Source: Planctomycetota bacterium (lineage in GTDB: Bacteria > Planctomycetota > GCA-002687715 > DRQF01). From it: a stretch of DNA of 64,000 nt. The DNA is taken from assembly GCA_036479435.1 (NCBI GenBank), contig JAZGFI010000017.1, forward strand, positions 1-64,000, in the 5' to 3' direction. The position numbers were made by a program, and so were the translations under genes. The notes beneath the pieces are model-generated. The model was not told the DNA's origin. It ran no database searches and saw only the letters and a program-made list of their open reading frames with translations. Below, one piece after another: positions 1 to 64,000 of the stretch; position 1 is the first letter of the stretch; each line of letters opens with the position of its first letter.

Positions 1-178
1 ATCTAGATCAAAGTGGATGCGAATTTGCTTTTTGTCTACGACGAAACAAAAGTCGTTGAAAACGGCCTCGAAATGAGGGTTACGGGAGGTTCGCCTCAGT
101 CACTTTTTCTCGATGCGGAATCGCTGCATTGCGTCCTATCGCTATGCCTCCTCGACGATAGTAGGCCGCGAATTTACA

Positions 179-2107
179 CTAAGGCAAGGTGGCAATTTCG
201 AGGGAGCGTATCCCCGAAGCTGCGATCAGGTTCATATCCGCGTCGACCGCAGTGATGGCCCAGATGAAATAGTGGTTGTTGCGCACATGCAGCACGATCT
301 CGGGCGGCACGGTAATCTCCAACTCGATCAGAGTTCCATCAGGTGTCTCTGACGTTCTTGAGACGGGCAGCTGGCGGGTGATGATGCAATGGGTCGCGCA
401 GTAGAGCGAAAACAAGAATTCGCGACTTTCGATTCCCTTGGTCGTGAAGGTAAATCGGTTGGTTAGGGACGCTGGCTCTAGAGCATTGAGGGTGATCTTG
501 CCTCCCTTGGGAGGCGATACGAGCCGGATTTCGTCACCGGGATTTGGGCCAAAGGCTCCGGGGTGCGAAAGGACGTAGTCGTGGTGGTCCTTTTCAACGG
601 GACGAAAGGTCATCAGGGCGGTTCGGCGCCCATCGTACAATCCTAGGTTTCTAAGTGGCAAGAGATAGGGAACACTCGCATCTACTTCTTCCGATCGGAC
701 CAGCAATACCCCCAGGTCGCGATCGACAAAAGGACGCCGTAGGGCAGGGAAGATGGCTCCAGATGCAGTGAAACCGCCTCCGAAGTAGTCCAGTTCTTGG
801 TATCCCAAGATCGCGATGGTGTCAGTAGTGGCGGGAAGTTCCCGCGCCGCATCGCGGATGCTGTCTAGGGTCGTTTCGACGCCGTGATTGGCGTGGACAT
901 AGAGTTCTTGGCTCGGTCGGCTCGCGAGCAATGATGCCGCTAACAAGAATGCACTAGGCAAGTAGCGCAACACGAGATTGCGGTGTTGACTGGTGGCGGC
1001 GAGTAAGACGGCAAGAACGGCAAAGGGCGTGTACATGCCTCGCGTGTTGACGAGGTGTTCGTTGATGACGTTGACGAGCGTCGCGAGGATGAAGGGGACG
1101 ATTCCCAGCAGCGCCAACAAAGGAAACAAGCGAGCGACTTTTCGGTTCATCCCGGTCACAAGGGCCAGTCCGAATAGGGCTGAACCGGCGAGGAACAAGA
1201 TCCCCAAGGCGACTCGAAACCAAGATTCTTGTGCGTCAAAGAGCTGCGTTGAAAGCGGGAAAAAAACCGTGCTCGTTGAGTCGCGATAGGCAGCGAAAGC
1301 TGCTCCGCTGAAGGGTGAGCCGATTTCTTTCTCGCCGTACTTGCCGACGAAAGAATCGAAGATTCGGTAACGAACGGCGAAATAGAGCCCCAAGGCTAAC
1401 AGCAATGGCCAGCCTCTTTCCGCGACGCGACTTAGGCGATGGCGCCAAGACGTTTCTTCGGATTCTGGGATCGGAAACAAGTCAATAACCAGCAAGGCGG
1501 GTACGAAGGCAATGGCGGACTCTTTGCACATCAAGGCCATCGCCGCGAACAGCGCTGGCACGAACCGGCGGTCGGGCTTTGCCAGCTTGAACAAGAGCGC
1601 CAAGGAACCGAAAATCCAAGAGAGACTTTCCGATCGCGCCGCCGTCCAAGACACGACTTCCAATTGTACCGGGCTCACCAAAAACCACAGGGTGGCCGCT
1701 GCGAGGGACCAGCTTGGGGCGCGTGGTAGCAGGCGTCGGGTCAACAAAAACAACAGTAACCCGCAGAACAAATGCAGAAGCAAATTCACGACTTGGTAGC
1801 TGGACGCATCCGTGCCGCCGAGGCGAACGTTGAGCGCGTAGGAGAGGGCAACTATGGGGCGATAGAGCTGGTAATCCTCGACCGGCTTGATGGAATAAAA
1901 GAACTTCGTGAACTCAAGCGAGTTGGACTCGTCGAAGTTCTCGTCGTGCTTAGGACCGTAAACAACGGTGCGAATGTTGTGGTAGTCGTCAGTGAGGAAG
2001 CCCCCACGAAGGCTCGGCAAGAGCATTGCGGTCGCTACCACCAATGCGATCACGATGGCCGCGAAGTCCATTCCGCGAACCACTACATTCGGCGTTTCAC
2101 CGGACAA
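179..2107 (-). CDS. Polytopic membrane glycosyltransferase of GT-C type (PMT/TMTC-like) with soluble C-terminal region
   Basis: 642 aa with many TM segments. It has GFLTDD after TM1, YRPIVALSY...YQVVNLLLH, EVVSWTAARSE and ALMCKES motifs typical of TMTC/PMT-like GT-C proteins. The TTG start is uncertain. Confidence 0.65.
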   Translation of the reverse strand: MSGETPNVVVRGMDFAAIVIALVVATAMLLPSLRGGFLTDDYHNIRTVVYGPKHDENFDESNSLEFTKFFYSIKPVEDYQLYRPIVALSYALNVRLGGTDASSYQVVNLLLHLFCGLLLFLLTRRLLPRAPSWSLAAATLWFLVSPVQLEVVSWTAARSESLSWIFGSLALLFKLAKPDRRFVPALFAAMALMCKESAIAFVPALLVIDLFPIPESEETSWRHRLSRVAERGWPLLLALGLYFAVRYRIFDSFVGKYGEKEIGSPFSGAAFAAYRDSTSTVFFPLSTQLFDAQESWFRVALGILFLAGSALFGLALVTGMNRKVARLFPLLALLGIVPFILATLVNVINEHLVNTRGMYTPFAVLAVLLAATSQHRNLVLRYLPSAFLLAASLLASRPSQELYVHANHGVETTLDSIRDAARELPATTDTIAILGYQELDYFGGGFTASGAIFPALRRPFVDRDLGVLLVRSEEVDASVPYLLPLRNLGLYDGRRTALMTFRPVEKDHHDYVLSHPGAFGPNPGDEIRLVSPPKGGKITLNALEPASLTNRFTFTTKGIESREFLFSLYCATHCIITRQLPVSRTSETPDGTLIELEITVPPEIVLHVRNNHYFIWAITAVDADMNLIAASGIRSLEIATLP

Positions 2108-2474
2108 ACCTATTCCTCAGCGGTTTCAGAAATCAGCAACGGCAGATCGAGCCGGACCCCGGCCGATTTCAGGTGAGTCCAGGGAGCGCCTAGTAGAAGC
2201 ATACGTCAGGATTCTCGTCGGCGCGATCCTCGAACTTGAGGCTTTCGCGCTCGGGATCAAATGATGGTGCGAAGGCCGCCAAACTGCAGGGCCCGCCTCT
2301 TTTATGTCGGCGCGACGGCCCGAAGTACTCCCTGCCATTTGTGATAGCTGTGTTTGGGCCAGGCATTCCCTGTGCGGCGGTCCAATGCGGCCTTCAATTG
2401 CTTTAAGTTATTAAATAGGAAGCGATTTCGATCGCGCCGGAGGGGATTCCAGGTCGATTCTTCAGGGCTTGGGC

Positions 2475-2502
2475 TTGGCACTCAGGTGTATCATTCTAAT
2501 AT
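2475..2502 (+). promoter_or_regulatory. Candidate sigma70 promoter giving a leaderless transcript of the ArsR-methyltransferase/metH operon
   Basis: TTGGCA (2475-2480), 16 nt, TAATAT (2497-2502), 6 nt, then ATG (2509). There is no Shine-Dalgarno before the ATG. Confidence 0.4.
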
Positions 2503-2508
2503 GCCGAT

Positions 2509-3474
2509 ATGGGAATGAACGATTTGTCTCGGCTTTTCAAGTCGCTTTCGGACGAGACGCGCCTCCGGGTATGCCATCTGCTCGCCCGTGAAGAACTTTC
2601 GCCTAGTGAAATTGGCGAGGTACTCAACCTGGCTCAACCGCTTGTGTCGAAACAGTTGGCGGCGCTAAGGGAGACGCTCCCGATTCGAGAACGGCGAGAA
2701 GGGCGACGGGTGTTTTTGGAGATGGACCGCGAAAGCCCGCAGGTCCGAGACTTCTTCGCCTGGATCGATCCCCAGTTCTTGTCGAGTGAGGTTTGCCGCC
2801 GTGACTTGGCTCGCTTGCGCGCAACGCGAGAAAAAAAACAATTCGGTTACGAGGCGGCCGCGCCCGGTGACCTTGGGCGACGTTATCTCCCGGGGCGAAC
2901 TTGGGAGGGGCTTGCACGCACGCTGCTGACTCTCGTGCCGCCGCGTTCAATCCTGGACATTGGAATCGGCGATGGTGAGCTGACACTGTTGTTGGCCAAA
3001 TGCGCGTCGCGGCTTGTCGCTGTCGATCCCGATCGCGGGGCGCTTCAGCGCTTGGAGAAAAAATCGCTGAAGGCTGGTTGTACGGTAATCGAGACCCGAG
3101 TGGGCGTTCTTGAGGACCTTCCCTTAGATGAAGCAGAAGTTGATCTCGTGTTTGCGAGTCAGGTTTTCCATCACAGCGACGACATGACGGGTGCTTTCAG
3201 CGAGTGTAAGCGAGTTCTGACTCCCGGCGGGCGGCTTGTCGTCTTGGATTTACTGGCCCACCGAGAAGATTGGGTGCGTGGCAAACTCAGCCACAGCAAG
3301 CTCGGTTTCGAAGCCGAAGAACTGTTAACGGCTATCAGCGCAGCTGGCTTTGAGAACGCCAGCGTTTACCCGGTGGCGCGCGATCGCAAGTCGCCTCATT
3401 TTGTGACTCTGTTGGCCACCGGCTCAAAACCAGTGCCGGAGTCAAGCACCCCCACTAACTCGGAGACAGATTGA
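2509..3474 (+). CDS. ArsR-family HTH fused to a SAM-dependent methyltransferase-like domain (SahR/SamR-like methionine-cycle regulator)
   Basis: N-terminal [11 protein letters not shown]...VSKQLAAL ArsR HTH and C-terminal [28 protein letters not shown]. The stop overlaps the metH start (TGATG). Confidence 0.85.
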
Positions 3475-6400
3475 TGTCCCTCGAAAATGAAATCAAAAGC
3501 CGCATTCTCGTCATGGACGGGGCGATGGGGACGATGATCCAAGGCTACGAACTTAAGGAAGCGGATTTCCGCGGCGAAAGATTTGCCGACCACGCCTTGG
3601 ATCTTCGTGGCAACAACGATTTGTTGTCGCTCGTGCGACCCGACATCGTCGAGGCTATCCACCTGGAGTATTTCCGCGCGGGGGCGGACATCGTCGAAAC
3701 GAATACCTTCAGCAGCACCTTGATCGCTCAAGCCGACTATGGACTTGAGGCCTTGGCCTACGAACTCAACTTAGAGTCCGCAAAGATCGCCAAGATCGCG
3801 GCGGAAAAAGCGGCGGTTGACGGTCGCCCTCGTTTTGTCGCTGGGGCTTTGGGTCCGACGAACAAGACGGCATCCTTGTCTCCCGACGTCGAAGACCCCG
3901 GCCGGCGGGACATTCGCTATGACGATCTCGCGGCTGCATATTCTGAACAGGCGCGCGGCCTTCTGGACGGTGGCGTTGACTTGTTGCTCGTGGAAACGGT
4001 CTTCGACACCTTGAATGCGCGGGCAGCCCTTTTTGCCATCGACTCCCTTTTTGCAGACGGGGCACGTCGGGTTCCGGTGATGGTGTCGGGGACGATTACA
4101 GACTCGAGTGGGCGAACGCTTTCCGGTCAGACCCCAGAGGCGTTTTGGAACTCCGTCCAACACGTTCAACCTTTTTCGGTGGGCCTTAATTGCGCGCTCG
4201 GGCCCGAGCAGATGCGTCCGTTTCTAGCCGACGTTTCAAAGGTCGCCACGACCTACGTGAGTTGCTATCCCAACGCAGGCTTGCCGAATGACTTTGGCGG
4301 CTACGATGAAACTCCAGAATCCGTCGCCGCCCACATTAAGGACTTCGCCGATTCTGGCTTCGTCAATATCGTTGGAGGATGCTGCGGGACAACCCCCGCG
4401 CACATCCAAGCTATCGCCAAGGCGGTCGAAGGTGTCAAGCCTCGCGAGATTCCTACGCTCGATTCCGCGCTTCGCCTGAGCGGCCTGGAGCCGCTCAACA
4501 TCACCCCCGCACTCAACTTCATCAATATTGGTGAACGGACCAACGTTACTGGCTCTCGCAAGTTCGCTCGCCTCATCCGCAACGAATACTACGAAGATGC
4601 CCTGAGTGTGGCGCGTCATCAGGTTGAGGGGGGAGCTCAGATTATTGATGTGAACGTAGACGACGGTCTTTTGGATTCAGAGTTGGTCATGCAGACCTTT
4701 TTGGACTTAGTCGCTACCGAACCGGATATCGCTCGAGTCCCGGTCATGGTCGATTCCTCGAAGTGGTCCGTCATTGAATCTGGCCTCAAATGTTTACAGG
4801 GCAAAGGCATCGTCAACTCGATCAGCCTCAAGGAGGGAGAAGAGGCATTTTTGGCTCATGCCGCTCTAATTCGCCGCTACGGTGCCGCCGTCGTGGTCAT
4901 GGCCTTCGACGAAAGTGGTCAAGCAGATAACTACGAGCGGCGCATCGAGATTTGCAAACGAAGCTACGACCTCCTAGTTGATCGCGCCAAATTCCCCCCC
5001 GAAGACATCATCTTTGATCCCAACATCCTCACGGTGGCGACGGGGCTTTCGGAACACGACAACTATGCTGTCGACTTCATCGATGCCACGCGTTGGATTA
5101 AGGAGAACCTGCCCGGCGCACGCGTGAGCGGCGGCGTGAGTAACGTGAGTTTCTCCTTTCGCGGCAACGAGGTCGTGCGCGAAGCGATGCACGCGGCTTT
5201 TTTGTACCACGCGATTCAAGCCGGGCTAGACATGGGGATTGTCAACGCGGGGCAGCTCGCTGTCTATAACGAGATCCCGGAAGAGCTTCTGACTCTGGTT
5301 GAGGATGTATTGCTGAACCGCCGGTCCGATGCAACCGAACGCTTGGTGAACTTTGCCGAGACCGTCAAGGGCAAGGGGAAAGAGCGGGTTGAGGATCTCT
5401 CTTGGCGCGAAAACTCTGTGGCGGAACGACTCAGTCATGCCCTGGTGAAGGGGATCACGGAGTACATCGAAACCGATACGGCGGAGGCGATGGAGTTGCT
5501 CGGCAGCCCGCTCGCGGTCATCGAAGGACCGCTGATGGACGGTATGAACGTCGTCGGAGATCTGTTTGGGGAGGGAAAGATGTTCTTGCCCCAGGTCGTA
5601 AAAAGTGCCCGCGTCATGAAGAAATCCGTGGCTTGGCTCGAGCCTTTTATGGACGAAGAGAAAGCGAAGTCCGGCGTGTCCAGCGCTGGCAAGATCTTGT
5701 TGGCGACGGTCAAGGGCGACGTCCATGACATCGGCAAGAATATCGTCGGGGTTGTCCTCGCTTGCAACGGCTACGAGGTCATCGATTTGGGCGTGATGGT
5801 TCCCTGCGATAAGATCCTCGATGCCGCGGCCAGCGAAGGGTGTGACATTGTCGGGCTTTCCGGTCTTATCACGCCATCGCTCGACGCGATGGTCGACGTC
5901 GCGGCTGAAATGACCAGGCGCGGGCTCACCACGCCCTTGCTAATTGGGGGAGCGACGACCTCCAAAATGCACACTGCGGTGCGCATTGCCCCCGCCTACG
6001 CGGGCCCGGTGGTCCACGTTCTGGACGCTTCGCGCAGTGTTCCCGCGACCCGCAGCCTGGCGAGTCCCCACTTGCGTGAGGAGTTTCAGCGTGAGGTTGT
6101 CGCCGAGTACGACATTCTCCGAGCTCGCCGTGCCGCGGCGACTCGCCGCAATGCGGGCGAACTCTACAGCCTCAAGGATGCTCGCGAATGCCGCCTGAAA
6201 GTCGACCCGGCAGGATTTGAGGATCTCGCCGCACCCACCTTCGTGGGCGCACGAGTGGTCGACGATATCGATTTGCGCCGCGTTGCAGAGCTCATCGACT
6301 GGACGCCGTTTTTCCGCACTTGGGAGTTGGCGGGCCGTTACCCCGACATCTTGCGCGACGGCGTGGTTGGTAAGGAAGCCCGCATCCTTTTTCAGGACGC

Positions 6401-7130
6401 CCAAGACCTACTCAACGAGATCCTCGATGAGGGCCGATTCGAGATCGGTGCGGTTATAGGTTTTTACGAAGCTAAGGTGGATGATCGAGATCGCGCCCAT
6501 CTTCAGCACGATGGGGACGAAGTCGCCTGCCTGAACTTTTTGCGCCAGCAACTCCCACGCTCGCGCTCAAAGAGCTGCTTGTCTCTATCAGACTACTTGC
6601 CGTCTCAAGAGGTCGACACCGTCGGCCATATTGGGATGTTTGCGCTGTGCATCAAGGGCGCCGAGGCCATGTGCTTAGCAGCCGAGGCTGATCACGATGA
6701 CTATCGCTCCATCATGGTCAAGGCTCTCGCCGATCGCCTTGCCGAGGCCCTTGCTGAGTATCTTCATCGCCGAGTCCGCACCGAGTTTTGGGGCTACGCA
6801 TCAGCGGAGTCCCTTAGCAATGAGGATCTCATTCGTGAACGCTACCAGGGCATTCGACCGGCGCCGGGCTATCCCGCTTGCCCAGAGCACTCCGAAAAGG
6901 CCGTCATGTGGTCTTTGATGAAAGTCGAAGAAAAGATCGGCCTGTCGTTGACCGAGTCATTTGCCATGTATCCAGCGGCGGCCGTCAGTGGTTTCTACTT
7001 TGCCCATCCCGAAGCGAAGTACTTTGGCTTGGGCAAGATTGCTGCCGACCAGATCCGAGATTATGCCGAACGCAAAGGCCTGACTTTCGATCAGGTTTCG
7101 CGATCACTCTCGACTCACTTTGACGATTGA
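3474..7130 (+). CDS. metH: Cobalamin-dependent methionine synthase
   Basis: [38 protein letters not shown] (B12-binding) and [10 protein letters not shown] motifs. ATG at 3474 overlaps the upstream TGA. Confidence 0.98.
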
Positions 7131-7156
7131 TCGCTCCGACAATGTAGGTCAAATAA

Positions 7157-7194
7157 AAAGAGAGGACCTGCGAGTCATCGCGGGCCCTCTCTTT
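7157..7194. terminator. Bidirectional intrinsic terminator between convergent genes
   Basis: AAAGAGAGGACCTGCGA-GTCA-TCGCGGGCCCTCTCTTT hairpin with A- and T-tracts on its flanks. Confidence 0.75.
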
Positions 7195-7249
7195 GTGAGG
7201 TGAATCAAAAGAGCACATCGTCAGGCGACGAGGGCTCTGAGTTCAAAGT

Positions 7250-8785
7250 CTAGAATGTCAAGCGGCTAACTTCAGAGATCGAACCGATAGGACCAGCGGC
7301 CGTGATTTCAATCGCGGTGTGGTCGAGAACAGTTCCGGTCGGAACCGTGGCCGGGAACGCGCCGAAGAAGTAGGCACCGTTCATGTCCGCTGAGATGTGG
7401 AAGGGGTGACCACCCAAGGCCACTCCCAACTGGGCGATTTGGAAGTCACCGAAGTTGATGCCGAAGAAGGGACCCGTACCCACGGCTTGCGAGGGGTTGA
7501 TGTCGAAGAAGTTGTAGATCCTCGAGCCCGGCTGGAAGCCCGACAGACCGAGGATGAGGTCGCCGTTACCAGAGGTGTTGAGCTTGGTCTCGACCTCAGT
7601 CGCTGGCGGGATGTAGTCCAACTCGATACTGGCCAGCGTCGGCGTTCCACCCGTGAGGTTGAAGACAAAGCTGATGTTCGCGCTGGAGAAGGCGGAATTA
7701 ATGAAGTCGAGGACTTGCGATCCCGAGCCGATACGCGTCGAAACACCAAGTCCCGGCGACAGTGAGGTGATGGCTCTTACGATGGTGGGTTGCGCTTCCC
7801 AAGCTCCCGACAGGCTGAAGTAGTCGGGCGTAAGCGTCGGGTTGTGGGCGTAGGAGCTAGAGATGATCAAGTCATCGAAGCCCGGGTTTGCCGACAAGAA
7901 AATGGTGGCTGGCGCAAAGGCAGCACCGCTTAAGAAGATCGGATCAGTGCCGGAGAAAGTTCCGGTAACGGAGAAGGAGGTCCCGATGAGTGGCTCGACT
8001 GCAGGCGTTGTGATATTCACGCCACCTGGCGTGGTGTAGCCTCCGATGACACCCGTGATCGTCATCATGTTGCCCGCGCCGAAGACGAGCTGAGCGCCGC
8101 GGTCGACGATAAGGCTGCTGACCTCACCGGTGCCAAAGATGATCTGATTGAAGGTCGTGTTGGCGAGAGAAAGGCCCTCGGGAACTCCGACTTCTACCCA
8201 GTTCGCGGTATCAGCGTAACCTGTGTAATTCATGCCCGGAATGCCAGTGTAGGCACCGATGAGCAAGGATGTCATGGTGTCGCCGTAGTCCAAGCTGATG
8301 AGCTGGAACGGCAGGCCATCGTTGCGGACCAAGCGTACTCCCTGGAGAGCTTGGCCAGTAGTGACGCTCGTGCCGTTGAAGTGGGAGTTTTCGTAGAAGT
8401 TACCCGGCGTTGCCAAATCTGCGGTGTTGTGGGAGTGCCCTGGCGTGAAGCCGTTGCCGCCATCGTCAACCAGCCACACGAACTCCAAGGTGTAGTCGGG
8501 GCCTTCGGGATGCATGGCTCCGTAGGTGCCCGCTCCCGTAGTTGGGACGAGGGTGAACGTCACGGTGTACATGGTGCCACCGGGGCCTGCGACGACGATG
8601 TTGTCAAAGCGGAAGTTGCCCGCATTGACGTTGTTGTAATTCGGGACAAAGAAAATCTCCGTACCGACAACCGGCGGACCCTGTGCGGGGGGCACGACTT
8701 GCGCGACAAGAGAAGGGACGACGTTGATCACGACAAGAGCCATGACTAGGGCAATTAGGACCGTATAGCGACGGGTAGTTGGCAT
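7250..8785 (-). CDS. Secreted Gly/Thr-rich beta-strand protein of unknown function
   Basis: Start moved to ATG 8785 (GAGGTG 5 nt upstream). Signal peptide MPTTRRYTVLIALVMALVVINVVPSLVA|Q, 511 aa, ends in Phe. Confidence 0.75.
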   Translation of the reverse strand: MPTTRRYTVLIALVMALVVINVVPSLVAQVVPPAQGPPVVGTEIFFVPNYNNVNAGNFRFDNIVVAGPGGTMYTVTFTLVPTTGAGTYGAMHPEGPDYTLEFVWLVDDGGNGFTPGHSHNTADLATPGNFYENSHFNGTSVTTGQALQGVRLVRNDGLPFQLISLDYGDTMTSLLIGAYTGIPGMNYTGYADTANWVEVGVPEGLSLANTTFNQIIFGTGEVSSLIVDRGAQLVFGAGNMMTITGVIGGYTTPGGVNITTPAVEPLIGTSFSVTGTFSGTDPIFLSGAAFAPATIFLSANPGFDDLIISSSYAHNPTLTPDYFSLSGAWEAQPTIVRAITSLSPGLGVSTRIGSGSQVLDFINSAFSSANISFVFNLTGGTPTLASIELDYIPPATEVETKLNTSGNGDLILGLSGFQPGSRIYNFFDINPSQAVGTGPFFGINFGDFQIAQLGVALGGHPFHISADMNGAYFFGAFPATVPTGTVLDHTAIEITAAGPIGSISEVSRLTF

Positions 8786-9140
8786 TTGATCACCTCGATC
8801 AAGATTGGGATTGCGGACTTTTACGCACCGTAACTGCGGCCCGATCCGGATTACCGGGGCGGCCACGAGATACTGGATTCGCTCGCGAAGTCTAAAATTT
8901 CCCCAAGGTCTTGTGAAGCTTCACTTTGGGCAAGGTTGCTGCGGGTTGGTTGTTTTTGGCCGGAATTGCTGCGAATGGCCGTCAATTGGCTCTTAGGCAC
9001 AGTCCTGAGACAGTGTCGATCTTGCCGCACGCGCCTCATTTCCCACTATTTTTTCAAAAAAAAGAAGATTCCGGCCGTTGCTGGCCAGTTATCGCAGTTT
9101 GGAGATGCCATTTGGGGCGAGTCGGCGGGCGAGGGAGGCC

Positions 9141-10430
9141 CTAAATCCACTTCCCCAAGATGAAGCCCAAGGCGAGGCCGTTGGCAGCGCCGACAAGCCA
9201 AGGCCAGATCGAAGAAGGTGAGTTTTTCTTCAGTTGCGGCAGAGCAATGGCTTCGGTGCGCTCGTCGTGGATGGACGCCTTGGAGTCCGATGTGGCCATT
9301 GGTGGTCGGAGTTTAGAGGGAAGGAAGCTCGAACAGTTCGGCGCCAACTCGGCCGTTCGCGCCCAACGGCCTTCCAAAAGAGCTTCGATGTCGTCAAGGA
9401 GCTCTTCGTAAGTTTGGTAACGGCGATTGCGATCGAATGCCATCATGCGATCTAAGACGCGAACGAGGCCCGGGTTTAATTGGGGCCTTAAGTCGAGAGG
9501 GTGGATCAGCCGTTCTTCGAGTTTCTGCTTGATCGAGGCGATGGCGCTTTCCGCATCATAGGGTCTGACCCCAGTGACCATCTGGTAGAGCGTTGCCCCT
9601 AGTGAGTAGATGTCGGCGCGAAAATCGACGACTTCACCGCGTGCTTGCTCGGGAGCCATGAACGAAGGGGTGCCCGCGATGCAACCCGCAAGTTCGCGAT
9701 CGGACGTTGCCGCACCCTGGGCCGTCTCTTCCATCATGGCGAGACCGAGGTCCGTCACCTTGACTTGGATTTCGGACTGCACCCGACTCGCGTCAGCAAC
9801 GCCGCCTTTCGCGAACATCAAGTTCGCCGGTTTGACGTCGCGGTGGATGACACCCAAGCTCAGGGCGTGACTCAATCCCAAGATGGCGTCTCTTACAATC
9901 CGCAGCGCGCAGTCTTCGGCGAGAGACTCCTCGGCGCGGATGAGTTCCGCGCAATTGATGCCCTCGACGTATTCCAAGGCGAGGAAGAAGCGGCCGTCCG
10001 CCTCGCCATAGTCGTAAGCCGCGACGATGTTGGGATGATTGAGTCGCGCCACGGCCCTCGCCTCGATTTCAAAGCGAGCGACCGCTTCGGGATCTAGACA
10101 GCGATTTGGGGTCAGGACTTTGAGGGCGACGATGCGCTGGAGTTTTTCCTGCACCGCTTGAAACACCACACTCATGCCGCCCTGGCCCAGGCGACCGATG
10201 ATGCTGTAACCGGGAATGTAGCCGCAGCGTGAGCCGTCGGCCGCGACCATCATGACGCCGTCGTCTTCAACGGCGGCAACGGGCTTGGCATCGAAAAAGG
10301 TGGACGCTTCGAGTTCAGCCGATTCGACGTCTTGTTCGGGGGGCGGCGTCAGATCGAAAACCAGCGTATCTAGGTCACAGGAACCGCTGATTTCGGCCTC
10401 CTCACCTCGCAGTTTTTCGTCTTGATGCAT
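9141..10430 (-). CDS. Hanks-type Ser/Thr protein kinase with C-terminal membrane anchor
   Basis: GRLGQGGMSVV, VALK, HRDVKPAN, DLG and GTPSFMAPE motifs, plus a hydrophobic C-terminus. Confidence 0.92.
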   Translation of the reverse strand: MHQDEKLRGEEAEISGSCDLDTLVFDLTPPPEQDVESAELEASTFFDAKPVAAVEDDGVMMVAADGSRCGYIPGYSIIGRLGQGGMSVVFQAVQEKLQRIVALKVLTPNRCLDPEAVARFEIEARAVARLNHPNIVAAYDYGEADGRFFLALEYVEGINCAELIRAEESLAEDCALRIVRDAILGLSHALSLGVIHRDVKPANLMFAKGGVADASRVQSEIQVKVTDLGLAMMEETAQGAATSDRELAGCIAGTPSFMAPEQARGEVVDFRADIYSLGATLYQMVTGVRPYDAESAIASIKQKLEERLIHPLDLRPQLNPGLVRVLDRMMAFDRNRRYQTYEELLDDIEALLEGRWARTAELAPNCSSFLPSKLRPPMATSDSKASIHDERTEAIALPQLKKNSPSSIWPWLVGAANGLALGFILGKWI

Positions 10431-11242
10431 GCGTTTAGATCCGCCCAGACTCCAGCCAAATCCGATTCTCGCGGATCCCGGGCTAGTAGCCGTTGTGTGT
10501 TCCGAGTTGTTGTGCTGTTCTGGCGAACAGAAAGGGTCATGCTTGTTCTCGGAACGCGATCGACTTCAGCTTAAAGCTGGATAATTAATTGATGGTCGGC
10601 GGCGACGGCTGAGGGGCAAAATCGCTGTCGGGTTGACGAAGAATGGACGCCGCGTTGAGCGCTTCCATTGCATGCAAAAAAAGTCAGCCGACGTCGATTT
10701 GTGGCCTGGGGATGGCAATCTGACCGGATCAGCCTGGTCCAGTTTCTATCTTTGCGGCGGCCGCTCCGCGTGGTATCGCACGACAAAGCCGCTGACGGTC
10801 AAGTTGAGTGGTTTGCAAGCGAAGAAACACACCCTGCTCAAACAAAACACTCGGCATTGAGGCTCTTCACCATTCGATCTGGCGTGAGTTCTGCAGCAAG
10901 ACGAACGGGTTGGGATCTTTCAACCTGAAACAAAGAAGATCGGGTGAGTGCCATTCTGCGACAAAGTCCTACAAGTCGGAGAGTTTCTTGCCATCCATGC
11001 GGCCATATTGCGCGCTCTGCGTGGGCCAGCTCTCTAGATCAATCCGCAGTCTGGTTGTCTCATCAAGACCCGTCAAATGTGAACCGCAACAACCAAGATC
11101 TCATGAATCGCGGACAACTATAGATTCGATTATAGAAGGCTTCCTTCCTCTCCTGTAGTGTTGTAAGTTGCCGCTATGACTGCGTCGATTCGTCGCGACT
11201 GAGTCATAGGAGCTTACTTTTGTTTCGCGAGAGAAATCCCTC

Positions 11243-13207
11243 ATGAAAATCTCATGCTACATCGTGATGGTGTGTGCCCTGTCAACGGCCTCTTCTTGCA
11301 CCGACGGCAGGTCAGACGCGACGATTGTTTTCAACTCGGCGCCAACGCTGAGTTCGATCGGAAACCAATTGACGCAAGAGACAAGGACGATGAGTCTGAG
11401 CCTAGACGCGTCCGATGACGACGTGGACGATAGTCTGAGTTTCAGCGTCATGCCTATGCTGTCGTTTGCGAATTTGACTGATAATGGCAACGGGACCGCA
11501 ACCTTGGATTTGACGCCACAAATTGGCGATCAGGGTGACTACGAAATGACGATTCGAGTGACGGATGATGCCAGCGATTCCAAGTTCAAGCAGGAGATCA
11601 TTCGGCTTGTCGTCGTCGACGTCAGTGCGATGCAGATTAGTGGAATCGTTTTGGACTCCGTGAACTTGCTGCCGGTCGCAGATGCGATCGTGACCCTACA
11701 AGCGACGACGACGCAAACGACGACAGCAGCGGACGGCAGTTACACGACCTATATTGATCCCGCGGCAAATGAAGTTCTTGTTGCCGCGAAAAGAGGCTTT
11801 TACAACGAGCCCATCGATACCCAAACAGGAGGCACCGCCTTCCTTATTCAGCTCAGGCCGGTTCACGTTGGAAACAACGTCAACTACCAGTTTCTCGATC
11901 CCCTGCTCTGTGCCGTTTGCCATCCGAACCAAGTGAGCGAGTGGCAAAACTCCATCATGGCCAAGGCTGGCCAGAACATGTGGATGCACGACGTCTACGC
12001 TGGCAACGGCACTCCCGGAGGCATGGGCGGCTTCGTGTACACGCGCGATTCTGTGTTCGCCGGCACGAACCCCGATTCGGTTTGCGCTTCTTGCCATCAG
12101 CCTGAGGCGTGGATTGCCGCAGGGTTTAGCGGCAGAGTCGAAGGACCAACCGACGCCAATTATCCCTCGCCGGCAACCGTCCATGGTGTTTCTTGCGAGA
12201 CCTGTCACAAGATCGCCAATGTCGACACGACCAAGATGAACTTCCCAGGGATTCTCCCCGAGTCGGTGACTTACAACCGACCGGAATTCGGAACGCAAGT
12301 GCAGTACGGCTTGCTGCCGGATGTTGGTTTTCAGTTGCCTGGCTTCATGCAGCCAACTTATCAGCCTCAGTTGGTTGCAGAAATATGCGGCACTTGTCAC
12401 CAAGACCAAACCGATATCAACCAAGATCACACGTTCATGGGCATTACCTCAGAGCCGACTTTCAAGGAGTGGAAAGAGTCGCCCTATGGCGACCCGAATT
12501 CCGGAATTTACCAGTCTTGTATCGACTGCCATATGCCACCGGCTGGACTCACCGAGATCTGCGTCAACGCACCCGTCACAAGAGACCCCAACACCATTCG
12601 TAGCCACGATATCCGGGGGACGAGCCCGGCCTACCTGGAGAACGCCGTTGACCTGACGATGCAAACTACAGTTGCCAATGGTCAGTTGAACGTCACGGTG
12701 GCCATCAACAACAGCATGACGGGTCATCACGTTCCGACCGGCGTGTCTTTACGCAACATGGTCCTTTTGGTCCAAGCTTGGGAAGACGGGCAGGACCCAC
12801 TCACAAATCCGCTAGCTCATATTGGATCTCAGACGATTCATGCTCTTGGCGGGATCGGTAACCCGGCCATGGGCTACTACTCCGGTCTTCCGGGGAAGCT
12901 CTTTGCCAAAGCGACCCGTGACATCAACAACCAAGGTCCGGTGTTTTTCACTGAGGCGACCGGCTTCATGTTTGACAATCGTATTCCCGCGTTGGGAACG
13001 GACACTACAAACTATGTCTTTGTCCTTCCTCAAACAGGCACTGGTACAATCAAGGTACGTGCCCGGCTCATCTACCGTCGTGCGTACCGTTTTTTCGTAG
13101 ATGCCAAAAACTGGACGACCGATGGTCACGGGAATCCGCTCGCGGATATCGCGGCCCCGCATTACGGACATCTGATGGAAGAAGCGACCGCGAACCTACC
13201 TTTCTAG
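11243..13207 (+). CDS. Pentaheme c-type cytochrome, putative lipoprotein with Ig/cadherin-like and carboxypeptidase-regulatory-like domains
   Basis: Five CxxCH motifs (CAVCH, CASCH, CETCH, CGTCH, CIDCH), a lipobox-like ASS|C, an N-terminal LTDNGNGTATL Ig-like repeat and a C-terminal GHHVPTG. Confidence 0.85.
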   Translation: MKISCYIVMVCALSTASSCTDGRSDATIVFNSAPTLSSIGNQLTQETRTMSLSLDASDDDVDDSLSFSVMPMLSFANLTDNGNGTATLDLTPQIGDQGDYEMTIRVTDDASDSKFKQEIIRLVVVDVSAMQISGIVLDSVNLLPVADAIVTLQATTTQTTTAADGSYTTYIDPAANEVLVAAKRGFYNEPIDTQTGGTAFLIQLRPVHVGNNVNYQFLDPLLCAVCHPNQVSEWQNSIMAKAGQNMWMHDVYAGNGTPGGMGGFVYTRDSVFAGTNPDSVCASCHQPEAWIAAGFSGRVEGPTDANYPSPATVHGVSCETCHKIANVDTTKMNFPGILPESVTYNRPEFGTQVQYGLLPDVGFQLPGFMQPTYQPQLVAEICGTCHQDQTDINQDHTFMGITSEPTFKEWKESPYGDPNSGIYQSCIDCHMPPAGLTEICVNAPVTRDPNTIRSHDIRGTSPAYLENAVDLTMQTTVANGQLNVTVAINNSMTGHHVPTGVSLRNMVLLVQAWEDGQDPLTNPLAHIGSQTIHALGGIGNPAMGYYSGLPGKLFAKATRDINNQGPVFFTEATGFMFDNRIPALGTDTTNYVFVLPQTGTGTIKVRARLIYRRAYRFFVDAKNWTTDGHGNPLADIAAPHYGHLMEEATANLPF

Positions 13208-13261
13208 GCTCAGTTCGCTCCCCACAGCGCGAGGTTGCACGACTTAGAGTTCGAATCCTGT

Positions 13262-13315
13262 TGCCCATCGGAAGAGGCTTCTAGGTGCGTAGTCGGTCTA
13301 CAATTTCTCGCTCGT
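13262..13315 (-). repeat. Displaced 54-bp copy of part of the tmRNA 3' region
   Basis: 53/54 identical to 19075-19128 in the same orientation. The single mismatch is 13284 G vs 19097 C. Confidence 0.95.
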
Positions 13316-13390
13316 GGAAATTACAGAAGAATTGTTGCGTCATTCCGGCGGCCGGATCCGGGTTTCGATGATGCGATTGATACTCGCCGA

Positions 13391-15547
13391 TCAACGACGC
13401 TCCGCGCGAAGCGAGATCCGTCGGCGCTCACGATCGATGTCGTCCACGACGACCCTCAGGCGATCGCCGAGGTGAACCAGCTCGGCCGGTTCGTGAACGC
13501 GACGCCAAAAGGCGCTCTTGTGCACCAGGCCGTCCTGGTGGACGCCGATGTCGACGAAGGCACCAAAGGCCGTGACATTGGTGACGACTCCCTCGAGCTC
13601 CATCCCTATCTCGACGTCGTCGATCGAGGTGACGTCGTCGCGGAACTGCGGGGGCTCGAAGGTGTTGCGAGGATCGCGGCCGGGACGTTTTAGCTCGTCG
13701 ACGATGTCCCGGAGGGTGGGCTCGCCGATTCCCTCGGCGACGTATCGGTCGACTTCAATGCTGGCCGCGAGCTCGTCATCGCCGACGAGGTCTTCCACGA
13801 GGACGCCGGCATCCTTCGCCATGCGACGGACCAGCCCATAGCGCTCGGGATGCACCGAGGAATGATCGAGAGGCTCGGCGCTGGCCGCGACGCGAAGGAA
13901 GCCGGCCGCCTGCTCGTAAGTGCGCTTGCCGATTCCCTTGACCTCAGACAGAGATGCGCGGGACGGAAACATTCCGTGGGCTTCGCGATGAGCCACGATG
14001 CGCGTGGCGAGGGTCGGACCGATTCCCGCGACGTGAGAGAGAAGCGAGGTGCTGGCCGTGTTGAGTTCGACGCCGACCCGGTTGACGCAAGTCTCGACGA
14101 CGTCGCCGAGCTTTTTTTCCAGCAAGGGTTGGTGGACGTCGTGCTGATACTGTCCCACGCCAATCGACTTCGGATCGACTTTCACCAGCTCGGACAGTGG
14201 GTCCTGCAATCGACGAGCGATCGAGATCGCACCGCGGATCGTCAGATCGAGATTGGGGAATTCCTCGCGGGCAATGTCGGAAGCGCTGTACACGCTCGCC
14301 CCGGTTTCGCTGACACTCAGGACGATCGTATCGGCGTGCTTCGTCTCGCGGATTGTGTCGCGCACGAAGGACTCGGTCTCTCGACCGGCCGTGCCGTTGC
14401 CCACGGCGATAGCATCCGCTGAATGAGCCGCGACGAAGGCTCTTAACTTCTGTTTAGCTTCGTCCAGTCCTCGCGCTCCCTGGTGCGGGAAAACCGTGAT
14501 TGTCGCTCGGTAGCGCCCGGAGTCGTCAATGGCGACGCACTTACAACCGCTGCGAAACCCCGGATCAATCCCGATGACGGATCGGGTGCCGAAGGGCGCC
14601 TCCAGCAGCAGGTGCCCTAAGTTGTCGGCGAAGATCCGCGCGGCGGCAGCGTCGGCCTTCTCTTTCAGGCCCGCCATGACCTCGGTTTCGACGGCGCGCT
14701 TCAGCCGCGAGGACCACGCGTCCTTGACGGCTTCTTGCAGATGCTCGGCATAGGGCGATTGATTGTCGATGTCCGAGCGACGCGCGATGAAATCGAGGGT
14801 TCGCTCGCGATCGAGAGACATGCGAAGGTCGAGCACGCCTTGCTCCGCGCCGCGACGCAGAGCGAGGAATCGATGGGAAGGGATACCGTGGACCGATTCC
14901 GTATGACCGTCGTAGTCATCGAAAGGAGTCCTCTTGTCCCCGGCCTTCTTGGACCTCTTCGCTCCGATTTCCCCGTTGCGAATGTAAGCCGCACGCAGGT
15001 CGCGGCGAAGGTCGGCTCGGCAGGCGATTCGGTCGACGACGATGTCTCGGGCCCCCGCAAGGGCGGCATCGGTCGACGGGACTCCTCTCGATGTGTCGAC
15101 GAACCGTGCCGCATCCGCGATCGGATTGCCACCGTGAGGCTGCTTTAGGAGTCTCATGGCCAAGGGCTCGAGTCCGCGCTCGATCGCCTCGGTGGCCTTT
15201 GAGCGACGCTTGGGCTTGTGGGGGAGATAGAAGTCTTCGAGTTCTTGTTTGTTGAGGCATGCATTTAGGCGGCGCTCGAGATCGGCCGTAAGCAAACCGA
15301 GTTCATTCATCTGCCCACGAATCGTCTCGCGGCGCGCTTCAAGTAATTGAACACGATCTCGACTCTCGAACAGGGCCCGAATGCCAACCTCGTCGAGGCC
15401 TCGCGTGCGTTCCTTGCGATAGCGAGCAATAAACGGGACCGTCGCTCCTTCATCGGCCATCTCGAGCACGGCCTTGACGATGCCGAGGTCGATACCGGTC
15501 TCCGCGGCGACGGCGGCGGTGAGTTGTTCCAACGAGATGTCGCTCAT
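13391..15547 (-). CDS. tex: Tex-family RNA-binding transcription accessory protein
   Basis: GATVPFIARYRKE, GIDPGFRSGCK, ARRLQDPLSELVK, IGVGQYQHD and a C-terminal S1 domain. Start moved to ATG 15547 (AGGA upstream). Confidence 0.95.
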   Translation of the reverse strand: MSDISLEQLTAAVAAETGIDLGIVKAVLEMADEGATVPFIARYRKERTRGLDEVGIRALFESRDRVQLLEARRETIRGQMNELGLLTADLERRLNACLNKQELEDFYLPHKPKRRSKATEAIERGLEPLAMRLLKQPHGGNPIADAARFVDTSRGVPSTDAALAGARDIVVDRIACRADLRRDLRAAYIRNGEIGAKRSKKAGDKRTPFDDYDGHTESVHGIPSHRFLALRRGAEQGVLDLRMSLDRERTLDFIARRSDIDNQSPYAEHLQEAVKDAWSSRLKRAVETEVMAGLKEKADAAAARIFADNLGHLLLEAPFGTRSVIGIDPGFRSGCKCVAIDDSGRYRATITVFPHQGARGLDEAKQKLRAFVAAHSADAIAVGNGTAGRETESFVRDTIRETKHADTIVLSVSETGASVYSASDIAREEFPNLDLTIRGAISIARRLQDPLSELVKVDPKSIGVGQYQHDVHQPLLEKKLGDVVETCVNRVGVELNTASTSLLSHVAGIGPTLATRIVAHREAHGMFPSRASLSEVKGIGKRTYEQAAGFLRVAASAEPLDHSSVHPERYGLVRRMAKDAGVLVEDLVGDDELAASIEVDRYVAEGIGEPTLRDIVDELKRPGRDPRNTFEPPQFRDDVTSIDDVEIGMELEGVVTNVTAFGAFVDIGVHQDGLVHKSAFWRRVHEPAELVHLGDRLRVVVDDIDRERRRISLRAERR

Positions 15548-15836
15548 CGAGTGATCCTGTTTGTCTTGGGATATTGGAGGGCTGATTCTAAGAATTGAAT
15601 GGCTCCAGTCCATGTGTAAACAGAGGCAAGCGTCGAACGCTTGCCCCGAATCTGAGTGTCTTGACCTTCCCGTGAAAGACCCGGCCGAGAATCGAGTCTC
15701 GGTCGCGGTGAAGAAACTGTGGTCCTTCTCCGCAGGGGAAAGCCTCGACGATTTACTGAGTGATCTACGCTGCGCTCATGGCTTCTGACCTCGGATATTC
15801 GTGAGGATCAGGTAGGTGGTGACGCGGTAAAGGAGC

Positions 15837-18725
15837 TCAGTCGAAAAAAACCTGGCAAAAAGGGCGCAGCCCCAAGAAGTTGCAGCGCTGCTCCTCGGGG
15901 TAGCTGATCCTGCCGGCCACGCGGGCGTTGATGGCGGTGTAGTCGAAGCCGCCGCCACGGGACACACGGAGGGAGGAGCCTGTTTTCGTCGAGGTCCATT
16001 CCCAAACGTTGCCTAAGACGTCGAAAAGGCCGAAGGAGTTGGCTCTGAATTTTCCGACCGGGGCATGAATGATGAAGTTGTCTTTGCACAAGGACTCAAA
16101 AGCCCCGAAAATCCCTTTGCACTCAAGACCAGCAATGTTGCCCCAATCAGCGATGCCCTTGATCGCACCCGTGTCACCAACCCAAATCGACGACGTGCCG
16201 GCACGAGCCGCGTATTCCCATTGATCTTCTCTGGATAGTCCAAGCCCAACGCGCCCCAATACTGTCGTGCACATCGTCCAAGAAACCCGCTCCACTGGAT
16301 TGAGCAAGCTGACCTGGCCTTTGTGACCCTCGTAGCTCCAGCCAACTCCATAGTTACTCGGACTCTTCAGAGCCGACGGAGACCTCATCCACTGCCCCTG
16401 GGTCATCTCGTACTTGGACAAAAAGAAAGGCTCTGTGATGTCGACTTCGCGCAACTTCTCATCTGTTCGTGATTGGGGATCGAAATTCTGACCTTTGGGA
16501 TCCGTTTTCTGCGATCCCATCCAAAACTTCCCCTTGGGGATCAACACTAAGATGATGCCCGTCTCTCCGGTCATGGCGATCTTTCCATCGCTATTCCGTT
16601 CGGGGATGTCGCCTTCGTGCGTCTCCAGGTGCAAAAACTCAAAGAGTTTAGACTCCGGGTCCATGCCCAGGGGGATCAGCCCAAGTTGCGGATTCAATAT
16701 CAGGCCATCGTACTTGTCCGAAGACTTGATGGTGGCCGTGGTCTTGTCCCAAAGTGCCTGATGGTCGGCGATGGTTCTCTTCGCAATCGTCTGAGCGGCC
16801 ACGAGTCGCGATTGTACGTCAGAGTAAACCCCAGTTTCTTTTTCAACAAATGTCCTGAGACCCTCTACCAATTCCGAAGCCACTTCGTGCTTCCACTGCT
16901 TCACATCATCGTCGCCGAAGTTCCAAGAGATTTGCTCTGCGGTCTTCGCCTCAAGGTCGGCAATGTTTTTTTTGGTCTTGTCGATGTTCTCTTGAACTTT
17001 GACCTTGGCTGCGGCATCGCTTGCTTTGGCGAGGTCAGCCTCAGCCTTTTTGAGCGACTCGGCGAGGGTCCCAATCCGCGTCAAGGTAACGGCATGGTCA
17101 CGCAAGCGCTCTTCTTCGGTGTAGGGAGCAGAACCGCGTCGCAAACCCGCCAAGTAGGCTTCGTGATTGGGAAGCGCCTCGTTGAGAGGCTCGTACTTTA
17201 CAATCCAAGCTTTGAGCGCCTCAATCTTTTTTGGTCGGGCTGGCCAAAGAACTTCAGCCAACGCCGTGGCTTGTTGAAGTTTCTTGATGTCCGCTAAGCG
17301 CTCAACTTCGAAGAGAGCCCAGGTCTTCGCCTGCCGTTCTCTTTTTTCGGCGGCCAAAGCGGTTGTCTTTTCTCCAAGCGCTTTTGTTTCGCGTTCGAGA
17401 GCAATCGACTTTTGCTTGGATTCATCCGCTGCCAAGTTGCGGGCCGTTTGGGCCTCGTCGCGAGCATCCTCAGCATCCTTCTTCGCTATCAGAGCCTTGT
17501 CGCGAGACTGTCTTGCTTCCTCCCCTTTGAAGTAGAAAACCCCAAGAGCTGAAGACAAAGCGATGAACACCGCGAGGCTCGCGGTGGCGACGATTGGGTT
17601 TCTTTGAACCCAGCGTACCGCCTTGACCCAGGGGCCGGCCGGTCGGGCGTGGACGGGCTCAAACTCGCGAAAGCGTCTGAGGTCTTGAGCAAACTCCAAG
17701 GCAGTGGCGTAGCGCCGGTTTCTGTCTTTGTCCATCGCGGTCAAAATGATGGCAGCGAGATCCTTCGGGATCTTGGGGTTGATCGACCGGGGGTTAGGCG
17801 GTTCTTGCTGCGAGATGGCCTGGTAGAGTTCTTGCCGGTTGGCACCCAAAAAGGGCCTTCTCAAGGTGCAAGACTCGAACAGGGCGACACCCAGGGAGTA
17901 GATGTCGGTTCGCCGATCAAGCTTAAGTCGATGAGCCAAAAGTTGCTCGGGTGACATGTAAGCTGGGGTGCCCATCAAATCTCCTGACTGCGTCAAGGTC
18001 ATCGCGTCGGACTCTTCATCTTTTGCAAGGCCGAAGTCAAGTACACAGGCAGATCCGTCTTCCCGTACCATGAGATTGGCGGGCTTGATATCCCGATGAA
18101 TAAGGCCCACTTCATGAGCGGCGTGAAGGGCCCGGGCGGCGCTTTCGATGTAGCGCACGGCACTCATCACGGCGTCGCGGTCGGCGCTCGATTTGCCGCT
18201 GGAGCTTGCGGCGGAACTCTTCTTGGTTTCTGTTTCGATTTCTTCGGAAAAGCTGATGTGCAATTCGCTGACGTCGTCGCCAGCGGATACTTGCTCACCG
18301 GTTTCGCTGATGTGGTCGGCGAGGTTTTTTCCCGTGACGTATTCAAAGGCGATGAACGACAAGCCGTCGTGCTCGCCGATCTCATAGACTCGGGCGATGC
18401 CAGAATGATCCAGCTTGCTCGCCGCTTCTGCCTCGCGTTCGAAACGCAGCCGCGCGGAACTTGACATGCGACTGGATTCCAAGAGAACTTTCAATGCGAC
18501 TTGGCGGTGGAGCTTTTCATCTTCTGCGAGGTAAACATATCCCTGCCCGCCGTGCCCTAGCTCCTCCAGTAATCGGTAGTGACCAATACGAAGCCCCCTG
18601 AGGCCCAACTGCAAGGCCTTGGGATCTGAGTGAGCCGAGTCATCGGAATCCGATGCGGCACTTAGCTGGGTCGATTCATGATCATCGCGGTTAATGGGAG
18701 TGGTTGCCTCGTCGTCTTTGCTCAT
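15837..18725 (-). CDS. Ser/Thr kinase - TM - coiled coil - FGE-sulfatase (SUMF1/CLec-fold) domain protein
   Basis: Kinase motifs GHGGQG, HRDIKPAN, DFG and GTPAYMSPE. TM PIVATASLAVFIALSSALGVFYF. FGE motifs FWMGS, SKYEMTQGQW, PVERVSW, QWEYAARAG, NSFGLFDVLGNVWEW and RVSRGGGF...LGLRP. Confidence 0.92.
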   Translation of the reverse strand: MSKDDEATTPINRDDHESTQLSAASDSDDSAHSDPKALQLGLRGLRIGHYRLLEELGHGGQGYVYLAEDEKLHRQVALKVLLESSRMSSSARLRFEREAEAASKLDHSGIARVYEIGEHDGLSFIAFEYVTGKNLADHISETGEQVSAGDDVSELHISFSEEIETETKKSSAASSSGKSSADRDAVMSAVRYIESAARALHAAHEVGLIHRDIKPANLMVREDGSACVLDFGLAKDEESDAMTLTQSGDLMGTPAYMSPEQLLAHRLKLDRRTDIYSLGVALFESCTLRRPFLGANRQELYQAISQQEPPNPRSINPKIPKDLAAIILTAMDKDRNRRYATALEFAQDLRRFREFEPVHARPAGPWVKAVRWVQRNPIVATASLAVFIALSSALGVFYFKGEEARQSRDKALIAKKDAEDARDEAQTARNLAADESKQKSIALERETKALGEKTTALAAEKRERQAKTWALFEVERLADIKKLQQATALAEVLWPARPKKIEALKAWIVKYEPLNEALPNHEAYLAGLRRGSAPYTEEERLRDHAVTLTRIGTLAESLKKAEADLAKASDAAAKVKVQENIDKTKKNIADLEAKTAEQISWNFGDDDVKQWKHEVASELVEGLRTFVEKETGVYSDVQSRLVAAQTIAKRTIADHQALWDKTTATIKSSDKYDGLILNPQLGLIPLGMDPESKLFEFLHLETHEGDIPERNSDGKIAMTGETGIILVLIPKGKFWMGSQKTDPKGQNFDPQSRTDEKLREVDITEPFFLSKYEMTQGQWMRSPSALKSPSNYGVGWSYEGHKGQVSLLNPVERVSWTMCTTVLGRVGLGLSREDQWEYAARAGTSSIWVGDTGAIKGIADWGNIAGLECKGIFGAFESLCKDNFIIHAPVGKFRANSFGLFDVLGNVWEWTSTKTGSSLRVSRGGGFDYTAINARVAGRISYPEEQRCNFLGLRPFCQVFFD

Positions 18726-18909
18726 GGTCGCCTCTTTGAGTCAGACGCGCATTACACACGATCCGGCGATTTGACGCAAGAATCGCGTTTCCTCACCGTT
18801 GTCCGGTGTCGGTTCATTAATGGGGTTGACGCCGAAACGCGGCGCGGCCGACCCCAACTAAGTGCCGGTTCGAAGGCTAGGTGTCAAGGAGCGGGTGCGG
18901 CAGGAACTG

Positions 18910-19045
18910 CCCTTCGATTCGCTGCCGTTCGACTCGCTTCGCTCGCTCAGGGCTCCATTCGACTAAGTGGCTTGGCTCAGTTAAGGCCTGCCATGAGCGA
19001 GACCGCGTAGGACTCTTTGGAGTCCTACGCGATCGAGTCGAATGG
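18910..19045. repeat. Cluster of REP-like palindromic units downstream of tmRNA
   Basis: Units share a TTCGACT...GCTCA core: partial 18910-18924, full 18924-18953, variant 18955-18980, and an inverted unit at 18990-19045 enclosing the perfect hairpin CGCGTAGGACTC-TTTG-GAGTCCTACGCG (19004-19031). Confidence 0.7.
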
Positions 19046-19392
19046 AGGCGGCGGGAATCGAACCCGCGTCCCGATGCCCATCGGAAGAGGCTTCTACGTG
19101 CGTAGTCGGTCTACAATTTCTCGCTCGTTTGGCCCCCAACCGACAGGGTGCCGAACTCGCATACTTCACTGCTCTTATCCGCCGTCGCAGAAGTGGACTT
19201 CAACGGACCAGCCCGCTGGTGTTACGTCACTACAAACGCGCAGGCGAAGTTTGCGGTGACGGGCGCTAATTAAGCGGCCAGTGCGTAGTTGTTATTGGCA
19301 ACTAAAGTTTTCCAGGCGGTTTTAAGAGGATGCCCGGAACCTCTGCACGCCACCCCAACGTCATAAAGCCCGGTCGAAACCGAATCGCCCCC
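19043..19392 (-). ncRNA. ssrA: tmRNA (tag peptide ANNNYALAA*, 19299-19270)
   Basis: 5' GGGGGCGATTCGGTTTCGAC and 3' GGGTTCGATTCCCGCCGCCTCC-A, acceptor stem GGGGGCG/CGCCTCC, tag ORF ending ALAA, adjacent to smpB. CCA is not encoded. Confidence 0.97.
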
Positions 19393-19426
19393 GTTGAGTT
19401 TGGGTTGGAACGGAACCTTAAAGCTA

Positions 19427-19454
19427 ATGGTACCGTTTTACCCTCCGCCGCCAA
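19427..19454 (-). promoter_or_regulatory. Candidate sigma70 promoter for tmRNA
   Basis: TTGGCG-16 nt-TACCAT on the minus strand about 35 nt upstream of the mature 5' end. Confidence 0.4.
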
Positions 19455-19474
19455 AACGACGCAGGCTATGCTTA

Positions 19475-19954
19475 TTAACGAGCGAAGCGCTTCATTTCTC
19501 GAGAAGTTTCGCGTTTCTTGATGGCCTGGCGCTTGTCGTGAGACTTTCGGCCCTTCGCCAGGGCTATTTCGATCTTGGCAAATCCGCGCTCATTGAAGAA
19601 AAGTGTGAGCGGAACGATGGTCAGGCCCTCTTGGGTGACGCGCTTGTGCCATTTTTTGATTTCTCGTTTCGACAGGAGCAATTTACGCCGTCGATCGGGA
19701 AGATGATTAAAGCTCGCGGCGTCCAAATACTCCTGGACGTGCATCTTGAGCAGCCAGACCTCACCGTCTGCCATCCGGCCGTAGGCCTCGGCGATAGAGG
19801 CTTTTCCGGCCCGAATCGACTTGACTTCGCTTCCGCGCAGGACCATGCCAGCTTCGAGTGTCTCCAGAATCTCGTAGTCGAAACGAGCCCGGCGGTTTTT
19901 GGCGACGATTTTTTGGTCAAGGTCGCGTTTTTTCTGTTGGGCGGAAGGGGCCAT
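19475..19954 (-). CDS. smpB: SsrA-binding protein SmpB
   Basis: NRRARFDYEILETLEAGMVLRGSEVKSIR, RKLLL and GRKSHDKR. Start moved to ATG 19954. Confidence 0.97.
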   Translation of the reverse strand: MAPSAQQKKRDLDQKIVAKNRRARFDYEILETLEAGMVLRGSEVKSIRAGKASIAEAYGRMADGEVWLLKMHVQEYLDAASFNHLPDRRRKLLLSKREIKKWHKRVTQEGLTIVPLTLFFNERGFAKIEIALAKGRKSHDKRQAIKKRETSREMKRFAR

Positions 19955-20093
19955 TTTAACGTTGCCGGGACGAGGGTCGAAGGAGATCTTGGCTGCTGCC
20001 AGCTGCATTGTGGCTTTAAAAGTCCCTTCAATCCAATCCCGCTAAAAAATGCTCTTTTCTTCGGTTTCGGCGGGCATATCATGCCCCGGTCAC

Positions 20094-20177
20094 GCCGAAG
20101 TGGCGGAATTGGCAGACGCGCTAGGTTCAGGTCCTAGTTCCCTTCGGGGAGTGGAGGTTCAAATCCTCTCTTCGGCA
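20094..20177 (+). tRNA. tRNA-Leu(CAG)
   Basis: GCCGAAG/CTTCGGC acceptor stem, CTAGG-TTCAGGT-CCTAG anticodon arm, long variable arm and GTTCAAAT T-loop. No encoded CCA. Confidence 0.97.
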
Positions 20178-20188
20178 TCCGAAATGAG

Positions 20189-20224
20189 AACGGCTGCGAG
20201 TCCTCGGGATTCGCAGCTGTTTTT
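20189..20224 (+). terminator. Intrinsic terminator after tRNA-Leu
   Basis: AACGGCTGCGAGTCC-TCG-GGATTCGCAGCTGTT followed by a T-tract. Confidence 0.75.
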
Positions 20225-21230
20225 ATGGCTTGCGGGCGTCTTGCAACTCGTGCAGGCCTCCAAGTTTCATTCCGCGGGCGTTCACCGTCACTTCATCGAG
20301 CTCCATGACCTCCAGCAATTCCCGGTAGATCAGCGCTCCGTGCACGAATATCGGCGCGCGCAGTTCCGTCAAACTGGGCATCATGAGCCGGCGTTCTGCG
20401 GCGCTCATTTCTGCGGCAACGGCAATCATGGAGTCGATCGTTAGGCGTTGGATGATCCGCCCGTGCACCAAGCGGGCGCGCTCTTGTTTCGATGATGGCC
20501 CAAGTTCAGCGTCGACGGTCGCCAACGACAAGATGGCGCCGCTAGTTCCGACGATGCGCTGAGGGAGTCCCCGCCCTCGTTTCATGCAAACTCGAAGCTT
20601 GTGGAATTCGCGGCGAAGAAAAGTGGAGAGGTCGTCGACTTGCTGGGCGCCAAGCCGTCCGGCGGCGGCCTGGGGCGGCGCGATCTCCATCAGCTGAATC
20701 ATGCCGAAGGGAAGGCTCACCCAGTCGTCGGCGCCACCGCGTCCTGGGTTTGAATCCAGCATGGCGAAATCGTGGCTTGAGCCTCCGGTGTCGATCGACA
20801 AGAGGGGCCGTTCAGGAAGTTCGAGGCTCTCTTGAGCCGATCTGAGCGCCCACTTCGCCTCGGTTTCGGCGTCGATACAGCGGACGTCAGTGGCCTCACC
20901 GAGCCTGGCCCGCAACTCATCCAAGAACACTTCACCGTCGGCGGCGCGGCGCACGGCCTCCGTCGCGGCTAATAAATCGAGGGAGGCCCCTGCGCTTTCG
21001 ATTCGAGCCACAAAATCCGAGATCGCGGCCAAGGTTGCCCGTTTTCCCTCGGCGGGGAGTTTTCCGCCGACTTTGAGGCCCTTACCAAGGCCAGTCGCGA
21101 CGTCATCGGACTCTAAGTAGACCTGAGCTTTGCCCAAACTCCAGTCGTAGATGGCAAACTTTGCGGTACTGCTACCGACGTCGATGACCGCGCGCCTCGA
21201 TTTTGTCAATGAGAACCTCCTAGCATCCAA
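20223..21230 (-). CDS. Ppx/GppA-family phosphatase (exopolyphosphatase-like)
   Basis: AVIDVGSSTAK, ATEAVRRAADG, IDAETEA and IDTGGSS ASKHA-fold motifs. The start is uncertain. Confidence 0.85.
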   Translation of the reverse strand: MDARRFSLTKSRRAVIDVGSSTAKFAIYDWSLGKAQVYLESDDVATGLGKGLKVGGKLPAEGKRATLAAISDFVARIESAGASLDLLAATEAVRRAADGEVFLDELRARLGEATDVRCIDAETEAKWALRSAQESLELPERPLLSIDTGGSSHDFAMLDSNPGRGGADDWVSLPFGMIQLMEIAPPQAAAGRLGAQQVDDLSTFLRREFHKLRVCMKRGRGLPQRIVGTSGAILSLATVDAELGPSSKQERARLVHGRIIQRLTIDSMIAVAAEMSAAERRLMMPSLTELRAPIFVHGALIYRELLEVMELDEVTVNARGMKLGGLHELQDARKP

Positions 21231-21323
21231 AGCTGTCTCTGGCCCCTTGTCGGCGGAAACACCATAATGTCCAAAACGTCACCCGAGCCGATCCTCGTCG
21301 TCTGGGTTGAAGGCGGGGGAGCT

Positions 21324-22490
21324 ATGGTCGAGTCATTCATCAGCCGCGAAGACTACATGAAGCGGGAGGACCTTGTCCTTCGGCCCTATGCCATGAGATC
21401 GTCGCAATCTAAGGGCCGTCGCTACCCGGAGACCCCCGACCCTTGGCGCAACGATTTTCAGCGCGACCGCGATCGCGTCCTGCACTGCACGGCATTTCGC
21501 CGGCTGGAGAGCAAGACCCAGGTCTTTGTGAGTCGGACCGGCGACCACTATCGCACCCGTTTGACCCACACGCTTGAGGTCGCGCAGATTTCGCGGTCTA
21601 TCGCGCGGATCTTGGGCCTCAACGAAGATTTGAGTGAAGCCGTGGCGCTCGCTCACGATCTAGGGCACACGCCCTTCGGTCATAGCGGCGGCGATGTTCT
21701 AGCAACCCTCATGAAGGACTTTGGTGGTTTCGAACACAACGCCCAGTCCTTGCGCATCATCGAGTACTTGGAGCAACGTTACCCCGATTTTCCGGGATTG
21801 AACCTCAGCTACGAAGTGCGCGAGTCGATCGTCAAGCACAAGCGTCCCTTCGAAGGCTCAGCCTATGAGGACTATCATCCCAACGAGGGGGCACTGCTTG
21901 AGGCTCAGCTCGTCGACATCTGTGACGGCATCGCCTACAACAGCCACGACCTGGACGATGGATTGGCGTCCGGGATCTTGCAGCCGGAGATGGTCGAAGG
22001 ACTCGGTATTTGGCAGCGCGTTGGTGAAGACGTCGATCGCCGCTACCACGGAGTCTCAGGGAAAATGAGACGGCTCAAATGCGTCAGCGAGATTATCAAC
22101 TACTTGTTGAACGACCTCATTCGCGAATCGGCGCGACAGCTGCAAACTTTGGCGATCGAGGATCTTGAAGATGTGCGAGCGCAGCAAGCTCCGATATTGC
22201 GTTTTAGCCCCGAGGCCGCGACTTTAGATCAAGAATTGCGCGCGTTCTTGTACGATTCGTTTTACACTCACTTTCAGGTGCGCCGCATGCGTAATCGTTC
22301 GCGGCTTTTCATCGAAGGGCTGTTTCAGGCCTTCGTTGAAGGACCCTACTTGATGCCGAAGAAATTTAAGGCGCGAGCCGAAACTGAAGGCCTTCACCGC
22401 ACAGTTGCCGACTACATCGCAGGCATGACCGATCCCTACGCGGAAAAAGAGTACCGCCGCTTGTTCGACCCCTTCGAAGAGTCGCTTTAG
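21324..22490 (+). CDS. dgt: dGTP triphosphohydrolase (HD family)
   Basis: FQRDRDRVLH, RTRLTHTLEV, HDLGHTPFGH, FEHNAQS and DYIAGMTD. Start moved to ATG 21324 (GGAG). Confidence 0.93.
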   Translation: MVESFISREDYMKREDLVLRPYAMRSSQSKGRRYPETPDPWRNDFQRDRDRVLHCTAFRRLESKTQVFVSRTGDHYRTRLTHTLEVAQISRSIARILGLNEDLSEAVALAHDLGHTPFGHSGGDVLATLMKDFGGFEHNAQSLRIIEYLEQRYPDFPGLNLSYEVRESIVKHKRPFEGSAYEDYHPNEGALLEAQLVDICDGIAYNSHDLDDGLASGILQPEMVEGLGIWQRVGEDVDRRYHGVSGKMRRLKCVSEIINYLLNDLIRESARQLQTLAIEDLEDVRAQQAPILRFSPEAATLDQELRAFLYDSFYTHFQVRRMRNRSRLFIEGLFQAFVEGPYLMPKKFKARAETEGLHRTVADYIAGMTDPYAEKEYRRLFDPFEESL

Positions 22491-23281
22491 TGGCGAAGAG
22501 CAGCTACGACGAAGTCGAAGACATTCTTGGGTATCAGTTTCGTGATCGATCGCTGTTGCGGATCGCTCTGACCCACGGCTCGGCGAAAACGAAATCTCGG
22601 CCCTCAAATGAGCGTTTGGAGTTTCTCGGCGATGCCGTGCTGGGTTTCGTCGTGACCGACTTCCTCTACGCCGAAGACGAGGAGATTGACGAAGGGCGCA
22701 TGACGAAGGTCAAAGCTCAGGTTGTCTCGCGCAAGTGCCTCACGGATGTGGCAGGGCAACTCGGACTCGCGGCGGAGCTCGATGTCGGCCGTATGTTTTC
22801 CGATCCCTCCCAGTTGCCGTCGAAAATCCTGGGCAATGCCGTCGAGGCCATCCTCGGTGCCATCTGGTTAGACGGTGGATTGGACGGTGCCATCGACTTC
22901 GTTGATGAGTTTTTCGGCGCGGCGATCGACGAGGCGCTCGAGGCGCCCGGTGACCGCGATTACAAGTCTCGATTGGGACAATGGGCTCAGCAGCGATACC
23001 ACGTTTCTCCCACTTACGAGCTCGACGAAGTCGAGGGGCTCGACCATGCCTTGACCTTCCACGTGAGCGTCGTCGTCGAAGGGGTGACCTTGGGCGATGC
23101 GCGCGGGCTCAGCAAAAAAGCCGCGGAGCAAGAGGCCGCCCGGCGCGCTCTGGAGCACTTGGAATCCACCGCCTCAAAAACACCGCCGGCCAGCCCGCGA
23201 AAAAACTCGAACCCTGACGAGTTCGGGGCGGGCTTGTTCGACAACGATCCGACCCGGCGTCCTCGGCGTCCTATTCTGTGA
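22490..23281 (+). CDS. rnc: Ribonuclease III
   Basis: ALTHGS, NERLEFLGDAVL, EAILGAIWLD and a dsRBD (DYKSRL...KKAAEQEAA). Confidence 0.96.
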   Translation: MAKSSYDEVEDILGYQFRDRSLLRIALTHGSAKTKSRPSNERLEFLGDAVLGFVVTDFLYAEDEEIDEGRMTKVKAQVVSRKCLTDVAGQLGLAAELDVGRMFSDPSQLPSKILGNAVEAILGAIWLDGGLDGAIDFVDEFFGAAIDEALEAPGDRDYKSRLGQWAQQRYHVSPTYELDEVEGLDHALTFHVSVVVEGVTLGDARGLSKKAAEQEAARRALEHLESTASKTPPASPRKNSNPDEFGAGLFDNDPTRRPRRPIL

Positions 23282-26200
23282 GCCGCCGGCAGAAAACGGC
23301 GCTGGGTTTAGGTCACCTTGTTGATCGACTCCAAAAAAGCAAAGCCTACCGATGCTTTGGGGAGGCTCTCGACCGAAGTGAACGCCCGGCGGCGGGAAAC
23401 ATCGTGGGCTCGGCGGCCGCCGCGCTGTTGGCGGGCCTGGCCCATGACCGCCCACGACCTCGACTGGCGGTGTTCCCCTCTATTGGCGAGGCGCAGGGGA
23501 TGGCCGACGATGTCGCGCTGTTCGCACCCGACGTCGACTGGCTGTATCTGCCGACCTCTGAAGAATCTGGGTTTTTGCAAGGAGTCGACCGCTCGGCCTA
23601 CGGACGCCGCGTCGAAATTGCTCGGCTCCTCGCGAATCCCGAATCACCCTTTTGTGTGATCACATCGGCGATGGCGCTGCTGGAAGAGTCTCCCGACCCC
23701 GAAAGCCTTCAAGGGCGCACCTTGTCTTTGTCCAAAGGGGCGGAGAAAGATCGCGACGAGATCGCGGCGGCTTTAGCGGAGGGTGGTTTTGAGCGCGTTC
23801 CCATTGTCGAACGCGCCGGACAGTTTGCGGTACGCGGCGGCGTCGTGGACCTTTATTGTCCCTTGGCTTCTGAGCCCTTGCGCATCGAGATGTTTGGCGA
23901 TGAGATTGACTCCCTGAGGAGCTTTGATCCGGTCAGCCAACGTTCGATCCGGGAACACCAACACATCGAAGTCACGCTCACTCATCGAGACGACGTTGAA
24001 GACCATCTTCGCGAAGCGCGACCACCTCTTTTGAAAAGCCTCTCCGACGAAGTTGAGTTGATCCTTCGTGACCGCAAAGAAGTCGGCGAGACCGCGCAGC
24101 GCCACGAAGGTCAGATGTCCCGGGCGAAATCCAAAAAAGGGGGCGAGCTGGCGAGGACCCTGGATGACCGCGCACAGGCGTTTTTCGAACGACTGCCGGT
24201 CGACGCATCGGACGGCGAGGATTTCGACATCGGCGGCATCGAGGCGCGCGGCAGCGATATGGAGGCCGCCATCGAGACGCTGGATGGTCTGAGCGCCAAA
24301 GGCAAAGACTTGTTGTTGTGCTTTACCACTGAAGCTGAGCAGCATCGCTTTTGGGAGGCGCTCGAAGAGGAAGCGGAGCCCCTGTTGGCAGAGTCGCTCC
24401 GCGCTCGAAATCTAGGCTCGCGGATTGGAACCCTATTCAAAGGATTCCGCTTGCGCGACAGCAAGATCGCGGTGGTCAATCATCGCGAGCTTTTCGACAT
24501 CGCGTTTCAGCGGCGCCCTAAAGCGCGCCGAATTGAGCGCCCGGAAACGCGGGCCATCGACGACTTCGTTGACTTGGAAGAGGGTGACTACGTCGTTCAC
24601 GTCGCCCACGGTATCGGTCGATTCATCAAAGTTGAGACCATTGTGAAGGGTGGTGAAACTCAAGAGTTTTTGGTTCTTGAGTACCGCAACGAGCTGCTGT
24701 TGTATGTGCCCGTAGCCCAAACGGATCTCGTACAAAAGTACATCGGAGGCAAAAGCGACGGCCCGCGTTTGTCGACCATTGGCGGTCGGTCTTGGAAGAA
24801 GAAAAAGATGGACGTCTTCCACGCGGTGGAAGACTTGGCGGCGGACATGATCGAGAGCCAGGCGGCTCGGGAACGATCCGAAGGTTATGCCTTTCCGCCC
24901 GACGGCGCTTGGCAGCACGAGTTTGAAGCCGCTTTTCCCTACGAAGAGACGCCGGACCAACTGGCCGCCATCGAGGCAATACGCGAAGACATGGAAGCGG
25001 CGAAGCCGATGGACCGTTTGATCTGTGGCGATGTCGGCTACGGCAAAACCGAGGTCGCCATGCGTGCCGCTTTCAAAGCGGTCATGGCGGGCAAACAAGT
25101 CGCGATCTTGGTGCCGACGACGGTGCTGGCCGAGCAGCACTTTAAGTCCTTTCACGAGCGCATGGGCGCCTACCCGGTTCGTATTCGCTGCCTGAATCGC
25201 TTTCGGACCCATCGCGAGCAACAAGAGACTATCTTGGAACTGGTTGAGGGTCGTGTCGACATCGTGATCGGGACGCACCGTTTGGTTTCGAAAGATGTCG
25301 CTTTCAAGGACCTGGGCCTGGTCGTCATCGACGAGGAACAGCGTTTTGGTGTGACTCACAAAGAACGCTTGCGCACGATGCGCAAGATGGTGGACATCAT
25401 CACCTTGACGGCGACGCCGATTCCGCGAACGCTGCATTTGTCGCTACTTGGCATTCGCGACATTTCTTCACTCACCCAAGCCCCGCGGGGTCGTCAACCC
25501 GTGCAGACCAAGATCGTTCGCTACGACGAAGACTTGATACGCAAGGCGGTACTTCACGAACTTGAACGCGGCGGCCAATGCTACTTCGTTCACAATCGTG
25601 TGAAGACGATAGAGCGCATTCGGAAAGATCTGCGACGCATCGTGCCCGAGGCTGAGGTCTTAGTGATCCACGGGCAACTAAGAGGCGAGGAAATCGAGCA
25701 CAACTTGACGGCCTTTGTGAAACGTGAAGCAGATCTGCTATTGGCGACGACCATCATCGAGTCGGGCTTGGATATCCCCACGGCCAACACCATTTTTATT
25801 GATCGGCCAGACATGTACGGCCTCGCGGACTTGCACCAGCTTCGCGGCCGCGTGGGGCGTCAGCGCGACAAGGCTTTCGCGTGGCTTCTTCTTCGACCCG
25901 ACACGATTTTGACGGGTGATGCGGAAAAACGGATGCGCGCAATCGAGGAGTTTGACGATCTCGGGAGCGGGTTTCGTATCGCGATGCGCGACCTTGAGAT
26001 TCGCGGTGCGGGCAATTTGCTCGGGGCTCAGCAACACGGTCACATCGAAGCGGTGGGTTACGACATGTACTGCCGTTTGCTCGATGCTGCGGTGAAGAAA
26101 CTAAAACGCGAACGGTCGGTCTTGCCGGACGAAGTCGATCTCAGTCTCGACTTCGAGGCCTTTTTGCCCAGCGACTGGATTCTCGACCCCAAAGTCAAGC

Positions 26201-26562
26201 TCGAGGCTTACCGCAAGCTTGGCCGCGCCGCTCGCGACGACGACTTTAGACTCGTGGTGGAAGAACTCAGCGACCGTTTTGGTCGACTACCCGCAATGGC
26301 CATCGACTTCGTGGACATTTGCCGTATTCGCGCCCTGGCGGAACGCCTCCGTTTAAAACGAGTGGCGAGCTCAAAGGGCCGTGGAATCTTGTTGCGCCCG
26401 GAGGACTTACGCGATTTGCGGCGGCGACTTGCGGTGACCCGCGTTGAACATCGGGTGATCGGCAACAAAGACGTCTTGCTGGTGCACCCGGCCAGATTCG
26501 AGCGCCCTTGTGAAGCCCTTGGTCTCCTGGAAAAGGCACTCTTACCGAACCGAAAGGCCTAG
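23278..26562 (+). CDS. mfd: Transcription-repair coupling factor
   Basis: GDYVVHVAHGIG, CGDVGYGKTEVA, DEEQRFG, TATPIPRTL, QLRGRVGR and DLEIRGAGNLLG. Confidence 0.98.
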   Translation: MSRRQKTALGLGHLVDRLQKSKAYRCFGEALDRSERPAAGNIVGSAAAALLAGLAHDRPRPRLAVFPSIGEAQGMADDVALFAPDVDWLYLPTSEESGFLQGVDRSAYGRRVEIARLLANPESPFCVITSAMALLEESPDPESLQGRTLSLSKGAEKDRDEIAAALAEGGFERVPIVERAGQFAVRGGVVDLYCPLASEPLRIEMFGDEIDSLRSFDPVSQRSIREHQHIEVTLTHRDDVEDHLREARPPLLKSLSDEVELILRDRKEVGETAQRHEGQMSRAKSKKGGELARTLDDRAQAFFERLPVDASDGEDFDIGGIEARGSDMEAAIETLDGLSAKGKDLLLCFTTEAEQHRFWEALEEEAEPLLAESLRARNLGSRIGTLFKGFRLRDSKIAVVNHRELFDIAFQRRPKARRIERPETRAIDDFVDLEEGDYVVHVAHGIGRFIKVETIVKGGETQEFLVLEYRNELLLYVPVAQTDLVQKYIGGKSDGPRLSTIGGRSWKKKKMDVFHAVEDLAADMIESQAARERSEGYAFPPDGAWQHEFEAAFPYEETPDQLAAIEAIREDMEAAKPMDRLICGDVGYGKTEVAMRAAFKAVMAGKQVAILVPTTVLAEQHFKSFHERMGAYPVRIRCLNRFRTHREQQETILELVEGRVDIVIGTHRLVSKDVAFKDLGLVVIDEEQRFGVTHKERLRTMRKMVDIITLTATPIPRTLHLSLLGIRDISSLTQAPRGRQPVQTKIVRYDEDLIRKAVLHELERGGQCYFVHNRVKTIERIRKDLRRIVPEAEVLVIHGQLRGEEIEHNLTAFVKREADLLLATTIIESGLDIPTANTIFIDRPDMYGLADLHQLRGRVGRQRDKAFAWLLLRPDTILTGDAEKRMRAIEEFDDLGSGFRIAMRDLEIRGAGNLLGAQQHGHIEAVGYDMYCRLLDAAVKKLKRERSVLPDEVDLSLDFEAFLPSDWILDPKVKLEAYRKLGRAARDDDFRLVVEELSDRFGRLPAMAIDFVDICRIRALAERLRLKRVASSKGRGILLRPEDLRDLRRRLAVTRVEHRVIGNKDVLLVHPARFERPCEALGLLEKALLPNRKA

Positions 26563-26628
26563 GCTTGCCGGAACATGAAGTCGTCGGCGCCGCCGGTTAG
26601 ACTTCGGCTCACGAAAGGGAGGTTCAGG

Positions 26629-27702
26629 ATGTTCTCGAATACGCGTCTAGGAACGATTCTGGTGGTTTGTATAGTGAGCGCTGCCTGGTTTCACCCCGCT
26701 CCCGCCTCGGCTCAGGTCGTGCGTGGCAACAAGATCGAAGCCGTGGTGAACGACAAGGTCGTGACCCGCTACGACGTCTTCCAAGAGCTCGACAAAGCGA
26801 GCTATGACAAGATGAGTGCCTCCGAGCAAAAGCGCGATTTTAATGCTGCCGTCCAAAACCTCGTGTTGGGCATCTTGCGCGAAGAAGCCGCGAAAAAAGC
26901 CGGCGTCAAGCTCTCCGAAGAGCAAGTTCGCGGTTCTTTGACGCGCTACATTGACGCTCGCTGGGGCGGTGAGGAAGGTTTTGAGAGCTTTTTGAACGAC
27001 CAGGGCCTCAGCGAAAAGTCCTACATTGAGGACTTTCGGCGCCAACAAAGGACCCAGGCTTGGTTGCGAGTGGTCAGTGGGCGAGGGGCCGCGGCCAAAC
27101 TTTCGGAAGATCTCCGCCCGCTCTATGACATCACCGTAACGCCCAAAGAAATGCGGACTTTTTACCGTCTCAATCGCGACGAGCTCTTTTCCACGAAAGA
27201 CGAGATCAAGGTTCGCTACATCAAAATGTTCTACAAGCGCGGCAACAAAAAGTCGCTGCGCAAAGTGAAGCAAAGGATGCGCGGCATCAAAGCGAGTCTC
27301 GCCACGAAAGCTGACTTTGCCGTTTTGGCCGAGAAGTACAGCGATGATGTCGCCACCAAAGACGCAGGCGGCGACATCGGCTGGATCGAAAAGGGCAAAA
27401 CCGACAAGGTCCCCGAGGCCATCGAGAAGCTCCTATTTGCCGAAGGCGTGAAGGCTGGCGACATACTGGGGCCAAAACACCTCGTCAACGCTTATTGGCT
27501 CATGAAGGTCGACAACATCAAGACCGCCCGTACCAAGCCCTTCACCGAGGTGCAGGCCGATATCCGCAATGAGCTCGTGCGGCGCAAGAACAAAGCTGCC
27601 CTGACGCGCGTGTTAAGTGTATTGGTAGAAAAAGCTTACATTCGTCCACCGCGCCTAAAGGTTCAAATCAAGGCCAACTTGGCCAGCCAACGTCGCCGCT
27701 AG
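26629..27702 (+). CDS. SurA/PpiC-type periplasmic peptidyl-prolyl isomerase
   Basis: Signal peptide, SurA-N like IEAVVNDKVVT and parvulin motif FAVLAEKYSDD...GGDIGW. It follows mfd. Start ATG 26629 with GGAGG. Confidence 0.85.
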   Translation: MFSNTRLGTILVVCIVSAAWFHPAPASAQVVRGNKIEAVVNDKVVTRYDVFQELDKASYDKMSASEQKRDFNAAVQNLVLGILREEAAKKAGVKLSEEQVRGSLTRYIDARWGGEEGFESFLNDQGLSEKSYIEDFRRQQRTQAWLRVVSGRGAAAKLSEDLRPLYDITVTPKEMRTFYRLNRDELFSTKDEIKVRYIKMFYKRGNKKSLRKVKQRMRGIKASLATKADFAVLAEKYSDDVATKDAGGDIGWIEKGKTDKVPEAIEKLLFAEGVKAGDILGPKHLVNAYWLMKVDNIKTARTKPFTEVQADIRNELVRRKNKAALTRVLSVLVEKAYIRPPRLKVQIKANLASQRRR

Positions 27703-27842
27703 TGGCCAAAGCTCGCTCTTTGGCGTCGTGGTCCCCCCGGCGGCGGAGGCCTTGGCTGCGTTTTGGGGGCTCTTGCCGAGATTGGGGTGGGCGGCTACTC
27801 TGCCCGAGTTCGAAGCTGGCCGCGACTCGCTATCAGATGTGG

Positions 27843-27871
27843 CTTAAGTTGTTGGCCTTCAATGACTTAAG
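27843..27871. promoter_or_regulatory. AT-rich imperfect palindrome, candidate protein-binding site
   Basis: CTTAAGTTGTTG-GCCTT-CAATGACTTAAG, with 10/12 arm symmetry. Confidence 0.4.
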
Positions 27872-28076
27872 ATCATTGAGTTTCGAGCCATAGCGGGACC
27901 GAGGTCTTCGACCGGCAGGGTGCCGCCGCAACAGATAAATCCCGTTGGGGCTGAACCTTCGGGAGATGGGCGCGTTGATGGCGCTCGAGTCCGAAAACAG
28001 ACCTCGCGCCTTGCAGAGTCAGGGTGCTCGGTTTTGAAAATCCGGTCGTATGGCCGTCTAAGGAGTGAAAATAACC

Positions 28077-29609
28077 ATGTCCTACGAGATGTATCGCCAA
28101 CAGTTCGAAGGCGACTCCTTCAACGACATCCTCGTCGATCAGTTGCGCCGCGCGCCTTGGATCTTGGTGTCTTTCGCCCTGCACGCCCTCATCTTCATTT
28201 TGGTGTGGTGGTTGACCAACGACCCCAAAGACATCCAGTCTTTGGCCGATACTGAGGTCGCGCTCGATGAGGAAATCATCGACGAGGAGGAAGAAGAGGA
28301 AGAAGAACCGGAAGAAGAAGAGCCTGAACCAGAAGAGCTCATCGAAGACCCGGTCGAAGTCGACGAAGAAGTCGACGAGCACGACGAAGACGAGACCAAC
28401 GAAGAGTACGAAGAGATCCGCGGCGAAGAGGATCAGATCAACGACAAGCCGATGGACGCCTCGTCCAACAACGATGCGATCGGTCTTGGCGGTGGTGCGG
28501 GCGGCGCCTTTGGTGGTCGCCGTGGCGGTCGCCGTCGTCTGCGCAAGGGTCGTGGAAAGCGCGGCCAGGCCGTTGTCGACCGTGGACTCGAATGGCTCAG
28601 CCTCCACCAGTCGAAAGACGGCTCCTGGGACTGCGACGAGTTCGCGAAGAACGGCGATCCGGCCAAGGGTGCCCTGTGCGACGGTAAGGGCGGACCCCTC
28701 TACGATGTCGGCGTCTCGGGCCTTGCGCTACTCGCCTTTTTGGGTGCGGGCGAAACTCACAAAGCCGGCGACTACCGGGCCACCGTTCGCAAGGGATTGA
28801 GCTGGCTCAAAGAACAGCAGGACTCCGAGGGCTGCTTCGGCCCCCGCACGGTTAACAACTTCACTTACAACCACGCCATCGGCGCGCTGGCCATGTGTGA
28901 GGCCTACGCCATCACCAAGGCTCCGCTGTTCAAGCGAGCGGCGGAAAAGGGCATCGAGTTCATCGTCGCTTGCCAAAACCCCTATAAGGCTTGGCGCTAC
29001 GGCGAAGCGGATGGCGACAACGATACTTCGGTCACCGGTTGGATGGTGATGGCGCTCAAGTCGGGTAAGGCCGGTGGCCTCGCTGTCGACCCCAAGGGCT
29101 TCGAGTGGGCGCTTTCCTTCATCGAGGACATGACCGACGAAGAGAACGGTCGTACGGGCTACAACAGCCCCGGCGGTCTTCCCGTTCGCGAAAAGGGCAA
29201 GATCGAAGAGTTCCCCAGCAGCGAGTCGGAATCGCTCACGGCCGTGGCCATGCTCGTCCGCGTCTTTGCCGGTCAGAACCCTGAAGAGCACCCGATGGTG
29301 AAACTCGGTAGTGACCTTCTTCTCGAAAAGCTCCCGCTTTGGGACGAGTCGCGCGGTTCCATCGATATGTACTACTGGTACTACGGCACGCTGGCGATGT
29401 TCCAAGTCGGTGGCAGTGCTTGGACCGAGTGGAACAAAAAGATGGAAGAAGCCGTTATCGAAACGCAGCGTGACGATGGCAACTTCTCGGGTTCTTGGAA
29501 CCCGATTGGGGCCTGGGGTGAAAACGGCGGCCGCGTTTACGCGACGGCCTTGCAGACCCTTTGCCTTGAGGTTTACTACCGCTACGGGAAGGTGTTTGGC
29601 ACGCGCTAA
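28077..29609 (+). CDS. Membrane-anchored prenyltransferase/squalene-oxidase-repeat protein
   Basis: N-terminal TM (PWILVSFALHALIF), an acidic linker and a Gly/Arg linker, then repeats GLEWLSLHQSKDGSW, DTSVTGW, YYWYYGT and QRDDG..GSW..GGRVYATA. Confidence 0.85.
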   Translation: MSYEMYRQQFEGDSFNDILVDQLRRAPWILVSFALHALIFILVWWLTNDPKDIQSLADTEVALDEEIIDEEEEEEEEPEEEEPEPEELIEDPVEVDEEVDEHDEDETNEEYEEIRGEEDQINDKPMDASSNNDAIGLGGGAGGAFGGRRGGRRRLRKGRGKRGQAVVDRGLEWLSLHQSKDGSWDCDEFAKNGDPAKGALCDGKGGPLYDVGVSGLALLAFLGAGETHKAGDYRATVRKGLSWLKEQQDSEGCFGPRTVNNFTYNHAIGALAMCEAYAITKAPLFKRAAEKGIEFIVACQNPYKAWRYGEADGDNDTSVTGWMVMALKSGKAGGLAVDPKGFEWALSFIEDMTDEENGRTGYNSPGGLPVREKGKIEEFPSSESESLTAVAMLVRVFAGQNPEEHPMVKLGSDLLLEKLPLWDESRGSIDMYYWYYGTLAMFQVGGSAWTEWNKKMEEAVIETQRDDGNFSGSWNPIGAWGENGGRVYATALQTLCLEVYYRYGKVFGTR

Positions 29610-29642
29610 ACGCTAAGCACTAAAGGCGGAAGGCAGAATTTG

Positions 29643-29680
29643 AAGGGCAGGTTGACTGCGAAAGTCGACCGGCCCTTTGT
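29643..29680 (+). terminator. Intrinsic terminator
   Basis: AAGGGCAGGTTGACT-GCGAA-AGTCGACCGGCCCTT-TGT. Confidence 0.65.
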
Positions 29681-29768
29681 CAAATACGGACCTAGTGCTT
29701 ACGGGGTGCCAGGCACCACGCCGTCACTTTGCAGTACCAGGCTTGTTTTGGTTGGGATGAGTGCAGAG

Positions 29769-29843
29769 GGGGGAGCAGATAGGGGGAGCAGATAGGGGGA
29801 GCAGATAGGGGGAGCAGATAGGGGGAGCAGATAGGGGGAGCAG
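29769..29843. repeat. Perfect tandem repeat of GGGGGAGCAGATA (13 bp x 5.8)
   Basis: Units start at 29769, 29782, 29795, 29808 and 29821, with a partial unit at 29834. Confidence 0.95.
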
Positions 29844-30060
29844 GGAGGAGCGCTGATTCTCCGGCGTGGCATAGGGAGCTAGGCACCAAGCCGCCGCCTT
29901 TTTGGCCTGGTGTGGAGGGCCGCGCTGCTTTGGCGGCCAGCGGCTTGGATCCTGGCACCCGATACCACGGAATGGTGCGGGGTGCCTGATACCACAGGAG
30001 AAAGCCGAGATGGGATCTCGGCTTTTGCTGATTGAAGGCGAATTATGGTCTAACCCGGCG

Positions 30061-30119
30061 GCCCGTTCGACTCGCTTTGCTCGCTCAGGGCTCCATTTAA
30101 CTCCTTGGAGTTAAATGGA
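30061..30119. repeat. REP-like unit plus perfect 13-bp palindrome over the rpsT stop
   Basis: 30063-30097 matches 18925-18959 at 34/35. TCCATTTAACTCC-TT-GGAGTTAAATGGA lies at 30092-30119. Confidence 0.85.
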
Positions 30120-30371
30120 ATCCACCTTGCGGGCCAGAGCCGACTTCTTGCGGGCGGCGTTGTTGTTGTGGACGATGTTGCGCTTGGCGCACTTGTCGAC
30201 GCGCTTCATGGCCTCTTTGAGGGCGAGCTGGGCCTTGGCCGAGTCACCGGCTTCACAGGCTTCGTTCACGCGCTTGATGGCGGTGCGCATCTTGGAGCTG
30301 ATGATGCGGTTGTGAATTCGTTTTTGTTCGTCCGTGCGGACACGTTTTTGAGCTTGCTTTGAGTGAGCCAT
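30111..30371 (-). CDS. rpsT: 30S ribosomal protein S20
   Basis: MAHSKQAQKRVR...NR...SKMRTAIK...IVHNNNAARKKSAL. Confidence 0.96.
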   Translation of the reverse strand: MAHSKQAQKRVRTDEQKRIHNRIISSKMRTAIKRVNEACEAGDSAKAQLALKEAMKRVDKCAKRNIVHNNNAARKKSALARKVDSI

Positions 30372-30430
30372 TTTTTGCTTTTTCGTATATCCTTGGGAGT
30401 TAAGTAGTTTGGGCTAGCTATCAGCTCTTT

Positions 30431-31786
30431 TCAAGGGCTGTTCAGGGTCTCAATCTTCCGGCCTACATCTTTGAAGCTGATATCGATCTCATAGATCGAC
30501 TGATAGTGGCTGAGAGCCTGTTCTGCCTCTCCCTGCTCCTCGTAGGCTCGGGCCAGGGTGTAGACGATTTCGAGGTTTTTCTCGTTGATCCCACCCATTC
30601 CCTGCAAAGCCTGAGTCAGCTGCTTGGTGGCAAGCTGCCAATGGCCCTTTTTGGCAAAAGCACGGCCCATGAGGGTCATGGCCTGGAACTTGCGTTTTGG
30701 GTCTTTCACGACGATCTGGAACTCGGCGATGGCTTCGTCGTATTCCTCGTCGTCGAGCAGGTATTGGCCGAGCTTGAAACGCAGACCGCTGTCGGTGGGG
30801 TGGACCTTCACTCGGCGGCGGAACTCGTCCACCCGAAAGGTCTTGCGCTCTTTTTGGAGGCGCCGTTGGCGATCTTCGGCACCGTCTTCTCCCGCCTGAG
30901 CTTCGGCCTTGAATTCCCGAATCTTGGTGTCGAATTCCAGCAACTTTACGTCGCCGAGCCGATCGGCGGTTTCACGGTCGTCTTTGTCGAGGCGGAGCAC
31001 CGACTGGAAAGACTCGGCGGCGCGCTTCAGGTCGCGCTTTTGAAAGTAAAGCTGACCGAGTTTGCGGTGCAGGCTCGCCTCGTTGGGCTGGCCTTCGATC
31101 TCGGCTTGGAGGTCTTTGATGGCGCCATCAATATCGTCGCTGCTGCGCACGATTTTCTGGCGTTTTTCGAGTTCTTCCATCTGGCCTTGGCTTTTGGCCA
31201 GATCGCGCGCGCTGCCCGCTCCTTCGAAGCCGCCGCTTTTGATGGCGCCCTCGGCAGCGAGGTTCTTGCGCATCTTTACCGCTTCTTGGTCTCGCGGCGA
31301 GATCTTGATGACGCGCTCGTAGCAGGCGAGGGATTCGTCGTACTTTTTGTTGTCGTAGTAGAGCCGTCCGAGGATTTTCAGGGCCTCGATGTCATCTGGA
31401 GCAAACTCCGCGACGACGGCGAAGGCGGCTTCAGCGCCGTTTTTGTGGCCCGCAGCCAAAAGCGCGTGGCCTAGCGACAAGTTCAACGCGACGTTCCTGG
31501 GGTCGTTCGAAAGGGCCTTTTCGGACATATTCGCGACCATGTTGTTCATGCGCAGCGTCTTGCCGAATCCGATGCCGATGCGATAACCGAGGTTTTTGAT
31601 CGCCGTGCTGCCCGAGGAGGGGTAGGCCTTCGCGTACTTGGCGAGCTCGGCGCGCCGTTTGCCTTGGCGGGCGCGGCCATTGTCGGGATCAAGGGCCAGG
31701 ATCTGGTCGAAGAGTGAAATGGCGAGATCGAAGTTTTTGCGACCGACCTCTTTTTCTGCTCGGTCGATGTGTCTTGAAACATCCAT
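30431..31786 (-). CDS. Tetratricopeptide repeat protein
   Basis: Multiple TPRs, for example ALKILGRLYYDNKKYDESLACYERVIKISP and LHRKLGQLYFQKRDLKRAAESFQSVL. Confidence 0.85.
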   Translation of the reverse strand: MDVSRHIDRAEKEVGRKNFDLAISLFDQILALDPDNGRARQGKRRAELAKYAKAYPSSGSTAIKNLGYRIGIGFGKTLRMNNMVANMSEKALSNDPRNVALNLSLGHALLAAGHKNGAEAAFAVVAEFAPDDIEALKILGRLYYDNKKYDESLACYERVIKISPRDQEAVKMRKNLAAEGAIKSGGFEGAGSARDLAKSQGQMEELEKRQKIVRSSDDIDGAIKDLQAEIEGQPNEASLHRKLGQLYFQKRDLKRAAESFQSVLRLDKDDRETADRLGDVKLLEFDTKIREFKAEAQAGEDGAEDRQRRLQKERKTFRVDEFRRRVKVHPTDSGLRFKLGQYLLDDEEYDEAIAEFQIVVKDPKRKFQAMTLMGRAFAKKGHWQLATKQLTQALQGMGGINEKNLEIVYTLARAYEEQGEAEQALSHYQSIYEIDISFKDVGRKIETLNSP

Positions 31787-32017
31787 GGGGCGACCCTGGA
31801 CCTCCGCGTCAAACTGAAGGGAATCGAGCCCGTGTTATAGGCTGAGCCGATATCCTCATCAAATCGCCCTCAATGGCGAGGAAATTCCCTTTCCTGTTGC
31901 CGGACCTGGACTTCTGACCTTCGATTTCGAGTGGATACGGGCCTCGCGCGGTTTGCAAGTCTTTGAACCCGAAGGGCTTGAAGTTATCCTTAGTCGCAGA
32001 AGACGCGGAGATGCTGC

Positions 32018-32527
32018 ATGCGAATTGTCTACTATCCCGATCCCGTACTCCTAAAGGCAGCCGCCTTGGTTGAGGAGTTGCCCGAGAATCTCGATGAGAT
32101 CGTCGCGGGCATGCGAGAGGTCATGGCCCTTGAACGCGGTATCGGGCTGGCCGCCCCCCAGGTCGGCATCGGATTGCAGATCATCCTCATTGGCGCTACC
32201 TCCGACGAGGAAGAAGAACGCGTACTTTTGAATCCGCGCATCGCTCGTTTCGCCGGCAAAAAAGAGTGGGGCGAAGAGGGTTGCCTGAGTTTTCCCGGAA
32301 TTTACGGTGATGTCTTGCGCTCGACAGAAATCGAAGTGGCCTACACCGACCTTGAAGGCCATGAGCAGACCCTGATCGCCAATGATTTCTTCGCTCGTGT
32401 CCTACAGCACGAGATCGATCATCTGAAGGGCCAGATCTTCGTCAACAAAATGCGTCCCTCGGACAAGATTGTAAACCGTGCCCGCCTCCAAGAGTTGCGG
32501 GACCGCTTTGAGGCCGCGAAGGCCTGA
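32018..32527 (+). CDS. def: Peptide deformylase
   Basis: GIGLAAPQVG, EGCLS and QHEIDHL. Confidence 0.97.
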   Translation: MRIVYYPDPVLLKAAALVEELPENLDEIVAGMREVMALERGIGLAAPQVGIGLQIILIGATSDEEEERVLLNPRIARFAGKKEWGEEGCLSFPGIYGDVLRSTEIEVAYTDLEGHEQTLIANDFFARVLQHEIDHLKGQIFVNKMRPSDKIVNRARLQELRDRFEAAKA

Positions 32528-33519
32528 TGCGGCTTTTTGAGAGCCTAGACGCGGCCAAAGCCGCGGGCTTTCGCTCCTCAGTGGTGACCCTTGGCGTCTT
32601 TGATGGCGTCCATATCGGCCATCGCTACGTCTTGCGCGAGTGCCTCCGCTTAGCGGCTGAGCGCGGTGTTGAATCAGTGGTCGTGACTTTTGTTCACCAT
32701 CCTCGCGCCGTCATCGCCGGCAAAGCCCCCAAACTCATCACTTCGATCGGCCATCGGCTCCGGCTTTTTGCCGAACTGGGTATCGAGAACGTGCTGGCAC
32801 TCACTTTCGACGATCAGATCAGAGAGACACCCGCGGACGATTTCGCGCATTCAGTGTTCGAGGACATCTTGAAGGCCCAAGTCGTCGTTTTGGGCCACAA
32901 TTGCCGCTTCGGCAAAAACCGAGAGGGTGACGCCGAGTATCTGATCGAACGAGCTGGCGAGTTTGCTTTCAAAGCACGCCACGCCAAAGAAGTCAGCATC
33001 GGTCGCCACATTGTTTCCAGCACCAGTATCCGCCGCGCGATCCTCGACGGAGATCTTGAAGCGGCGTCCTCGATGCTCGGGCGTCCTTTCGCGATCTACG
33101 GGGCCGTCGTGAAAGGAGATGGCCGCGGCCGAACGATCGGTTTCCCCACGGCCAACTTGGACCTTCATCACGAGCTGCGCCCGCCGCGCGGGGTCTACGG
33201 AACTCGCGTTCGGCTCAACGATGGACAACAATTCGACGCCTTGGTCAACATTGGAGTGCGTCCTACCTTCAAAGAAGCGCCCCCCAACGACTGGGAGGGC
33301 CGCGATCGCTTCGAAACCGTCGAGGCCCACTTACTGGACTTTGAGGGCGATCTTTACGGCCGTGACCTTGAAGTCACCTTCTTGACCCACATTCGCGAAG
33401 AAATGAAGTTTGAAGGCGCTGAGGCCCTCACGGCTCGCATCAAGCAGGATCGAGCCACATTTTTGGCCTTTCTCGCTGGCCGCCATCAATCCGTTGACTC
33501 TTCCGAATCCCCTCGATAA
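32527..33519 (+). CDS. ribF: Bifunctional riboflavin kinase/FAD synthetase
   Basis: GVFDGVHIGH, VSSTSIR, GRTIGFPTAN, NIGVRPT and EAHLLDF. Confidence 0.96.
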   Translation: MRLFESLDAAKAAGFRSSVVTLGVFDGVHIGHRYVLRECLRLAAERGVESVVVTFVHHPRAVIAGKAPKLITSIGHRLRLFAELGIENVLALTFDDQIRETPADDFAHSVFEDILKAQVVVLGHNCRFGKNREGDAEYLIERAGEFAFKARHAKEVSIGRHIVSSTSIRRAILDGDLEAASSMLGRPFAIYGAVVKGDGRGRTIGFPTANLDLHHELRPPRGVYGTRVRLNDGQQFDALVNIGVRPTFKEAPPNDWEGRDRFETVEAHLLDFEGDLYGRDLEVTFLTHIREEMKFEGAEALTARIKQDRATFLAFLAGRHQSVDSSESPR

Positions 33520-33522
33520 CAT
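33494..33522 (+). promoter_or_regulatory. Candidate sigma70 promoter for tRNA-Phe
   Basis: TTGACT-17 nt-TAACAT, 36 nt before the tRNA. Confidence 0.55.
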
Positions 33523-33558
33523 CCCGGCGCTCACGCACGGTTCGCCGCAGCGAAGCAC

Positions 33559-33631
33559 GGTCGGGTAGCTCAGTTGGTAGAGCACTTGATTGAAAATCAA
33601 GGGGTCGGCGGTTCGGATCCGCCCCCGACCA
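33559..33631 (+). tRNA. tRNA-Phe(GAA) with non-canonical G58
   Basis: GGTCGGG/CCCGACC acceptor stem, CTTGA-TTGAAAA-TCAAG anticodon arm and GGCGG-TTCGGAT-CCGCC T arm. No encoded CCA. Confidence 0.93.
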
Positions 33632-33641
33632 TCATCGACGG

Positions 33642-33678
33642 GCCCGAGAATCGCTGCATGCGAGTCTCGGGCTTTTTT
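33642..33678 (+). terminator. Intrinsic terminator after tRNA-Phe
   Basis: GCCCGAGA...TCTCGGGC followed by TTTTTT. Confidence 0.75.
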
Positions 33679-33898
33679 GCATGCGTCCGGCTGAGAAAAT
33701 GCCCTGCTTCTGATTCTTGACGCATGCGAGAGCCTTTCCGGGGCCCCGTCCAGGCTTAATTCACTCTCCCACACGAAGTTCCGCCGAAGGGCTGAGGCGC
33801 ATGAATATGCCCTTATGGCGTTGCTGGCTTGGGTTTTCCTTCAGAGATCAGGCGGGCTGACCGATGAGATCTTTGGAGATGGACAGCGTGAGGCGAAA

Positions 33899-34417
33899 AT
33901 GACCAGCCAATTTTGGGCTTGTTTCCGACATCGAGATGGAATTGAGGGAGAGCGAGGTTTCACCTTGCTCGAGATCATGGTGGTCATGGCGATTATCGCC
34001 ATCCTCGCCACAATGTCGGTTCCTTTTTACCAGAGCGTGGTGAAGTCGGCGGAGATTAGATCTTCCGTCGCCGACTTGGAAACGATGTCGCGAGTTATCG
34101 ACGCCTACATTGGGCAGCACGGTTACGCACCGGCAAGCCTCTCCGACGTGGGTATTGAGGGCTTCACCGATCCTTGGGGTCGCCCCTATCACTACCTTCG
34201 GCTTGCGAATGCCCCCGACGCGGCGCCGCCGATGGTGGGCGCGGCGCGGACCGGTGCTGACGCCCTTCCGGTGAACTCCGACTACGATTTGTTCACCATC
34301 GGCGCTGACGGCGAGTACCTGGCTGAGCTCTCCGCGCCTGAGAGTCGAGATGACGTTATCCGGGCCGACAATGGCTCGTTCCACGGTGCCGTGTTCGAGT
34401 ACCACGAGACTCCCTGA
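33899..34417 (+). CDS. Prepilin / GspG-like major pseudopilin
   Basis: RG|FTLLEIMVVMAIIAILA type III signal, DPWGRPYHY and YDLFTIGADG. The start is uncertain (33815 or 33899). Confidence 0.85.
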   Translation: MTSQFWACFRHRDGIEGERGFTLLEIMVVMAIIAILATMSVPFYQSVVKSAEIRSSVADLETMSRVIDAYIGQHGYAPASLSDVGIEGFTDPWGRPYHYLRLANAPDAAPPMVGAARTGADALPVNSDYDLFTIGADGEYLAELSAPESRDDVIRADNGSFHGAVFEYHETP

Positions 34418-34421
34418 TCGG

Positions 34422-35825
34422 CTATCGACTTCCAGACTTGGGATAACCCATCGAGCGCAGGCATTGCTGCCAAGCGCTCTTGTCGGCGTCGTGGCGTTGT
34501 CCGGTAAGCGCAACCAGTGCGTCGCGAGCGCTGGCTCGCACGCCGGGAACAGAATCACTAAGGACGTCGCAGATCGCGAACGCCGACTCGGCACTCTTCA
34601 AGCGTTGGAAAACTCGGCAGGTCATCAAACGCACATGGGCGTCCGAATGCGTCAGAAGCGGTGATAGGTGCGGCGCGATCACATGCAAGTAGGCTTTGCG
34701 GCGGCCAATATCTTTGAGAGCCTTGACGACGATGTCCGCATCCTCAGCATCGAGCATCTCCTCAATGGTTGGCCACTCTTCAGCGCGCCAATTCTCGATT
34801 TGATCTAGCCAATCCATCCATAGATCCGTGTCGGCCGGATACGGGACGGAGGAGAGCGACTTCAGCTGAGTCCAAGCTGTGCGCCGTACCCGCGGGCTAT
34901 CATCTTCCAAGGCCGCGGCGATCGCGCGGTAGGAGGAAACATCGCGATGTTTCGCGAGCACCTCAATCGCGGCTCGGCGGACTTTCCAGTTCTTAGAAGT
35001 CAGCCCGTCTCGGATCTTGAAGAGGAGCCTTTGGTCCGATCGTAAGGCCGACAATGACGGGAATTCTGCGATCTCCGCCAAGATGAGCCGGTCCTTGGCA
35101 CCGCCCAGCATCCCCGCCAGGTGTAGGAGCGCTTCTTGAGTTCTGAGGCGGGCGAAGATCCTGATCAACAAGTCCTGAGACCGGCCCGTACAGGATCTAG
35201 TCGTCTTGGCTAAGCGCCTGATGCCGTCGGGCTCACGGCCGAGGAGTTTTGTCAGTGAAGTACGAAAAGTGGTGGCCACCGTCGGGCCCGCGAAAAGCCG
35301 TGAGTTCGTCTCTTGGAACGCCTGGGCCACGAATTCCAAGGATTGTCCTTCGCCGATCTCACCCAAAAGGCGCACCGCCTGAAGGCGAGCGTGGATATCG
35401 ACTTTCCCCAGTGCAAGCGGAGTCAGGAAATCCAAAGTGCTTTCGCTCGACTTGGCTGCCAAAGAGTCAATGACGACTTTACGTTCAGGGCGGCTGAGCG
35501 TTCGATATTCTTCGCGGCCTTTGGGTCCGCTCTGGCGTTTTGGGATCAACCCACAAAATGCCGCGTAGAGCGCTTCGGTGGAATGCCCTTGTTGGATGAA
35601 CGTGTTGACTGCGATCTGCTTTTGCTTCCTAGAGGCTCTCGCCCGAGCCTTGTTCTGTGACGGGCGAAGTGACTCAAACACGGCTTCAAGAGCCGAGTTG
35701 TTGCTAGCGTCTTTAGATTGCGATCTAAGGTCCGGTGCTGTCGCTCCTACAATGCTCATGACCAGTATCGCCAATAGGATCTGGTGCCCGTTATGCGTCA
35801 AGTTTGATCGCGGTGTCGTTCTCAT
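34422..35825 (-). CDS. Exported HEAT-repeat protein
   Basis: N-terminal hydrophobic signal and HEAT repeats (WKVRRAAIEVLA, LEDDSPRVRRTA, DSVPGVRASARDAL). Confidence 0.8.
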   Translation of the reverse strand: MRTTPRSNLTHNGHQILLAILVMSIVGATAPDLRSQSKDASNNSALEAVFESLRPSQNKARARASRKQKQIAVNTFIQQGHSTEALYAAFCGLIPKRQSGPKGREEYRTLSRPERKVVIDSLAAKSSESTLDFLTPLALGKVDIHARLQAVRLLGEIGEGQSLEFVAQAFQETNSRLFAGPTVATTFRTSLTKLLGREPDGIRRLAKTTRSCTGRSQDLLIRIFARLRTQEALLHLAGMLGGAKDRLILAEIAEFPSLSALRSDQRLLFKIRDGLTSKNWKVRRAAIEVLAKHRDVSSYRAIAAALEDDSPRVRRTAWTQLKSLSSVPYPADTDLWMDWLDQIENWRAEEWPTIEEMLDAEDADIVVKALKDIGRRKAYLHVIAPHLSPLLTHSDAHVRLMTCRVFQRLKSAESAFAICDVLSDSVPGVRASARDALVALTGQRHDADKSAWQQCLRSMGYPKSGSR

Positions 35826-35834
35826 AGCGTCAAC

Positions 35835-37259
35835 CTATTCGTTCACGCTGTCGCGGAACCACGCTACGATGCTGTAGCCAAGCGTGTACATCCCGTGGCT
35901 GGGCGCACCAGGGATCTGAACCGACCCGTCTTTTAGTTTGGGATCAAACTCGACAACGAGTTTGTTGTGGAACTCAGCGTTGGCGTCGCGGTCGATTTCG
36001 ATTTGGTTGCCGGCGGCCATCGTTCCGAAGAGCCTGACATCATCAGAGCCACTGGACGACAAGTTGTTTTCGTGGAAGTTGTTTTCGGCGTACATGAACC
36101 CGTGCATGGTCTCCAATGTTCCTGCCGACGGGTCTCCGAAGTAGATGTTGCCGCTATCACTTACCTGATCGTCAACCAGCGCCACAAAAGCGACACCATC
36201 CAACCCAGAGTCTGAGTAGAAGAAGTTGTCACCGATGTAGATGTTGCCCTTGACGGCAAAAGTGATTTGCGATCCTTCGGGCACTGACGCCAGTTTGTAC
36301 GAATAAGTCGGGTGACTGTGAATCCACAAGTTGCCGTCAATGTAGTAGGTCTTGTTCTGACGTGTCGCGCCATCTCCTGTATCAAGACTAACGATGTAGG
36401 CGTCACTACCGTCCCAATCTGGATCAAGAGTCGCCTCTTCGTAGGGGTCTTCGAGGAAGTAGTCGTCTTTCTCAGTGGGGTCCGTGGCGGAAGTACGGTC
36501 GCTGGGGTTTTTGCGGAAAACGTGTGCAGCATTTGTTTGCGGTAGTTGAAGAGCGATACCCCCGGCTTCGTCACTCTCCGAAACCCCGTGAGAATCGAAC
36601 TCAGCCGCGACATCGACGTCGTGATTGACCGCGTAGTTCATGCTGCCAAAATCGGGAAGCGGTTGTCCCAGCGAAGTTTTTGCGTCGACGCCGGTAGCGA
36701 TTCCCTTTACTGTGACCTCGCCGGTAATGACGACTTGCCCGGTGACATCAATATCTTGACCGCTATAAATATCTCCCGAGATCTCGTCGGCTTGGGCTCC
36801 CGAGCCGCCGAATTTCAGGGAGTAGTTCGGGTCTCCCGAGGAGTTGCCCGCGAAGATCGCGTGATGAAAGACGGCAATATTTGGTGCCGCAATTCCGGAT
36901 ACGATACGAACCACGCCGTTAACCCTGGCTTCGCACCTCAGGGTAACGGTGTCGTTCTCATTTTCAGTTGCGACCACCCAAAACTCGCCATACTCGATGC
37001 TGACAGGCGCCGCCTCCGAGCCGAGGTTGCCGCTTTCGCCCTTGCTCAATTCAATGTTAGCGAGCTCTAGGCCGGCCTCAGCGATGTAAAGGCAGCGCAT
37101 GTTTTCATAGGAAGCTGAATGCTCTGCACCATGTCGGCCGACGACCGTTAGCGTGACCACTGTAAAACTCATCAAAAGGAACAGGGCGATGAGCGCCATG
37201 AAGAGCGCCATTCCTGCCTCGCGCCGATCGAGGTTCATGTGAACTGGATAGTATGTCAT
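35835..37259 (-). CDS. PilX-like minor pilin with large beta-rich C-terminal domain
   Basis: EAG|MALFMALIALFLL (no Glu5, typical of PilX/GspK) and YIAEAGL PilX-N motif. Confidence 0.75.
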   Translation of the reverse strand: MTYYPVHMNLDRREAGMALFMALIALFLLMSFTVVTLTVVGRHGAEHSASYENMRCLYIAEAGLELANIELSKGESGNLGSEAAPVSIEYGEFWVVATENENDTVTLRCEARVNGVVRIVSGIAAPNIAVFHHAIFAGNSSGDPNYSLKFGGSGAQADEISGDIYSGQDIDVTGQVVITGEVTVKGIATGVDAKTSLGQPLPDFGSMNYAVNHDVDVAAEFDSHGVSESDEAGGIALQLPQTNAAHVFRKNPSDRTSATDPTEKDDYFLEDPYEEATLDPDWDGSDAYIVSLDTGDGATRQNKTYYIDGNLWIHSHPTYSYKLASVPEGSQITFAVKGNIYIGDNFFYSDSGLDGVAFVALVDDQVSDSGNIYFGDPSAGTLETMHGFMYAENNFHENNLSSSGSDDVRLFGTMAAGNQIEIDRDANAEFHNKLVVEFDPKLKDGSVQIPGAPSHGMYTLGYSIVAWFRDSVNE

Positions 37260-37273
37260 GGATATTGTTCGCG

Positions 37274-37930
37274 TTAGTTCCGAAGCGTGAACGACGTTTC
37301 CGCAGTTCGCGACAAGATGTTGCCGTTGTGTTGGACGAGATCCATACCGATTCGAATCGTCAGCGCCCTGCCGACGAGCTCAAAACTCAGCCCGTTCTCA
37401 TCGATCAAGCCGTTGCCGTTGTCGTCGAGTCCATTGGCGGTTTCACCGTCCAGGTACCGTTGAAGGTCTTGGGCCAAAACCGTCGTTTTCTGGCTAGGTA
37501 GGCCGTAGTCGGTGCGCAGCACGATGTCGGCTTCGTCCGTCAGGCCGTCGTTGTCGTTGTCAATTCCGTCGAAGGGATCGTTGGGATCGGAGACCATCTC
37601 GATGATGGAAGTTGTCCCCATCACTAAGGAACCGTCTACATAGTCGGTTGCCTCTTGGAAGGTCATCGCGCTGCCGCTTGAGTCAATGAGAATACCGGAT
37701 ACTTGAGCCTGGTAGATTCTTCCCAGTACGCGCTCGGTCGCGGCGTGGACCTTTCGATTCAAGATTGAGAACTCTTTCGTCGAGTCAGAAATCTCTGCGG
37801 TCGCAGTGATGACGGAGTAGGCCGTGAGAAGGATCGCGGCGATCCCGGAAAGGGCGATGACCATCTCGACGAGGCTCATCCCCGCTTGTCGCCAGTGTCC
37901 ACCGGGCGCCGGATTATCCGCCTTACTCAT
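37274..37930 (-). CDS. PilW/PulJ-like minor pilin with DxDxDG acidic motifs
   Basis: AG|MSLVEMVIAL, DGIDNDNDGLTDE and NGLDDNGNGLIDE, ending TSFTLRN. Start may be 37945 or 37930. Confidence 0.8.
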   Translation of the reverse strand: MSKADNPAPGGHWRQAGMSLVEMVIALSGIAAILLTAYSVITATAEISDSTKEFSILNRKVHAATERVLGRIYQAQVSGILIDSSGSAMTFQEATDYVDGSLVMGTTSIIEMVSDPNDPFDGIDNDNDGLTDEADIVLRTDYGLPSQKTTVLAQDLQRYLDGETANGLDDNGNGLIDENGLSFELVGRALTIRIGMDLVQHNGNILSRTAETSFTLRN

Positions 37931-38516
37931 CGATGCCTCGATCACTGAATATCAAGGGGATTCGCTGGGTCTTGGTCTGGCCACTGGCGGAAGCCCAGGA
38001 CACATCGAGCAAGGCCGGCAGGACTCGATAGCCCACTAAGTCGGCATCAACCGTCAAGGCACCGTCGACGTTGAGGTCTGTGGGAAACCCCGGAACAAGG
38101 GCCGCGCTCTCCTCGGACAGAGCGCCATCCGCATTGACCGGGAAGTTGATCACAACGTCAAAATCGACTGGTGGTCCTCCCACCCAACTTGCGTTGACGG
38201 TGAACGCGCCGCCGGGAGACTCCGCCGTCGGCGGGTCGTCTTCCGTCGTGCCATTGTAGCGTTCGAAGATTTCGCTGAAGGGGACTGCCTTCATATCCTC
38301 AATGACCTTTCGACAGATTGACGTCGCCACGGCCGTTTCTCGGCTTTGTGCTTCGAGGCCGACGGTGGCGACTGAGAGTTGAAGGGTTCCGATCGCGGCC
38401 ATGGTCAGAACGGCAACTGCCAAGACGAGTTCCAAGATTGAGAAACCCGCGTCGGATCTGGCGGCGCGTCTGCGCTCCTGCGGCCTCATCGTGTTGGCGC
38501 GAAACGAGTTAGACAT
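37923..38516 (-). CDS. PilV-like minor pilin
   Basis: AG|FSILELVLAVAVL, IEDMKAVPFSEI and LDVSW. Confidence 0.8.
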   Translation of the reverse strand: MSNSFRANTMRPQERRRAARSDAGFSILELVLAVAVLTMAAIGTLQLSVATVGLEAQSRETAVATSICRKVIEDMKAVPFSEIFERYNGTTEDDPPTAESPGGAFTVNASWVGGPPVDFDVVINFPVNADGALSEESAALVPGFPTDLNVDGALTVDADLVGYRVLPALLDVSWASASGQTKTQRIPLIFSDRGIDE

Positions 38517-38760
38517 GGCACTCCAATCTCCGCATTGCCCCGAGTTGTCGGGGACTGACTGCTCGCGAGCTAACGCGAGAGTTGGGCTGGACGGTTACAC
38601 TGCGCCGGAATCGCGAGTGCTTCCTCGCCCTCAGTTTCGGCATTCGAGCCGCCGGCTCATGCCAGGATCTTTATGCACTGTTGTTTTTTGCGGCGCTCGG
38701 ACTCAAGACCGCGATCGTTGTCGGACGAAGATTGGAGAGTTGGCAATCAGAGGAAATCGC

Positions 38761-39204
38761 ATGTCTGCTTCACCTAAAGCTTTGAATACCGCCTTGCGCC
38801 GCACGGAGTATCTGGTCGACCGACCGATGCAACTTAGGGCCGCCGTTTCCGTTGCGGGCTTGCTCGGAGTGGTCGGGGTGGCCTGCGCTCTGGTCATGTA
38901 CATGGCGCCGACCGAGGAGTTCTTCGCGCACCTGTCACCGCAGGAAGTAAAAGCCGTCTTCACCTACGCAACCGCCGCCTTCTTTTTTATGGGCCTCATC
39001 GTGGTCGTGACCTGCGCCATTGTCTTTACTCACCGCGTGGCTGGTTCTTCCCGCGTGTTAGTGGCAGCACTCGAAGGCATGATGAAGGGCGACTATGGAA
39101 AACGCGTCGGACTGCGCGACAAGGACTACTTGAAAGACCTTTCTGCTGCGATCGGCAAGATGCAGCGTCAGCTAAGCGAAGAACGTAGCACCAACGGCCA
39201 GTAA
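38761..39204 (+). CDS. Small two-TM membrane protein with HAMP-like C-terminus
   Basis: RRTEYLVDRPMQ, two TMs and THRVAG...GDYGKRVGLRDKDYLKDL. Start moved to ATG 38761. Confidence 0.7.
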   Translation: MSASPKALNTALRRTEYLVDRPMQLRAAVSVAGLLGVVGVACALVMYMAPTEEFFAHLSPQEVKAVFTYATAAFFFMGLIVVVTCAIVFTHRVAGSSRVLVAALEGMMKGDYGKRVGLRDKDYLKDLSAAIGKMQRQLSEERSTNGQ

Positions 39205-39236
39205 ATCAGGAATGAGTCGCGCTAAAGCCGTCCTCC

Positions 39237-42200
39237 CTAACGCAAGCTCATGACAACGTCGTCGTCTGCGTCCGCCTCAACCTGAACTCGTGCCGAGCGT
39301 CCCTGAGGATCTTTGGCTTCGATGACAAAAACTTCTCGTTTCAATTGAAGCTTTAGGACTAAGACCTCGTCTTGGTCTCGCCATCGTTTGCGCAGAGTTC
39401 GGTAAATCTCTTCGCCCACTAGATTGCGCACGATGATTTCGACTTTCTCTGGCGCGTCACCTTCAGCTGCGAGAAAACTAAATTGCACCGGGCGCGCCGT
39501 CTCAAGATCGAAGGAAACTGATAAGACTTTTCCGGCGATTATGATGACGTCCTGGCTAAGGTCTTGAACGCCCGTCCCTCTCAGACGGAGGTGGTAAGGA
39601 CCAGGCTCTAGTGGCTGCGAGCGTTGGGGGTCGTCTTTCAGATCCACGCTTAGATTGCCATTGTTCTTTGGGGACGTAAGCCAAAGCTTGGGCCGAAGAT
39701 CCGCCGTTCCGATGCCACGTCGCAAGCTGATGTCGAGGAACGCCGGAGCGACTAGCGTCAGAACCCCGACGTCGACTATCCTGTCTTTGCTCACTTCAAA
39801 GGGGCCGAAAGTGCGCCGGCCATGAACCGAGGAGCGAATGTAGAGCAGGTAGCGCCCAGGTATGAGGTCCTTGATCTCGAAATCCGCAGCATCTCCTTTG
39901 CTGCGGTGATGCGCGCCGCCTCGGTTGGTCCCGCCGATTTGGTTGGCAATGATGCGAGCCGTCGTTACCGGGCGACCTTGATCGTCGTGAATCAGGCCCC
40001 GGATGCCACCGATGAGGAGGCGATCGCTGGGAACGACGATCCGGATGGGGGCTGATCCCGGTTTGACCATCTGACGATGTTGAACCAAAGTCGTCGTTCC
40101 TCGGAGGACCTGCAGGGCGTAGTCCCCATCAGCGAGGTTTTGGAGCGTGAATTTACCGTTGGCATCAGTCCTGTCTTGATAGTGCTGCACTCGGCCCTTG
40201 GCGAAATGCTGAGAGCTGACGCTGACGTTGGCAACGGCATTGCTTGAACTGTCGACGACGATGCCTTCGATGTTTTTTCCCGACGGTTTGAGGCTTGTAT
40301 CGAAGCGTGTAGTGGCACCAGCTATGACTTCGATGGTGTCGTGAACGTCGCCAAACTTGTCGGACTTTATCTCTATCTTTCGAGCTCCCGGTGCGAGACC
40401 TTCGATGCGATACCGACCGTCCTTGTCCGTGCGAGTGAGATGACCATCGATGGCGGCGTACTCCCCAACCTGCACCAAGAGGGCTGGCGCGGGAGCGCCG
40501 CTCGCAAGTGTAATGCGGCCCTCCAGCTGTCCCGGTTCAGGCAAATGCACTTTCAGATGAGTGAGCCCTTGGGCCGGGATCTCGTCCTCACCGGCCCAGG
40601 GAGCGAAGCGCGGAGATCGGACATGGACGGCCACTTTGCCCGCGGCCGCTCCATAGATCCGGCAGATCCCCTTGCTATCGCTGCGTGCCGCAAAGCGGCT
40701 GCTCGGCATTTCAAGATGGCCGTCGGGCCGCCGATTCTGAGAGAATTCGCGGTTGCCGACTCGTACGAGTGCGTCGGGGACGGGTTGGTCTTCGAAATCT
40801 ACGACGCTGACAATCAAGGTCGACGCGGGCGGCCCAAGCTTCAGCGTCAGCTCAAACTTAGCGCCCGGCGAGTTTTCAATGATCACATTGGGTGAAGCCT
40901 CAAACCCTTCCGCTCTTGCGCCCAGTGCGAAAATCGATTCGCCGGAGATGGATTTCAGATGGAAGTTTCCACTCGCGTCGCTGTGCGTGACGGGCTTGCC
41001 GCCGAAAGTGCCTGCCATGCCGCCGGCGTAGACCTCTGCGCCAGCGATGCCTCGGCCTTCGGGGCCTTGAACTTTTCCTTTGATCGTAGCACCCAAGGGG
41101 ATCTTGAACTGCATTTTGGCAGTCTCGCCACCCTTGACTTTGATGCGTACTAGGCCGCCAAAGGGGCAAGAAAGATAGCCATGGCCCGCGTAGCAGCGGT
41201 CGAGAGTGAATTTGCCGCTGTTGTCACTTTCGTACCAACGTTCGTGGAGAAAGGGGTCTGGCGCTCCGAATGGTAAGACTCGCAGCGGTACATTTGCGGC
41301 TGGCGTACCGTCCAGTTCCCAGATCACATCGACTTCTAAACGTCCAAATTTGGGGGACGCGGCGACGAGGGGACTTAGCGTCGAGGAGTCAAGATCCTCG
41401 GAGTTGTGGGCGGCGGCTTTTGCTCCTTCGACTGCTGTCTCGGCCGCGTTGCGTCGTGCCGCTTCGGTGTTGGGACCATCGGAACTGCTGAAACTTGAAT
41501 TGGTCTCATTCCAGCTCGCATCGTCTTCGTCGAAAAACGCGAACCAAACCCCCGCTCCCAATAGAAGTAAAACTAGCGCCGAACCCAGGGCAACCTTGGA
41601 TTTCAATGACACGACAAAAGCTCCTTGGAGAAGGGACGCGCCAGCCGTGCTTGCCGTTGGCAAGAACGCGACCGCAAACGCGACGTTCCAGTTTTTGCGA
41701 CCACCGAACTCTCGGTCGAGCGTGGAACGGAGAAGGTCTAATCCACGCTTTACTTGCGTGCGGGCGGTTTCCACGGGTAGATCCAAGCGCTTGGCGATCT
41801 CTCGCGGCGGCAGACCCTCAAAAAACCGCAAGAGTACGGCCGTTCGATAGGGTTCAGCCAGATCGACGACGACATCGACGACGCGTTGCCGAAGCGCTTG
41901 CTGCATCAAGAATTCATCTACGGCAGATCCAGGCGGCCCGGGTTTCGCCGCGGATTCCCTCAGACGGCGGAGGCGACTTTGGCGCCGATCATTTGCTAGT
42001 AGTTTTCGGAGAGTGCCCGCCAACCAAGGCCGACGTGGGCCCTTGGGCGTCCCCTCGGCTCGCAGTGCGGCCAACCAAGCATCCTGTGCGAGATCGTCGC
42101 CGGTGCTGGAGTCGCCCACGAGGCGTTCCGCCAAGCGTCGCAGAAAGGCGTCGTCTTCGAGAACGGTTTGAGGGTCGACGTCGAAGCGGGGCAAAAGAGT

Positions 42201-42371
42201 CTCCAGGACTTGGAAGAGCGGATGGGGCGCATGGCGCACCTCACCCCGAAGTGGCGATTCCGAATCAAATCGGTTCAAGAATTCACTATGTTCCCCGCGT
42301 TTTTGGCCTTTAGAGTCCGAAGCTTCTTCGCATGTAGAAATTTTCCGCATTGAGCCTGCATGAACACCCAC
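39237..42371 (-). CDS. ECF sigma factor fused to TM and extracytoplasmic carboxypeptidase-regulatory-like repeats
   Basis: Sigma2 DDLAQDAWLAAL..PWL, sigma4 RTAVLLRFFEGLPPREIAKRLDLPVETARTQVKRGL, TM ALVLLLLGAGVWFAFF and repeated TDxDGxF/Y beta-sandwich units. The true start is probably about 45-65 codons downstream. Confidence 0.85.
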   Translation of the reverse strand: MGVHAGSMRKISTCEEASDSKGQKRGEHSEFLNRFDSESPLRGEVRHAPHPLFQVLETLLPRFDVDPQTVLEDDAFLRRLAERLVGDSSTGDDLAQDAWLAALRAEGTPKGPRRPWLAGTLRKLLANDRRQSRLRRLRESAAKPGPPGSAVDEFLMQQALRQRVVDVVVDLAEPYRTAVLLRFFEGLPPREIAKRLDLPVETARTQVKRGLDLLRSTLDREFGGRKNWNVAFAVAFLPTASTAGASLLQGAFVVSLKSKVALGSALVLLLLGAGVWFAFFDEDDASWNETNSSFSSSDGPNTEAARRNAAETAVEGAKAAAHNSEDLDSSTLSPLVAASPKFGRLEVDVIWELDGTPAANVPLRVLPFGAPDPFLHERWYESDNSGKFTLDRCYAGHGYLSCPFGGLVRIKVKGGETAKMQFKIPLGATIKGKVQGPEGRGIAGAEVYAGGMAGTFGGKPVTHSDASGNFHLKSISGESIFALGARAEGFEASPNVIIENSPGAKFELTLKLGPPASTLIVSVVDFEDQPVPDALVRVGNREFSQNRRPDGHLEMPSSRFAARSDSKGICRIYGAAAGKVAVHVRSPRFAPWAGEDEIPAQGLTHLKVHLPEPGQLEGRITLASGAPAPALLVQVGEYAAIDGHLTRTDKDGRYRIEGLAPGARKIEIKSDKFGDVHDTIEVIAGATTRFDTSLKPSGKNIEGIVVDSSSNAVANVSVSSQHFAKGRVQHYQDRTDANGKFTLQNLADGDYALQVLRGTTTLVQHRQMVKPGSAPIRIVVPSDRLLIGGIRGLIHDDQGRPVTTARIIANQIGGTNRGGAHHRSKGDAADFEIKDLIPGRYLLYIRSSVHGRRTFGPFEVSKDRIVDVGVLTLVAPAFLDISLRRGIGTADLRPKLWLTSPKNNGNLSVDLKDDPQRSQPLEPGPYHLRLRGTGVQDLSQDVIIIAGKVLSVSFDLETARPVQFSFLAAEGDAPEKVEIIVRNLVGEEIYRTLRKRWRDQDEVLVLKLQLKREVFVIEAKDPQGRSARVQVEADADDDVVMSLR

Positions 42372-42596
42372 TCGCGGTCGATGAGCGCGTCAGCGCCTTG
42401 TGTCCTCTCGTTTTTGGCTGGGGGCTAGGCCTAGACCGAAGACCTGGTTCTCTCGGTGCCAGGGCCGATATGCGACTCTTTGGGACGCTTCTAAGCCGGG
42501 TTGAGGATAATTCCCTTGGTATTCTTGGATCTTAGATAGGCCTCCGCGCTCCCGGATCGTTAGACTAACGTTCGCGGAGCGAGGAGGCTTTTTTGC

Positions 42597-43946
42597 ATGC
42601 ACAGCGTCAGCGGTCGTTTCTTTGGTCGGGAGTTCAGTGCTCTCGGCTTGTTCTGGATTCTTCTTTTTGGGTTTGCGTTCGCCTGTTCGGGTGCCCTGGT
42701 CGCTCAGGGCGAGATGGAAGAGGACGACGACGCCGCTGAAGACCCCCGGTTTAGGCGGGCTCAACGCTACCACCTCACTGGAGAGCTGGACGAAGCTTTC
42801 AACATCTACGACCAGATCCTCAAAGACCGTGGCGAGGACGCGCCTACCCTCATCACTTACGCCCACATGAAATGGAAGCGTGGTGACTACTTAGAAGCGG
42901 AGAAACGCTTCAAGCGGGCCATCGAGTTGAATCCCAAACACATCAAGGCCAAGCAGTTTTTGGGCCAAATGTATCTCCACCAAGGTCGCCGCAAGGCCGC
43001 GCGTGAGACTTTCAACGCCCTCGTGGCTTTAAAGTGGGTTCGAGAAGATGTTCGCCATTCTGGCTACTTGAACTTGGGCAAACTGGAACTCCTTGATGAG
43101 CAATGGATCAAAGCGCGGAAACACTTTCGCTTGCTCAAAAAAGAGGGCGGGAAAGCCGATCGCAAGTCGGGAAAACGCGGCATCAAACGCATGGCCGAAA
43201 TGCGTAAGTTCAACGTCTGGCCGCGCATTGTCGGACCCAGCCTTTTTGTCCACTTTAACCCGGTGCTGACCAAGACCGTCTACAAAGACGAAGCCGCTCG
43301 CGAACAGCTCACGGCCTCGCTTTGTGATTGCGTGGTCTCCATCTGCGCGAAACTGAAAATCGTGGTACCTGAGCCTTGGCATCTTTATTTGTTCGAAAGT
43401 GACGATCAAGCTCGCCAACTCACCGGGCGCATGGAAGCGCACGGCTGGGATTATTCCTGGTGGATCAACTACAACGCCCGTGGGTCAGGGCTCGACCCGC
43501 GTCACACGATCGCCTGCCAGCTGGTAGCTCGTTGGTGTTCAGGGCGACCCTTGTCGAGGATGCTGGTGGAGGGCCTCGCCGCGAACCTGGCGGGCGTCGA
43601 CACCGATTTTCATTCTGATGCGCGCAAGATGTTGCGCGACAATCGCCTACGCTCGATGGTGGAATGCCAAAAACTGTTGCGGAGCCTCGACGAGCACGAG
43701 ACGAGATTGCAATACAAAGAGGGCAAGTCCTTCGTGAGGTTTCTGATCGACACTTACGGCTGGGAGAGTTTCGAAAAACTCTGGAAGAACTTCATCGTCA
43801 CGGTGAATGCGCCACGCTTCAAGTTAGGGACGACCAAGGGCATTGACTGGCAAGAAGCCTTTGACGCGATCTTTGAGAAGGGGCTTGGCGTCAAGCAGTC
43901 TGTTGCCGAAGCCCGCTGGCGCGAGTTTTTGCGCAGCGAAGGCTAA
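42597..43946 (+). CDS. Secreted TPR protein with degenerate peptidase-MA-like C-terminal domain
   Basis: Signal peptide ending ALVA|Q, TPRs, RHTIAC...MLVEGLA and YKEGKSFVRFLIDTYG. Confidence 0.7.
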   Translation: MHSVSGRFFGREFSALGLFWILLFGFAFACSGALVAQGEMEEDDDAAEDPRFRRAQRYHLTGELDEAFNIYDQILKDRGEDAPTLITYAHMKWKRGDYLEAEKRFKRAIELNPKHIKAKQFLGQMYLHQGRRKAARETFNALVALKWVREDVRHSGYLNLGKLELLDEQWIKARKHFRLLKKEGGKADRKSGKRGIKRMAEMRKFNVWPRIVGPSLFVHFNPVLTKTVYKDEAAREQLTASLCDCVVSICAKLKIVVPEPWHLYLFESDDQARQLTGRMEAHGWDYSWWINYNARGSGLDPRHTIACQLVARWCSGRPLSRMLVEGLAANLAGVDTDFHSDARKMLRDNRLRSMVECQKLLRSLDEHETRLQYKEGKSFVRFLIDTYGWESFEKLWKNFIVTVNAPRFKLGTTKGIDWQEAFDAIFEKGLGVKQSVAEARWREFLRSEG

Positions 43947-43978
43947 GCATGCGGAGCGCAGGCACGTGCGGAAAAGTC

Positions 43979-44580
43979 ATGCGTAAGCAAGTCGGGCGCG
44001 TCTTGAATGATGCCTTCGCGCGAGTCAACTTTAGATCGCAAAGGCGGCTGGGCATCGCGTGTTTTTTTCTTTCGCTTTCCGCAGCTTTCTCGTTTGCCCA
44101 AGATGTGACTTCAGCTTCGGCCAAAACGCCAGAGCCAACGGCGGCTGCGATCAAAAAGATGACGGTCGCCGAACTGCGAATCGCGGTGATGCGGGCAAAG
44201 GACTGGCCCGTGCGCTTGCCAGCGCCGGTAGAGACCGTCTCAGCGTCGCCAAGCGGCTTCTTAAGTTGACCCACGACGAGTCCCTATTGATTCGGGCTAA
44301 TGCGGCTTGGGGGCTCTTTCACTTTCCCCAATTTGAACGCGGCGAAAAGCGTCTCATCGCGATGACCCTTTTTCTGCGGGCGTCGAAGCCCTACGTGGTG
44401 GCTGCGCTCAATGTTTACCTTAAGACCTTCAATGACCCGATATCTCCAAAGGAACTCGTCGAGTTTCGCAGAGTCTACCTGGCGGATATCATCGCTCGCG
44501 ACGTTGGTCCGCAGCCGGCAAAAGAGGATACCCCTACGGTCGACGAGGGGAAATTCAGCGACTCAACGGAGCCAGAGTAA
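43979..44580 (+). pseudogene. Secreted HEAT-like protein split by a frameshift near 44190-44225
   Basis: ORF 43949-44269 gives a signal peptide and ..AKDWPVR. The overlapping -1 frame continues RALASAG..LLKLTHDESLLIRANAAWGL to 44580. Confidence 0.55.
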
Positions 44581-44583
44581 TTC

Positions 44584-45783
44584 GTGTTGTTCGACCTTGC
44601 TGCCGCTCGATTCTTAATTTCCGATCTTGGTCGCGCCGCGGCAGTGGAACTGGAGGGCAAGGATACGGCCTCCATTTCTTTGGCTAAGTCGTTGCGCAAG
44701 AAGTTTCCGGCGGCGTTTGCGCGTGCGCTCATCGATCAAGAATCAGGGCGGCGTTCCCTGCGCGGCAAACACCCGCGGGCATCTGAGCTGTTTGCTTCCA
44801 AAGTTGCCGCCGAGCAGTCTTCAGCTTTCGAGATCGCCTCTTGGCGGGCGCGACGTTTTGAGGGCTGTGGACTCGTTGCGGACATTGGCTGTGGCATCGG
44901 TATCGACTCAGAAGCGCTCGCGCAGCGAGGGCCGGTGATTGCCGTTGATGCTGACCCCGGCAAGCTGGTGTTGGCCCGCGCGAATCTCGAAGGGGCTCCG
45001 CATGAGACTTGGTTTGTGCGCGCACTAGTGCCGCCCTTGCCGGCTGAGGTGGATTACTTCTTTGCCGACCCGGATCGACGCATCGACGGTCGACGTCAAG
45101 TTGACCCCGAAAAGGGCTCGCCAGCATTGAGTATCTTGTTGCGTGAGGTGAAGTCTCGCCGCGGGATGGGGGTCAAGCTCGCACCGGGCTTGCCCATCGA
45201 TAGTATTCAGGAGTTTGGCGAGCTGGAGTTCATTTCGCGTCACCGTCAACTTCGAGAGGCGGTGCTTTGGACGGGGGAACTCGCGACGGTAAACCGGCGG
45301 GTGTCCTGCCCAGATTCAGGGCTCAGCCTGACGGGCGATCCCAAGGAAGAAGCAAGGTCAACAGATCACTTAGGCCGGTTTCTTTTGGAGCCCGATCCCG
45401 CGCTATCACGCTCTAAACTTTTCGCCGCTGCGACCGCAGGTACGGACATTGAAATGTTGCGCGGAGCGCATGGCTACGCGACGGTCGACGAGCCTTTTGA
45501 GACCCCCTGGTTCAAGCTTTGGCCCGTCGAAACGACTCTGAAAGCCGACGCGGCCCGGCTCAACGCTCACCTACGAGATCGCGGTGTTGGCCGAGTAGAT
45601 CTTTCCCGGCGAGGCGTCGATGCTGACATGAAGGACTGGGCGCGCAAGCTGCGCACTCCCGGTAAGCCGTCGGTGGGGCGCCAGATTCACTTTGTCAATC
45701 TCGAGGGCCGCGTGCGCTGTGTTGTGGCCGAGATCCCCAATAGCCTCGATGGCGACGGAACTCATCGTTCTAACCGGGGTTGA
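44584..45783 (+). CDS. Class I SAM-dependent methyltransferase with THUMP-like C-terminal domain
   Basis: AEQSS, VADIGCGIGID, FADPDRR, VKLAPG and LLEPDPAL. Confidence 0.8.
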   Translation: MLFDLAAARFLISDLGRAAAVELEGKDTASISLAKSLRKKFPAAFARALIDQESGRRSLRGKHPRASELFASKVAAEQSSAFEIASWRARRFEGCGLVADIGCGIGIDSEALAQRGPVIAVDADPGKLVLARANLEGAPHETWFVRALVPPLPAEVDYFFADPDRRIDGRRQVDPEKGSPALSILLREVKSRRGMGVKLAPGLPIDSIQEFGELEFISRHRQLREAVLWTGELATVNRRVSCPDSGLSLTGDPKEEARSTDHLGRFLLEPDPALSRSKLFAAATAGTDIEMLRGAHGYATVDEPFETPWFKLWPVETTLKADAARLNAHLRDRGVGRVDLSRRGVDADMKDWARKLRTPGKPSVGRQIHFVNLEGRVRCVVAEIPNSLDGDGTHRSNRG

Positions 45784-45812
45784 TGAAGCACAGACCGATA
45801 GGAGATCCCAAG

Positions 45813-46574
45813 ATGTTCCGTACTCTAAGTTTATGCCTCGCGTTTTTCGCCTTGATGCCGGTGGCCCTGGTCTTCGCCGCGTCTCCTCAGACTAGCCAGC
45901 CGGTCAAAGTGGCCCCGGCTTCTCGTCCGGCGGCGAGTGCGCCCGCTAGGACGAAAGCCTCGGCTAAGGCTCCCAAGCCCGAAGCGGCGCAAACGGCGAA
46001 GAAAGCCGAGTTGGAGCTCGAAAAGTGGATCACAACCTTGGGTGAGGGGGCGCAGCAAAAGCACGCGAAGATCAGATCTTCCGCCTTTGCCGGCCTCATC
46101 GCGGTTGGCAAACCAGCTCTTAAGCTGCTTAAGGTACTTAGGGCGAATTCGAGCGAAATCGTCAAGGCCTCGGCAGCTCGCGCCATTCGCAGAATCGAAC
46201 GAGGAGGCGAAAACCGAGGTCGCGGCCGAAACCGCGGCCAAAACCGGGGTCGGAACCGATCTGCCTCACAGGATCCCAAGGTTCTCGGGGCCTCACTCGC
46301 GAAGGATCTCAAGCTCGACGCCGAAAAGAGCAAGAAACTGACCAAGGTTCTTGTAGAAGCCCAAGCGCGGCGCCGCGAAGTGATGCAACAGATGCGCGAT
46401 GGCGAGATTAGCCGCGAGGAACTTCGTGAAGAAATGAAAGAGATGCGGGAAGACCTGCAGGAGCAGTTCGCTGGCTTTCTTGCCCCAGAACAGGCCAAAA
46501 CCGTCCTGAGGAAGATGACCGGCCGACGCGGGGCAGGTGGTCGTAATCGCACACCACAGAATCGGGATGTCTAG
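45813..46574 (+). CDS. Secreted basic protein (HEAT-like segment, RGRN repeats, Spy/LTxxQ-like helical tail)
   Basis: Signal peptide, AGGAG RBS, GRGRNRGQNRGRNR and FLAPEQ. Confidence 0.65.
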   Translation: MFRTLSLCLAFFALMPVALVFAASPQTSQPVKVAPASRPAASAPARTKASAKAPKPEAAQTAKKAELELEKWITTLGEGAQQKHAKIRSSAFAGLIAVGKPALKLLKVLRANSSEIVKASAARAIRRIERGGENRGRGRNRGQNRGRNRSASQDPKVLGASLAKDLKLDAEKSKKLTKVLVEAQARRREVMQQMRDGEISREELREEMKEMREDLQEQFAGFLAPEQAKTVLRKMTGRRGAGGRNRTPQNRDV

Positions 46575-46675
46575 ATAGGAGCAACCGGCCAGGACGCGCC
46601 TGGCGTCGCCAGAGCGAAAGATGCTGAGGTGCGGGCCCGTCCTGGAGCAAAAAAGCGGAGAACTCTAGGTGGCTA

Positions 46676-46695
46676 CGAAAGGTGGCCGCCTTTCG
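46676..46695. promoter_or_regulatory. Palindrome upstream of the amidohydrolase cluster (terminator or operator)
   Basis: CGAAAGG-TGGCCG-CCTTTCG. Confidence 0.3.
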
Positions 46696-46926
46696 TTCGT
46701 CTACGGTCATATGGGAGCTTCACGGCGGTACCGGTTGACCCTCTAGATTTGAAACTCTATGCTCCCTTCGTCTTGGACCTTGTGTGATCCAAAGCCCGGT
46801 TAGATTGTCAGTTGTCGCTTGGAACCGATTCGTCGGTTTCTGGTTACTCTGTGGTCCAATTCTGAATCTGAAATTAGACTTTGGCCGACATTTCGTGCGA
46901 AAGTTGAGTCTTCCGAGAGTGTGCCC

Positions 46927-49005
46927 ATGACTGCGCGTTTCGCTGCGTGTCCAACCCTTGTTTTGGCCCTTGCCCTCGTTTTGCCCTCGATCGCGTTTGC
47001 CCAACTGGGGACCCGTGAATCGACGGTCTTAGAGGGGGCGACAGTTTGGGTCGATGGCGCGATGGTTGAGAATGCCAAACTCCTGTTTAGCGGACGCCGC
47101 ATCCAAGGCGTCGGAGCCAAGATCAAGCTCCCGGATGGCGTCGACGTCATCGACCTCAAGGGTAAGTTCGTCCTGCCGTCGTTTATCGACAGTTCGGCAT
47201 TGATTGCTGGCATGCAGCCAGCTCGCTCGCGCAACCCCGAGCATCTGGTCATCGATAACGTCAACCTTTACCACCGCGATCCTTTCCAGGACGCGATCGA
47301 AGGGGGCGTTGGCTATCTCTACTTGAGCGGGGCTGCGAACTCCGGAGTTGGGGCGCGAGGGCTGGCATTGAAGATGCCCGGAATGAAGGTCGACAAAGTG
47401 GCCGACCTCGTTCTTAAGGGCAGCGAATCGATGCACGTTCGCTTGGGAACCAATTCCCGCGGGCCCATTGCGCGACTTGCCGAGATCAAGAGCTTCGAGA
47501 GCTACCTCAAGAACCTAAAGACCTACCGCGAAGGCTGGGAAAAGTACCGCGAGAAGCTCAAAAAGTACGAAGAGGAACTCGCCGAGTGGGCGAAGAAGAA
47601 CAAGCCGAAAAGCAAAAAGTCCGGCGGCGCGAAAAAGTCATCCGGCGCTAAGTCGAAGAGCAAGCCCAAGGCGTCACCGCGTCCGAAGTCGCCGAGTCCC
47701 GTCAAAAAACCGAAGCGTTCGCGAAGCGCCCTCGGGCTTGCAGGCTTGTCATGGCCCGGATTTGGTCTGGGGCACGACGACGATGATGATCACGAAGACC
47801 ATGAAGACCACGATGATGGCGTTGAGGTTTGCGATCTCGACGGCTGCACCATTCCCGGTCAGCACGAAATTCATCTGCACGACGATTGGGTCTTCGAATC
47901 GGAGCTCGACGGGCAAGATCACGACCATGAGCGTGATCATCTCCCAGAACAGGTTGATCCTGGTTTCGCCGCGATCTTCATCGATCCCCCGCGCCTGAAG
48001 CCCGAATTGAGCATCATTGGCGACGGCACCGAGACTCACCTTCGCCGCCCTTTGTTGGCCAGCGAGCGGCTTGCCAATCAGAAACGTTTTTCGACTTGTC
48101 CGCATTGTGGCGCCTCCGATCCCTTGGCACCGCAGCACATCGCCCACACCAATCCCTGGCCTGTCGACGAATTCGACCGGGTCGCGGCCGAATTGGAGCA
48201 GCGCTACTTTGAGTCCTACAGGCTCGACATGGCCCTGGCGGATCCGAAGCCCGGCGGGCCGAAGAAGCGCGGGTCCAAGTCTTCGAGCAAATCGAGCAAG
48301 TCAAAAAAGGGAGCTAAGCCAAAAAAGCCCAAGGAGCCCGGCTTCAAGCCAGCGCTGGAAGTTGCAAGCAAAGCGCTCGATGGCAAGCTCAAGGTCCGAA
48401 TCGAAGTGCACCGGGCTGAGGATATTCTGGCCGTCCTCGATGTTCTCGACCGCTATCCCCTCGACGCGGTCCTGGAGGGCGTTACCGAAGGTCACTACGT
48501 GGCTGAGGCGATTGCGAAAGCAGAATTGCCGGTCGTGCTAGACGCGGCACTCGCCACTCCGATTCAAGAACAGTCCCTCGGCGCGAATCGTCGTTTGGGT
48601 CGTCTTCCCTTCCCCGCATTGCCGGGCTCCAGTCGAACCCTCTCACCAAGCCGAACGCAAAGCGATCGCGGACCTGGAGGACTGGCACGCAGAGGCATTG
48701 CTCACCGTGAAAACGCCGCCAGGTTGGTCAGGGCCGGGGTCACGGTGGTGATCTCCAGTCTTGGAGCGGGTAGCGAGAGTCTACTCGCGCGAGCCGCCTC
48801 TGCCGCAAGCCGCGGTTTGTCCCGCGCGGAAGCACTGGATGCCATTACTCGCAATGCAGCCCTGGTGCTCGGCGTCGGCGATCAGATCGGCGAATTCAGC
48901 CCTGGTCGGCTGGCTAGCTTCACCGTCTTTGATGGTGACCCTTTTCTGGCGACTAGTCGCGTCGAAAAGGTCTACATCGACGGCAAGGAAATCTACGGTA
49001 AATAG
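46927..49005 (+). CDS. Secreted amidohydrolase-fold protein 1, HxH lost, with large Lys-rich and His/Cys-rich insert
   Basis: Signal peptide AFA|Q, IDLKGKFVLPSFIDSSA (HxH absent) and C-terminal ALDAITRNAALVLGV..IGEFSPGRLASFTVFDGDP. Confidence 0.8.
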   Translation: MTARFAACPTLVLALALVLPSIAFAQLGTRESTVLEGATVWVDGAMVENAKLLFSGRRIQGVGAKIKLPDGVDVIDLKGKFVLPSFIDSSALIAGMQPARSRNPEHLVIDNVNLYHRDPFQDAIEGGVGYLYLSGAANSGVGARGLALKMPGMKVDKVADLVLKGSESMHVRLGTNSRGPIARLAEIKSFESYLKNLKTYREGWEKYREKLKKYEEELAEWAKKNKPKSKKSGGAKKSSGAKSKSKPKASPRPKSPSPVKKPKRSRSALGLAGLSWPGFGLGHDDDDDHEDHEDHDDGVEVCDLDGCTIPGQHEIHLHDDWVFESELDGQDHDHERDHLPEQVDPGFAAIFIDPPRLKPELSIIGDGTETHLRRPLLASERLANQKRFSTCPHCGASDPLAPQHIAHTNPWPVDEFDRVAAELEQRYFESYRLDMALADPKPGGPKKRGSKSSSKSSKSKKGAKPKKPKEPGFKPALEVASKALDGKLKVRIEVHRAEDILAVLDVLDRYPLDAVLEGVTEGHYVAEAIAKAELPVVLDAALATPIQEQSLGANRRLGRLPFPALPGSSRTLSPSRTQSDRGPGGLARRGIAHRENAARLVRAGVTVVISSLGAGSESLLARAASAASRGLSRAEALDAITRNAALVLGVGDQIGEFSPGRLASFTVFDGDPFLATSRVEKVYIDGKEIYGK

Positions 49006-49006
49006 G

Positions 49007-50215
49007 ATGCCAATGATCTCGACTTCACTGTTGCCCCCTTTACGGGTCACCCGAATCGTCGTCGGCTGTGTTCTTGCGACCTTGGCTTGCGCCGTGTCGC
49101 TCTCAGCCCAAAGCCCGAGTCAAAAACCGCAGCAGTTTGCGGTGCGCGCGAAGCGCATCGTCACTGGTGCCGGTCCCGACATCATCGACGGCGTCATCTT
49201 GATTGAAAAGGGCAAGATCAAAGCCCTGGGCCAAAAGCTTGAGGTGCCCAAAGGCTGGAAAGTCATCGATCACCGCGATCGGGTGCTGATCCCTGGGATG
49301 ATCGATATGGCCTCCCGGGCGGGCGCACCAAAAGACTTGCGCGAATCCGCGGTCGCCGTCGACTCCAGAACTTGCGCGCTAGACGCGGTGGCATTGGATC
49401 ACCGCGATTTCGCGATGCTGTGCGAAGCGGGAATTACCGCGGTTGGCGTTTTGCCCGAGCGTCGCAACGCCTACAGCGGTCAAGGATGTGTGCTCAAGAC
49501 GGGATCGGCGTACCAAAAGCGAGTCGTTGAGGTGCACGGTCCGGTGATGATGACTCTTGATGCATCCGCCTACAGCCGGTTGCGAATGCCAGCGTCCTAC
49601 ATCGGGCTCATCAAGCTGCATCGCCTTATCCTGGAGACCGCGAAGGGCGGCCGCGCCGGTCCGTCCTTGGTGGGCCTAGCGAGAGGTAAACGCAAGGGCG
49701 TTTTGTACGCGCGCACCGAGCAGGCACTCAAGGACAGTCTTAAACTCAAGCGCAGATTTGATCTCGACATCACCTTGATGGCTGCCAATGCGATCCGCCG
49801 CGTGGTGGATGAGTTTGCCAACTCCGGAATGCGTGTGGCCCTACTGACGCCGACTTTTCGGAGCGGCAAGCGCAGGTTGACTTTGCCCGCGCTACTCGAG
49901 AAGAAGGGGATTCAGGTCGTCTTCTACGCGGACACTCCGAATCTTGCGCCCGCAGGCCTAAGGCTGGGGGCCGCGCTCGCGGCGCAGAACGGCCTGGGGC
50001 GTCGTGCGGCGCTTGCCTCGATCACCTCCGGGCCGGCGGAAGCGCTCGGCGTCGCCGCTCGCATCGGCAGTCTGGCTGTCGGCAAAGATGCGGACTTCGT
50101 CGTACTGAGCGCCGACCCCTTCGATTTTTCTGCCGCGGTCATCGAGACCTGGGTGGACGGTCGTCGTGAATACCGCAAGAAACCTAACGCGAAGAAGAAG
50201 GAGCTCGCGCCATGA
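49007..50215 (+). CDS. Secreted amidohydrolase-fold protein 2, HxH lost
   Basis: Signal peptide LSA|Q, PGMIDMASR and IGSLAVGKDADFVV. Start moved to ATG 49007. Confidence 0.85.
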   Translation: MPMISTSLLPPLRVTRIVVGCVLATLACAVSLSAQSPSQKPQQFAVRAKRIVTGAGPDIIDGVILIEKGKIKALGQKLEVPKGWKVIDHRDRVLIPGMIDMASRAGAPKDLRESAVAVDSRTCALDAVALDHRDFAMLCEAGITAVGVLPERRNAYSGQGCVLKTGSAYQKRVVEVHGPVMMTLDASAYSRLRMPASYIGLIKLHRLILETAKGGRAGPSLVGLARGKRKGVLYARTEQALKDSLKLKRRFDLDITLMAANAIRRVVDEFANSGMRVALLTPTFRSGKRRLTLPALLEKKGIQVVFYADTPNLAPAGLRLGAALAAQNGLGRRAALASITSGPAEALGVAARIGSLAVGKDADFVVLSADPFDFSAAVIETWVDGRREYRKKPNAKKKELAP

Positions 50216-51483
50216 GGCTCGGCCAACTCGCCGCTATGATGACCACTCTTGTTTTGTGGTCGGCTCTTTCCAGTCTCCTCGGCGCCCAGCAGACCCTGGC
50301 GATCAGCGCCGAAAAAATCTACGTCGGGGACGGGACGATCATCGAGAAGGGCGTCATCATTGTCAGTGGCGGCAAGATCCTTGCGATCGGGCCGGGATCT
50401 CAGATTGAGATCCCACGCGGCACGCGACGCCTTCGGGTTCGAGGCAGCGTGACACCAGGTTTCATTGATGCCGCCGCCGATGCTCTGCTGGGGGCGTCAA
50501 AAGACGAACAATCGTCAGAAGTAACGCCTGAAGGACGCGCCATTGACGGCTTGGATTTCGGTTCGTTGTTGATGAAGCGGCTGGCTCGTGAAGGCGTGAC
50601 CACGGTCTACGCGACCGCCGGAAATTCCGCGGTCATCACGGCGCAAGGTGCCACAGTTAAGACCGGGACGGGCGACGTTCAGAACCGTATCCTGACTCGT
50701 GATGGGGCGCCGAAGCTGGTACTCATATCGGGGCCGGAAAGGGGCAACGCTCGACCCCGAAACCCCGCTGGCATTAGCGATTTCACTCGCCTCCCCTTGG
50801 GGCGAATGGGCGGCATTTTCGTGGCACGAAGCGCTCTCGGTCAGGCAAAAGATCGGCTTCGGATCGCGAAGGCTGGCGGCAAAGTCGCCAAGAACGCGGC
50901 CTTTGATGTGCTCGGCGAAGTCTTGTCCGGCAAGCGACGCATGCGGGTTTTGGCGCGACGTCAAAACGAAGTCTCGACGGCTTCGAGGCTCGCTAAAGAG
51001 TTCGGGTTTTCCTACGTCATCGAGCAGGGCAACGAAGCCTACAAGAACATCCGGGAGCTAAAGCGCGACCACGCGGCGGTCATTTACGGTCCCATGAGAT
51101 CTTCGAGCCCCTCGATGGCCGGAGTCTCGCGACAATTACGACGCTTTTTCACTGATCCCAACTTGAACAAGATACTCTCGACCCCCCGCGTCCTCATCGA
51201 TGCGAAGATCCCTACCGCGTTGACCGCGGGAGGGAATACGGGAGAGTACGGCCTCGCGCGGCAAGCGATGCTTGCGATGCGTTGCGGTCTTTCGCGCGCC
51301 GAGGCTTTAGCGGCGGTGACCACGGTCCCAGCCCAGTTGCTCGGGGTCCAGGACCGAGTGGGAACTTTAAAAGTGGGGCGCGACGCCGACCTGATCGTGT
51401 GGTCTGGCGAGCCTCTTGATGCCACCAGTATTCAAAGCCACGTCTTTATTGGCGGGCGTCGTGTTGCGGGGAAAGTCTTTTGA
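50212..51483 (+). CDS. Secreted amidohydrolase-fold protein 3, HxH lost
   Basis: Signal peptide LGA|Q, PGFIDAAAD and VGTLKVGRDADLIVWSGEP. Confidence 0.85.
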   Translation: MRLGQLAAMMTTLVLWSALSSLLGAQQTLAISAEKIYVGDGTIIEKGVIIVSGGKILAIGPGSQIEIPRGTRRLRVRGSVTPGFIDAAADALLGASKDEQSSEVTPEGRAIDGLDFGSLLMKRLAREGVTTVYATAGNSAVITAQGATVKTGTGDVQNRILTRDGAPKLVLISGPERGNARPRNPAGISDFTRLPLGRMGGIFVARSALGQAKDRLRIAKAGGKVAKNAAFDVLGEVLSGKRRMRVLARRQNEVSTASRLAKEFGFSYVIEQGNEAYKNIRELKRDHAAVIYGPMRSSSPSMAGVSRQLRRFFTDPNLNKILSTPRVLIDAKIPTALTAGGNTGEYGLARQAMLAMRCGLSRAEALAAVTTVPAQLLGVQDRVGTLKVGRDADLIVWSGEPLDATSIQSHVFIGGRRVAGKVF

Positions 51484-51533
51484 ATTTCCGCAACTCACCA
51501 TTAGCACAAGCGAACCCATCCACGGGAGTTTCG

Positions 51534-53024
51534 ATGATGATCCGGCTTTTCGCGACCACGGCGGTGTTGGTCTTAGCAGTTTGCACCACAACGTGGGCTC
51601 AGTTCACGGATAAGGTCCTCATTGAAGGGGCCAAGATCATTCCTGTCGTCGGCGATGTCATCGAGAAGGGCAACATCCTGATCGAAAACGGCAAGATCGT
51701 CGCCGTCGGAGTTGACGTTAAGGCGCCTTTTGATGCCAAGGTCATCGACGCTAGCGGGAAGACCGTCTTTCCGGGCATGATCGATCCCTATACATCTAGC
51801 GGCCTCGACATTCCCAACGAAAGCGTGCCGGTGGCGTCATTCGTCCGCGTTGCGGACGCGATCGACCCTTCGGCTCGCTACTTCGAGAATGCCCTGCGCG
51901 GTGGTTTGACCTCAATCCACATCGCACAGGGCGCGAATGCGGTCATTAGCGGCGTGACGCGCGTCGTGCGGCCCATCGGTATGATGGTCAGCGAGATTAC
52001 CGTTGAAGCCGAAGGCGGACTCGGCATTGTTTTCTCGGCGGCGGGAGGGCGCGACGTCGCGGGCCAGCTCGCGACCTTGCGCGGCACTTTTCGCAGTTTT
52101 GACCGCTACCTGAAACGTTTGGCGGAAAAACTCTACGAAGAGGAACAGAAAAAAGACGGCGGCGAAGTTCGAGTCGGGCCGAAAGAAGCGCGCAAACTCG
52201 GCGCGAAGTTGATCAAGCCGAGCAAGATCGAGGATCGCTACCGTAACCTCTGGCGCATTCGGCATGGTGAGCTCGATGTCTATGCCCATTGCTCGCGAGC
52301 CATGGATGTTCAGACGGCTTTGGATTTCGCCAAGGCTCAGGGATTTGCGGATAACATGACGATCGTGCTCGGTTCGGAAACTTTCAAGGCTGTGCGTCGC
52401 CTGAAGAAGCTCTCTCGTCCGGTCATCTTATCCAAGAGTCAGTTCGTTCACCGTGAAGCCGATCGAATGACACAGGAGCCGATCGACACCTTCGTTCCCG
52501 ATGTGCTGATGAAAAACGGAATTGAGTTCGCGATCGCCGGTAGTGAAGAACCCTGGTACGAAGCGGCCCGATTGGTCCGCAACGGGATTCCTCGCCAAAA
52601 AGCTCTTGAGGCGATCACTCTCAATGCCGCGAAAGCCATCGGCCTGGGAGCACGCTTGGGCTCGATAGAGCCGGGCAAGGACGGAAACATCCTGATTCTC
52701 AGCGGCGACCCTCTCGACACGATGACTTGGGTCGAACACGTTTTCATCGAAGGGCGCCACGTTTACGACAACAAAAAGGACCTTCGATTGCGCCACCTTT
52801 TGCAAGGAGCCTTTGACACGAAGTTGGCCGCAGACAAGAAATCGGCGGCGGCGCTCGAGGCCAAAAATGCCAGGGCTGACAAGGAAGCCAAGGCAAAGAC
52901 CGACGAAAAATCTAAGGCAAGCAAAGGCGACAAGCCCGCTAAGAGTGACGAGAAGTCCAAGGCCGATTCGAAACCGTCTGACGCCAAGAAGTCACCGGCT
53001 CCTGCCGGTGGCTCGAAGAACTAG
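51534..53024 (+). CDS. Secreted amidohydrolase-fold protein 4, HxH lost, Lys/Asp/Ala-rich tail
   Basis: Signal peptide TWA|Q, PGMIDPYTS and LGSIEPGKDGNILILSGDP. Start moved to ATG 51534 (GGGAG). Confidence 0.85.
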   Translation: MMIRLFATTAVLVLAVCTTTWAQFTDKVLIEGAKIIPVVGDVIEKGNILIENGKIVAVGVDVKAPFDAKVIDASGKTVFPGMIDPYTSSGLDIPNESVPVASFVRVADAIDPSARYFENALRGGLTSIHIAQGANAVISGVTRVVRPIGMMVSEITVEAEGGLGIVFSAAGGRDVAGQLATLRGTFRSFDRYLKRLAEKLYEEEQKKDGGEVRVGPKEARKLGAKLIKPSKIEDRYRNLWRIRHGELDVYAHCSRAMDVQTALDFAKAQGFADNMTIVLGSETFKAVRRLKKLSRPVILSKSQFVHREADRMTQEPIDTFVPDVLMKNGIEFAIAGSEEPWYEAARLVRNGIPRQKALEAITLNAAKAIGLGARLGSIEPGKDGNILILSGDPLDTMTWVEHVFIEGRHVYDNKKDLRLRHLLQGAFDTKLAADKKSAAALEAKNARADKEAKAKTDEKSKASKGDKPAKSDEKSKADSKPSDAKKSPAPAGGSKN

Positions 53025-53036
53025 GAGCGCCCTGCG

Positions 53037-55859
53037 ATGTTAAAGGCAAGCTCCTGGATGATGGTGCTGTGTGCCATCGCGCTTCTCTGGCCGGTCGAGT
53101 TCGGAAGCGCAGCGCAAGCTGGCGACGATGAAACGGGCCGCCCGGCGCAAGACTACGCCGTGCGTGCGCGTCGGATTTACGTCTTGGACAAAGTTGACTA
53201 CCTCGAAGACGCTTGGATGATCATTCGCGGTGGCAAGATCGATTCTTTAGGCACCGGCGCGATTCCTGACGCTGATTTGCCGGTGGTTGATTTTCGGGGG
53301 GCGAGTTTGCTCCCGGGATTGGTTTCGACGGAAAGCCGGATTTTCGTCGGTGCCGATGCCACGGGGATGGGTGCCCGTTATGTCGCGGCCGACAAGTTCA
53401 ATCCCTACGCAAATTTTCAGGCGAGTTGGCGACACGGCGTCACCACGGCTCGCCTCACTTCGCCCGGCCGACGTTTTGTCTCCGGTATCGGTTCCGTCGT
53501 GCGATTCGGCGCGAATGCCGAGGATTCAACGGTTCTGGTTCGCCAGGCTGATTTGACGGTGAACTTCAATGACGAAGCGGGGCGCGGCGAGAGCCCTGAT
53601 GCCGAACTCGTAACGCCGAGTTCGATGGACGTTCCTTACCGGCCCGCCGAACGTCGTCGCCCCGAGACACGCCTCGGCCGCATCTTGGCACTCGAGACGC
53701 TCCTGCGTGATGTACGGGTGGCGAAAAACCAAGACGAACCCAGCTTGAAGTTGTTGGCCTTGGGAGAATTCCTCGAGTCGGGACGCCCGTTTCGATTCGA
53801 TGCCGAGCGCCGTGGCGATATTTTGCAGGCGCTCGAGGCAGCCAAAAGAAACGGTTTGCCGATCTATCTCGCCGGTGCCACCGAAGCTCATGCTTTGGTG
53901 GACGAGATCGCCGCCGCAAAAATCTCGGTTGTTGTCGACTTTGACAATGCGCTTCCCGATCCGAGCTTCAATGGTTTTGACCCGGTAACGCCCATCATTG
54001 AGGACGACCGTACCGCCGCCGTTTTGGAGAACCGCGGGGTGCGCGTCATCATTGGCGGCCACAGTGACGACTTGCTCATGAGTGCGGCGCTCGCCGTCAA
54101 AGGCGGCATGACCGAAGGGGCCGCTCTGCGGGCCGTCACCGCACGTCCCGCGGACTTGTTGGGAGTTGGAGACCGCGTTGGTCGCCTCAAAGCGGGCATG
54201 GACGCCGATTTTGTGGTCATCAATGGTGACCCCTTGGGCACAAGTTCACGCGTTCAGCAGGCCTGGGTACTCGGTTCGCAGGCTTGGAGTTTGGCGGCCG
54301 TCGACAAGATGCCCGAGGCCGTGGTGGTTCGGGCCGGGAAGATCTATGACGGCAAGGGTGGCGTTTATTTGGACGCCGAAGTGTTGATTGAAGACGGCAA
54401 GGTTGTGGCTGTCGGACATCGAGTGCAGCGACCGGCCTACGCTCGCATGCACGACGCTGGCCCCGAGGCCGTGATCACTCCGGGATTCATTGATATCCAC
54501 AGCACCCTTGGACTTGAAGGCGACAGCAGTACGGTCAAATCAGACCAAAATCTGAGCAAGTTGTTTTCAAGGGCTCGCCCAGAGTTTGCGGCCGTCGCGC
54601 GCGCCGGGATCACGACCGCCGTCGTCGCACCGGGGAAGGGATCGTCCAGCGGCTCACCGATCATCGCCATCAAGACCCAGGGAAAAAACCGCAAGGAGCT
54701 GATTTCGAAAGCTGCCGCCGGAGTGAAGCTTACCGTGAGAGGAAGCGGCGCCAGCGTGTTGAAGAGTCTGGAGTCGACACTGAACTCAGCTGACAACTAC
54801 CACAAAAAGTGGCTCAAGTACGAAGCAGAGTTGGCCGCTTTCGAAGCCGCGAAGAAGAACGGCAAGCTGCCGAAGGCCGCAGCTCCCAAAGGCAAAACTC
54901 CTCCCAAAGTCAGCCCCAAGCCCAGCGCAGAGGCCAGCGACGCTTTGAGCGGCACCTGGGAAGCGACTCTCAGCGGAGGGCCCATGGGCGAGCCGATGAA
55001 GCTCACGATGCGCCTCGCCTTAGAAGGGACTGACTTTACTGGCACGGTTACCGACCCCTTCGGTGGCAGCCAGGACGCGCCCATTACGGGTACCTTTGAT
55101 GGGACGACGTTCGAAGCAAAAGTCGAGCCCGAAGATGCGCCCTTCGAAAACGTTCGCGTCACCGCGAAAATGACGGAGCCTGAAGTGCTGAAAGGTAGCG
55201 TTGATGTCGATGGCATTTTCGAGATCGATCTCAGCGCAAAACGGACCTCCAAGGGCAAACCCAAGATCACCGTAAAGCGAGCGGTCACGGCTGTCGCTAG
55301 CGGACCAAAAGGCCCGAAGAAACCGAAGTACAGCGCGCGATTCGAGCCCTTTCGCAAAGTCCTCAGTGGCAAAGCGGGGATCATGGTCGCGGCAACCGGA
55401 GCCGAAGCTGTCGGTGCCGTGGTGCAGGCCTTTGGCAAACGTAAGTTGCCGGTCGTGATCCTCGGCGGGGCAGGGGCACACGAAGTGCTGGATAAGATCG
55501 ATGGTAACTCGGTTGGCATCGCGATCTGGCGCCAGTACACCCGCCAGGATAAGGCCCGCAATATCTTAATCCCCGACGAACTCGATCGCGCTGGCGTTTC
55601 GCCCTTGTTCCAGAGCAACGGCTCTTGGGGAGCGTCTCGATTGCCGCGTTTCGTTCGCGCGGCGGTGCGGGAGGGACTCAATCCTGAAACGGCGTTGCGG
55701 TCTTTGACCTACGACGCGGCCCGTTTGATGCGCATGGACGATTCGGTCGGTTCTCTCAGTCGAGGATGCGATGGTGACTTGTTGATATTCGACGGCGAGC
55801 CTTTTGACGCTCGTACCAGCTTGGTCGAAGTCTTGATTCGTGGAAAGGAAGTCCAATGA
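53037..55859 (+). CDS. Secreted tandem double amidohydrolase-fold protein 5, degenerate, with inserted beta domain
   Basis: Domain A has PGLVSTESR...GRLKAGMDAD. Domain B has PGFIDIHST...GSLSRGCDGD with the insert DALSGTWEATLSGG. Confidence 0.85.
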   Translation: MLKASSWMMVLCAIALLWPVEFGSAAQAGDDETGRPAQDYAVRARRIYVLDKVDYLEDAWMIIRGGKIDSLGTGAIPDADLPVVDFRGASLLPGLVSTESRIFVGADATGMGARYVAADKFNPYANFQASWRHGVTTARLTSPGRRFVSGIGSVVRFGANAEDSTVLVRQADLTVNFNDEAGRGESPDAELVTPSSMDVPYRPAERRRPETRLGRILALETLLRDVRVAKNQDEPSLKLLALGEFLESGRPFRFDAERRGDILQALEAAKRNGLPIYLAGATEAHALVDEIAAAKISVVVDFDNALPDPSFNGFDPVTPIIEDDRTAAVLENRGVRVIIGGHSDDLLMSAALAVKGGMTEGAALRAVTARPADLLGVGDRVGRLKAGMDADFVVINGDPLGTSSRVQQAWVLGSQAWSLAAVDKMPEAVVVRAGKIYDGKGGVYLDAEVLIEDGKVVAVGHRVQRPAYARMHDAGPEAVITPGFIDIHSTLGLEGDSSTVKSDQNLSKLFSRARPEFAAVARAGITTAVVAPGKGSSSGSPIIAIKTQGKNRKELISKAAAGVKLTVRGSGASVLKSLESTLNSADNYHKKWLKYEAELAAFEAAKKNGKLPKAAAPKGKTPPKVSPKPSAEASDALSGTWEATLSGGPMGEPMKLTMRLALEGTDFTGTVTDPFGGSQDAPITGTFDGTTFEAKVEPEDAPFENVRVTAKMTEPEVLKGSVDVDGIFEIDLSAKRTSKGKPKITVKRAVTAVASGPKGPKKPKYSARFEPFRKVLSGKAGIMVAATGAEAVGAVVQAFGKRKLPVVILGGAGAHEVLDKIDGNSVGIAIWRQYTRQDKARNILIPDELDRAGVSPLFQSNGSWGASRLPRFVRAAVREGLNPETALRSLTYDAARLMRMDDSVGSLSRGCDGDLLIFDGEPFDARTSLVEVLIRGKEVQ

Positions 55860-57112
55860 TCGCACGCCCGATTGGATCACCCCTCATCGCTCTTGTCGCG
55901 GCCCTAGTCTTTGTGCTCGCGTTTGCGTCGCCAGGTATGGCGCAGGAGAAGCTGGCGCTAATGGCCGGCAAAGTCCTGACGATGGACGAAAAGGACACGG
56001 TCTTAAACAACGTCATCGTCTTTTTGAAGGACAGAAAGATCGAGAAGATCATCCCTCAGCGTGGAGCCGTGATCCCCGCTGACTACCGGGTTATCGATCA
56101 CCGCGACAAGTGGCTCGTTCCGGGTCTTATCGATCCGCACAATCACACCTCGTCGGAGGAATTCGGCAGTCTCGTCGGTGAGTTCGGGTCGCTCACAAAT
56201 CCGGGCCTTCGCGCCTTGGATCTCGCCATGCCCCGAACTGAGAGCAACATTCGCTCTTTGGCCGGTGGTGTCACTACGGTGCTGTTGATTCCGGGTTCGG
56301 CGACGAACCTGGGTGGTTTTGGCGTCGTTGCACGTGTCGGCTGTTCCGAGATGGACGACTTTATCTTGAAGGAAATCGGATCGGTGAAGATCGCTCAGGC
56401 TGGCAACCCGGAGCGCTTTTACTTCCGCAAAGGTCGTAGTTACATGAACTACAACCTGCGCCAAACCTTGCAGAAGGCCAAAGACTATCACGAGGCTTGG
56501 AATCGTTTCGAAAGCAAAAAGTCGAAAACACAGCCCAAGTTCGACGCGCACTGGGAGTCTTTTCGAGGGCTCTTTCGACGGACTTTTCCGGCCAGCGTTC
56601 ACACTCAGATCTATCAGGTGGTGCACGCCTCTATCGCGATGCTGTCGGACGAGTTCGGCATCAAACTCATGATTGACCACGGCACTTTTGATGGCTACAA
56701 GCTCGGCAAGCAAGTTGCAGAGCGAGGTATTCACGCGATGATCGGGCCGCGCATGTGGTGGATGGACCCCGTGGATCGCACGATCAACGGAACGGCCGCC
56801 GGCTATTGGAAAAACGGTGTCAAGAAGATCGGATTGAACACCGACGCCGGAGTGTTGCCCCAAGAAGACCTTCCGATGCAAGGCGCGATGTCCGTGCGCT
56901 ACGGTTTCGACACCTACGCGGCGTTGAAGGGCATGACCTATTGGGCCGCAGATTCTCTGGGATTAGCCAATCGCATTGGCTCCCTGCAGCCCGGCTTTGA
57001 CGCGGACATCGTCGTGTGGTCGGGCAACCCTATCGATTTTCGTTCCAGCGTCGACAAGGTCTACGTTTTGGGAAGCGAAGTATACAACGCAGACGAACGG
57101 CGGATCTATTGA
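55856..57112 (+). CDS. Secreted amidohydrolase 6 with complete binuclear metal site
   Basis: Signal peptide GMA|Q, PGLIDPHNH, VKIAQAGNP (Lys), SVHTQ, IDHGT and NTDAG. Confidence 0.9.
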   Translation: MIARPIGSPLIALVAALVFVLAFASPGMAQEKLALMAGKVLTMDEKDTVLNNVIVFLKDRKIEKIIPQRGAVIPADYRVIDHRDKWLVPGLIDPHNHTSSEEFGSLVGEFGSLTNPGLRALDLAMPRTESNIRSLAGGVTTVLLIPGSATNLGGFGVVARVGCSEMDDFILKEIGSVKIAQAGNPERFYFRKGRSYMNYNLRQTLQKAKDYHEAWNRFESKKSKTQPKFDAHWESFRGLFRRTFPASVHTQIYQVVHASIAMLSDEFGIKLMIDHGTFDGYKLGKQVAERGIHAMIGPRMWWMDPVDRTINGTAAGYWKNGVKKIGLNTDAGVLPQEDLPMQGAMSVRYGFDTYAALKGMTYWAADSLGLANRIGSLQPGFDADIVVWSGNPIDFRSSVDKVYVLGSEVYNADERRIY

Positions 57113-57157
57113 GATGCCGTGGTACTGTGATCTGCAAACAATCACGCGGAGTATGTC

Positions 57158-58669
57158 GTGAGTAGATTGATTGTTGGGATGGTGGCCTTGGTCTTTGTGA
57201 TCGGCACCGCCTTTGAGTCTGGGGCTAGCAACCTTATGCAAGGACGGGCGGAGGTTGCGCACAGCATTCCGCTGGCCTTCGATGCCAATGCTGAGAGTGG
57301 CCGCACTGTCTTTGATGACGACATGGTCGTCGTCAAGGCTGGCAAAGTCATTACGCTCGCGGGTGAAGCCCTAAAAGACGTCACGATCGTCATCCGCAAC
57401 GGCAAGATCGAGGCCATTGGCGAGAACGTGGACTATCCCTTTGGGACCAAAGTCATCGACGCCACGGATCTCACGGTCATGCCGGGGATGATCAATCCCT
57501 TGTCGCGCCTGATTCGCAACGGATCAGGCGGGGGTGTGACGCCGAATCGTACCCAAGCTTCCAGCTTCCGGGGCAAGCCTGAGGATCTAGAGTCGATCGC
57601 CTACGCGGGCTACACCACGCTTGGAATCGTACCGCCTGGTTCGGGGATTCCCGGCCGCGTGATGGTGCTGAAGACGGGTGGTACGAGCCGCGAAGACCTT
57701 ATCGTTCAAAACGAGGGAGCGGTACTCGTCACTTTCAACAGCCCCGGCAACGACAAGAGCCGTATCCTGCGTGCCTTCAAGTCGGCGCAAGGTGAGCTCG
57801 ACAAGATCGAGAAGGCTCGCAAGGCTTTTGACGCGAAGAAGAAAAAGGGGTCGAAGAAGAAGCCGACCCCAAAACCGAGCCCTAGGCCAACACCAAAGCC
57901 GAAACCCAAGCCAACACCGAAGCCGACGCCGAAGCCCAAACCTGGTCCCACTCCAAAGCCCAAACCAGGCCCGAAGCCTAAGCCCAAAGGCGGTGCCTCG
58001 AGCGGGACTTTTAAGGCCCCCAAGATCAACCCCTTATACGCGCCCTTGGTGGACCTCATTCAAAAGAAAGAGGGTGCCACGGCCATCGTCGAGTTTGGAA
58101 TGAGTCCCTATATGGTCTGGGCACCGTCGACGTCAGCGAGTAGTTCGTTCCTCCATTGGGAGGAGATACCCAAGACCTATGATTTTCGACATGCCTATCG
58201 GATCCGGAACAGCGTGGTGAAGCGCAACAGCGCCTTCAACGTTCGCCCGGAATCGGACCTGCACTTGGTAGCCGAAAAACTCGGCAAGGAAAAAGCTCTC
58301 ATCGCGATCTTCCCGGTGACGAATCACTTTCCCTACACCAAGGACAAGTTCAACCTCGGCCTGTTGCTGCATAGCAAGGGCTGTCGGGTGGTCTTCTTGC
58401 CTGAGATGGAAACTTGGAGTTCGTATGCGGCGATGCGTGAGAACATCGCACGTATGGTTCGGAATGGATTTCCGCGCGACGAAATCTTGAAGACTGTAAC
58501 TTTGCACGCGGCAGAGATGTTGGGTCTCGAAAAGCGCCTCGGTTCGATCGAAGTCGGCAAGGACGCCAACTTGCTGTTCTTGACGGGTGACCCCCTCGAT
58601 TTCAACTCGACGGTCGCGAAGGTCATGGTCGAAGGCAAGATCGTAAAAACGAAAGCGCGCTTGCGCTAG
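57158..58669 (+). CDS. Secreted amidohydrolase-fold protein 7, HxH lost, Pro-Lys/Thr repeat insert
   Basis: Signal peptide, PGMINPLSR, KPTPKPSPRPTPKPKP... and LGSIEVGKDANLLFLTGDP. Confidence 0.85.
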   Translation: MSRLIVGMVALVFVIGTAFESGASNLMQGRAEVAHSIPLAFDANAESGRTVFDDDMVVVKAGKVITLAGEALKDVTIVIRNGKIEAIGENVDYPFGTKVIDATDLTVMPGMINPLSRLIRNGSGGGVTPNRTQASSFRGKPEDLESIAYAGYTTLGIVPPGSGIPGRVMVLKTGGTSREDLIVQNEGAVLVTFNSPGNDKSRILRAFKSAQGELDKIEKARKAFDAKKKKGSKKKPTPKPSPRPTPKPKPKPTPKPTPKPKPGPTPKPKPGPKPKPKGGASSGTFKAPKINPLYAPLVDLIQKKEGATAIVEFGMSPYMVWAPSTSASSSFLHWEEIPKTYDFRHAYRIRNSVVKRNSAFNVRPESDLHLVAEKLGKEKALIAIFPVTNHFPYTKDKFNLGLLLHSKGCRVVFLPEMETWSSYAAMRENIARMVRNGFPRDEILKTVTLHAAEMLGLEKRLGSIEVGKDANLLFLTGDPLDFNSTVAKVMVEGKIVKTKARLR

Positions 58670-58705
58670 GCGTTGGCCTCGATGGCTAGACGCAAACAGG
58701 AGCTA

Positions 58706-60292
58706 ATGGTGAAAACCCCTTACGTGATGCGACTCGCAGTCTTTTGGTGTGCGACTTTTTTGATCGCCGGTGCCCTTGTCGCCCAAGCTGGCGGAAGCAA
58801 GCCGACGAAATCGGCCAACGCTCCGGCGAAAGGCGAAGAGAAAAAGGACGACGACGACAAGAAGAAAGATCGCTGGTTGCACATTCACAACGTGGATGTG
58901 TATCCCGTGGCCGGACCGATTCGGCGCCGCGCGGAGATTCTCGTCAAGAACGAGAAAATCGAAGCGATCGGCCGCAATCTTGATGTTCCAGAAGACGCCG
59001 AAAAATTAGACGGCATGGGATTTCGCGCCTATCCCGGCCTGGTCGCCCTCAATGGATCGGGCATCGTTCCGCGCGCGAGCGGCAAGATCGAAGACACTTC
59101 GCATCCGAGCGGTCTTTGGAACATCCTCGCGTTGGCCCATGGCATCACCACGGTGATCACGGGGACGACGGCGGTGAAAGTCCAGATGGACTCCATCGAA
59201 AACTACGTCCTGCGTAAAAGCCTCTACCTTGCCATGGCGTATTCCGCCCGCAATCCGCGCGCGAAAGTGCAGCTGCGATCTGACCTCCGCAAGGCTTTCA
59301 ACTTTCTTCGTCAAAAGCGTAGCGGCGAAAAGAAAAGTGCCAAAACTACGAAGTCGAGTGCAAAGGGTGGAGCTAAGTCCGCGAGCTCGAAGAAGCCCAA
59401 AAAAGCAGCGTCGGCTCAAAAACAGCTGGGGGGCGCGGCTCGCTACCTTCCCCTGTTGGAAGGCAAGACCACCGCGGTCTTCAACGTCTCCTCAACTCAG
59501 GAGATCCGCGACGTTTGCGACTTGGTGCGAACTTTTGGTTTCCGAACTGTCATTCGCGGAGCGGTACACGGGTGGACCGTGCCTGGCGACATGGGACGAG
59601 CGGGCGTGATGGCCATTGTTAGTCCTCGCGACCGTGATGACCCGGATGATGGACTCAACCGACCCACGGGTTCGACGGTGGCCAACGCCGCGATCTTGCA
59701 CCAGCACGGTGTCCGCGTTGCCATTTCTTCGATCGGCAATACCGTTGACCTGGACGGTAGTCCTGGACGCGATGCTGTTTCACTTGCCTTTGACGCGGGT
59801 GCCGCTGTCGGCGGAGGGTTGCCCAATGATGAGGCGATTCGCGCCATCACCCACACCGCTGCGCAGTGCTATCAACTTGACGATCGTGTTGGTTCGCTCG
59901 AAGTCGGCAAGGACGCCGATATTATCATTGTCGACGGCGAGCTTTTGCATTACGCCACCCATGTGCAATGGGCGATCGTAAACGGCAAGCTTTGCTACGA
60001 CAAAGAGAAAGAATCGCTGTTGAGGTCGATCCGATCGCGCAACCCGAAGAAGGAAAAAGACAACGCGCCCTGGTGGCCGCGCCCCTTCGCGGAAATGCCA
60101 GACTCATGGACTTACGATCCCGCCAAGGTCGCCGCTGAACGCGAAGCCGCGAAGAAGAAGGAAGACGGCGAGAAAAAGGGTGACGAGAAAAAAGAGCCCG
60201 AAGACAAAAAGCCCGCCGACGCCAAGGACAAGGGCGACGACGACAAGGCAACGAAGGAAAAAGCCAAAGGCGACAAGCCCGTCAAGGGCTAG
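58706..60292 (+). CDS. Secreted amidohydrolase-fold protein 8, HxH lost, Lys-rich insert and charged tail
   Basis: Signal peptide LVA|Q, PGLVALNGS and VGSLEVGKDADIIIVDG. The start is uncertain (58673-58727). Confidence 0.85.
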   Translation: MVKTPYVMRLAVFWCATFLIAGALVAQAGGSKPTKSANAPAKGEEKKDDDDKKKDRWLHIHNVDVYPVAGPIRRRAEILVKNEKIEAIGRNLDVPEDAEKLDGMGFRAYPGLVALNGSGIVPRASGKIEDTSHPSGLWNILALAHGITTVITGTTAVKVQMDSIENYVLRKSLYLAMAYSARNPRAKVQLRSDLRKAFNFLRQKRSGEKKSAKTTKSSAKGGAKSASSKKPKKAASAQKQLGGAARYLPLLEGKTTAVFNVSSTQEIRDVCDLVRTFGFRTVIRGAVHGWTVPGDMGRAGVMAIVSPRDRDDPDDGLNRPTGSTVANAAILHQHGVRVAISSIGNTVDLDGSPGRDAVSLAFDAGAAVGGGLPNDEAIRAITHTAAQCYQLDDRVGSLEVGKDADIIIVDGELLHYATHVQWAIVNGKLCYDKEKESLLRSIRSRNPKKEKDNAPWWPRPFAEMPDSWTYDPAKVAAEREAAKKKEDGEKKGDEKKEPEDKKPADAKDKGDDDKATKEKAKGDKPVKG

Positions 60293-60307
60293 TCCCCACG
60301 GACGCTC

Positions 60308-60904
60308 ATGACCGGGAACGTTCCCTTTGTACACGCCACCGCCCTGGTTGAAGAGGGCGCACACCTCGGGGCTGGCTGCAAAATCTGGCACCAAGTTCAC
60401 ATCATGGCGGGGGCTTGGATAGGACCCAGGGTCGTGATTGGCAAGAACGGGTTCGTCGCTTCGACAGTGGTAGTCGGCGAGAGTTGCCGCATTCAGAACA
60501 ACGTGTCGCTTTACGATGGCGTGACTTTGGGCGCTGGGGTCTTTGTGGGACCGTCCGCGGTTTTTACCAACGTCAAGCGTCCGCGGGCCCGATTTCCGCG
60601 CCGGGACACCTACGCTGAGACGCGTGTTGACGACGATGCCACCATCGGAGCCAACGCGACGATTCTGTGCGGCACTCACATCGCCGAAGCTGCGATGATC
60701 GCGGCGGGAGCCGTGGTGACCTGTGATGTACCGGCCTTTTGCCTGGTCGGTGGAGCGCCCGCTCGGCGCATGGGCTGGGTTTGTCGCTGCGGAGAAGCGC
60801 TTGTGGTCCGGGACGATGATTCTGATCATGAGGTCAGTTGTGACGAATGCGGGCGCGACTATTCGTTTTCGCATCGCCATTCATTGATGTCGGAATTGAA
60901 GTAA
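60308..60904 (+). CDS. Hexapeptide-repeat N-acetyltransferase (WbpD-like) with C-terminal Cys4 ribbon
   Basis: FVHATALVE, CRIQNNVSLYDGV, FVGPSAVFTN, IGANATILCG and WVCRCG...CDECG. Confidence 0.85.
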   Translation: MTGNVPFVHATALVEEGAHLGAGCKIWHQVHIMAGAWIGPRVVIGKNGFVASTVVVGESCRIQNNVSLYDGVTLGAGVFVGPSAVFTNVKRPRARFPRRDTYAETRVDDDATIGANATILCGTHIAEAAMIAAGAVVTCDVPAFCLVGGAPARRMGWVCRCGEALVVRDDDSDHEVSCDECGRDYSFSHRHSLMSELK

Positions 60905-60919
60905 ACCGATCACTGTTTT

Positions 60920-62059
60920 TTGATCCCGGAGCCGAGCTTGGATGCCATCCCTTTTATCGACCTGAAAGCACAGTACGCCGGGACCAAAGATCAGGTTCGC
61001 GCCGTGGTTGATGCCGTTTTCGAAGATCAGGCTTTCATTCTCGGTGAGACCGTCTCCAGATTTGAAGAAGACTATGCGGCTTGGCTGGGTTTGCCGAAAG
61101 GGAGCGCGGTGGGAGTGTCCTCCGGGACCGACGCGCTGCTTGTTACGCTCATGGCGCTCGGGGTCGGACCGGGTGACAAGGTCCTAACCACGCCCTTCAG
61201 TTTCTTTGCGACGGCGGGGGTCATCGCGAGGCTGCACGCAACGCCGGTGTTTGTCGATATCGATCCGATCACGTTTAATCTCGACCCTGCCGCCCTGAAA
61301 GGGCTCGATCCCGAAGATTTTAAAGCCCTCATTGTCGTGCATCTCTACGGTCGCTGTGCTGACATGCGGTCGATCCGAGACTGGGCGGATGCGTCGGGCT
61401 TGCCGCTAGTAGAAGACGCGGCACAGGCTGTCGGTGCCAAAGATGAGGGAGGTGCGCCGGTTGGTGGCTTGGGGCGTGCCGCCTGTTTCTCTTTTTTCCC
61501 CACCAAAAATCTTGGTGCTGCAGGTGACGGCGGCTGTGTCACTTCTCTAGATCCTGAGTTCACATCGAAAATCCGTGCCTTGCGCACGCACGGTGCGGTC
61601 CGCCCCTACGACAGCGACATCATTGGCGGCAACTTCCGTTTGGATGCTCTTCAGGCCGCCGTACTCGGCGCGAAGCTTCCGTTTTTAGACGACTGGAATC
61701 GGCGACGGCTCGAGAACGCCGCCGCCTACAACCAGTATTTCCGCGATCGCGGTCTTGAGGGGCGGATGGGCCTGCCGGAGCTTCCGCTTGACGACAGCTA
61801 CGTGGCACATCAATACGTGCTGAGATTGCCGAACCGAGATGAGGTTGCCGCAAAGTTGGCGGAGCAGGGCATCGGATGTGCGATTTATTATCCCAAGCCG
61901 CTACACCTCATGGATTGCTTTTCGCGGCTGGGGTACGCAGAGGGCTCTCTCCCCGAGGCTGAGCGGGCGTCTCGGGAGGTCTTGGCGCTGCCCATTTTTC
62001 CCGAGCTTGGGCAAAAACGCCACCGGCGGGTCGCGGAGGCGGTCGCCGCCCTAGTTTGA
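60920..62059 (+). CDS. DegT/DnrJ/EryC1/StrS sugar aminotransferase (WbpE-like)
   Basis: IPFIDLKAQY, SSGTDAL, VEDAAQA, SFFPTKNLGAAGDGG and LALPIFPEL. Confidence 0.92.
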   Translation: MIPEPSLDAIPFIDLKAQYAGTKDQVRAVVDAVFEDQAFILGETVSRFEEDYAAWLGLPKGSAVGVSSGTDALLVTLMALGVGPGDKVLTTPFSFFATAGVIARLHATPVFVDIDPITFNLDPAALKGLDPEDFKALIVVHLYGRCADMRSIRDWADASGLPLVEDAAQAVGAKDEGGAPVGGLGRAACFSFFPTKNLGAAGDGGCVTSLDPEFTSKIRALRTHGAVRPYDSDIIGGNFRLDALQAAVLGAKLPFLDDWNRRRLENAAAYNQYFRDRGLEGRMGLPELPLDDSYVAHQYVLRLPNRDEVAAKLAEQGIGCAIYYPKPLHLMDCFSRLGYAEGSLPEAERASREVLALPIFPELGQKRHRRVAEAVAALV

Positions 62060-62254
62060 GGAATGAGCCCGTTTCATGGGCCCGCTCAAGAACAATGACC
62101 TCGTTAAACCGCACGGCGCCGTCTTTGCCCCTCGCTCCATCGCGAGATCCTCGGCGCAAGAAGCGAAAATGGGGGAGCAATTGTCGCGAACAACCGTTGT
62201 GTAGGATAGAGGTTGGGATTCGCTCGACCTCGTGGCAGGGATGGCGGTCCTAAG

Positions 62255-62884
62255 ATGACGCTGAAGCGAGACTTCGGGTCCGAGACAGAACTTGCTGCGA
62301 CCCGGGGCGAGAGTTCTGACGAGGTTCTGATGGTGCGGGTCGCCGAGGGCGATGTTGAGGCCTATGAGGCGCTCTATCACCGCTATCGCAACCGGATCCT
62401 GACCTTCGTGTTTCGATACGTCGGAGATCGTGATATCGCAGAGGATCTCGCCCAAGAGGTCTTTTTGAAGCTTTATCGCTCACCGAGGTCCTTTGATCCG
62501 CGCAATCGCTTCATGACTTGGCTGTTCACGGTGGCGCGCAACCTCGCCATTGACCATTTGCGAAAGAAAAAGCCCGCTACGGCTTTGACGCAAGAGGGAG
62601 AGGACGGCGAGTTCTCGCTGGAGCCACCGGAACCCTTGAATCAGGGACCCGTCGACAAAACACTGCTGAAGGAAATGGAGGAGAACCTCCAGTCGATTCT
62701 GATGACCTTAAGCGACAAACTTCGCGAGGTGTTTGTGCTCTGCGCCATGCAAGGATTGGCTTACGAAGAGGTGGCTCAGATTGTTGGTTGTCCGGCCAAA
62801 ACGGTGAGTTCTCGTCTCGCGAGGGCGCGCCGGCGCTTCGTTGAAGAGCTGGACCCCTACCTCAGCGGAAAGAAAAGCCCCTGA
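62255..62884 (+). CDS. ECF RNA polymerase sigma factor
   Basis: DEVLM..V..GD.EAYEALY, AEDLAQEVF, FMTWLFTVARN..IDHLR and GLAYEEVAQIVGCPAKTVSSRLARAR. Confidence 0.93.
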   Translation: MTLKRDFGSETELAATRGESSDEVLMVRVAEGDVEAYEALYHRYRNRILTFVFRYVGDRDIAEDLAQEVFLKLYRSPRSFDPRNRFMTWLFTVARNLAIDHLRKKKPATALTQEGEDGEFSLEPPEPLNQGPVDKTLLKEMEENLQSILMTLSDKLREVFVLCAMQGLAYEEVAQIVGCPAKTVSSRLARARRRFVEELDPYLSGKKSP

Positions 62885-64000
62885 TGCCGTTGACCTGCCC
62901 CGACACCGAAGAGCTGTTCAGCCGGCGCATTGACGCGCGTTTGAGTTCCGTGGAAGACCTTGCCTTTATCGAACACCTCGATGCTTGCCATTCCTGCGCG
63001 GACGCCTACTACCGCTACGAGACGATTTTTTCGGCGGTTTCAGGCGTCCCAGAGTTGACGACGGTGGCTCCTGCGCCGATGCCCGCCGATTCGACGAACT
63101 TCCTTAAGCCCGTTCAGAGAAAGCCTCTGGTGCCGCGTTGGATTTCGGCGGCGGCGCTAGTCTTGTTGCTGACGGGAGTCGGCAAGTTCGCCTTCGACTT
63201 CGGCCGCAAGACGCCGGCGGTGTTCGGGCCTGATCGGTTCTCATCCCTGGCCCAAGTTGACCCTACCTCCATCGAATTTCCGGCGGAGTCACCGGGAAGA
63301 CGTTTGCGGCGCTTCCGCGAGAACGCTGACAATCTCTACCACCTCGCTAGAGTCTCGAAGACTCGCCAGGCTGATCCGAATCGAATGGTCCGAGTTTTTG
63401 ACGACTACATCTCGGGCAGTCCTTTGCGGGAAGATCTCCGTTTCCTCAGGGACATGGACCAGGTGAGCCTCGGCAGTTTTCGGGTGCCGGTTCGCCAGTT
63501 CACTGATGACGTCGGTCGCCTGCTGGCTCAGATTGACTTTGAGATCAAGCGATCCGGGCGGGCTCAGTTGCGAATTCGCCGCATTCAGCAGGCGATTGAG
63601 CGGTCGGAAGTACGGCGGCAGTCGGTGCGTCTGCAACAAGTTAGTCGCTTCTATGATTTTCCCGAGATTTCAGAAGAACAGCGCGTGACACTCCGTGGCG
63701 AGAGTCAGAACCGAGGTTTTTCTGGTGCCTGCATTAGCCTCTCGTTTGGCTTTTTCGAAGACGCTTCCCGACGCCTTGAGGGCGTTGTCGAGGGTGGTGA
63801 CGAGGGGCTCCGCGAACCAGCTGCCTTCTTTTCGCTCTTTCGCGGTCTTTCGGCGCGTATTGACATCAAGGGTGAACAGCTGAAAGGCTTCGGAGACATC
63901 TTTGGTGGGAGCAAACTCAAAGTCATTGCCACGCCGAGTGCGACCGACGGTCAGCTCATCATCGAACTCGAAAACCTAGGGCCCGATGGGCCCAAGCGAC
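62884..64000 (+). CDS. Zinc-finger (ZAS/zf-HC2) transmembrane anti-sigma factor, partial (runs off the window)
   Basis: Not in the ORF track. Translated by hand from ATG 62884 (TGATG overlap): MPLTCPDTEELFSRRIDARLS...EHLDACHSCA, TM RWISAAALVLLLTGVG, and the frame is open to 64000. Confidence 0.85.
   Translation, partial: MPLTCPDTEELFSRRIDARLSSVEDLAFIEHLDACHSCADAYYRYETIFSAVSGVPELTTVAPAPMPADSTNFLKPVQRKPLVPRWISAAALVLLLTGVGKFAFDFGRKTPAVFGPDRFSSLAQVDPTSIEFPAESPGRRLRRFRENADNLYHLARVSKTRQADPNRMVRVFDDYISGSPLREDLRFLRDMDQVSLGSFRVPVRQFTDDVGRLLAQIDFEIKRSGRAQLRIRRIQQAIERSEVRRQSVRLQQVSRFYDFPEISEEQRVTLRGESQNRGFSGACISLSFGFFEDASRRLEGVVEGGDEGLREPAAFFSLFRGLSARIDIKGEQLKGFGDIFGGSKLKVIATPSATDGQLIIELENLGPDGPKR

Follow-up and report, generated by a model that had tools for sequence, protein, structure and literature searches.

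A DGR variable region at the tip of a planctomycete receptor-like kinase gene, probably frozen after loss of its cassette

Targets that combine a Ser/Thr kinase with a CLec domain are known from the clade-5 DGRs of cyanobacteria, for which remote targets and remnant variable regions (VRs), such as that of Nostoc all3226, are described, including a remnant VR that lacks a nearby reverse transcriptase (RT) (PMC7517822). A second group is that of the HRDC-containing DGRs (Architecture C, the Treponema denticola TvpA type), which have non-adjacent targets and for which a target is called remote only on A-to-N differences from a template in the same genome (PMC5758913). Finally, in multicellular bacteria DGRs diversify putative antigen sensors, as described with Thiohalocapsa PB-PSB1, where IS remnants occur at DGR loci, some loci are incomplete and the target of DGR 1 is invariant, and planctomycetes are among the hosts of such putative antigen-sensor DGRs (PMC10907252).

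The gene in this study lies in a 64-kb stretch of planctomycete DNA (the window, meaning the whole stretch that was analyzed), and the features of its neighborhood are given in Table 1. Set against the cyanobacterial clade-5 targets (PMC7517822), it differs in its planctomycete host, in a long coiled-coil/helical stalk that follows one TM helix, in that a matching template was not found in the genome, and in a physical scar that marks the likely site of loss. It resembles the TvpA-type HRDC DGRs in that an HRDC (plus Avd) cassette and scattered targets both occur in G002, a relative of the same family and another genus, and in that TvpA is a top structural match of its CLec domain, whereas no template of its own genome was found to stand in the A-to-N relation to the VR by which a remote target is recognized in that work (PMC5758913). 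As in Thiohalocapsa PB-PSB1, where targets join kinase, NACHT or caspase parts to CLec domains, the genome holds several DGR loci and IS remnants; Thiohalocapsa DGR 1, however, keeps a matching resident template, and other broken loci there have intact population variants, neither of which was found here (PMC10907252). The VR descends from a clade of HRDC/Avd DGR targets and works as they do; both targets of the kinase-CLec kind and remnant VRs have been published before, and there is no new mechanism here. Literature on this locus, or on an orphan kinase-CLec VR of a planctomycete, was not found, though supplementary target tables may list such loci.

Table 1. Features at and around the kinase-FGE/CLec gene (positions within the window).
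Feature	Position	Strand	Basis
60-nt copy of tmRNA positions 19069-19128, 57/60 identical	13256..13315	-	sequence comparison
Tex, an islet gene that occurs once in the assembly	13391..15613	-	ORF list
Degraded inner part of an rve-type integrase/transposase gene present in multiple copies	15654..15776	-	protein and DNA matches
End of the gene with its 3' flank, homologous to the G002 target-HRDC leader	15778..15852	-	alignment to L031, L033
Kinase-FGE/CLec gene, probable former DGR target, 962 aa	15837..18725	-	ORF list
DGR variable region (VR), residues 916-957	15853..15979	-	alignment to G002 template L033:8107-7981
tmRNA gene, immediately 5' of the kinase gene	19043..19392	-	ARAGORN

The kinase-FGE protein

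Pfam places Pkinase at residues 50-340 and FGE-sulfatase at residues 726-954 of the protein, and hydropathy gives a single hydrophobic segment at 377-399. In the AF2 model of the whole protein (mean pLDDT 85, pTM 0.58), the kinase is followed by a helix (377-397), then at 423-668 by a long helix with a helical bundle, and last by a C-terminal domain. The parts are a Ser/Thr kinase, a single TM helix, a coiled coil/helical bundle and an FGE/CLec domain; hydropathy and model agree on one predicted TM helix, which separates the kinase from the sensor domain. The Hanks-type catalytic motifs are all present (Gly loop 57, VALK 76, HRDxKPxN 210, DFG 230), and PknB structures are the top fold matches of the kinase part.

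The C-terminal domain was folded separately, as the matches listed for the whole-protein fold search were all kinases. Modelled alone (pLDDT 86.5), it is matched best by T. denticola TvpA (2y3c; Z 25.4, rmsd 2.2, 214 aligned), with which PvdO ties; TaqVP and Mtd both match at Z 12.5. TvpA is a lipoprotein, whereas the target here is a membrane kinase. Catalytic FGEs have an active-site cysteine pair after the RGGS motif; no such pair is present in GFDYTAINAR, the stretch following RGG in this protein, and sequence matches to true FGEs end upstream of that stretch.

The protein is likely a receptor kinase that spans the membrane once and carries an outer CLec binding domain, the topology, the extracytoplasmic location and the ligand binding of that domain being predictions. 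The outer domain is predicted to bind a ligand and thereby to switch the PknB-like cytoplasmic kinase via the coiled-coil stalk, and the protein probably works as a sensor, recognizing other cells, a host or phages.

The variable region and the template of a relative

An earlier note on this DNA had proposed that the C-terminal end of the gene is a DGR variable region, starting from the third positions of the 39 codons at 15864-15980 on the reverse strand (GSSLRVSRGGGFDYTAINARVAGRISYPEEQRCNFLGLR). Its counts were reproduced, with 28 C, 9 G, 2 T and 0 A in those codons and 20 C, 7 G, 8 A and 4 T (12 A/T) in the 39 codons upstream. The stretch is the C-richest of its length in the gene (gene mean 350/963 C; P=7e-6 at the gene's own C rate for a fixed stretch, this one having been chosen post hoc). 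At least 28 C in 39 codons also occur in 234 long ORFs out of 2489 that were selected from the genome by mechanical rules, a set that includes non-genes; in 74 of the 234 the C-rich stretch lies within the last 53 codons, and C3 is 0.40 or less in 6 of those 74. As the stretch was picked post hoc and so many ORFs are as rich, the C count is a hint only, and third-position C-richness was rejected as proof of DGR origin.

These ORFs are what favors the view that the 3' end is not a DGR product at all, but an FGE/CLec tail that diverged in the ordinary way and has a codon bias of local extent. A paralogue, C252, points the same way: 33 of 39 codons end in C, and a search for its template in 23 genomes of the order returned matches of 36-51 nt to the conserved GNVWEW part and nothing longer. 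What decides against an ordinary tail is a mismatch pattern, set out below, that is specific to adenines when the region is compared with a real non-coding template and is missing in the domain body, together with the residue restriction at AAY sites in homologues and a flank homologous to a cassette leader. The ordinary-tail explanation is refuted for practical purposes and retains almost no credibility.

The template comes from G002, which alone among 60 other genomes compared spans the whole candidate region, the 3' end of the gene being matched in 11 of them. G002 carries two cassettes of the order HRDC-Avd-RT-template, on L031 and L033, with HRDC, bAvd-like (E=9e-18) and RVT_1 domains. 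One of these lies in cis behind a kinase-FGE gene, and the mismatches of this cis target to its own template fall at A in 11 of 13 cases. Several other kinase-FGE genes of G002 lie away from the cassettes and have template-like tails, so there are multiple scattered targets. The L033 template is non-coding and reads SSNRVNRGGSFNNTAINARVANRNNNTEEQRNNNLGLRPFC in the target frame; in theory it allows about 6e18 protein variants.

The VR is 127 nt long, within the roughly 100-150 nt expected of a DGR VR in a gene that encodes a CLec fold, ends 16 nt ahead of the gene end and aligns without gaps to the L033 template (15979-15853, 100/127 nt identical). Changes affect 17 of 33 template adenines and 10 of 94 other bases (Fisher p=4e-6), and all ten of the non-adenine changes are silent; at codon positions 1-2 the contrast is 17/33 A against 1/52 non-A (p=5e-8). 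The FGE body, taken as a control, is flat, with A and non-A mismatching alike (18/121 vs 48/309 and 28/135 vs 43/295). All 12 AAY codons of the template are NNC in the VR, ten of them coding for a different residue. When this protein is pooled with 11 close homologues, 141 of the 144 residues at these 12 sites are among the 15 kinds reachable from AAY, compared with 542 of 706 where the body of the domain varies, although the homologues are kin, several of them from G002, and are not 12 independent tests of the restriction.

Because of the adenine-specific mismatch, the flat body control and the restriction of AAY codons and homologue residues, the region is taken to be a DGR variable region, and a DGR origin of the 3' end of the kinase gene is as good as certain. 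The limits first proposed for it (15864-15980) were nearly exact, and the 14 NNC codons that had been singled out as template Asn or Ser positions all fall on adenine-bearing codons of the G002 template, as do two further changed codons, CTC (Leu919) and CCC (Pro943).

The VR has not decayed, with no amino-acid change at any non-adenine site. Between it and the VR of the G002 gene L034, 4 of 94 non-adenine sites differ, and differences at four-fold sites amount to 3/18 in the VR against 181/279 in the gene body (p=7e-5); the contrast with L031 is weaker (7/19 vs 67/112, p=0.08). Judged from these sequences, either rewriting continued until fairly recently or templates moved between lineages.

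Search for a cognate template and reverse transcriptase

The earlier note had stated that the window contains neither an RT nor a template, which is correct, and had held that the gene is diversified in trans, so that a BLASTN search should find a near-identical copy of the region beside a DGR RT elsewhere in the genome. No such copy was found in the assembly (5.47 Mb in 299 contigs, 92% complete), and diversification in trans was not borne out: the resident templates are 32-36 non-adenine mismatches away, four routes of search turned up no cognate template or RT, no VR variation was seen in the run contigs, and the flank suggests a lost cis cassette.

The assembly has 17 RT matches, of which three are DGR-like, and each of these three adjoins a template other than one fitting the VR. 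One locus, C190, has the order Avd-RT-template, with VRs on C190, C4 and C156, and has the one Avd found in the genome; its RT is the closest in this assembly to the G002 RTs, at 55% identity, with a different template of its own. The others, C251 and C157, are 93%-identical alleles (a two-allele bubble) of a single cassette with the order HRDC-like-RT-template. This cassette carries on where the window's own contig ends, and its target is the kinase-FGE gene C17:99841-102492. The resident templates have 35, 36 and 32 non-adenine mismatches to the VR.

That a resident DGR (C190 or C251/C157) rewrites the VR in spite of this mismatch is very improbable. The RTs of both loci look intact, the differences in their cognate VRs are biased to adenines (16/17 and 14/15 at adenines for the VR at C17:102357-102489), and one of the loci is on the same contig at a distance of 86 kb; retrohoming, however, would impose the non-adenine bases of the resident template, which are absent from the VR, and with 32-36 such mismatches the explanation is close to refuted.

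Template/VR pairs were sought with BLAST on the three contigs that carry DGRs, and with a gapless adenine-aware scan of all contigs. No other copy of the VR was found by BLASTN and the gapless adenine-tolerant scan of every contig. The best non-self matches of the adenine-aware scan were Lys-rich repeats with at least 25 non-adenine mismatches, and these were rejected. The G002 template, searched in this assembly, recovers the VR itself (79%), the C251/C157 templates (67-68%) and nothing else. Within the 92% complete assembly and four runs that hold the organism, neither a same-genome template related to the VR by A-to-N changes nor a cognate RT with its accessory protein was found.

In these four runs, two of which are possibly the source of this DNA, the organism has a depth of 8-75x, and their contigs were compared, at a likeness of 80%, with the template and RT of G002. 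Going by the non-adenine sites of the VR, a cognate template would be expected to lie closer to the G002 template than the VR does, at about 92-94%. The pieces listed at organism depth are the contig with the VR, which has 19 differences over 95 nt and whose detection at 80% likeness serves as a positive control for the search, together with a stretch of the C190 RT 45 nt long. A template contig at organism depth is not among the pieces listed from the contigs of the four runs, where a gap proves nothing, as some records were filtered out. The VR is covered by an unbroken contig in three runs and in X7 only at 15906-15979, in pieces. No VR variants occur in the contigs of the four runs, from three studies, which is a weak test as contigs drop rare variants.

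Among 8000 scored candidates there are 1966 RT relatives, and in the best 120, which were examined, none exceeds 63% after G002's own cluster of 3; of these 120, the C190 RT alone lies on the contig of 3,989,566 nt on which this kinase is encoded as well. The protein cluster of the kinase has one member, on four contigs. A joint VR/template motif had 0 matches in metagenome_contigs, and template motif scans gave 0 matches in viral_contigs and two in genome_contigs, both in G002; the collections scanned for motifs may omit records of this genome. Two matches of the 5' motif in metagenome_contigs proved to be more distant templates, with 27 and 32 non-adenine mismatches to the VR.

These results bear on whether the VR is still active in trans, which is unlikely. 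The version in which a cognate template and RT lie elsewhere, either unassembled or in a subpopulation, and rewrite the VR as an active remote target is likewise unlikely, although several observations favor it. The VR is undecayed and recently refreshed, 8% of the genome is missing, the tails of G002 kinase-FGE genes away from cassettes are template-like, and intact-cassette subpopulations are described for Thiohalocapsa DGR 3 and 7 (PMC10907252). A missing cassette is possible, the assembly being incomplete and in many contigs and DGR cassettes assembling badly, as the C251/C157 bubble illustrates. In run X2, pieces resembling the G002 cassettes are present at 2.8x and 3.2x, against 75x; the same run, however, holds kinase-like pieces (~80%) at 2.6-6.2x, which makes it more likely that the low-depth cassette pieces belong to another species. 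Against an active remote target also stand the absence of a template piece at organism depth among those listed, in a search that detected the VR at 80%, of a close RT among the best 120 of the 1966 relatives in the protein collection, and of VR variants in the run contigs.

The 3' flank and the probable loss of the cassette

Beyond the VR, whose 3' end still matches the template, the gene end and flank align with the leader that separates target and HRDC in G002. Against the L031 leader, 53 of 75 nt are identical without gaps down to 15778, after which identity falls to 3/15 and 3/15; the L033 leader can be aligned to the same stretch as well. In the L033 leader a stem-loop is predicted, and the homology breaks within its left arm; the L031 leader folds otherwise, and the hairpin comparison of the 3' flanks is mixed. 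The role of the IMH and the downstream stem-loop is known from the Bordetella DGR.

The place of the cassette in G002 is occupied here by the integrase fragment, which starts within 2 nt of the end of the leader homology. It has 28 of 41 residues identical and two stops, its DNA matches, on C245, C276 and C36, are 83-88%, and the full ORF on C245 has rve_3, HTH_32 and HTH_21 domains. Synteny with the neighbors of the G002 cassettes was not found at this locus and, since those neighbors are not neighbors here, it is flank homology alone that points to a lost cis cassette.

The tmRNA gene and its partial copy bracket a 5.8-kb islet that comprises Tex, the scar and the kinase gene, an arrangement that fits a decayed island. 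The tmRNA gene is likely the integration site of the islet, and the partial copy likely a displaced attachment-site fragment that closes it. After the tmRNA, other genes follow in 5 of 5 relatives examined. Identity to G002 is 69-70% for the kinase, 52% for SmpB and 42% for Tex, and the higher value for the kinase than for SmpB suggests that the kinase gene may have been acquired by horizontal transfer.

Taken together with the VR itself, the flank argues that the VR was written from a template of the kind that G002 carries and is now probably frozen, its own HRDC-Avd-RT-template cassette having probably been deleted and an IS fragment left behind. The kinase gene and a cis cassette would have arrived on an island at the tmRNA, and error-prone reverse transcription of template RNA, the established DGR mechanism, would have rewritten about 20 codons of the binding face. 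An IS-associated deletion would have taken out the cassette and truncated the downstream stem-loop (the order of IS insertion and deletion is a proposal), and the last VR variant would have been retained. The undecayed state of the VR and its closeness to that of L034, which are those of a region fairly recently rewritten, count against a frozen VR. Purifying selection may mask DGR activity (PMC8144416).

If this reading is correct, the locus is a clean and datable case of a DGR target without its machinery, with a template that can be read from a relative and a break point placed within a few bases. It makes the idea of diversifying, selecting and then dropping the cassette, as put forward in PMC7517822, testable within one lineage. 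Orphan targets such as this VR are overlooked by RT-anchored DGR surveys, a limit that is stated in PMC8144416.

A wider view, speculative and doubtful at present, is that planctomycete DGR cassettes are portable template modules that rewrite the tips of resident kinases and are then excised by IS elements, locking receptor specificity. Signs of such mobile modules would be the near-identical non-adenine VR sites across genera, set beside silent sites near saturation in the gene body, and excision scars. If this were true, the frozen tip would record the ligand on which a host-associated symbiont had settled.

There remains the alternative that no cis cassette was ever present in this lineage, the gene having been transferred as a detached target and the IS fragment being an unrelated neighbor. 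The identity values given above, which point to transfer, and the position of the islet at the tmRNA are in keeping with this, while the end of the cassette-leader homology within 2 nt of the IS fragment speaks against it, and we regard it as improbable. It is very probable that the VR is frozen at present, nearly all of that probability coming from loss of a cis cassette and a small part from arrival as a detached target. The two accounts predict the same present state, a frozen VR.

DGRs resident in the assembly

The complete DGR that shares a contig (C17) with the window VR runs in the order kinase-Ig-like-FGE target, HRDC-like gene, RT and template, and no match to Avd was found on the contigs C17, C251 and C157. 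It was assembled as two alleles, which are 93% identical and carry templates that differ from each other; when the VR on C17 is compared with these two templates, 16 of 17 and 14 of 15 differences, respectively, fall at A. The caspase-NACHT-FGE target of the second DGR, on C190, lies convergent. A 127-nt overlap connects C190 to C4, which holds an HRDC-like gene as well as one of the two further VRs of this DGR.

Coordinates of DGR components and other features in the window assembly (G000), in G002 (same family, other genus) and in a JGI contig
Feature	Location	Remark
Complete DGR	G000 C17:99841-102606 + C251 + C157 (L087)	86 kb from window VR
Second G000 DGR	C190:66-4945	Avd-RT-template
Two more VRs of the C190 DGR	C4:4408-4528; C156:1645-1773	
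Kinase-FGE paralogue of window gene	G000 C252:36337-39024 (L086)	
tmRNA islet, 5.8 kb	window 13256-19128	flanked by tmRNA and a 60-nt partial tmRNA copy
Multiheme cytochrome c protein	window 11243-13207	just beyond islet
Template insertion, ~47 nt	L031:8487-8437 (G002 C45)	
Detached half VR-like piece	L032:1261-1339 (G002 C233)	
Third G002 DGR RT	L089:3910-4983	
Complete cis DGR	L053:2-5381 (JGI contig)	
Dispersed repeat, one copy	C190:10521-10570	

The kinase-FGE paralogue on C252 has a tail in which 33 of 39 codons end in C, in a gene that is C-rich throughout (0.48). The tail is possibly another orphan VR, but no template for it was found among the 23 genomes searched. One copy of a dispersed repeat (~40–50 nt, >20 copies on many contigs, 77–93% identity) follows the gene.

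DGRs in other genomes

The cis DGR of the JGI contig comprises a kinase-FGE target, HRDC, Avd, RT and template; its architecture is the same and its template more distant. In G002, the insertion in the cis template is absent from the corresponding VR, and the L031 cassette may therefore be disabled as well. G002 also encodes a kinase-FGE gene ~1 kb downstream of the half VR-like piece, and has another template family (L047; C231) in addition to its third DGR RT.

Other RT matches and the tmRNA islet

RT matches on the short G000 contigs C34, C76, C100, C101 and C132 resemble eukaryotic retrotransposons; on C34, C100 and C101 they lie in long frames of gag-pol or LINE-like type. These five contigs probably represent host DNA that entered the assembly during binning.

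The islet contains the sole Tex gene of the assembly, which has a GC content of 0.62, vs. 0.56 in its neighbours; no integrase gene was found within the islet. The neighbouring cytochrome protein is secreted, with cadherin-like and carboxypeptidase-regulatory domains.

Follow-up and report, generated by a model that had tools for sequence, protein, structure and literature searches.

The window analysed here is a 64,000-nucleotide stretch of a planctomycete genome, in which positions 46927-60292 of the forward strand hold eight stop-free open reading frames that all run in the same direction and are separated by gaps of -4 to +57 nt with the starts chosen here (Table 1). All eight array genes match Amidohydro_1/3 above the Pfam cut-off, g5 does so twice, giving nine domains, and each of the eight other array classes matches g6 at probability 100 in profile-profile comparison. 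The layout of eight co-directional genes with nine amidohydrolase domains is thus as the initial annotation described it, and the strings it gave for the PGxIDxHxH site were recovered unchanged at the PGxI/V motif of all nine domains. Promoter and terminator scans stayed at chance level (four sigma-70-like matches in the region versus 3.3 +/- 1.6 in shuffles).

Table 1. Coordinates and main attributes of the array genes and of one upstream motif, in window positions.
Feature	Position	Strand	Description
sigma-70-like consensus match	46735..46763	+	upstream of g1; not above chance
g1	46927..49005	+	692 aa; degenerate amidohydrolase domain (DSSAL); signal-like N-terminus
g2	49007..50215	+	402 aa; DMASR; degenerate in the window
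g3	50212..51483	+	423 aa; DAAAD; degenerate; overlaps the g2 stop (ATGA)
g4	51534..53024	+	about 496 aa; alternative TTG start at 51480; DPYTS; degenerate
g5	53037..55859	+	940 aa; fused degenerate domains g5a (STESR) and g5b (DIHST)
g6	55856..57112	+	418 aa; DPHNH; sole window domain with the full binuclear-metal set; subtype A (VHTQ)
g7	57158..58669	+	503 aa; degenerate domain (NPLSR); Lys/Pro-rich insert
g8	58727..60292	+	about 521 aa (ORF open from 58673); ALNGS; degenerate; charged low-complexity tails

An uncharged hydrophobic N-terminal stretch opens all eight array genes by a hydropathy heuristic (not SignalP), and the same kind of heuristic finds a signal-like stretch on 338 of 384 first domains versus 1 of 68 internal domains of fusions. 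The g1 product additionally contains a long K/P-rich and His/Asp-rich insert bearing a CxxC that is present in 6/6 loci within the window's family, while g5b is interrupted by an all-beta domain of about 100 aa for which Pfam gave no match and the atlas leads were all under 0.9.

The best sequence match of g6 is 3OOQ, an amidohydrolase from Thermotoga maritima whose title names no function (E 4.6e-50; the next match lies at 6.6e-13). Residues H95, H97, K178, H249, H275 and D330 of g6 align with identical residues of 3OOQ, the two share the PGSxN and KxAxxxNP loops, and g6 is accordingly predicted from sequence to be a binuclear-metal amidohydrolase with HxH, Lys, His, His and Asp at the barrel strand ends. 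The pocket loop of the window g6 lacks two Asp residues that are conserved in 57/61 and 54/61 relatives. At columns mapped by class profiles the eight other window domains keep 0-1 of the six ligand residues and do not make up a binuclear site; the fourth-His and Asp columns map at low posterior (0.2-0.7) in several classes, and loss of the HxH was read directly. Beyond the window the six-ligand set is complete throughout the g6 class (86/86, 29/29 and 93/93) and in 1 of 968 other domains. The proposal that gene 6 alone retains the ligands therefore holds within the window, both by alignment to 3OOQ and by class-profile mapping, and a search for an alternative conserved metal set in the other paralogues came up empty: g6 is the only class whose barrel site has an invariant set of His/Cys/Asp/Glu residues.

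Most inactive classes show little conservation at the columns of the old active site. The inactive classes do keep charged residues, specific to each class and invariant within it, that lie apart from the metal site. Some remnants persist: the g2 class keeps 6/6 ligands in one lineage (L096) and 5/6 in another (L098), g5b keeps up to four, and g4, the most conserved inactive class, has an invariant NE motif and retains the first His in 48/61 and the Lys in 49/61 members, or about 80%. With two ligand columns that align poorly, these remnants leave some room for a multi-enzyme pathway in which certain degenerate domains are active with other chemistry, be it mononuclear, metal-free or completed in trans. 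We regard this as very improbable, since the invariant barrel set is confined to g6 and the window copies of g2 and g4 have lost even the residues named above.

Genome searches covered the window's phylum and Bacteroidota. The order g1-g2-g3-g4-g5a~g5b-g6-g7-g8 is kept in 62/62 genome loci from 26 families, and also in 15 further loci and in 80/80 loci of a partly redundant metagenome set. Position assignment by cross-validation was correct in 378/378 cases, showing that the positions are orthologous, and the inactive classes give dN/dS values of 0.05-0.33 (6 congeneric pairs), indicative of purifying selection. Conserved order across Planctomycetota, orthology at each position and selection had all been named as checks in the initial annotation, and each came out in its favour. 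Its claim that the degenerate copies are not decaying recent duplicates likewise stands, given orthologous positions across so many families and dN/dS far below 1. These same grounds, together with the metagenome gene order, refute the notion that the array is an assembly artefact or a decaying product of recent tandem amplification, for which only the tandem layout speaks; a public contig also covers the full stretch, differing at one letter, although the window may itself derive from that contig.

The g6 class is the most conserved of all, and 109 of the 401 genomes sampled from the window's phylum have g6-type matches. It occurs together with g4 in 99 of the 112 genomes having either, the other 13 being search misses or contig breaks. 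Where arrays are broken the parts are kept elsewhere, as in G217, which is split over two loci, and G037, whose g8 lies on another contig. Flanking genes are conserved within related families only, and around the arrays we found neither a conserved neighbour pointing to a substrate nor a nearby transporter or receptor gene. The deep tree among classes has no firm branching order and shows no 5+5 split, which weighs against the hetero-oligomer reading favoured below; the trees also gave no support to the idea that an ancestral active/inactive pair was repeated five times.

Within arrays g6 is the only class to duplicate: 46 of the 62 loci have one g6, 11 have two, 2 have three and 3 have four, with the eight remaining classes single-copy throughout and fixed in order. 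Two old subtypes, A and B, are found together or alone; many lineages keep both, and two have re-duplicated one subtype to two copies. Lone extra g6 genes lie outside the arrays at L121 and L122. Gene fusions join g1~g2, g1~g2~g3, g7~g8 and g5a~g5b, and in none of the genome, further and metagenome loci did we see g6 fused with another array member. An apparent g5-g6 fusion in L125 was ruled out as a frameshift at an N assembly gap.

The absence of g6 from array fusions and the existence of lone copies speak for a reading in which the genes are co-regulated and their products form several small complexes or act separately. The enzyme g6 would then work on its own, and the dead domains would bind or sense ligands in the periplasm; the His, Lys and invariant NE motif of g4 could line a pocket. 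Independent binding proteins should however vary in number, whereas the eight classes stay single-copy and ordered and are retained after operon splits, no conserved transporter or receptor gene accompanies them, and the former active-site columns are poorly kept in most classes. We consider this arrangement rather unlikely.

The same subfamily also forms smaller operons in Bacteroidota and other Planctomycetota, with either two domains (active and inactive) or three (inactive-active-inactive). We examined 13 pairs and 21 triples, one of the pairs being on contig C10 of the window's own genome. These sister operons have two or three classes versus nine in the array, none of their classes is orthologous to a position of the array, and they often fuse active and inactive domains into one chain. 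An AF2 model of one such inactive~active fusion, from a sister triple and not the array, reached pTM 0.78, and the g5a~g5b model gave pLDDT 89 and pTM 0.71; pTM gives no view of the interface, and neither value has a control. Together with the fusions, these single-chain models lend support to possible contact between paralogues.

Fold comparisons lead back to 3OOQ. The g5 model had it as best Foldseek match (E 1.4e-24), so that it is the best fold match of degenerate domains too, and the active domain of a sister triple superposes on it with Z 45.7 and rmsd 2.0 over 367 aligned residues, the next structure falling to Z 25.0. By both sequence and fold 3OOQ is therefore nearest, well ahead of other amidohydrolases, which places the array in a 3OOQ-like subfamily that we take to be CDD cd01309. 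The 3OOQ structure has ten chains of one sequence in dihedral symmetry, which the chain count and one figure legend suggest to be D5, in contrast to the nine domain types of the array, eight of them without a metal site.

Since eight of the nine copies have lost metal binding and the order is kept, the products probably come together in one large complex of mixed composition, most of whose subunits would be inactive. On balance we favour the view that the array is a single operon for an exported enzyme/pseudoenzyme hetero-oligomer, which arose from a homo-oligomeric 3OOQ-like amidohydrolase and in which each subunit position now has its own gene. That the products bind one another we infer from gene order, fusions and the single-chain models. 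After Sec export the nine domains would assemble into one particle, where g6 would coordinate two metal ions with its four His, its Asp and the Lys in carboxylated form, and may cleave an amide bond, most likely that of an N-acyl amino acid or a short peptide. Holding the ring in shape would fall to the eight dead domains, some of which may also gate or bind substrate. We find it distinctly unlikely that the products instead co-assemble as an open filament, a cage or a scaffold of the envelope, with mainly structural purpose and accessory g6 activity. An ordered polymer would also suit a fixed gene order, and K/P/E-rich windows, which with the g5b beta domain could anchor or space such a structure, do occur in g1 (30/58), g5b (24/61) and g7 (43/61) and never in g6 (0/86); yet no class is as conserved as g6, whose metal set stays intact throughout, and the closest relative of known structure forms a closed dihedral oligomer.

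The hetero-oligomer of the initial annotation is thus supported in part, by the synteny, orthology, selection and metal-site results. Its "single catalytic subunit" needs revising: g6-only duplication, the two subtypes of many lineages and the ten chains of 3OOQ fit two catalytic slots better, and g2 is itself complete in L096. As a tentative model we put forward a pseudo-D5 decamer of about 0.5 MDa with eight scaffold domains and two g6 slots, which in the window would take the same g6 product twice and, where both genes exist, g6A plus g6B. The calculated masses of the window's precursors add up to 473 kDa, to which a second g6 would contribute 46 kDa. More speculatively still, this extracytoplasmic decamer might have nearly one gene per position. 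Its eight dead scaffolds would be single-copy and its two catalytic slots exchangeable, with extra g6 paralogues swapping in to change specificity, as catalytic subunits do in the proteasome. Some Bacteroidota genomes had the triple only, which counts against a decamer, as ten is not a multiple of three. Arrays with three or four g6 genes, and the lone copies, are explained by ordinary enzyme diversification as well as by slot filling.

Public annotation names the array genes only "amidohydrolase family protein" or "imidazolonepropionase-like", and dead copies are therefore counted as enzymes. To judge by its sequence, the array points to an exported hydrolase activity in planctomycetes without assigned function. 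None of the NCBIfam equivalogs (HutI, Xaa-Pro dipeptidase, PhnM and others) was matched at cut-off, the best g6 score being 76 bits against 500. The next-best structure matches are COG1228 carboxypeptidases/prolidases (Cc2672/3MTW, 3BE7, 3FEQ, 2QS8) and related amidohydrolases (the 8IHQ series), single-sequence enzymes with the same binuclear site but weak and partial similarity. COG1228 enzymes act on peptide and amide substrates by the amidohydrolase mechanism, and our peptide/amide suggestion for g6 derives from this match.

In the literature searched, which was mostly open-access, we found no description of the array, pairs or triples. A preprint on secreted metalloBSH concerns tandem full-length enzymes of another type, and its main text does not mention 3OOQ (PMC13081902). 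Members of the fold without the parent activity that work in hetero-oligomers are known: CRMPs lack the parent activity and prefer heterotetramers, but are cytosolic animal proteins whose tetramer has no active paralogue (PMC4051505), and pDHO, the Pseudomonas pseudo-dihydroorotase, is an inactive chain required for ATCase activity, although it scaffolds an unrelated enzyme, unlike the array (PMC7053772). Neither case involves nine exported paralogues encoded in an ordered operon.

The array is instead a candidate fixed-order complex of many paralogues encoded by one 13-kb bacterial operon. To our knowledge such complexes, with most paralogues dead, come mainly from eukaryotes. Because simpler two- and three-class operons exist in Bacteroidota, both the diversification of subunit positions and the indispensability of dead subunits become testable within one family; if the decamer model is true, the lone, paired, triple and nine-class forms of living bacteria would make up a series from homo-oligomer to fixed-order hetero-oligomer. 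In the 20S proteasome, whose catalytic subunits are exchangeable, in CCT/TRiC and in plastid/cyanobacterial ClpP/ClpR, the positions of a homo-oligomer have diversified into fixed paralogues, many of them catalytically dead. Their folds are unrelated to that of the array, and the likeness of the putative complex to them is one of organisation only: as in those assemblies, each position of the array has a stable orthologue maintained under selection.

The array in the window consists of eight uninterrupted open reading frames running in one direction, whose spacing with the chosen starts is -4 to +57 nt, in keeping with the full-length, stop-free copies described in the initial annotation. All eight gene products scored above the Pfam cut-off for Amidohydro_1/3, with two matches in g5 (fused domains g5a and g5b, hence nine domains), while none reached an NCBIfam equivalog cut-off, and the closest named relatives (61-67% identity) were Planctomycetota, from which the phylum of the window is deduced. 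A public contig covers all of the stretch with a single letter changed, though the window may itself come from it. The motifs read earlier at the PGxIDxHxH site (DSSAL, DMASR, DAAAD, DPYTS, STESR, DIHST, DPHNH, NPLSR and ALNGS) were confirmed, as was the claim that g6 alone in the window carries the complete ligand set (HxH, Lys, His, His, Asp), the other eight domains having 0-1 of the six when each class was aligned to g6 profile-profile. In binuclear amidohydrolases these six residues hold two metals, which activate water for amide hydrolysis. g6 matched its nearest solved relative, Thermotoga maritima 3OOQ, at E 4.6e-50 with H95, H97, K178, H249, H275 and D330 all kept, and with two metals it would hydrolyse an amide bond. 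Carboxypeptidases and prolidases come next among the solved relatives. The substrate might conceivably be a peptide or an N-acyl amide, and no conserved neighbour naming one was found beside the array. The window's g6 lacks two loop Asp residues, conserved in 57/61 and 54/61 relatives, which may alter its specificity. The downstream DegT and ECF sigma genes are conserved within the window's family.

Coordinates of the array and associated features
Feature	Position	Strand	Remarks
Sigma factor gene	window 39237-42371	-	1044 aa, ECF-type, fused to hydrophobic segment and repeated carboxypeptidase-regulatory-like domains
Array g1-g8	window 46927-60292		eight genes, nine domains
g1 insert	window about 47750-48350		His/Asp-rich, CxxC motif
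g5b insert	window about 54950-55260		all-beta domain, about 100 aa, no Pfam match
Genes after array	window 60308-62884		hexapeptide-repeat acyltransferase, DegT aminotransferase, ECF sigma
Separate pair (L113), window's genome	contig C10:393-2971		active DSHSH, inactive DGRSV, same subfamily
g2 with HxH, up to all six ligands	L096:4909-5946
	L098:14066-15172
	L130
	L165

Among 401 genomes of the phylum, the window's included, 109 gave a g6-type match at E 1e-64 or better, and up to 20 kb was fetched around 60 of these matches, picked for spread and long contigs across 26 families. Together with the window and one further locus (L005) these form a set of 62, and the gene order seen initially in one genome proved to be conserved synteny: g1 g2 g3 g4 g5a~g5b g6 g7 g8 (~ denoting fusion) in 62/62 loci, with all nine classes in 58. 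Two of the four incomplete loci are contig ends; in genome G217 the array is split over two places with every class still present, and in G037 g8 lies alone on a separate contig. The order recurs in fifteen additional array loci and in 80/80 metagenome loci, near-identical ones included, of which 33 are complete. Orthology holds position by position, since profiles trained on half of 42 nine-domain loci gave 378/378 right assignments in the other half. A g4 search of the same genomes returned 102 matches (E 1e-50 or better), 99 in common with g6; when inspected, 8 of the 13 discordant genomes carry both, and in the other 5 there is a break at a contig end. One genome bin, G090, holds two whole arrays (L068 and L120); the second has a g6 that clusters with another family (support 100), which points to whole-array transfer or bin contamination.

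All array domains belong to the amidohydrolase superfamily, and only the g6 class retains the metal site. All six ligands were present in 86/86, 29/29 and 93/93 g6-class domains (three sets, the third metagenomic; the second repeats one gene of the first and excludes L125), with fragments <280 aa, or <330 aa in the metagenome set, dropped. Among 968 other domains (483 + 89 + 396) six ligands were found in one (g2 of L096), five in one (g2 of L098) and four in four, the fourth-His column being unmappable in g5b and weakly mapped in the other classes. This retention by g2 in a few lineages may reflect a second catalytic position in the past. None of the inactive classes shows an alternative set of invariant ligands; the polar residues that are invariant in them lie away from the metal site, are class-specific and are richest in g3, g4 and g8. 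These residues are probably interface contacts, and we regard it as improbable that the degenerate domains carry out some other chemistry. The initial annotation had held that the copies are not decaying recent duplicates, and dN/dS was indeed 0.05-0.33 in the inactive classes and 0.04-0.22 in g6 (Nei-Gojobori, six congeneric pairs, several dS values near saturation); decay or artefact is scarcely credible.

A hydrophobic signal-like stretch precedes 338/384 first domains versus 1/68 internal fused domains, from which the products are predicted to be exported. The nine domain types would then be joined in one particle, an assembly we consider probable. Fusions link adjacent classes: g5a~g5b in every case with both seen, g1~g2 at six loci, g1~g2~g3 at two and g7~g8 at one; none of the array fusions found includes g6. 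An AF2 model of g5 from 61 sequences (905 residues, pLDDT 89, pTM 0.71) has the beta domain inserted and 3OOQ as best fold match, and this pTM for two ~400-residue domains tentatively suggests a defined mutual orientation. That the products instead act as separate binding proteins seems unlikely, and a mainly structural polymer somewhat more so. The smaller operons examined, which come from Bacteroidota and other planctomycetes, comprise 13 active-inactive pairs, the one on contig C10 among them, and 21 triples of inactive-active-inactive layout; active and dead domains share a single chain in 13/14 triples checked and in two pairs (L103, L111), and one such fusion gave an AF2 single-chain model of pTM 0.78 with a low-confidence interdomain linker. 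The pair type in the window's own genome also occurs in Bacteroidota, and among 61 Bacteroidota genomes no match reached g6 level (the best had E 1e-76, with a profile on which array g6 scores 1e-149 or better). Two stand-alone HxH-bearing genes of the subfamily (L169, L170), whose fetched surroundings contain no dead copy, could encode homo-oligomeric forms. The g5b of 48/61 is long enough for the inserted beta domain, and a beta domain of comparable size lies between the fused domains of the triple. The CxxC of g1 is present in 6/6 loci of the window's family and absent from every other g1 examined; its insert may be a lineage-specific metal site.

Only g6 multiplies inside arrays, with 46 single, 11 double, 2 triple and 3 quadruple among the 62 loci; the complete metagenome loci gave 27 single and 6 double, and two metagenome loci have an additional short g8-like fragment. 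The g6 tree has, alongside subtype A (HTQ), a subtype B marked by HTA with a support of 99.9: both occur in families f6, f8, f45 and f74, only B in f28, f40 and f71, and only A in the window's family, while in f59 and one f71 genome one subtype is re-duplicated to two copies. Two lone additional g6 genes outside the array, with full ligand sets, were seen in f8 (L121, L122). 3OOQ has ten chains and a figure legend calls it dihedral (10.64898/2026.08.06.736029), which suggests D5. The array product might be a decamer of eight dead domains and two g6 slots, an idea we hold as tentative: the counts fit (eight plus two), but three or four g6 copies and lone g6 genes occur, the three domain types of the triples do not divide ten, and the trees hold no 5+5 ancestry. 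A position-specific decamer, if true, would make the system of greater interest.

In its operon anatomy, orthology, selection and single catalytic class the array is a real, conserved system, apparently undescribed, as no published account was found in the literature searched. The proteasome, CCT and ClpP/R offer analogies for its organisation. Closer in fold, dead amidohydrolase-fold subunits are known from CRMP heterotetramers (PMC4051505), and a dead subunit, pseudo-dihydroorotase, from a hetero-oligomer (PMC7053772). The array resembles both in its dead amidohydrolase-fold subunits, which would here belong to a probable hetero-oligomer.
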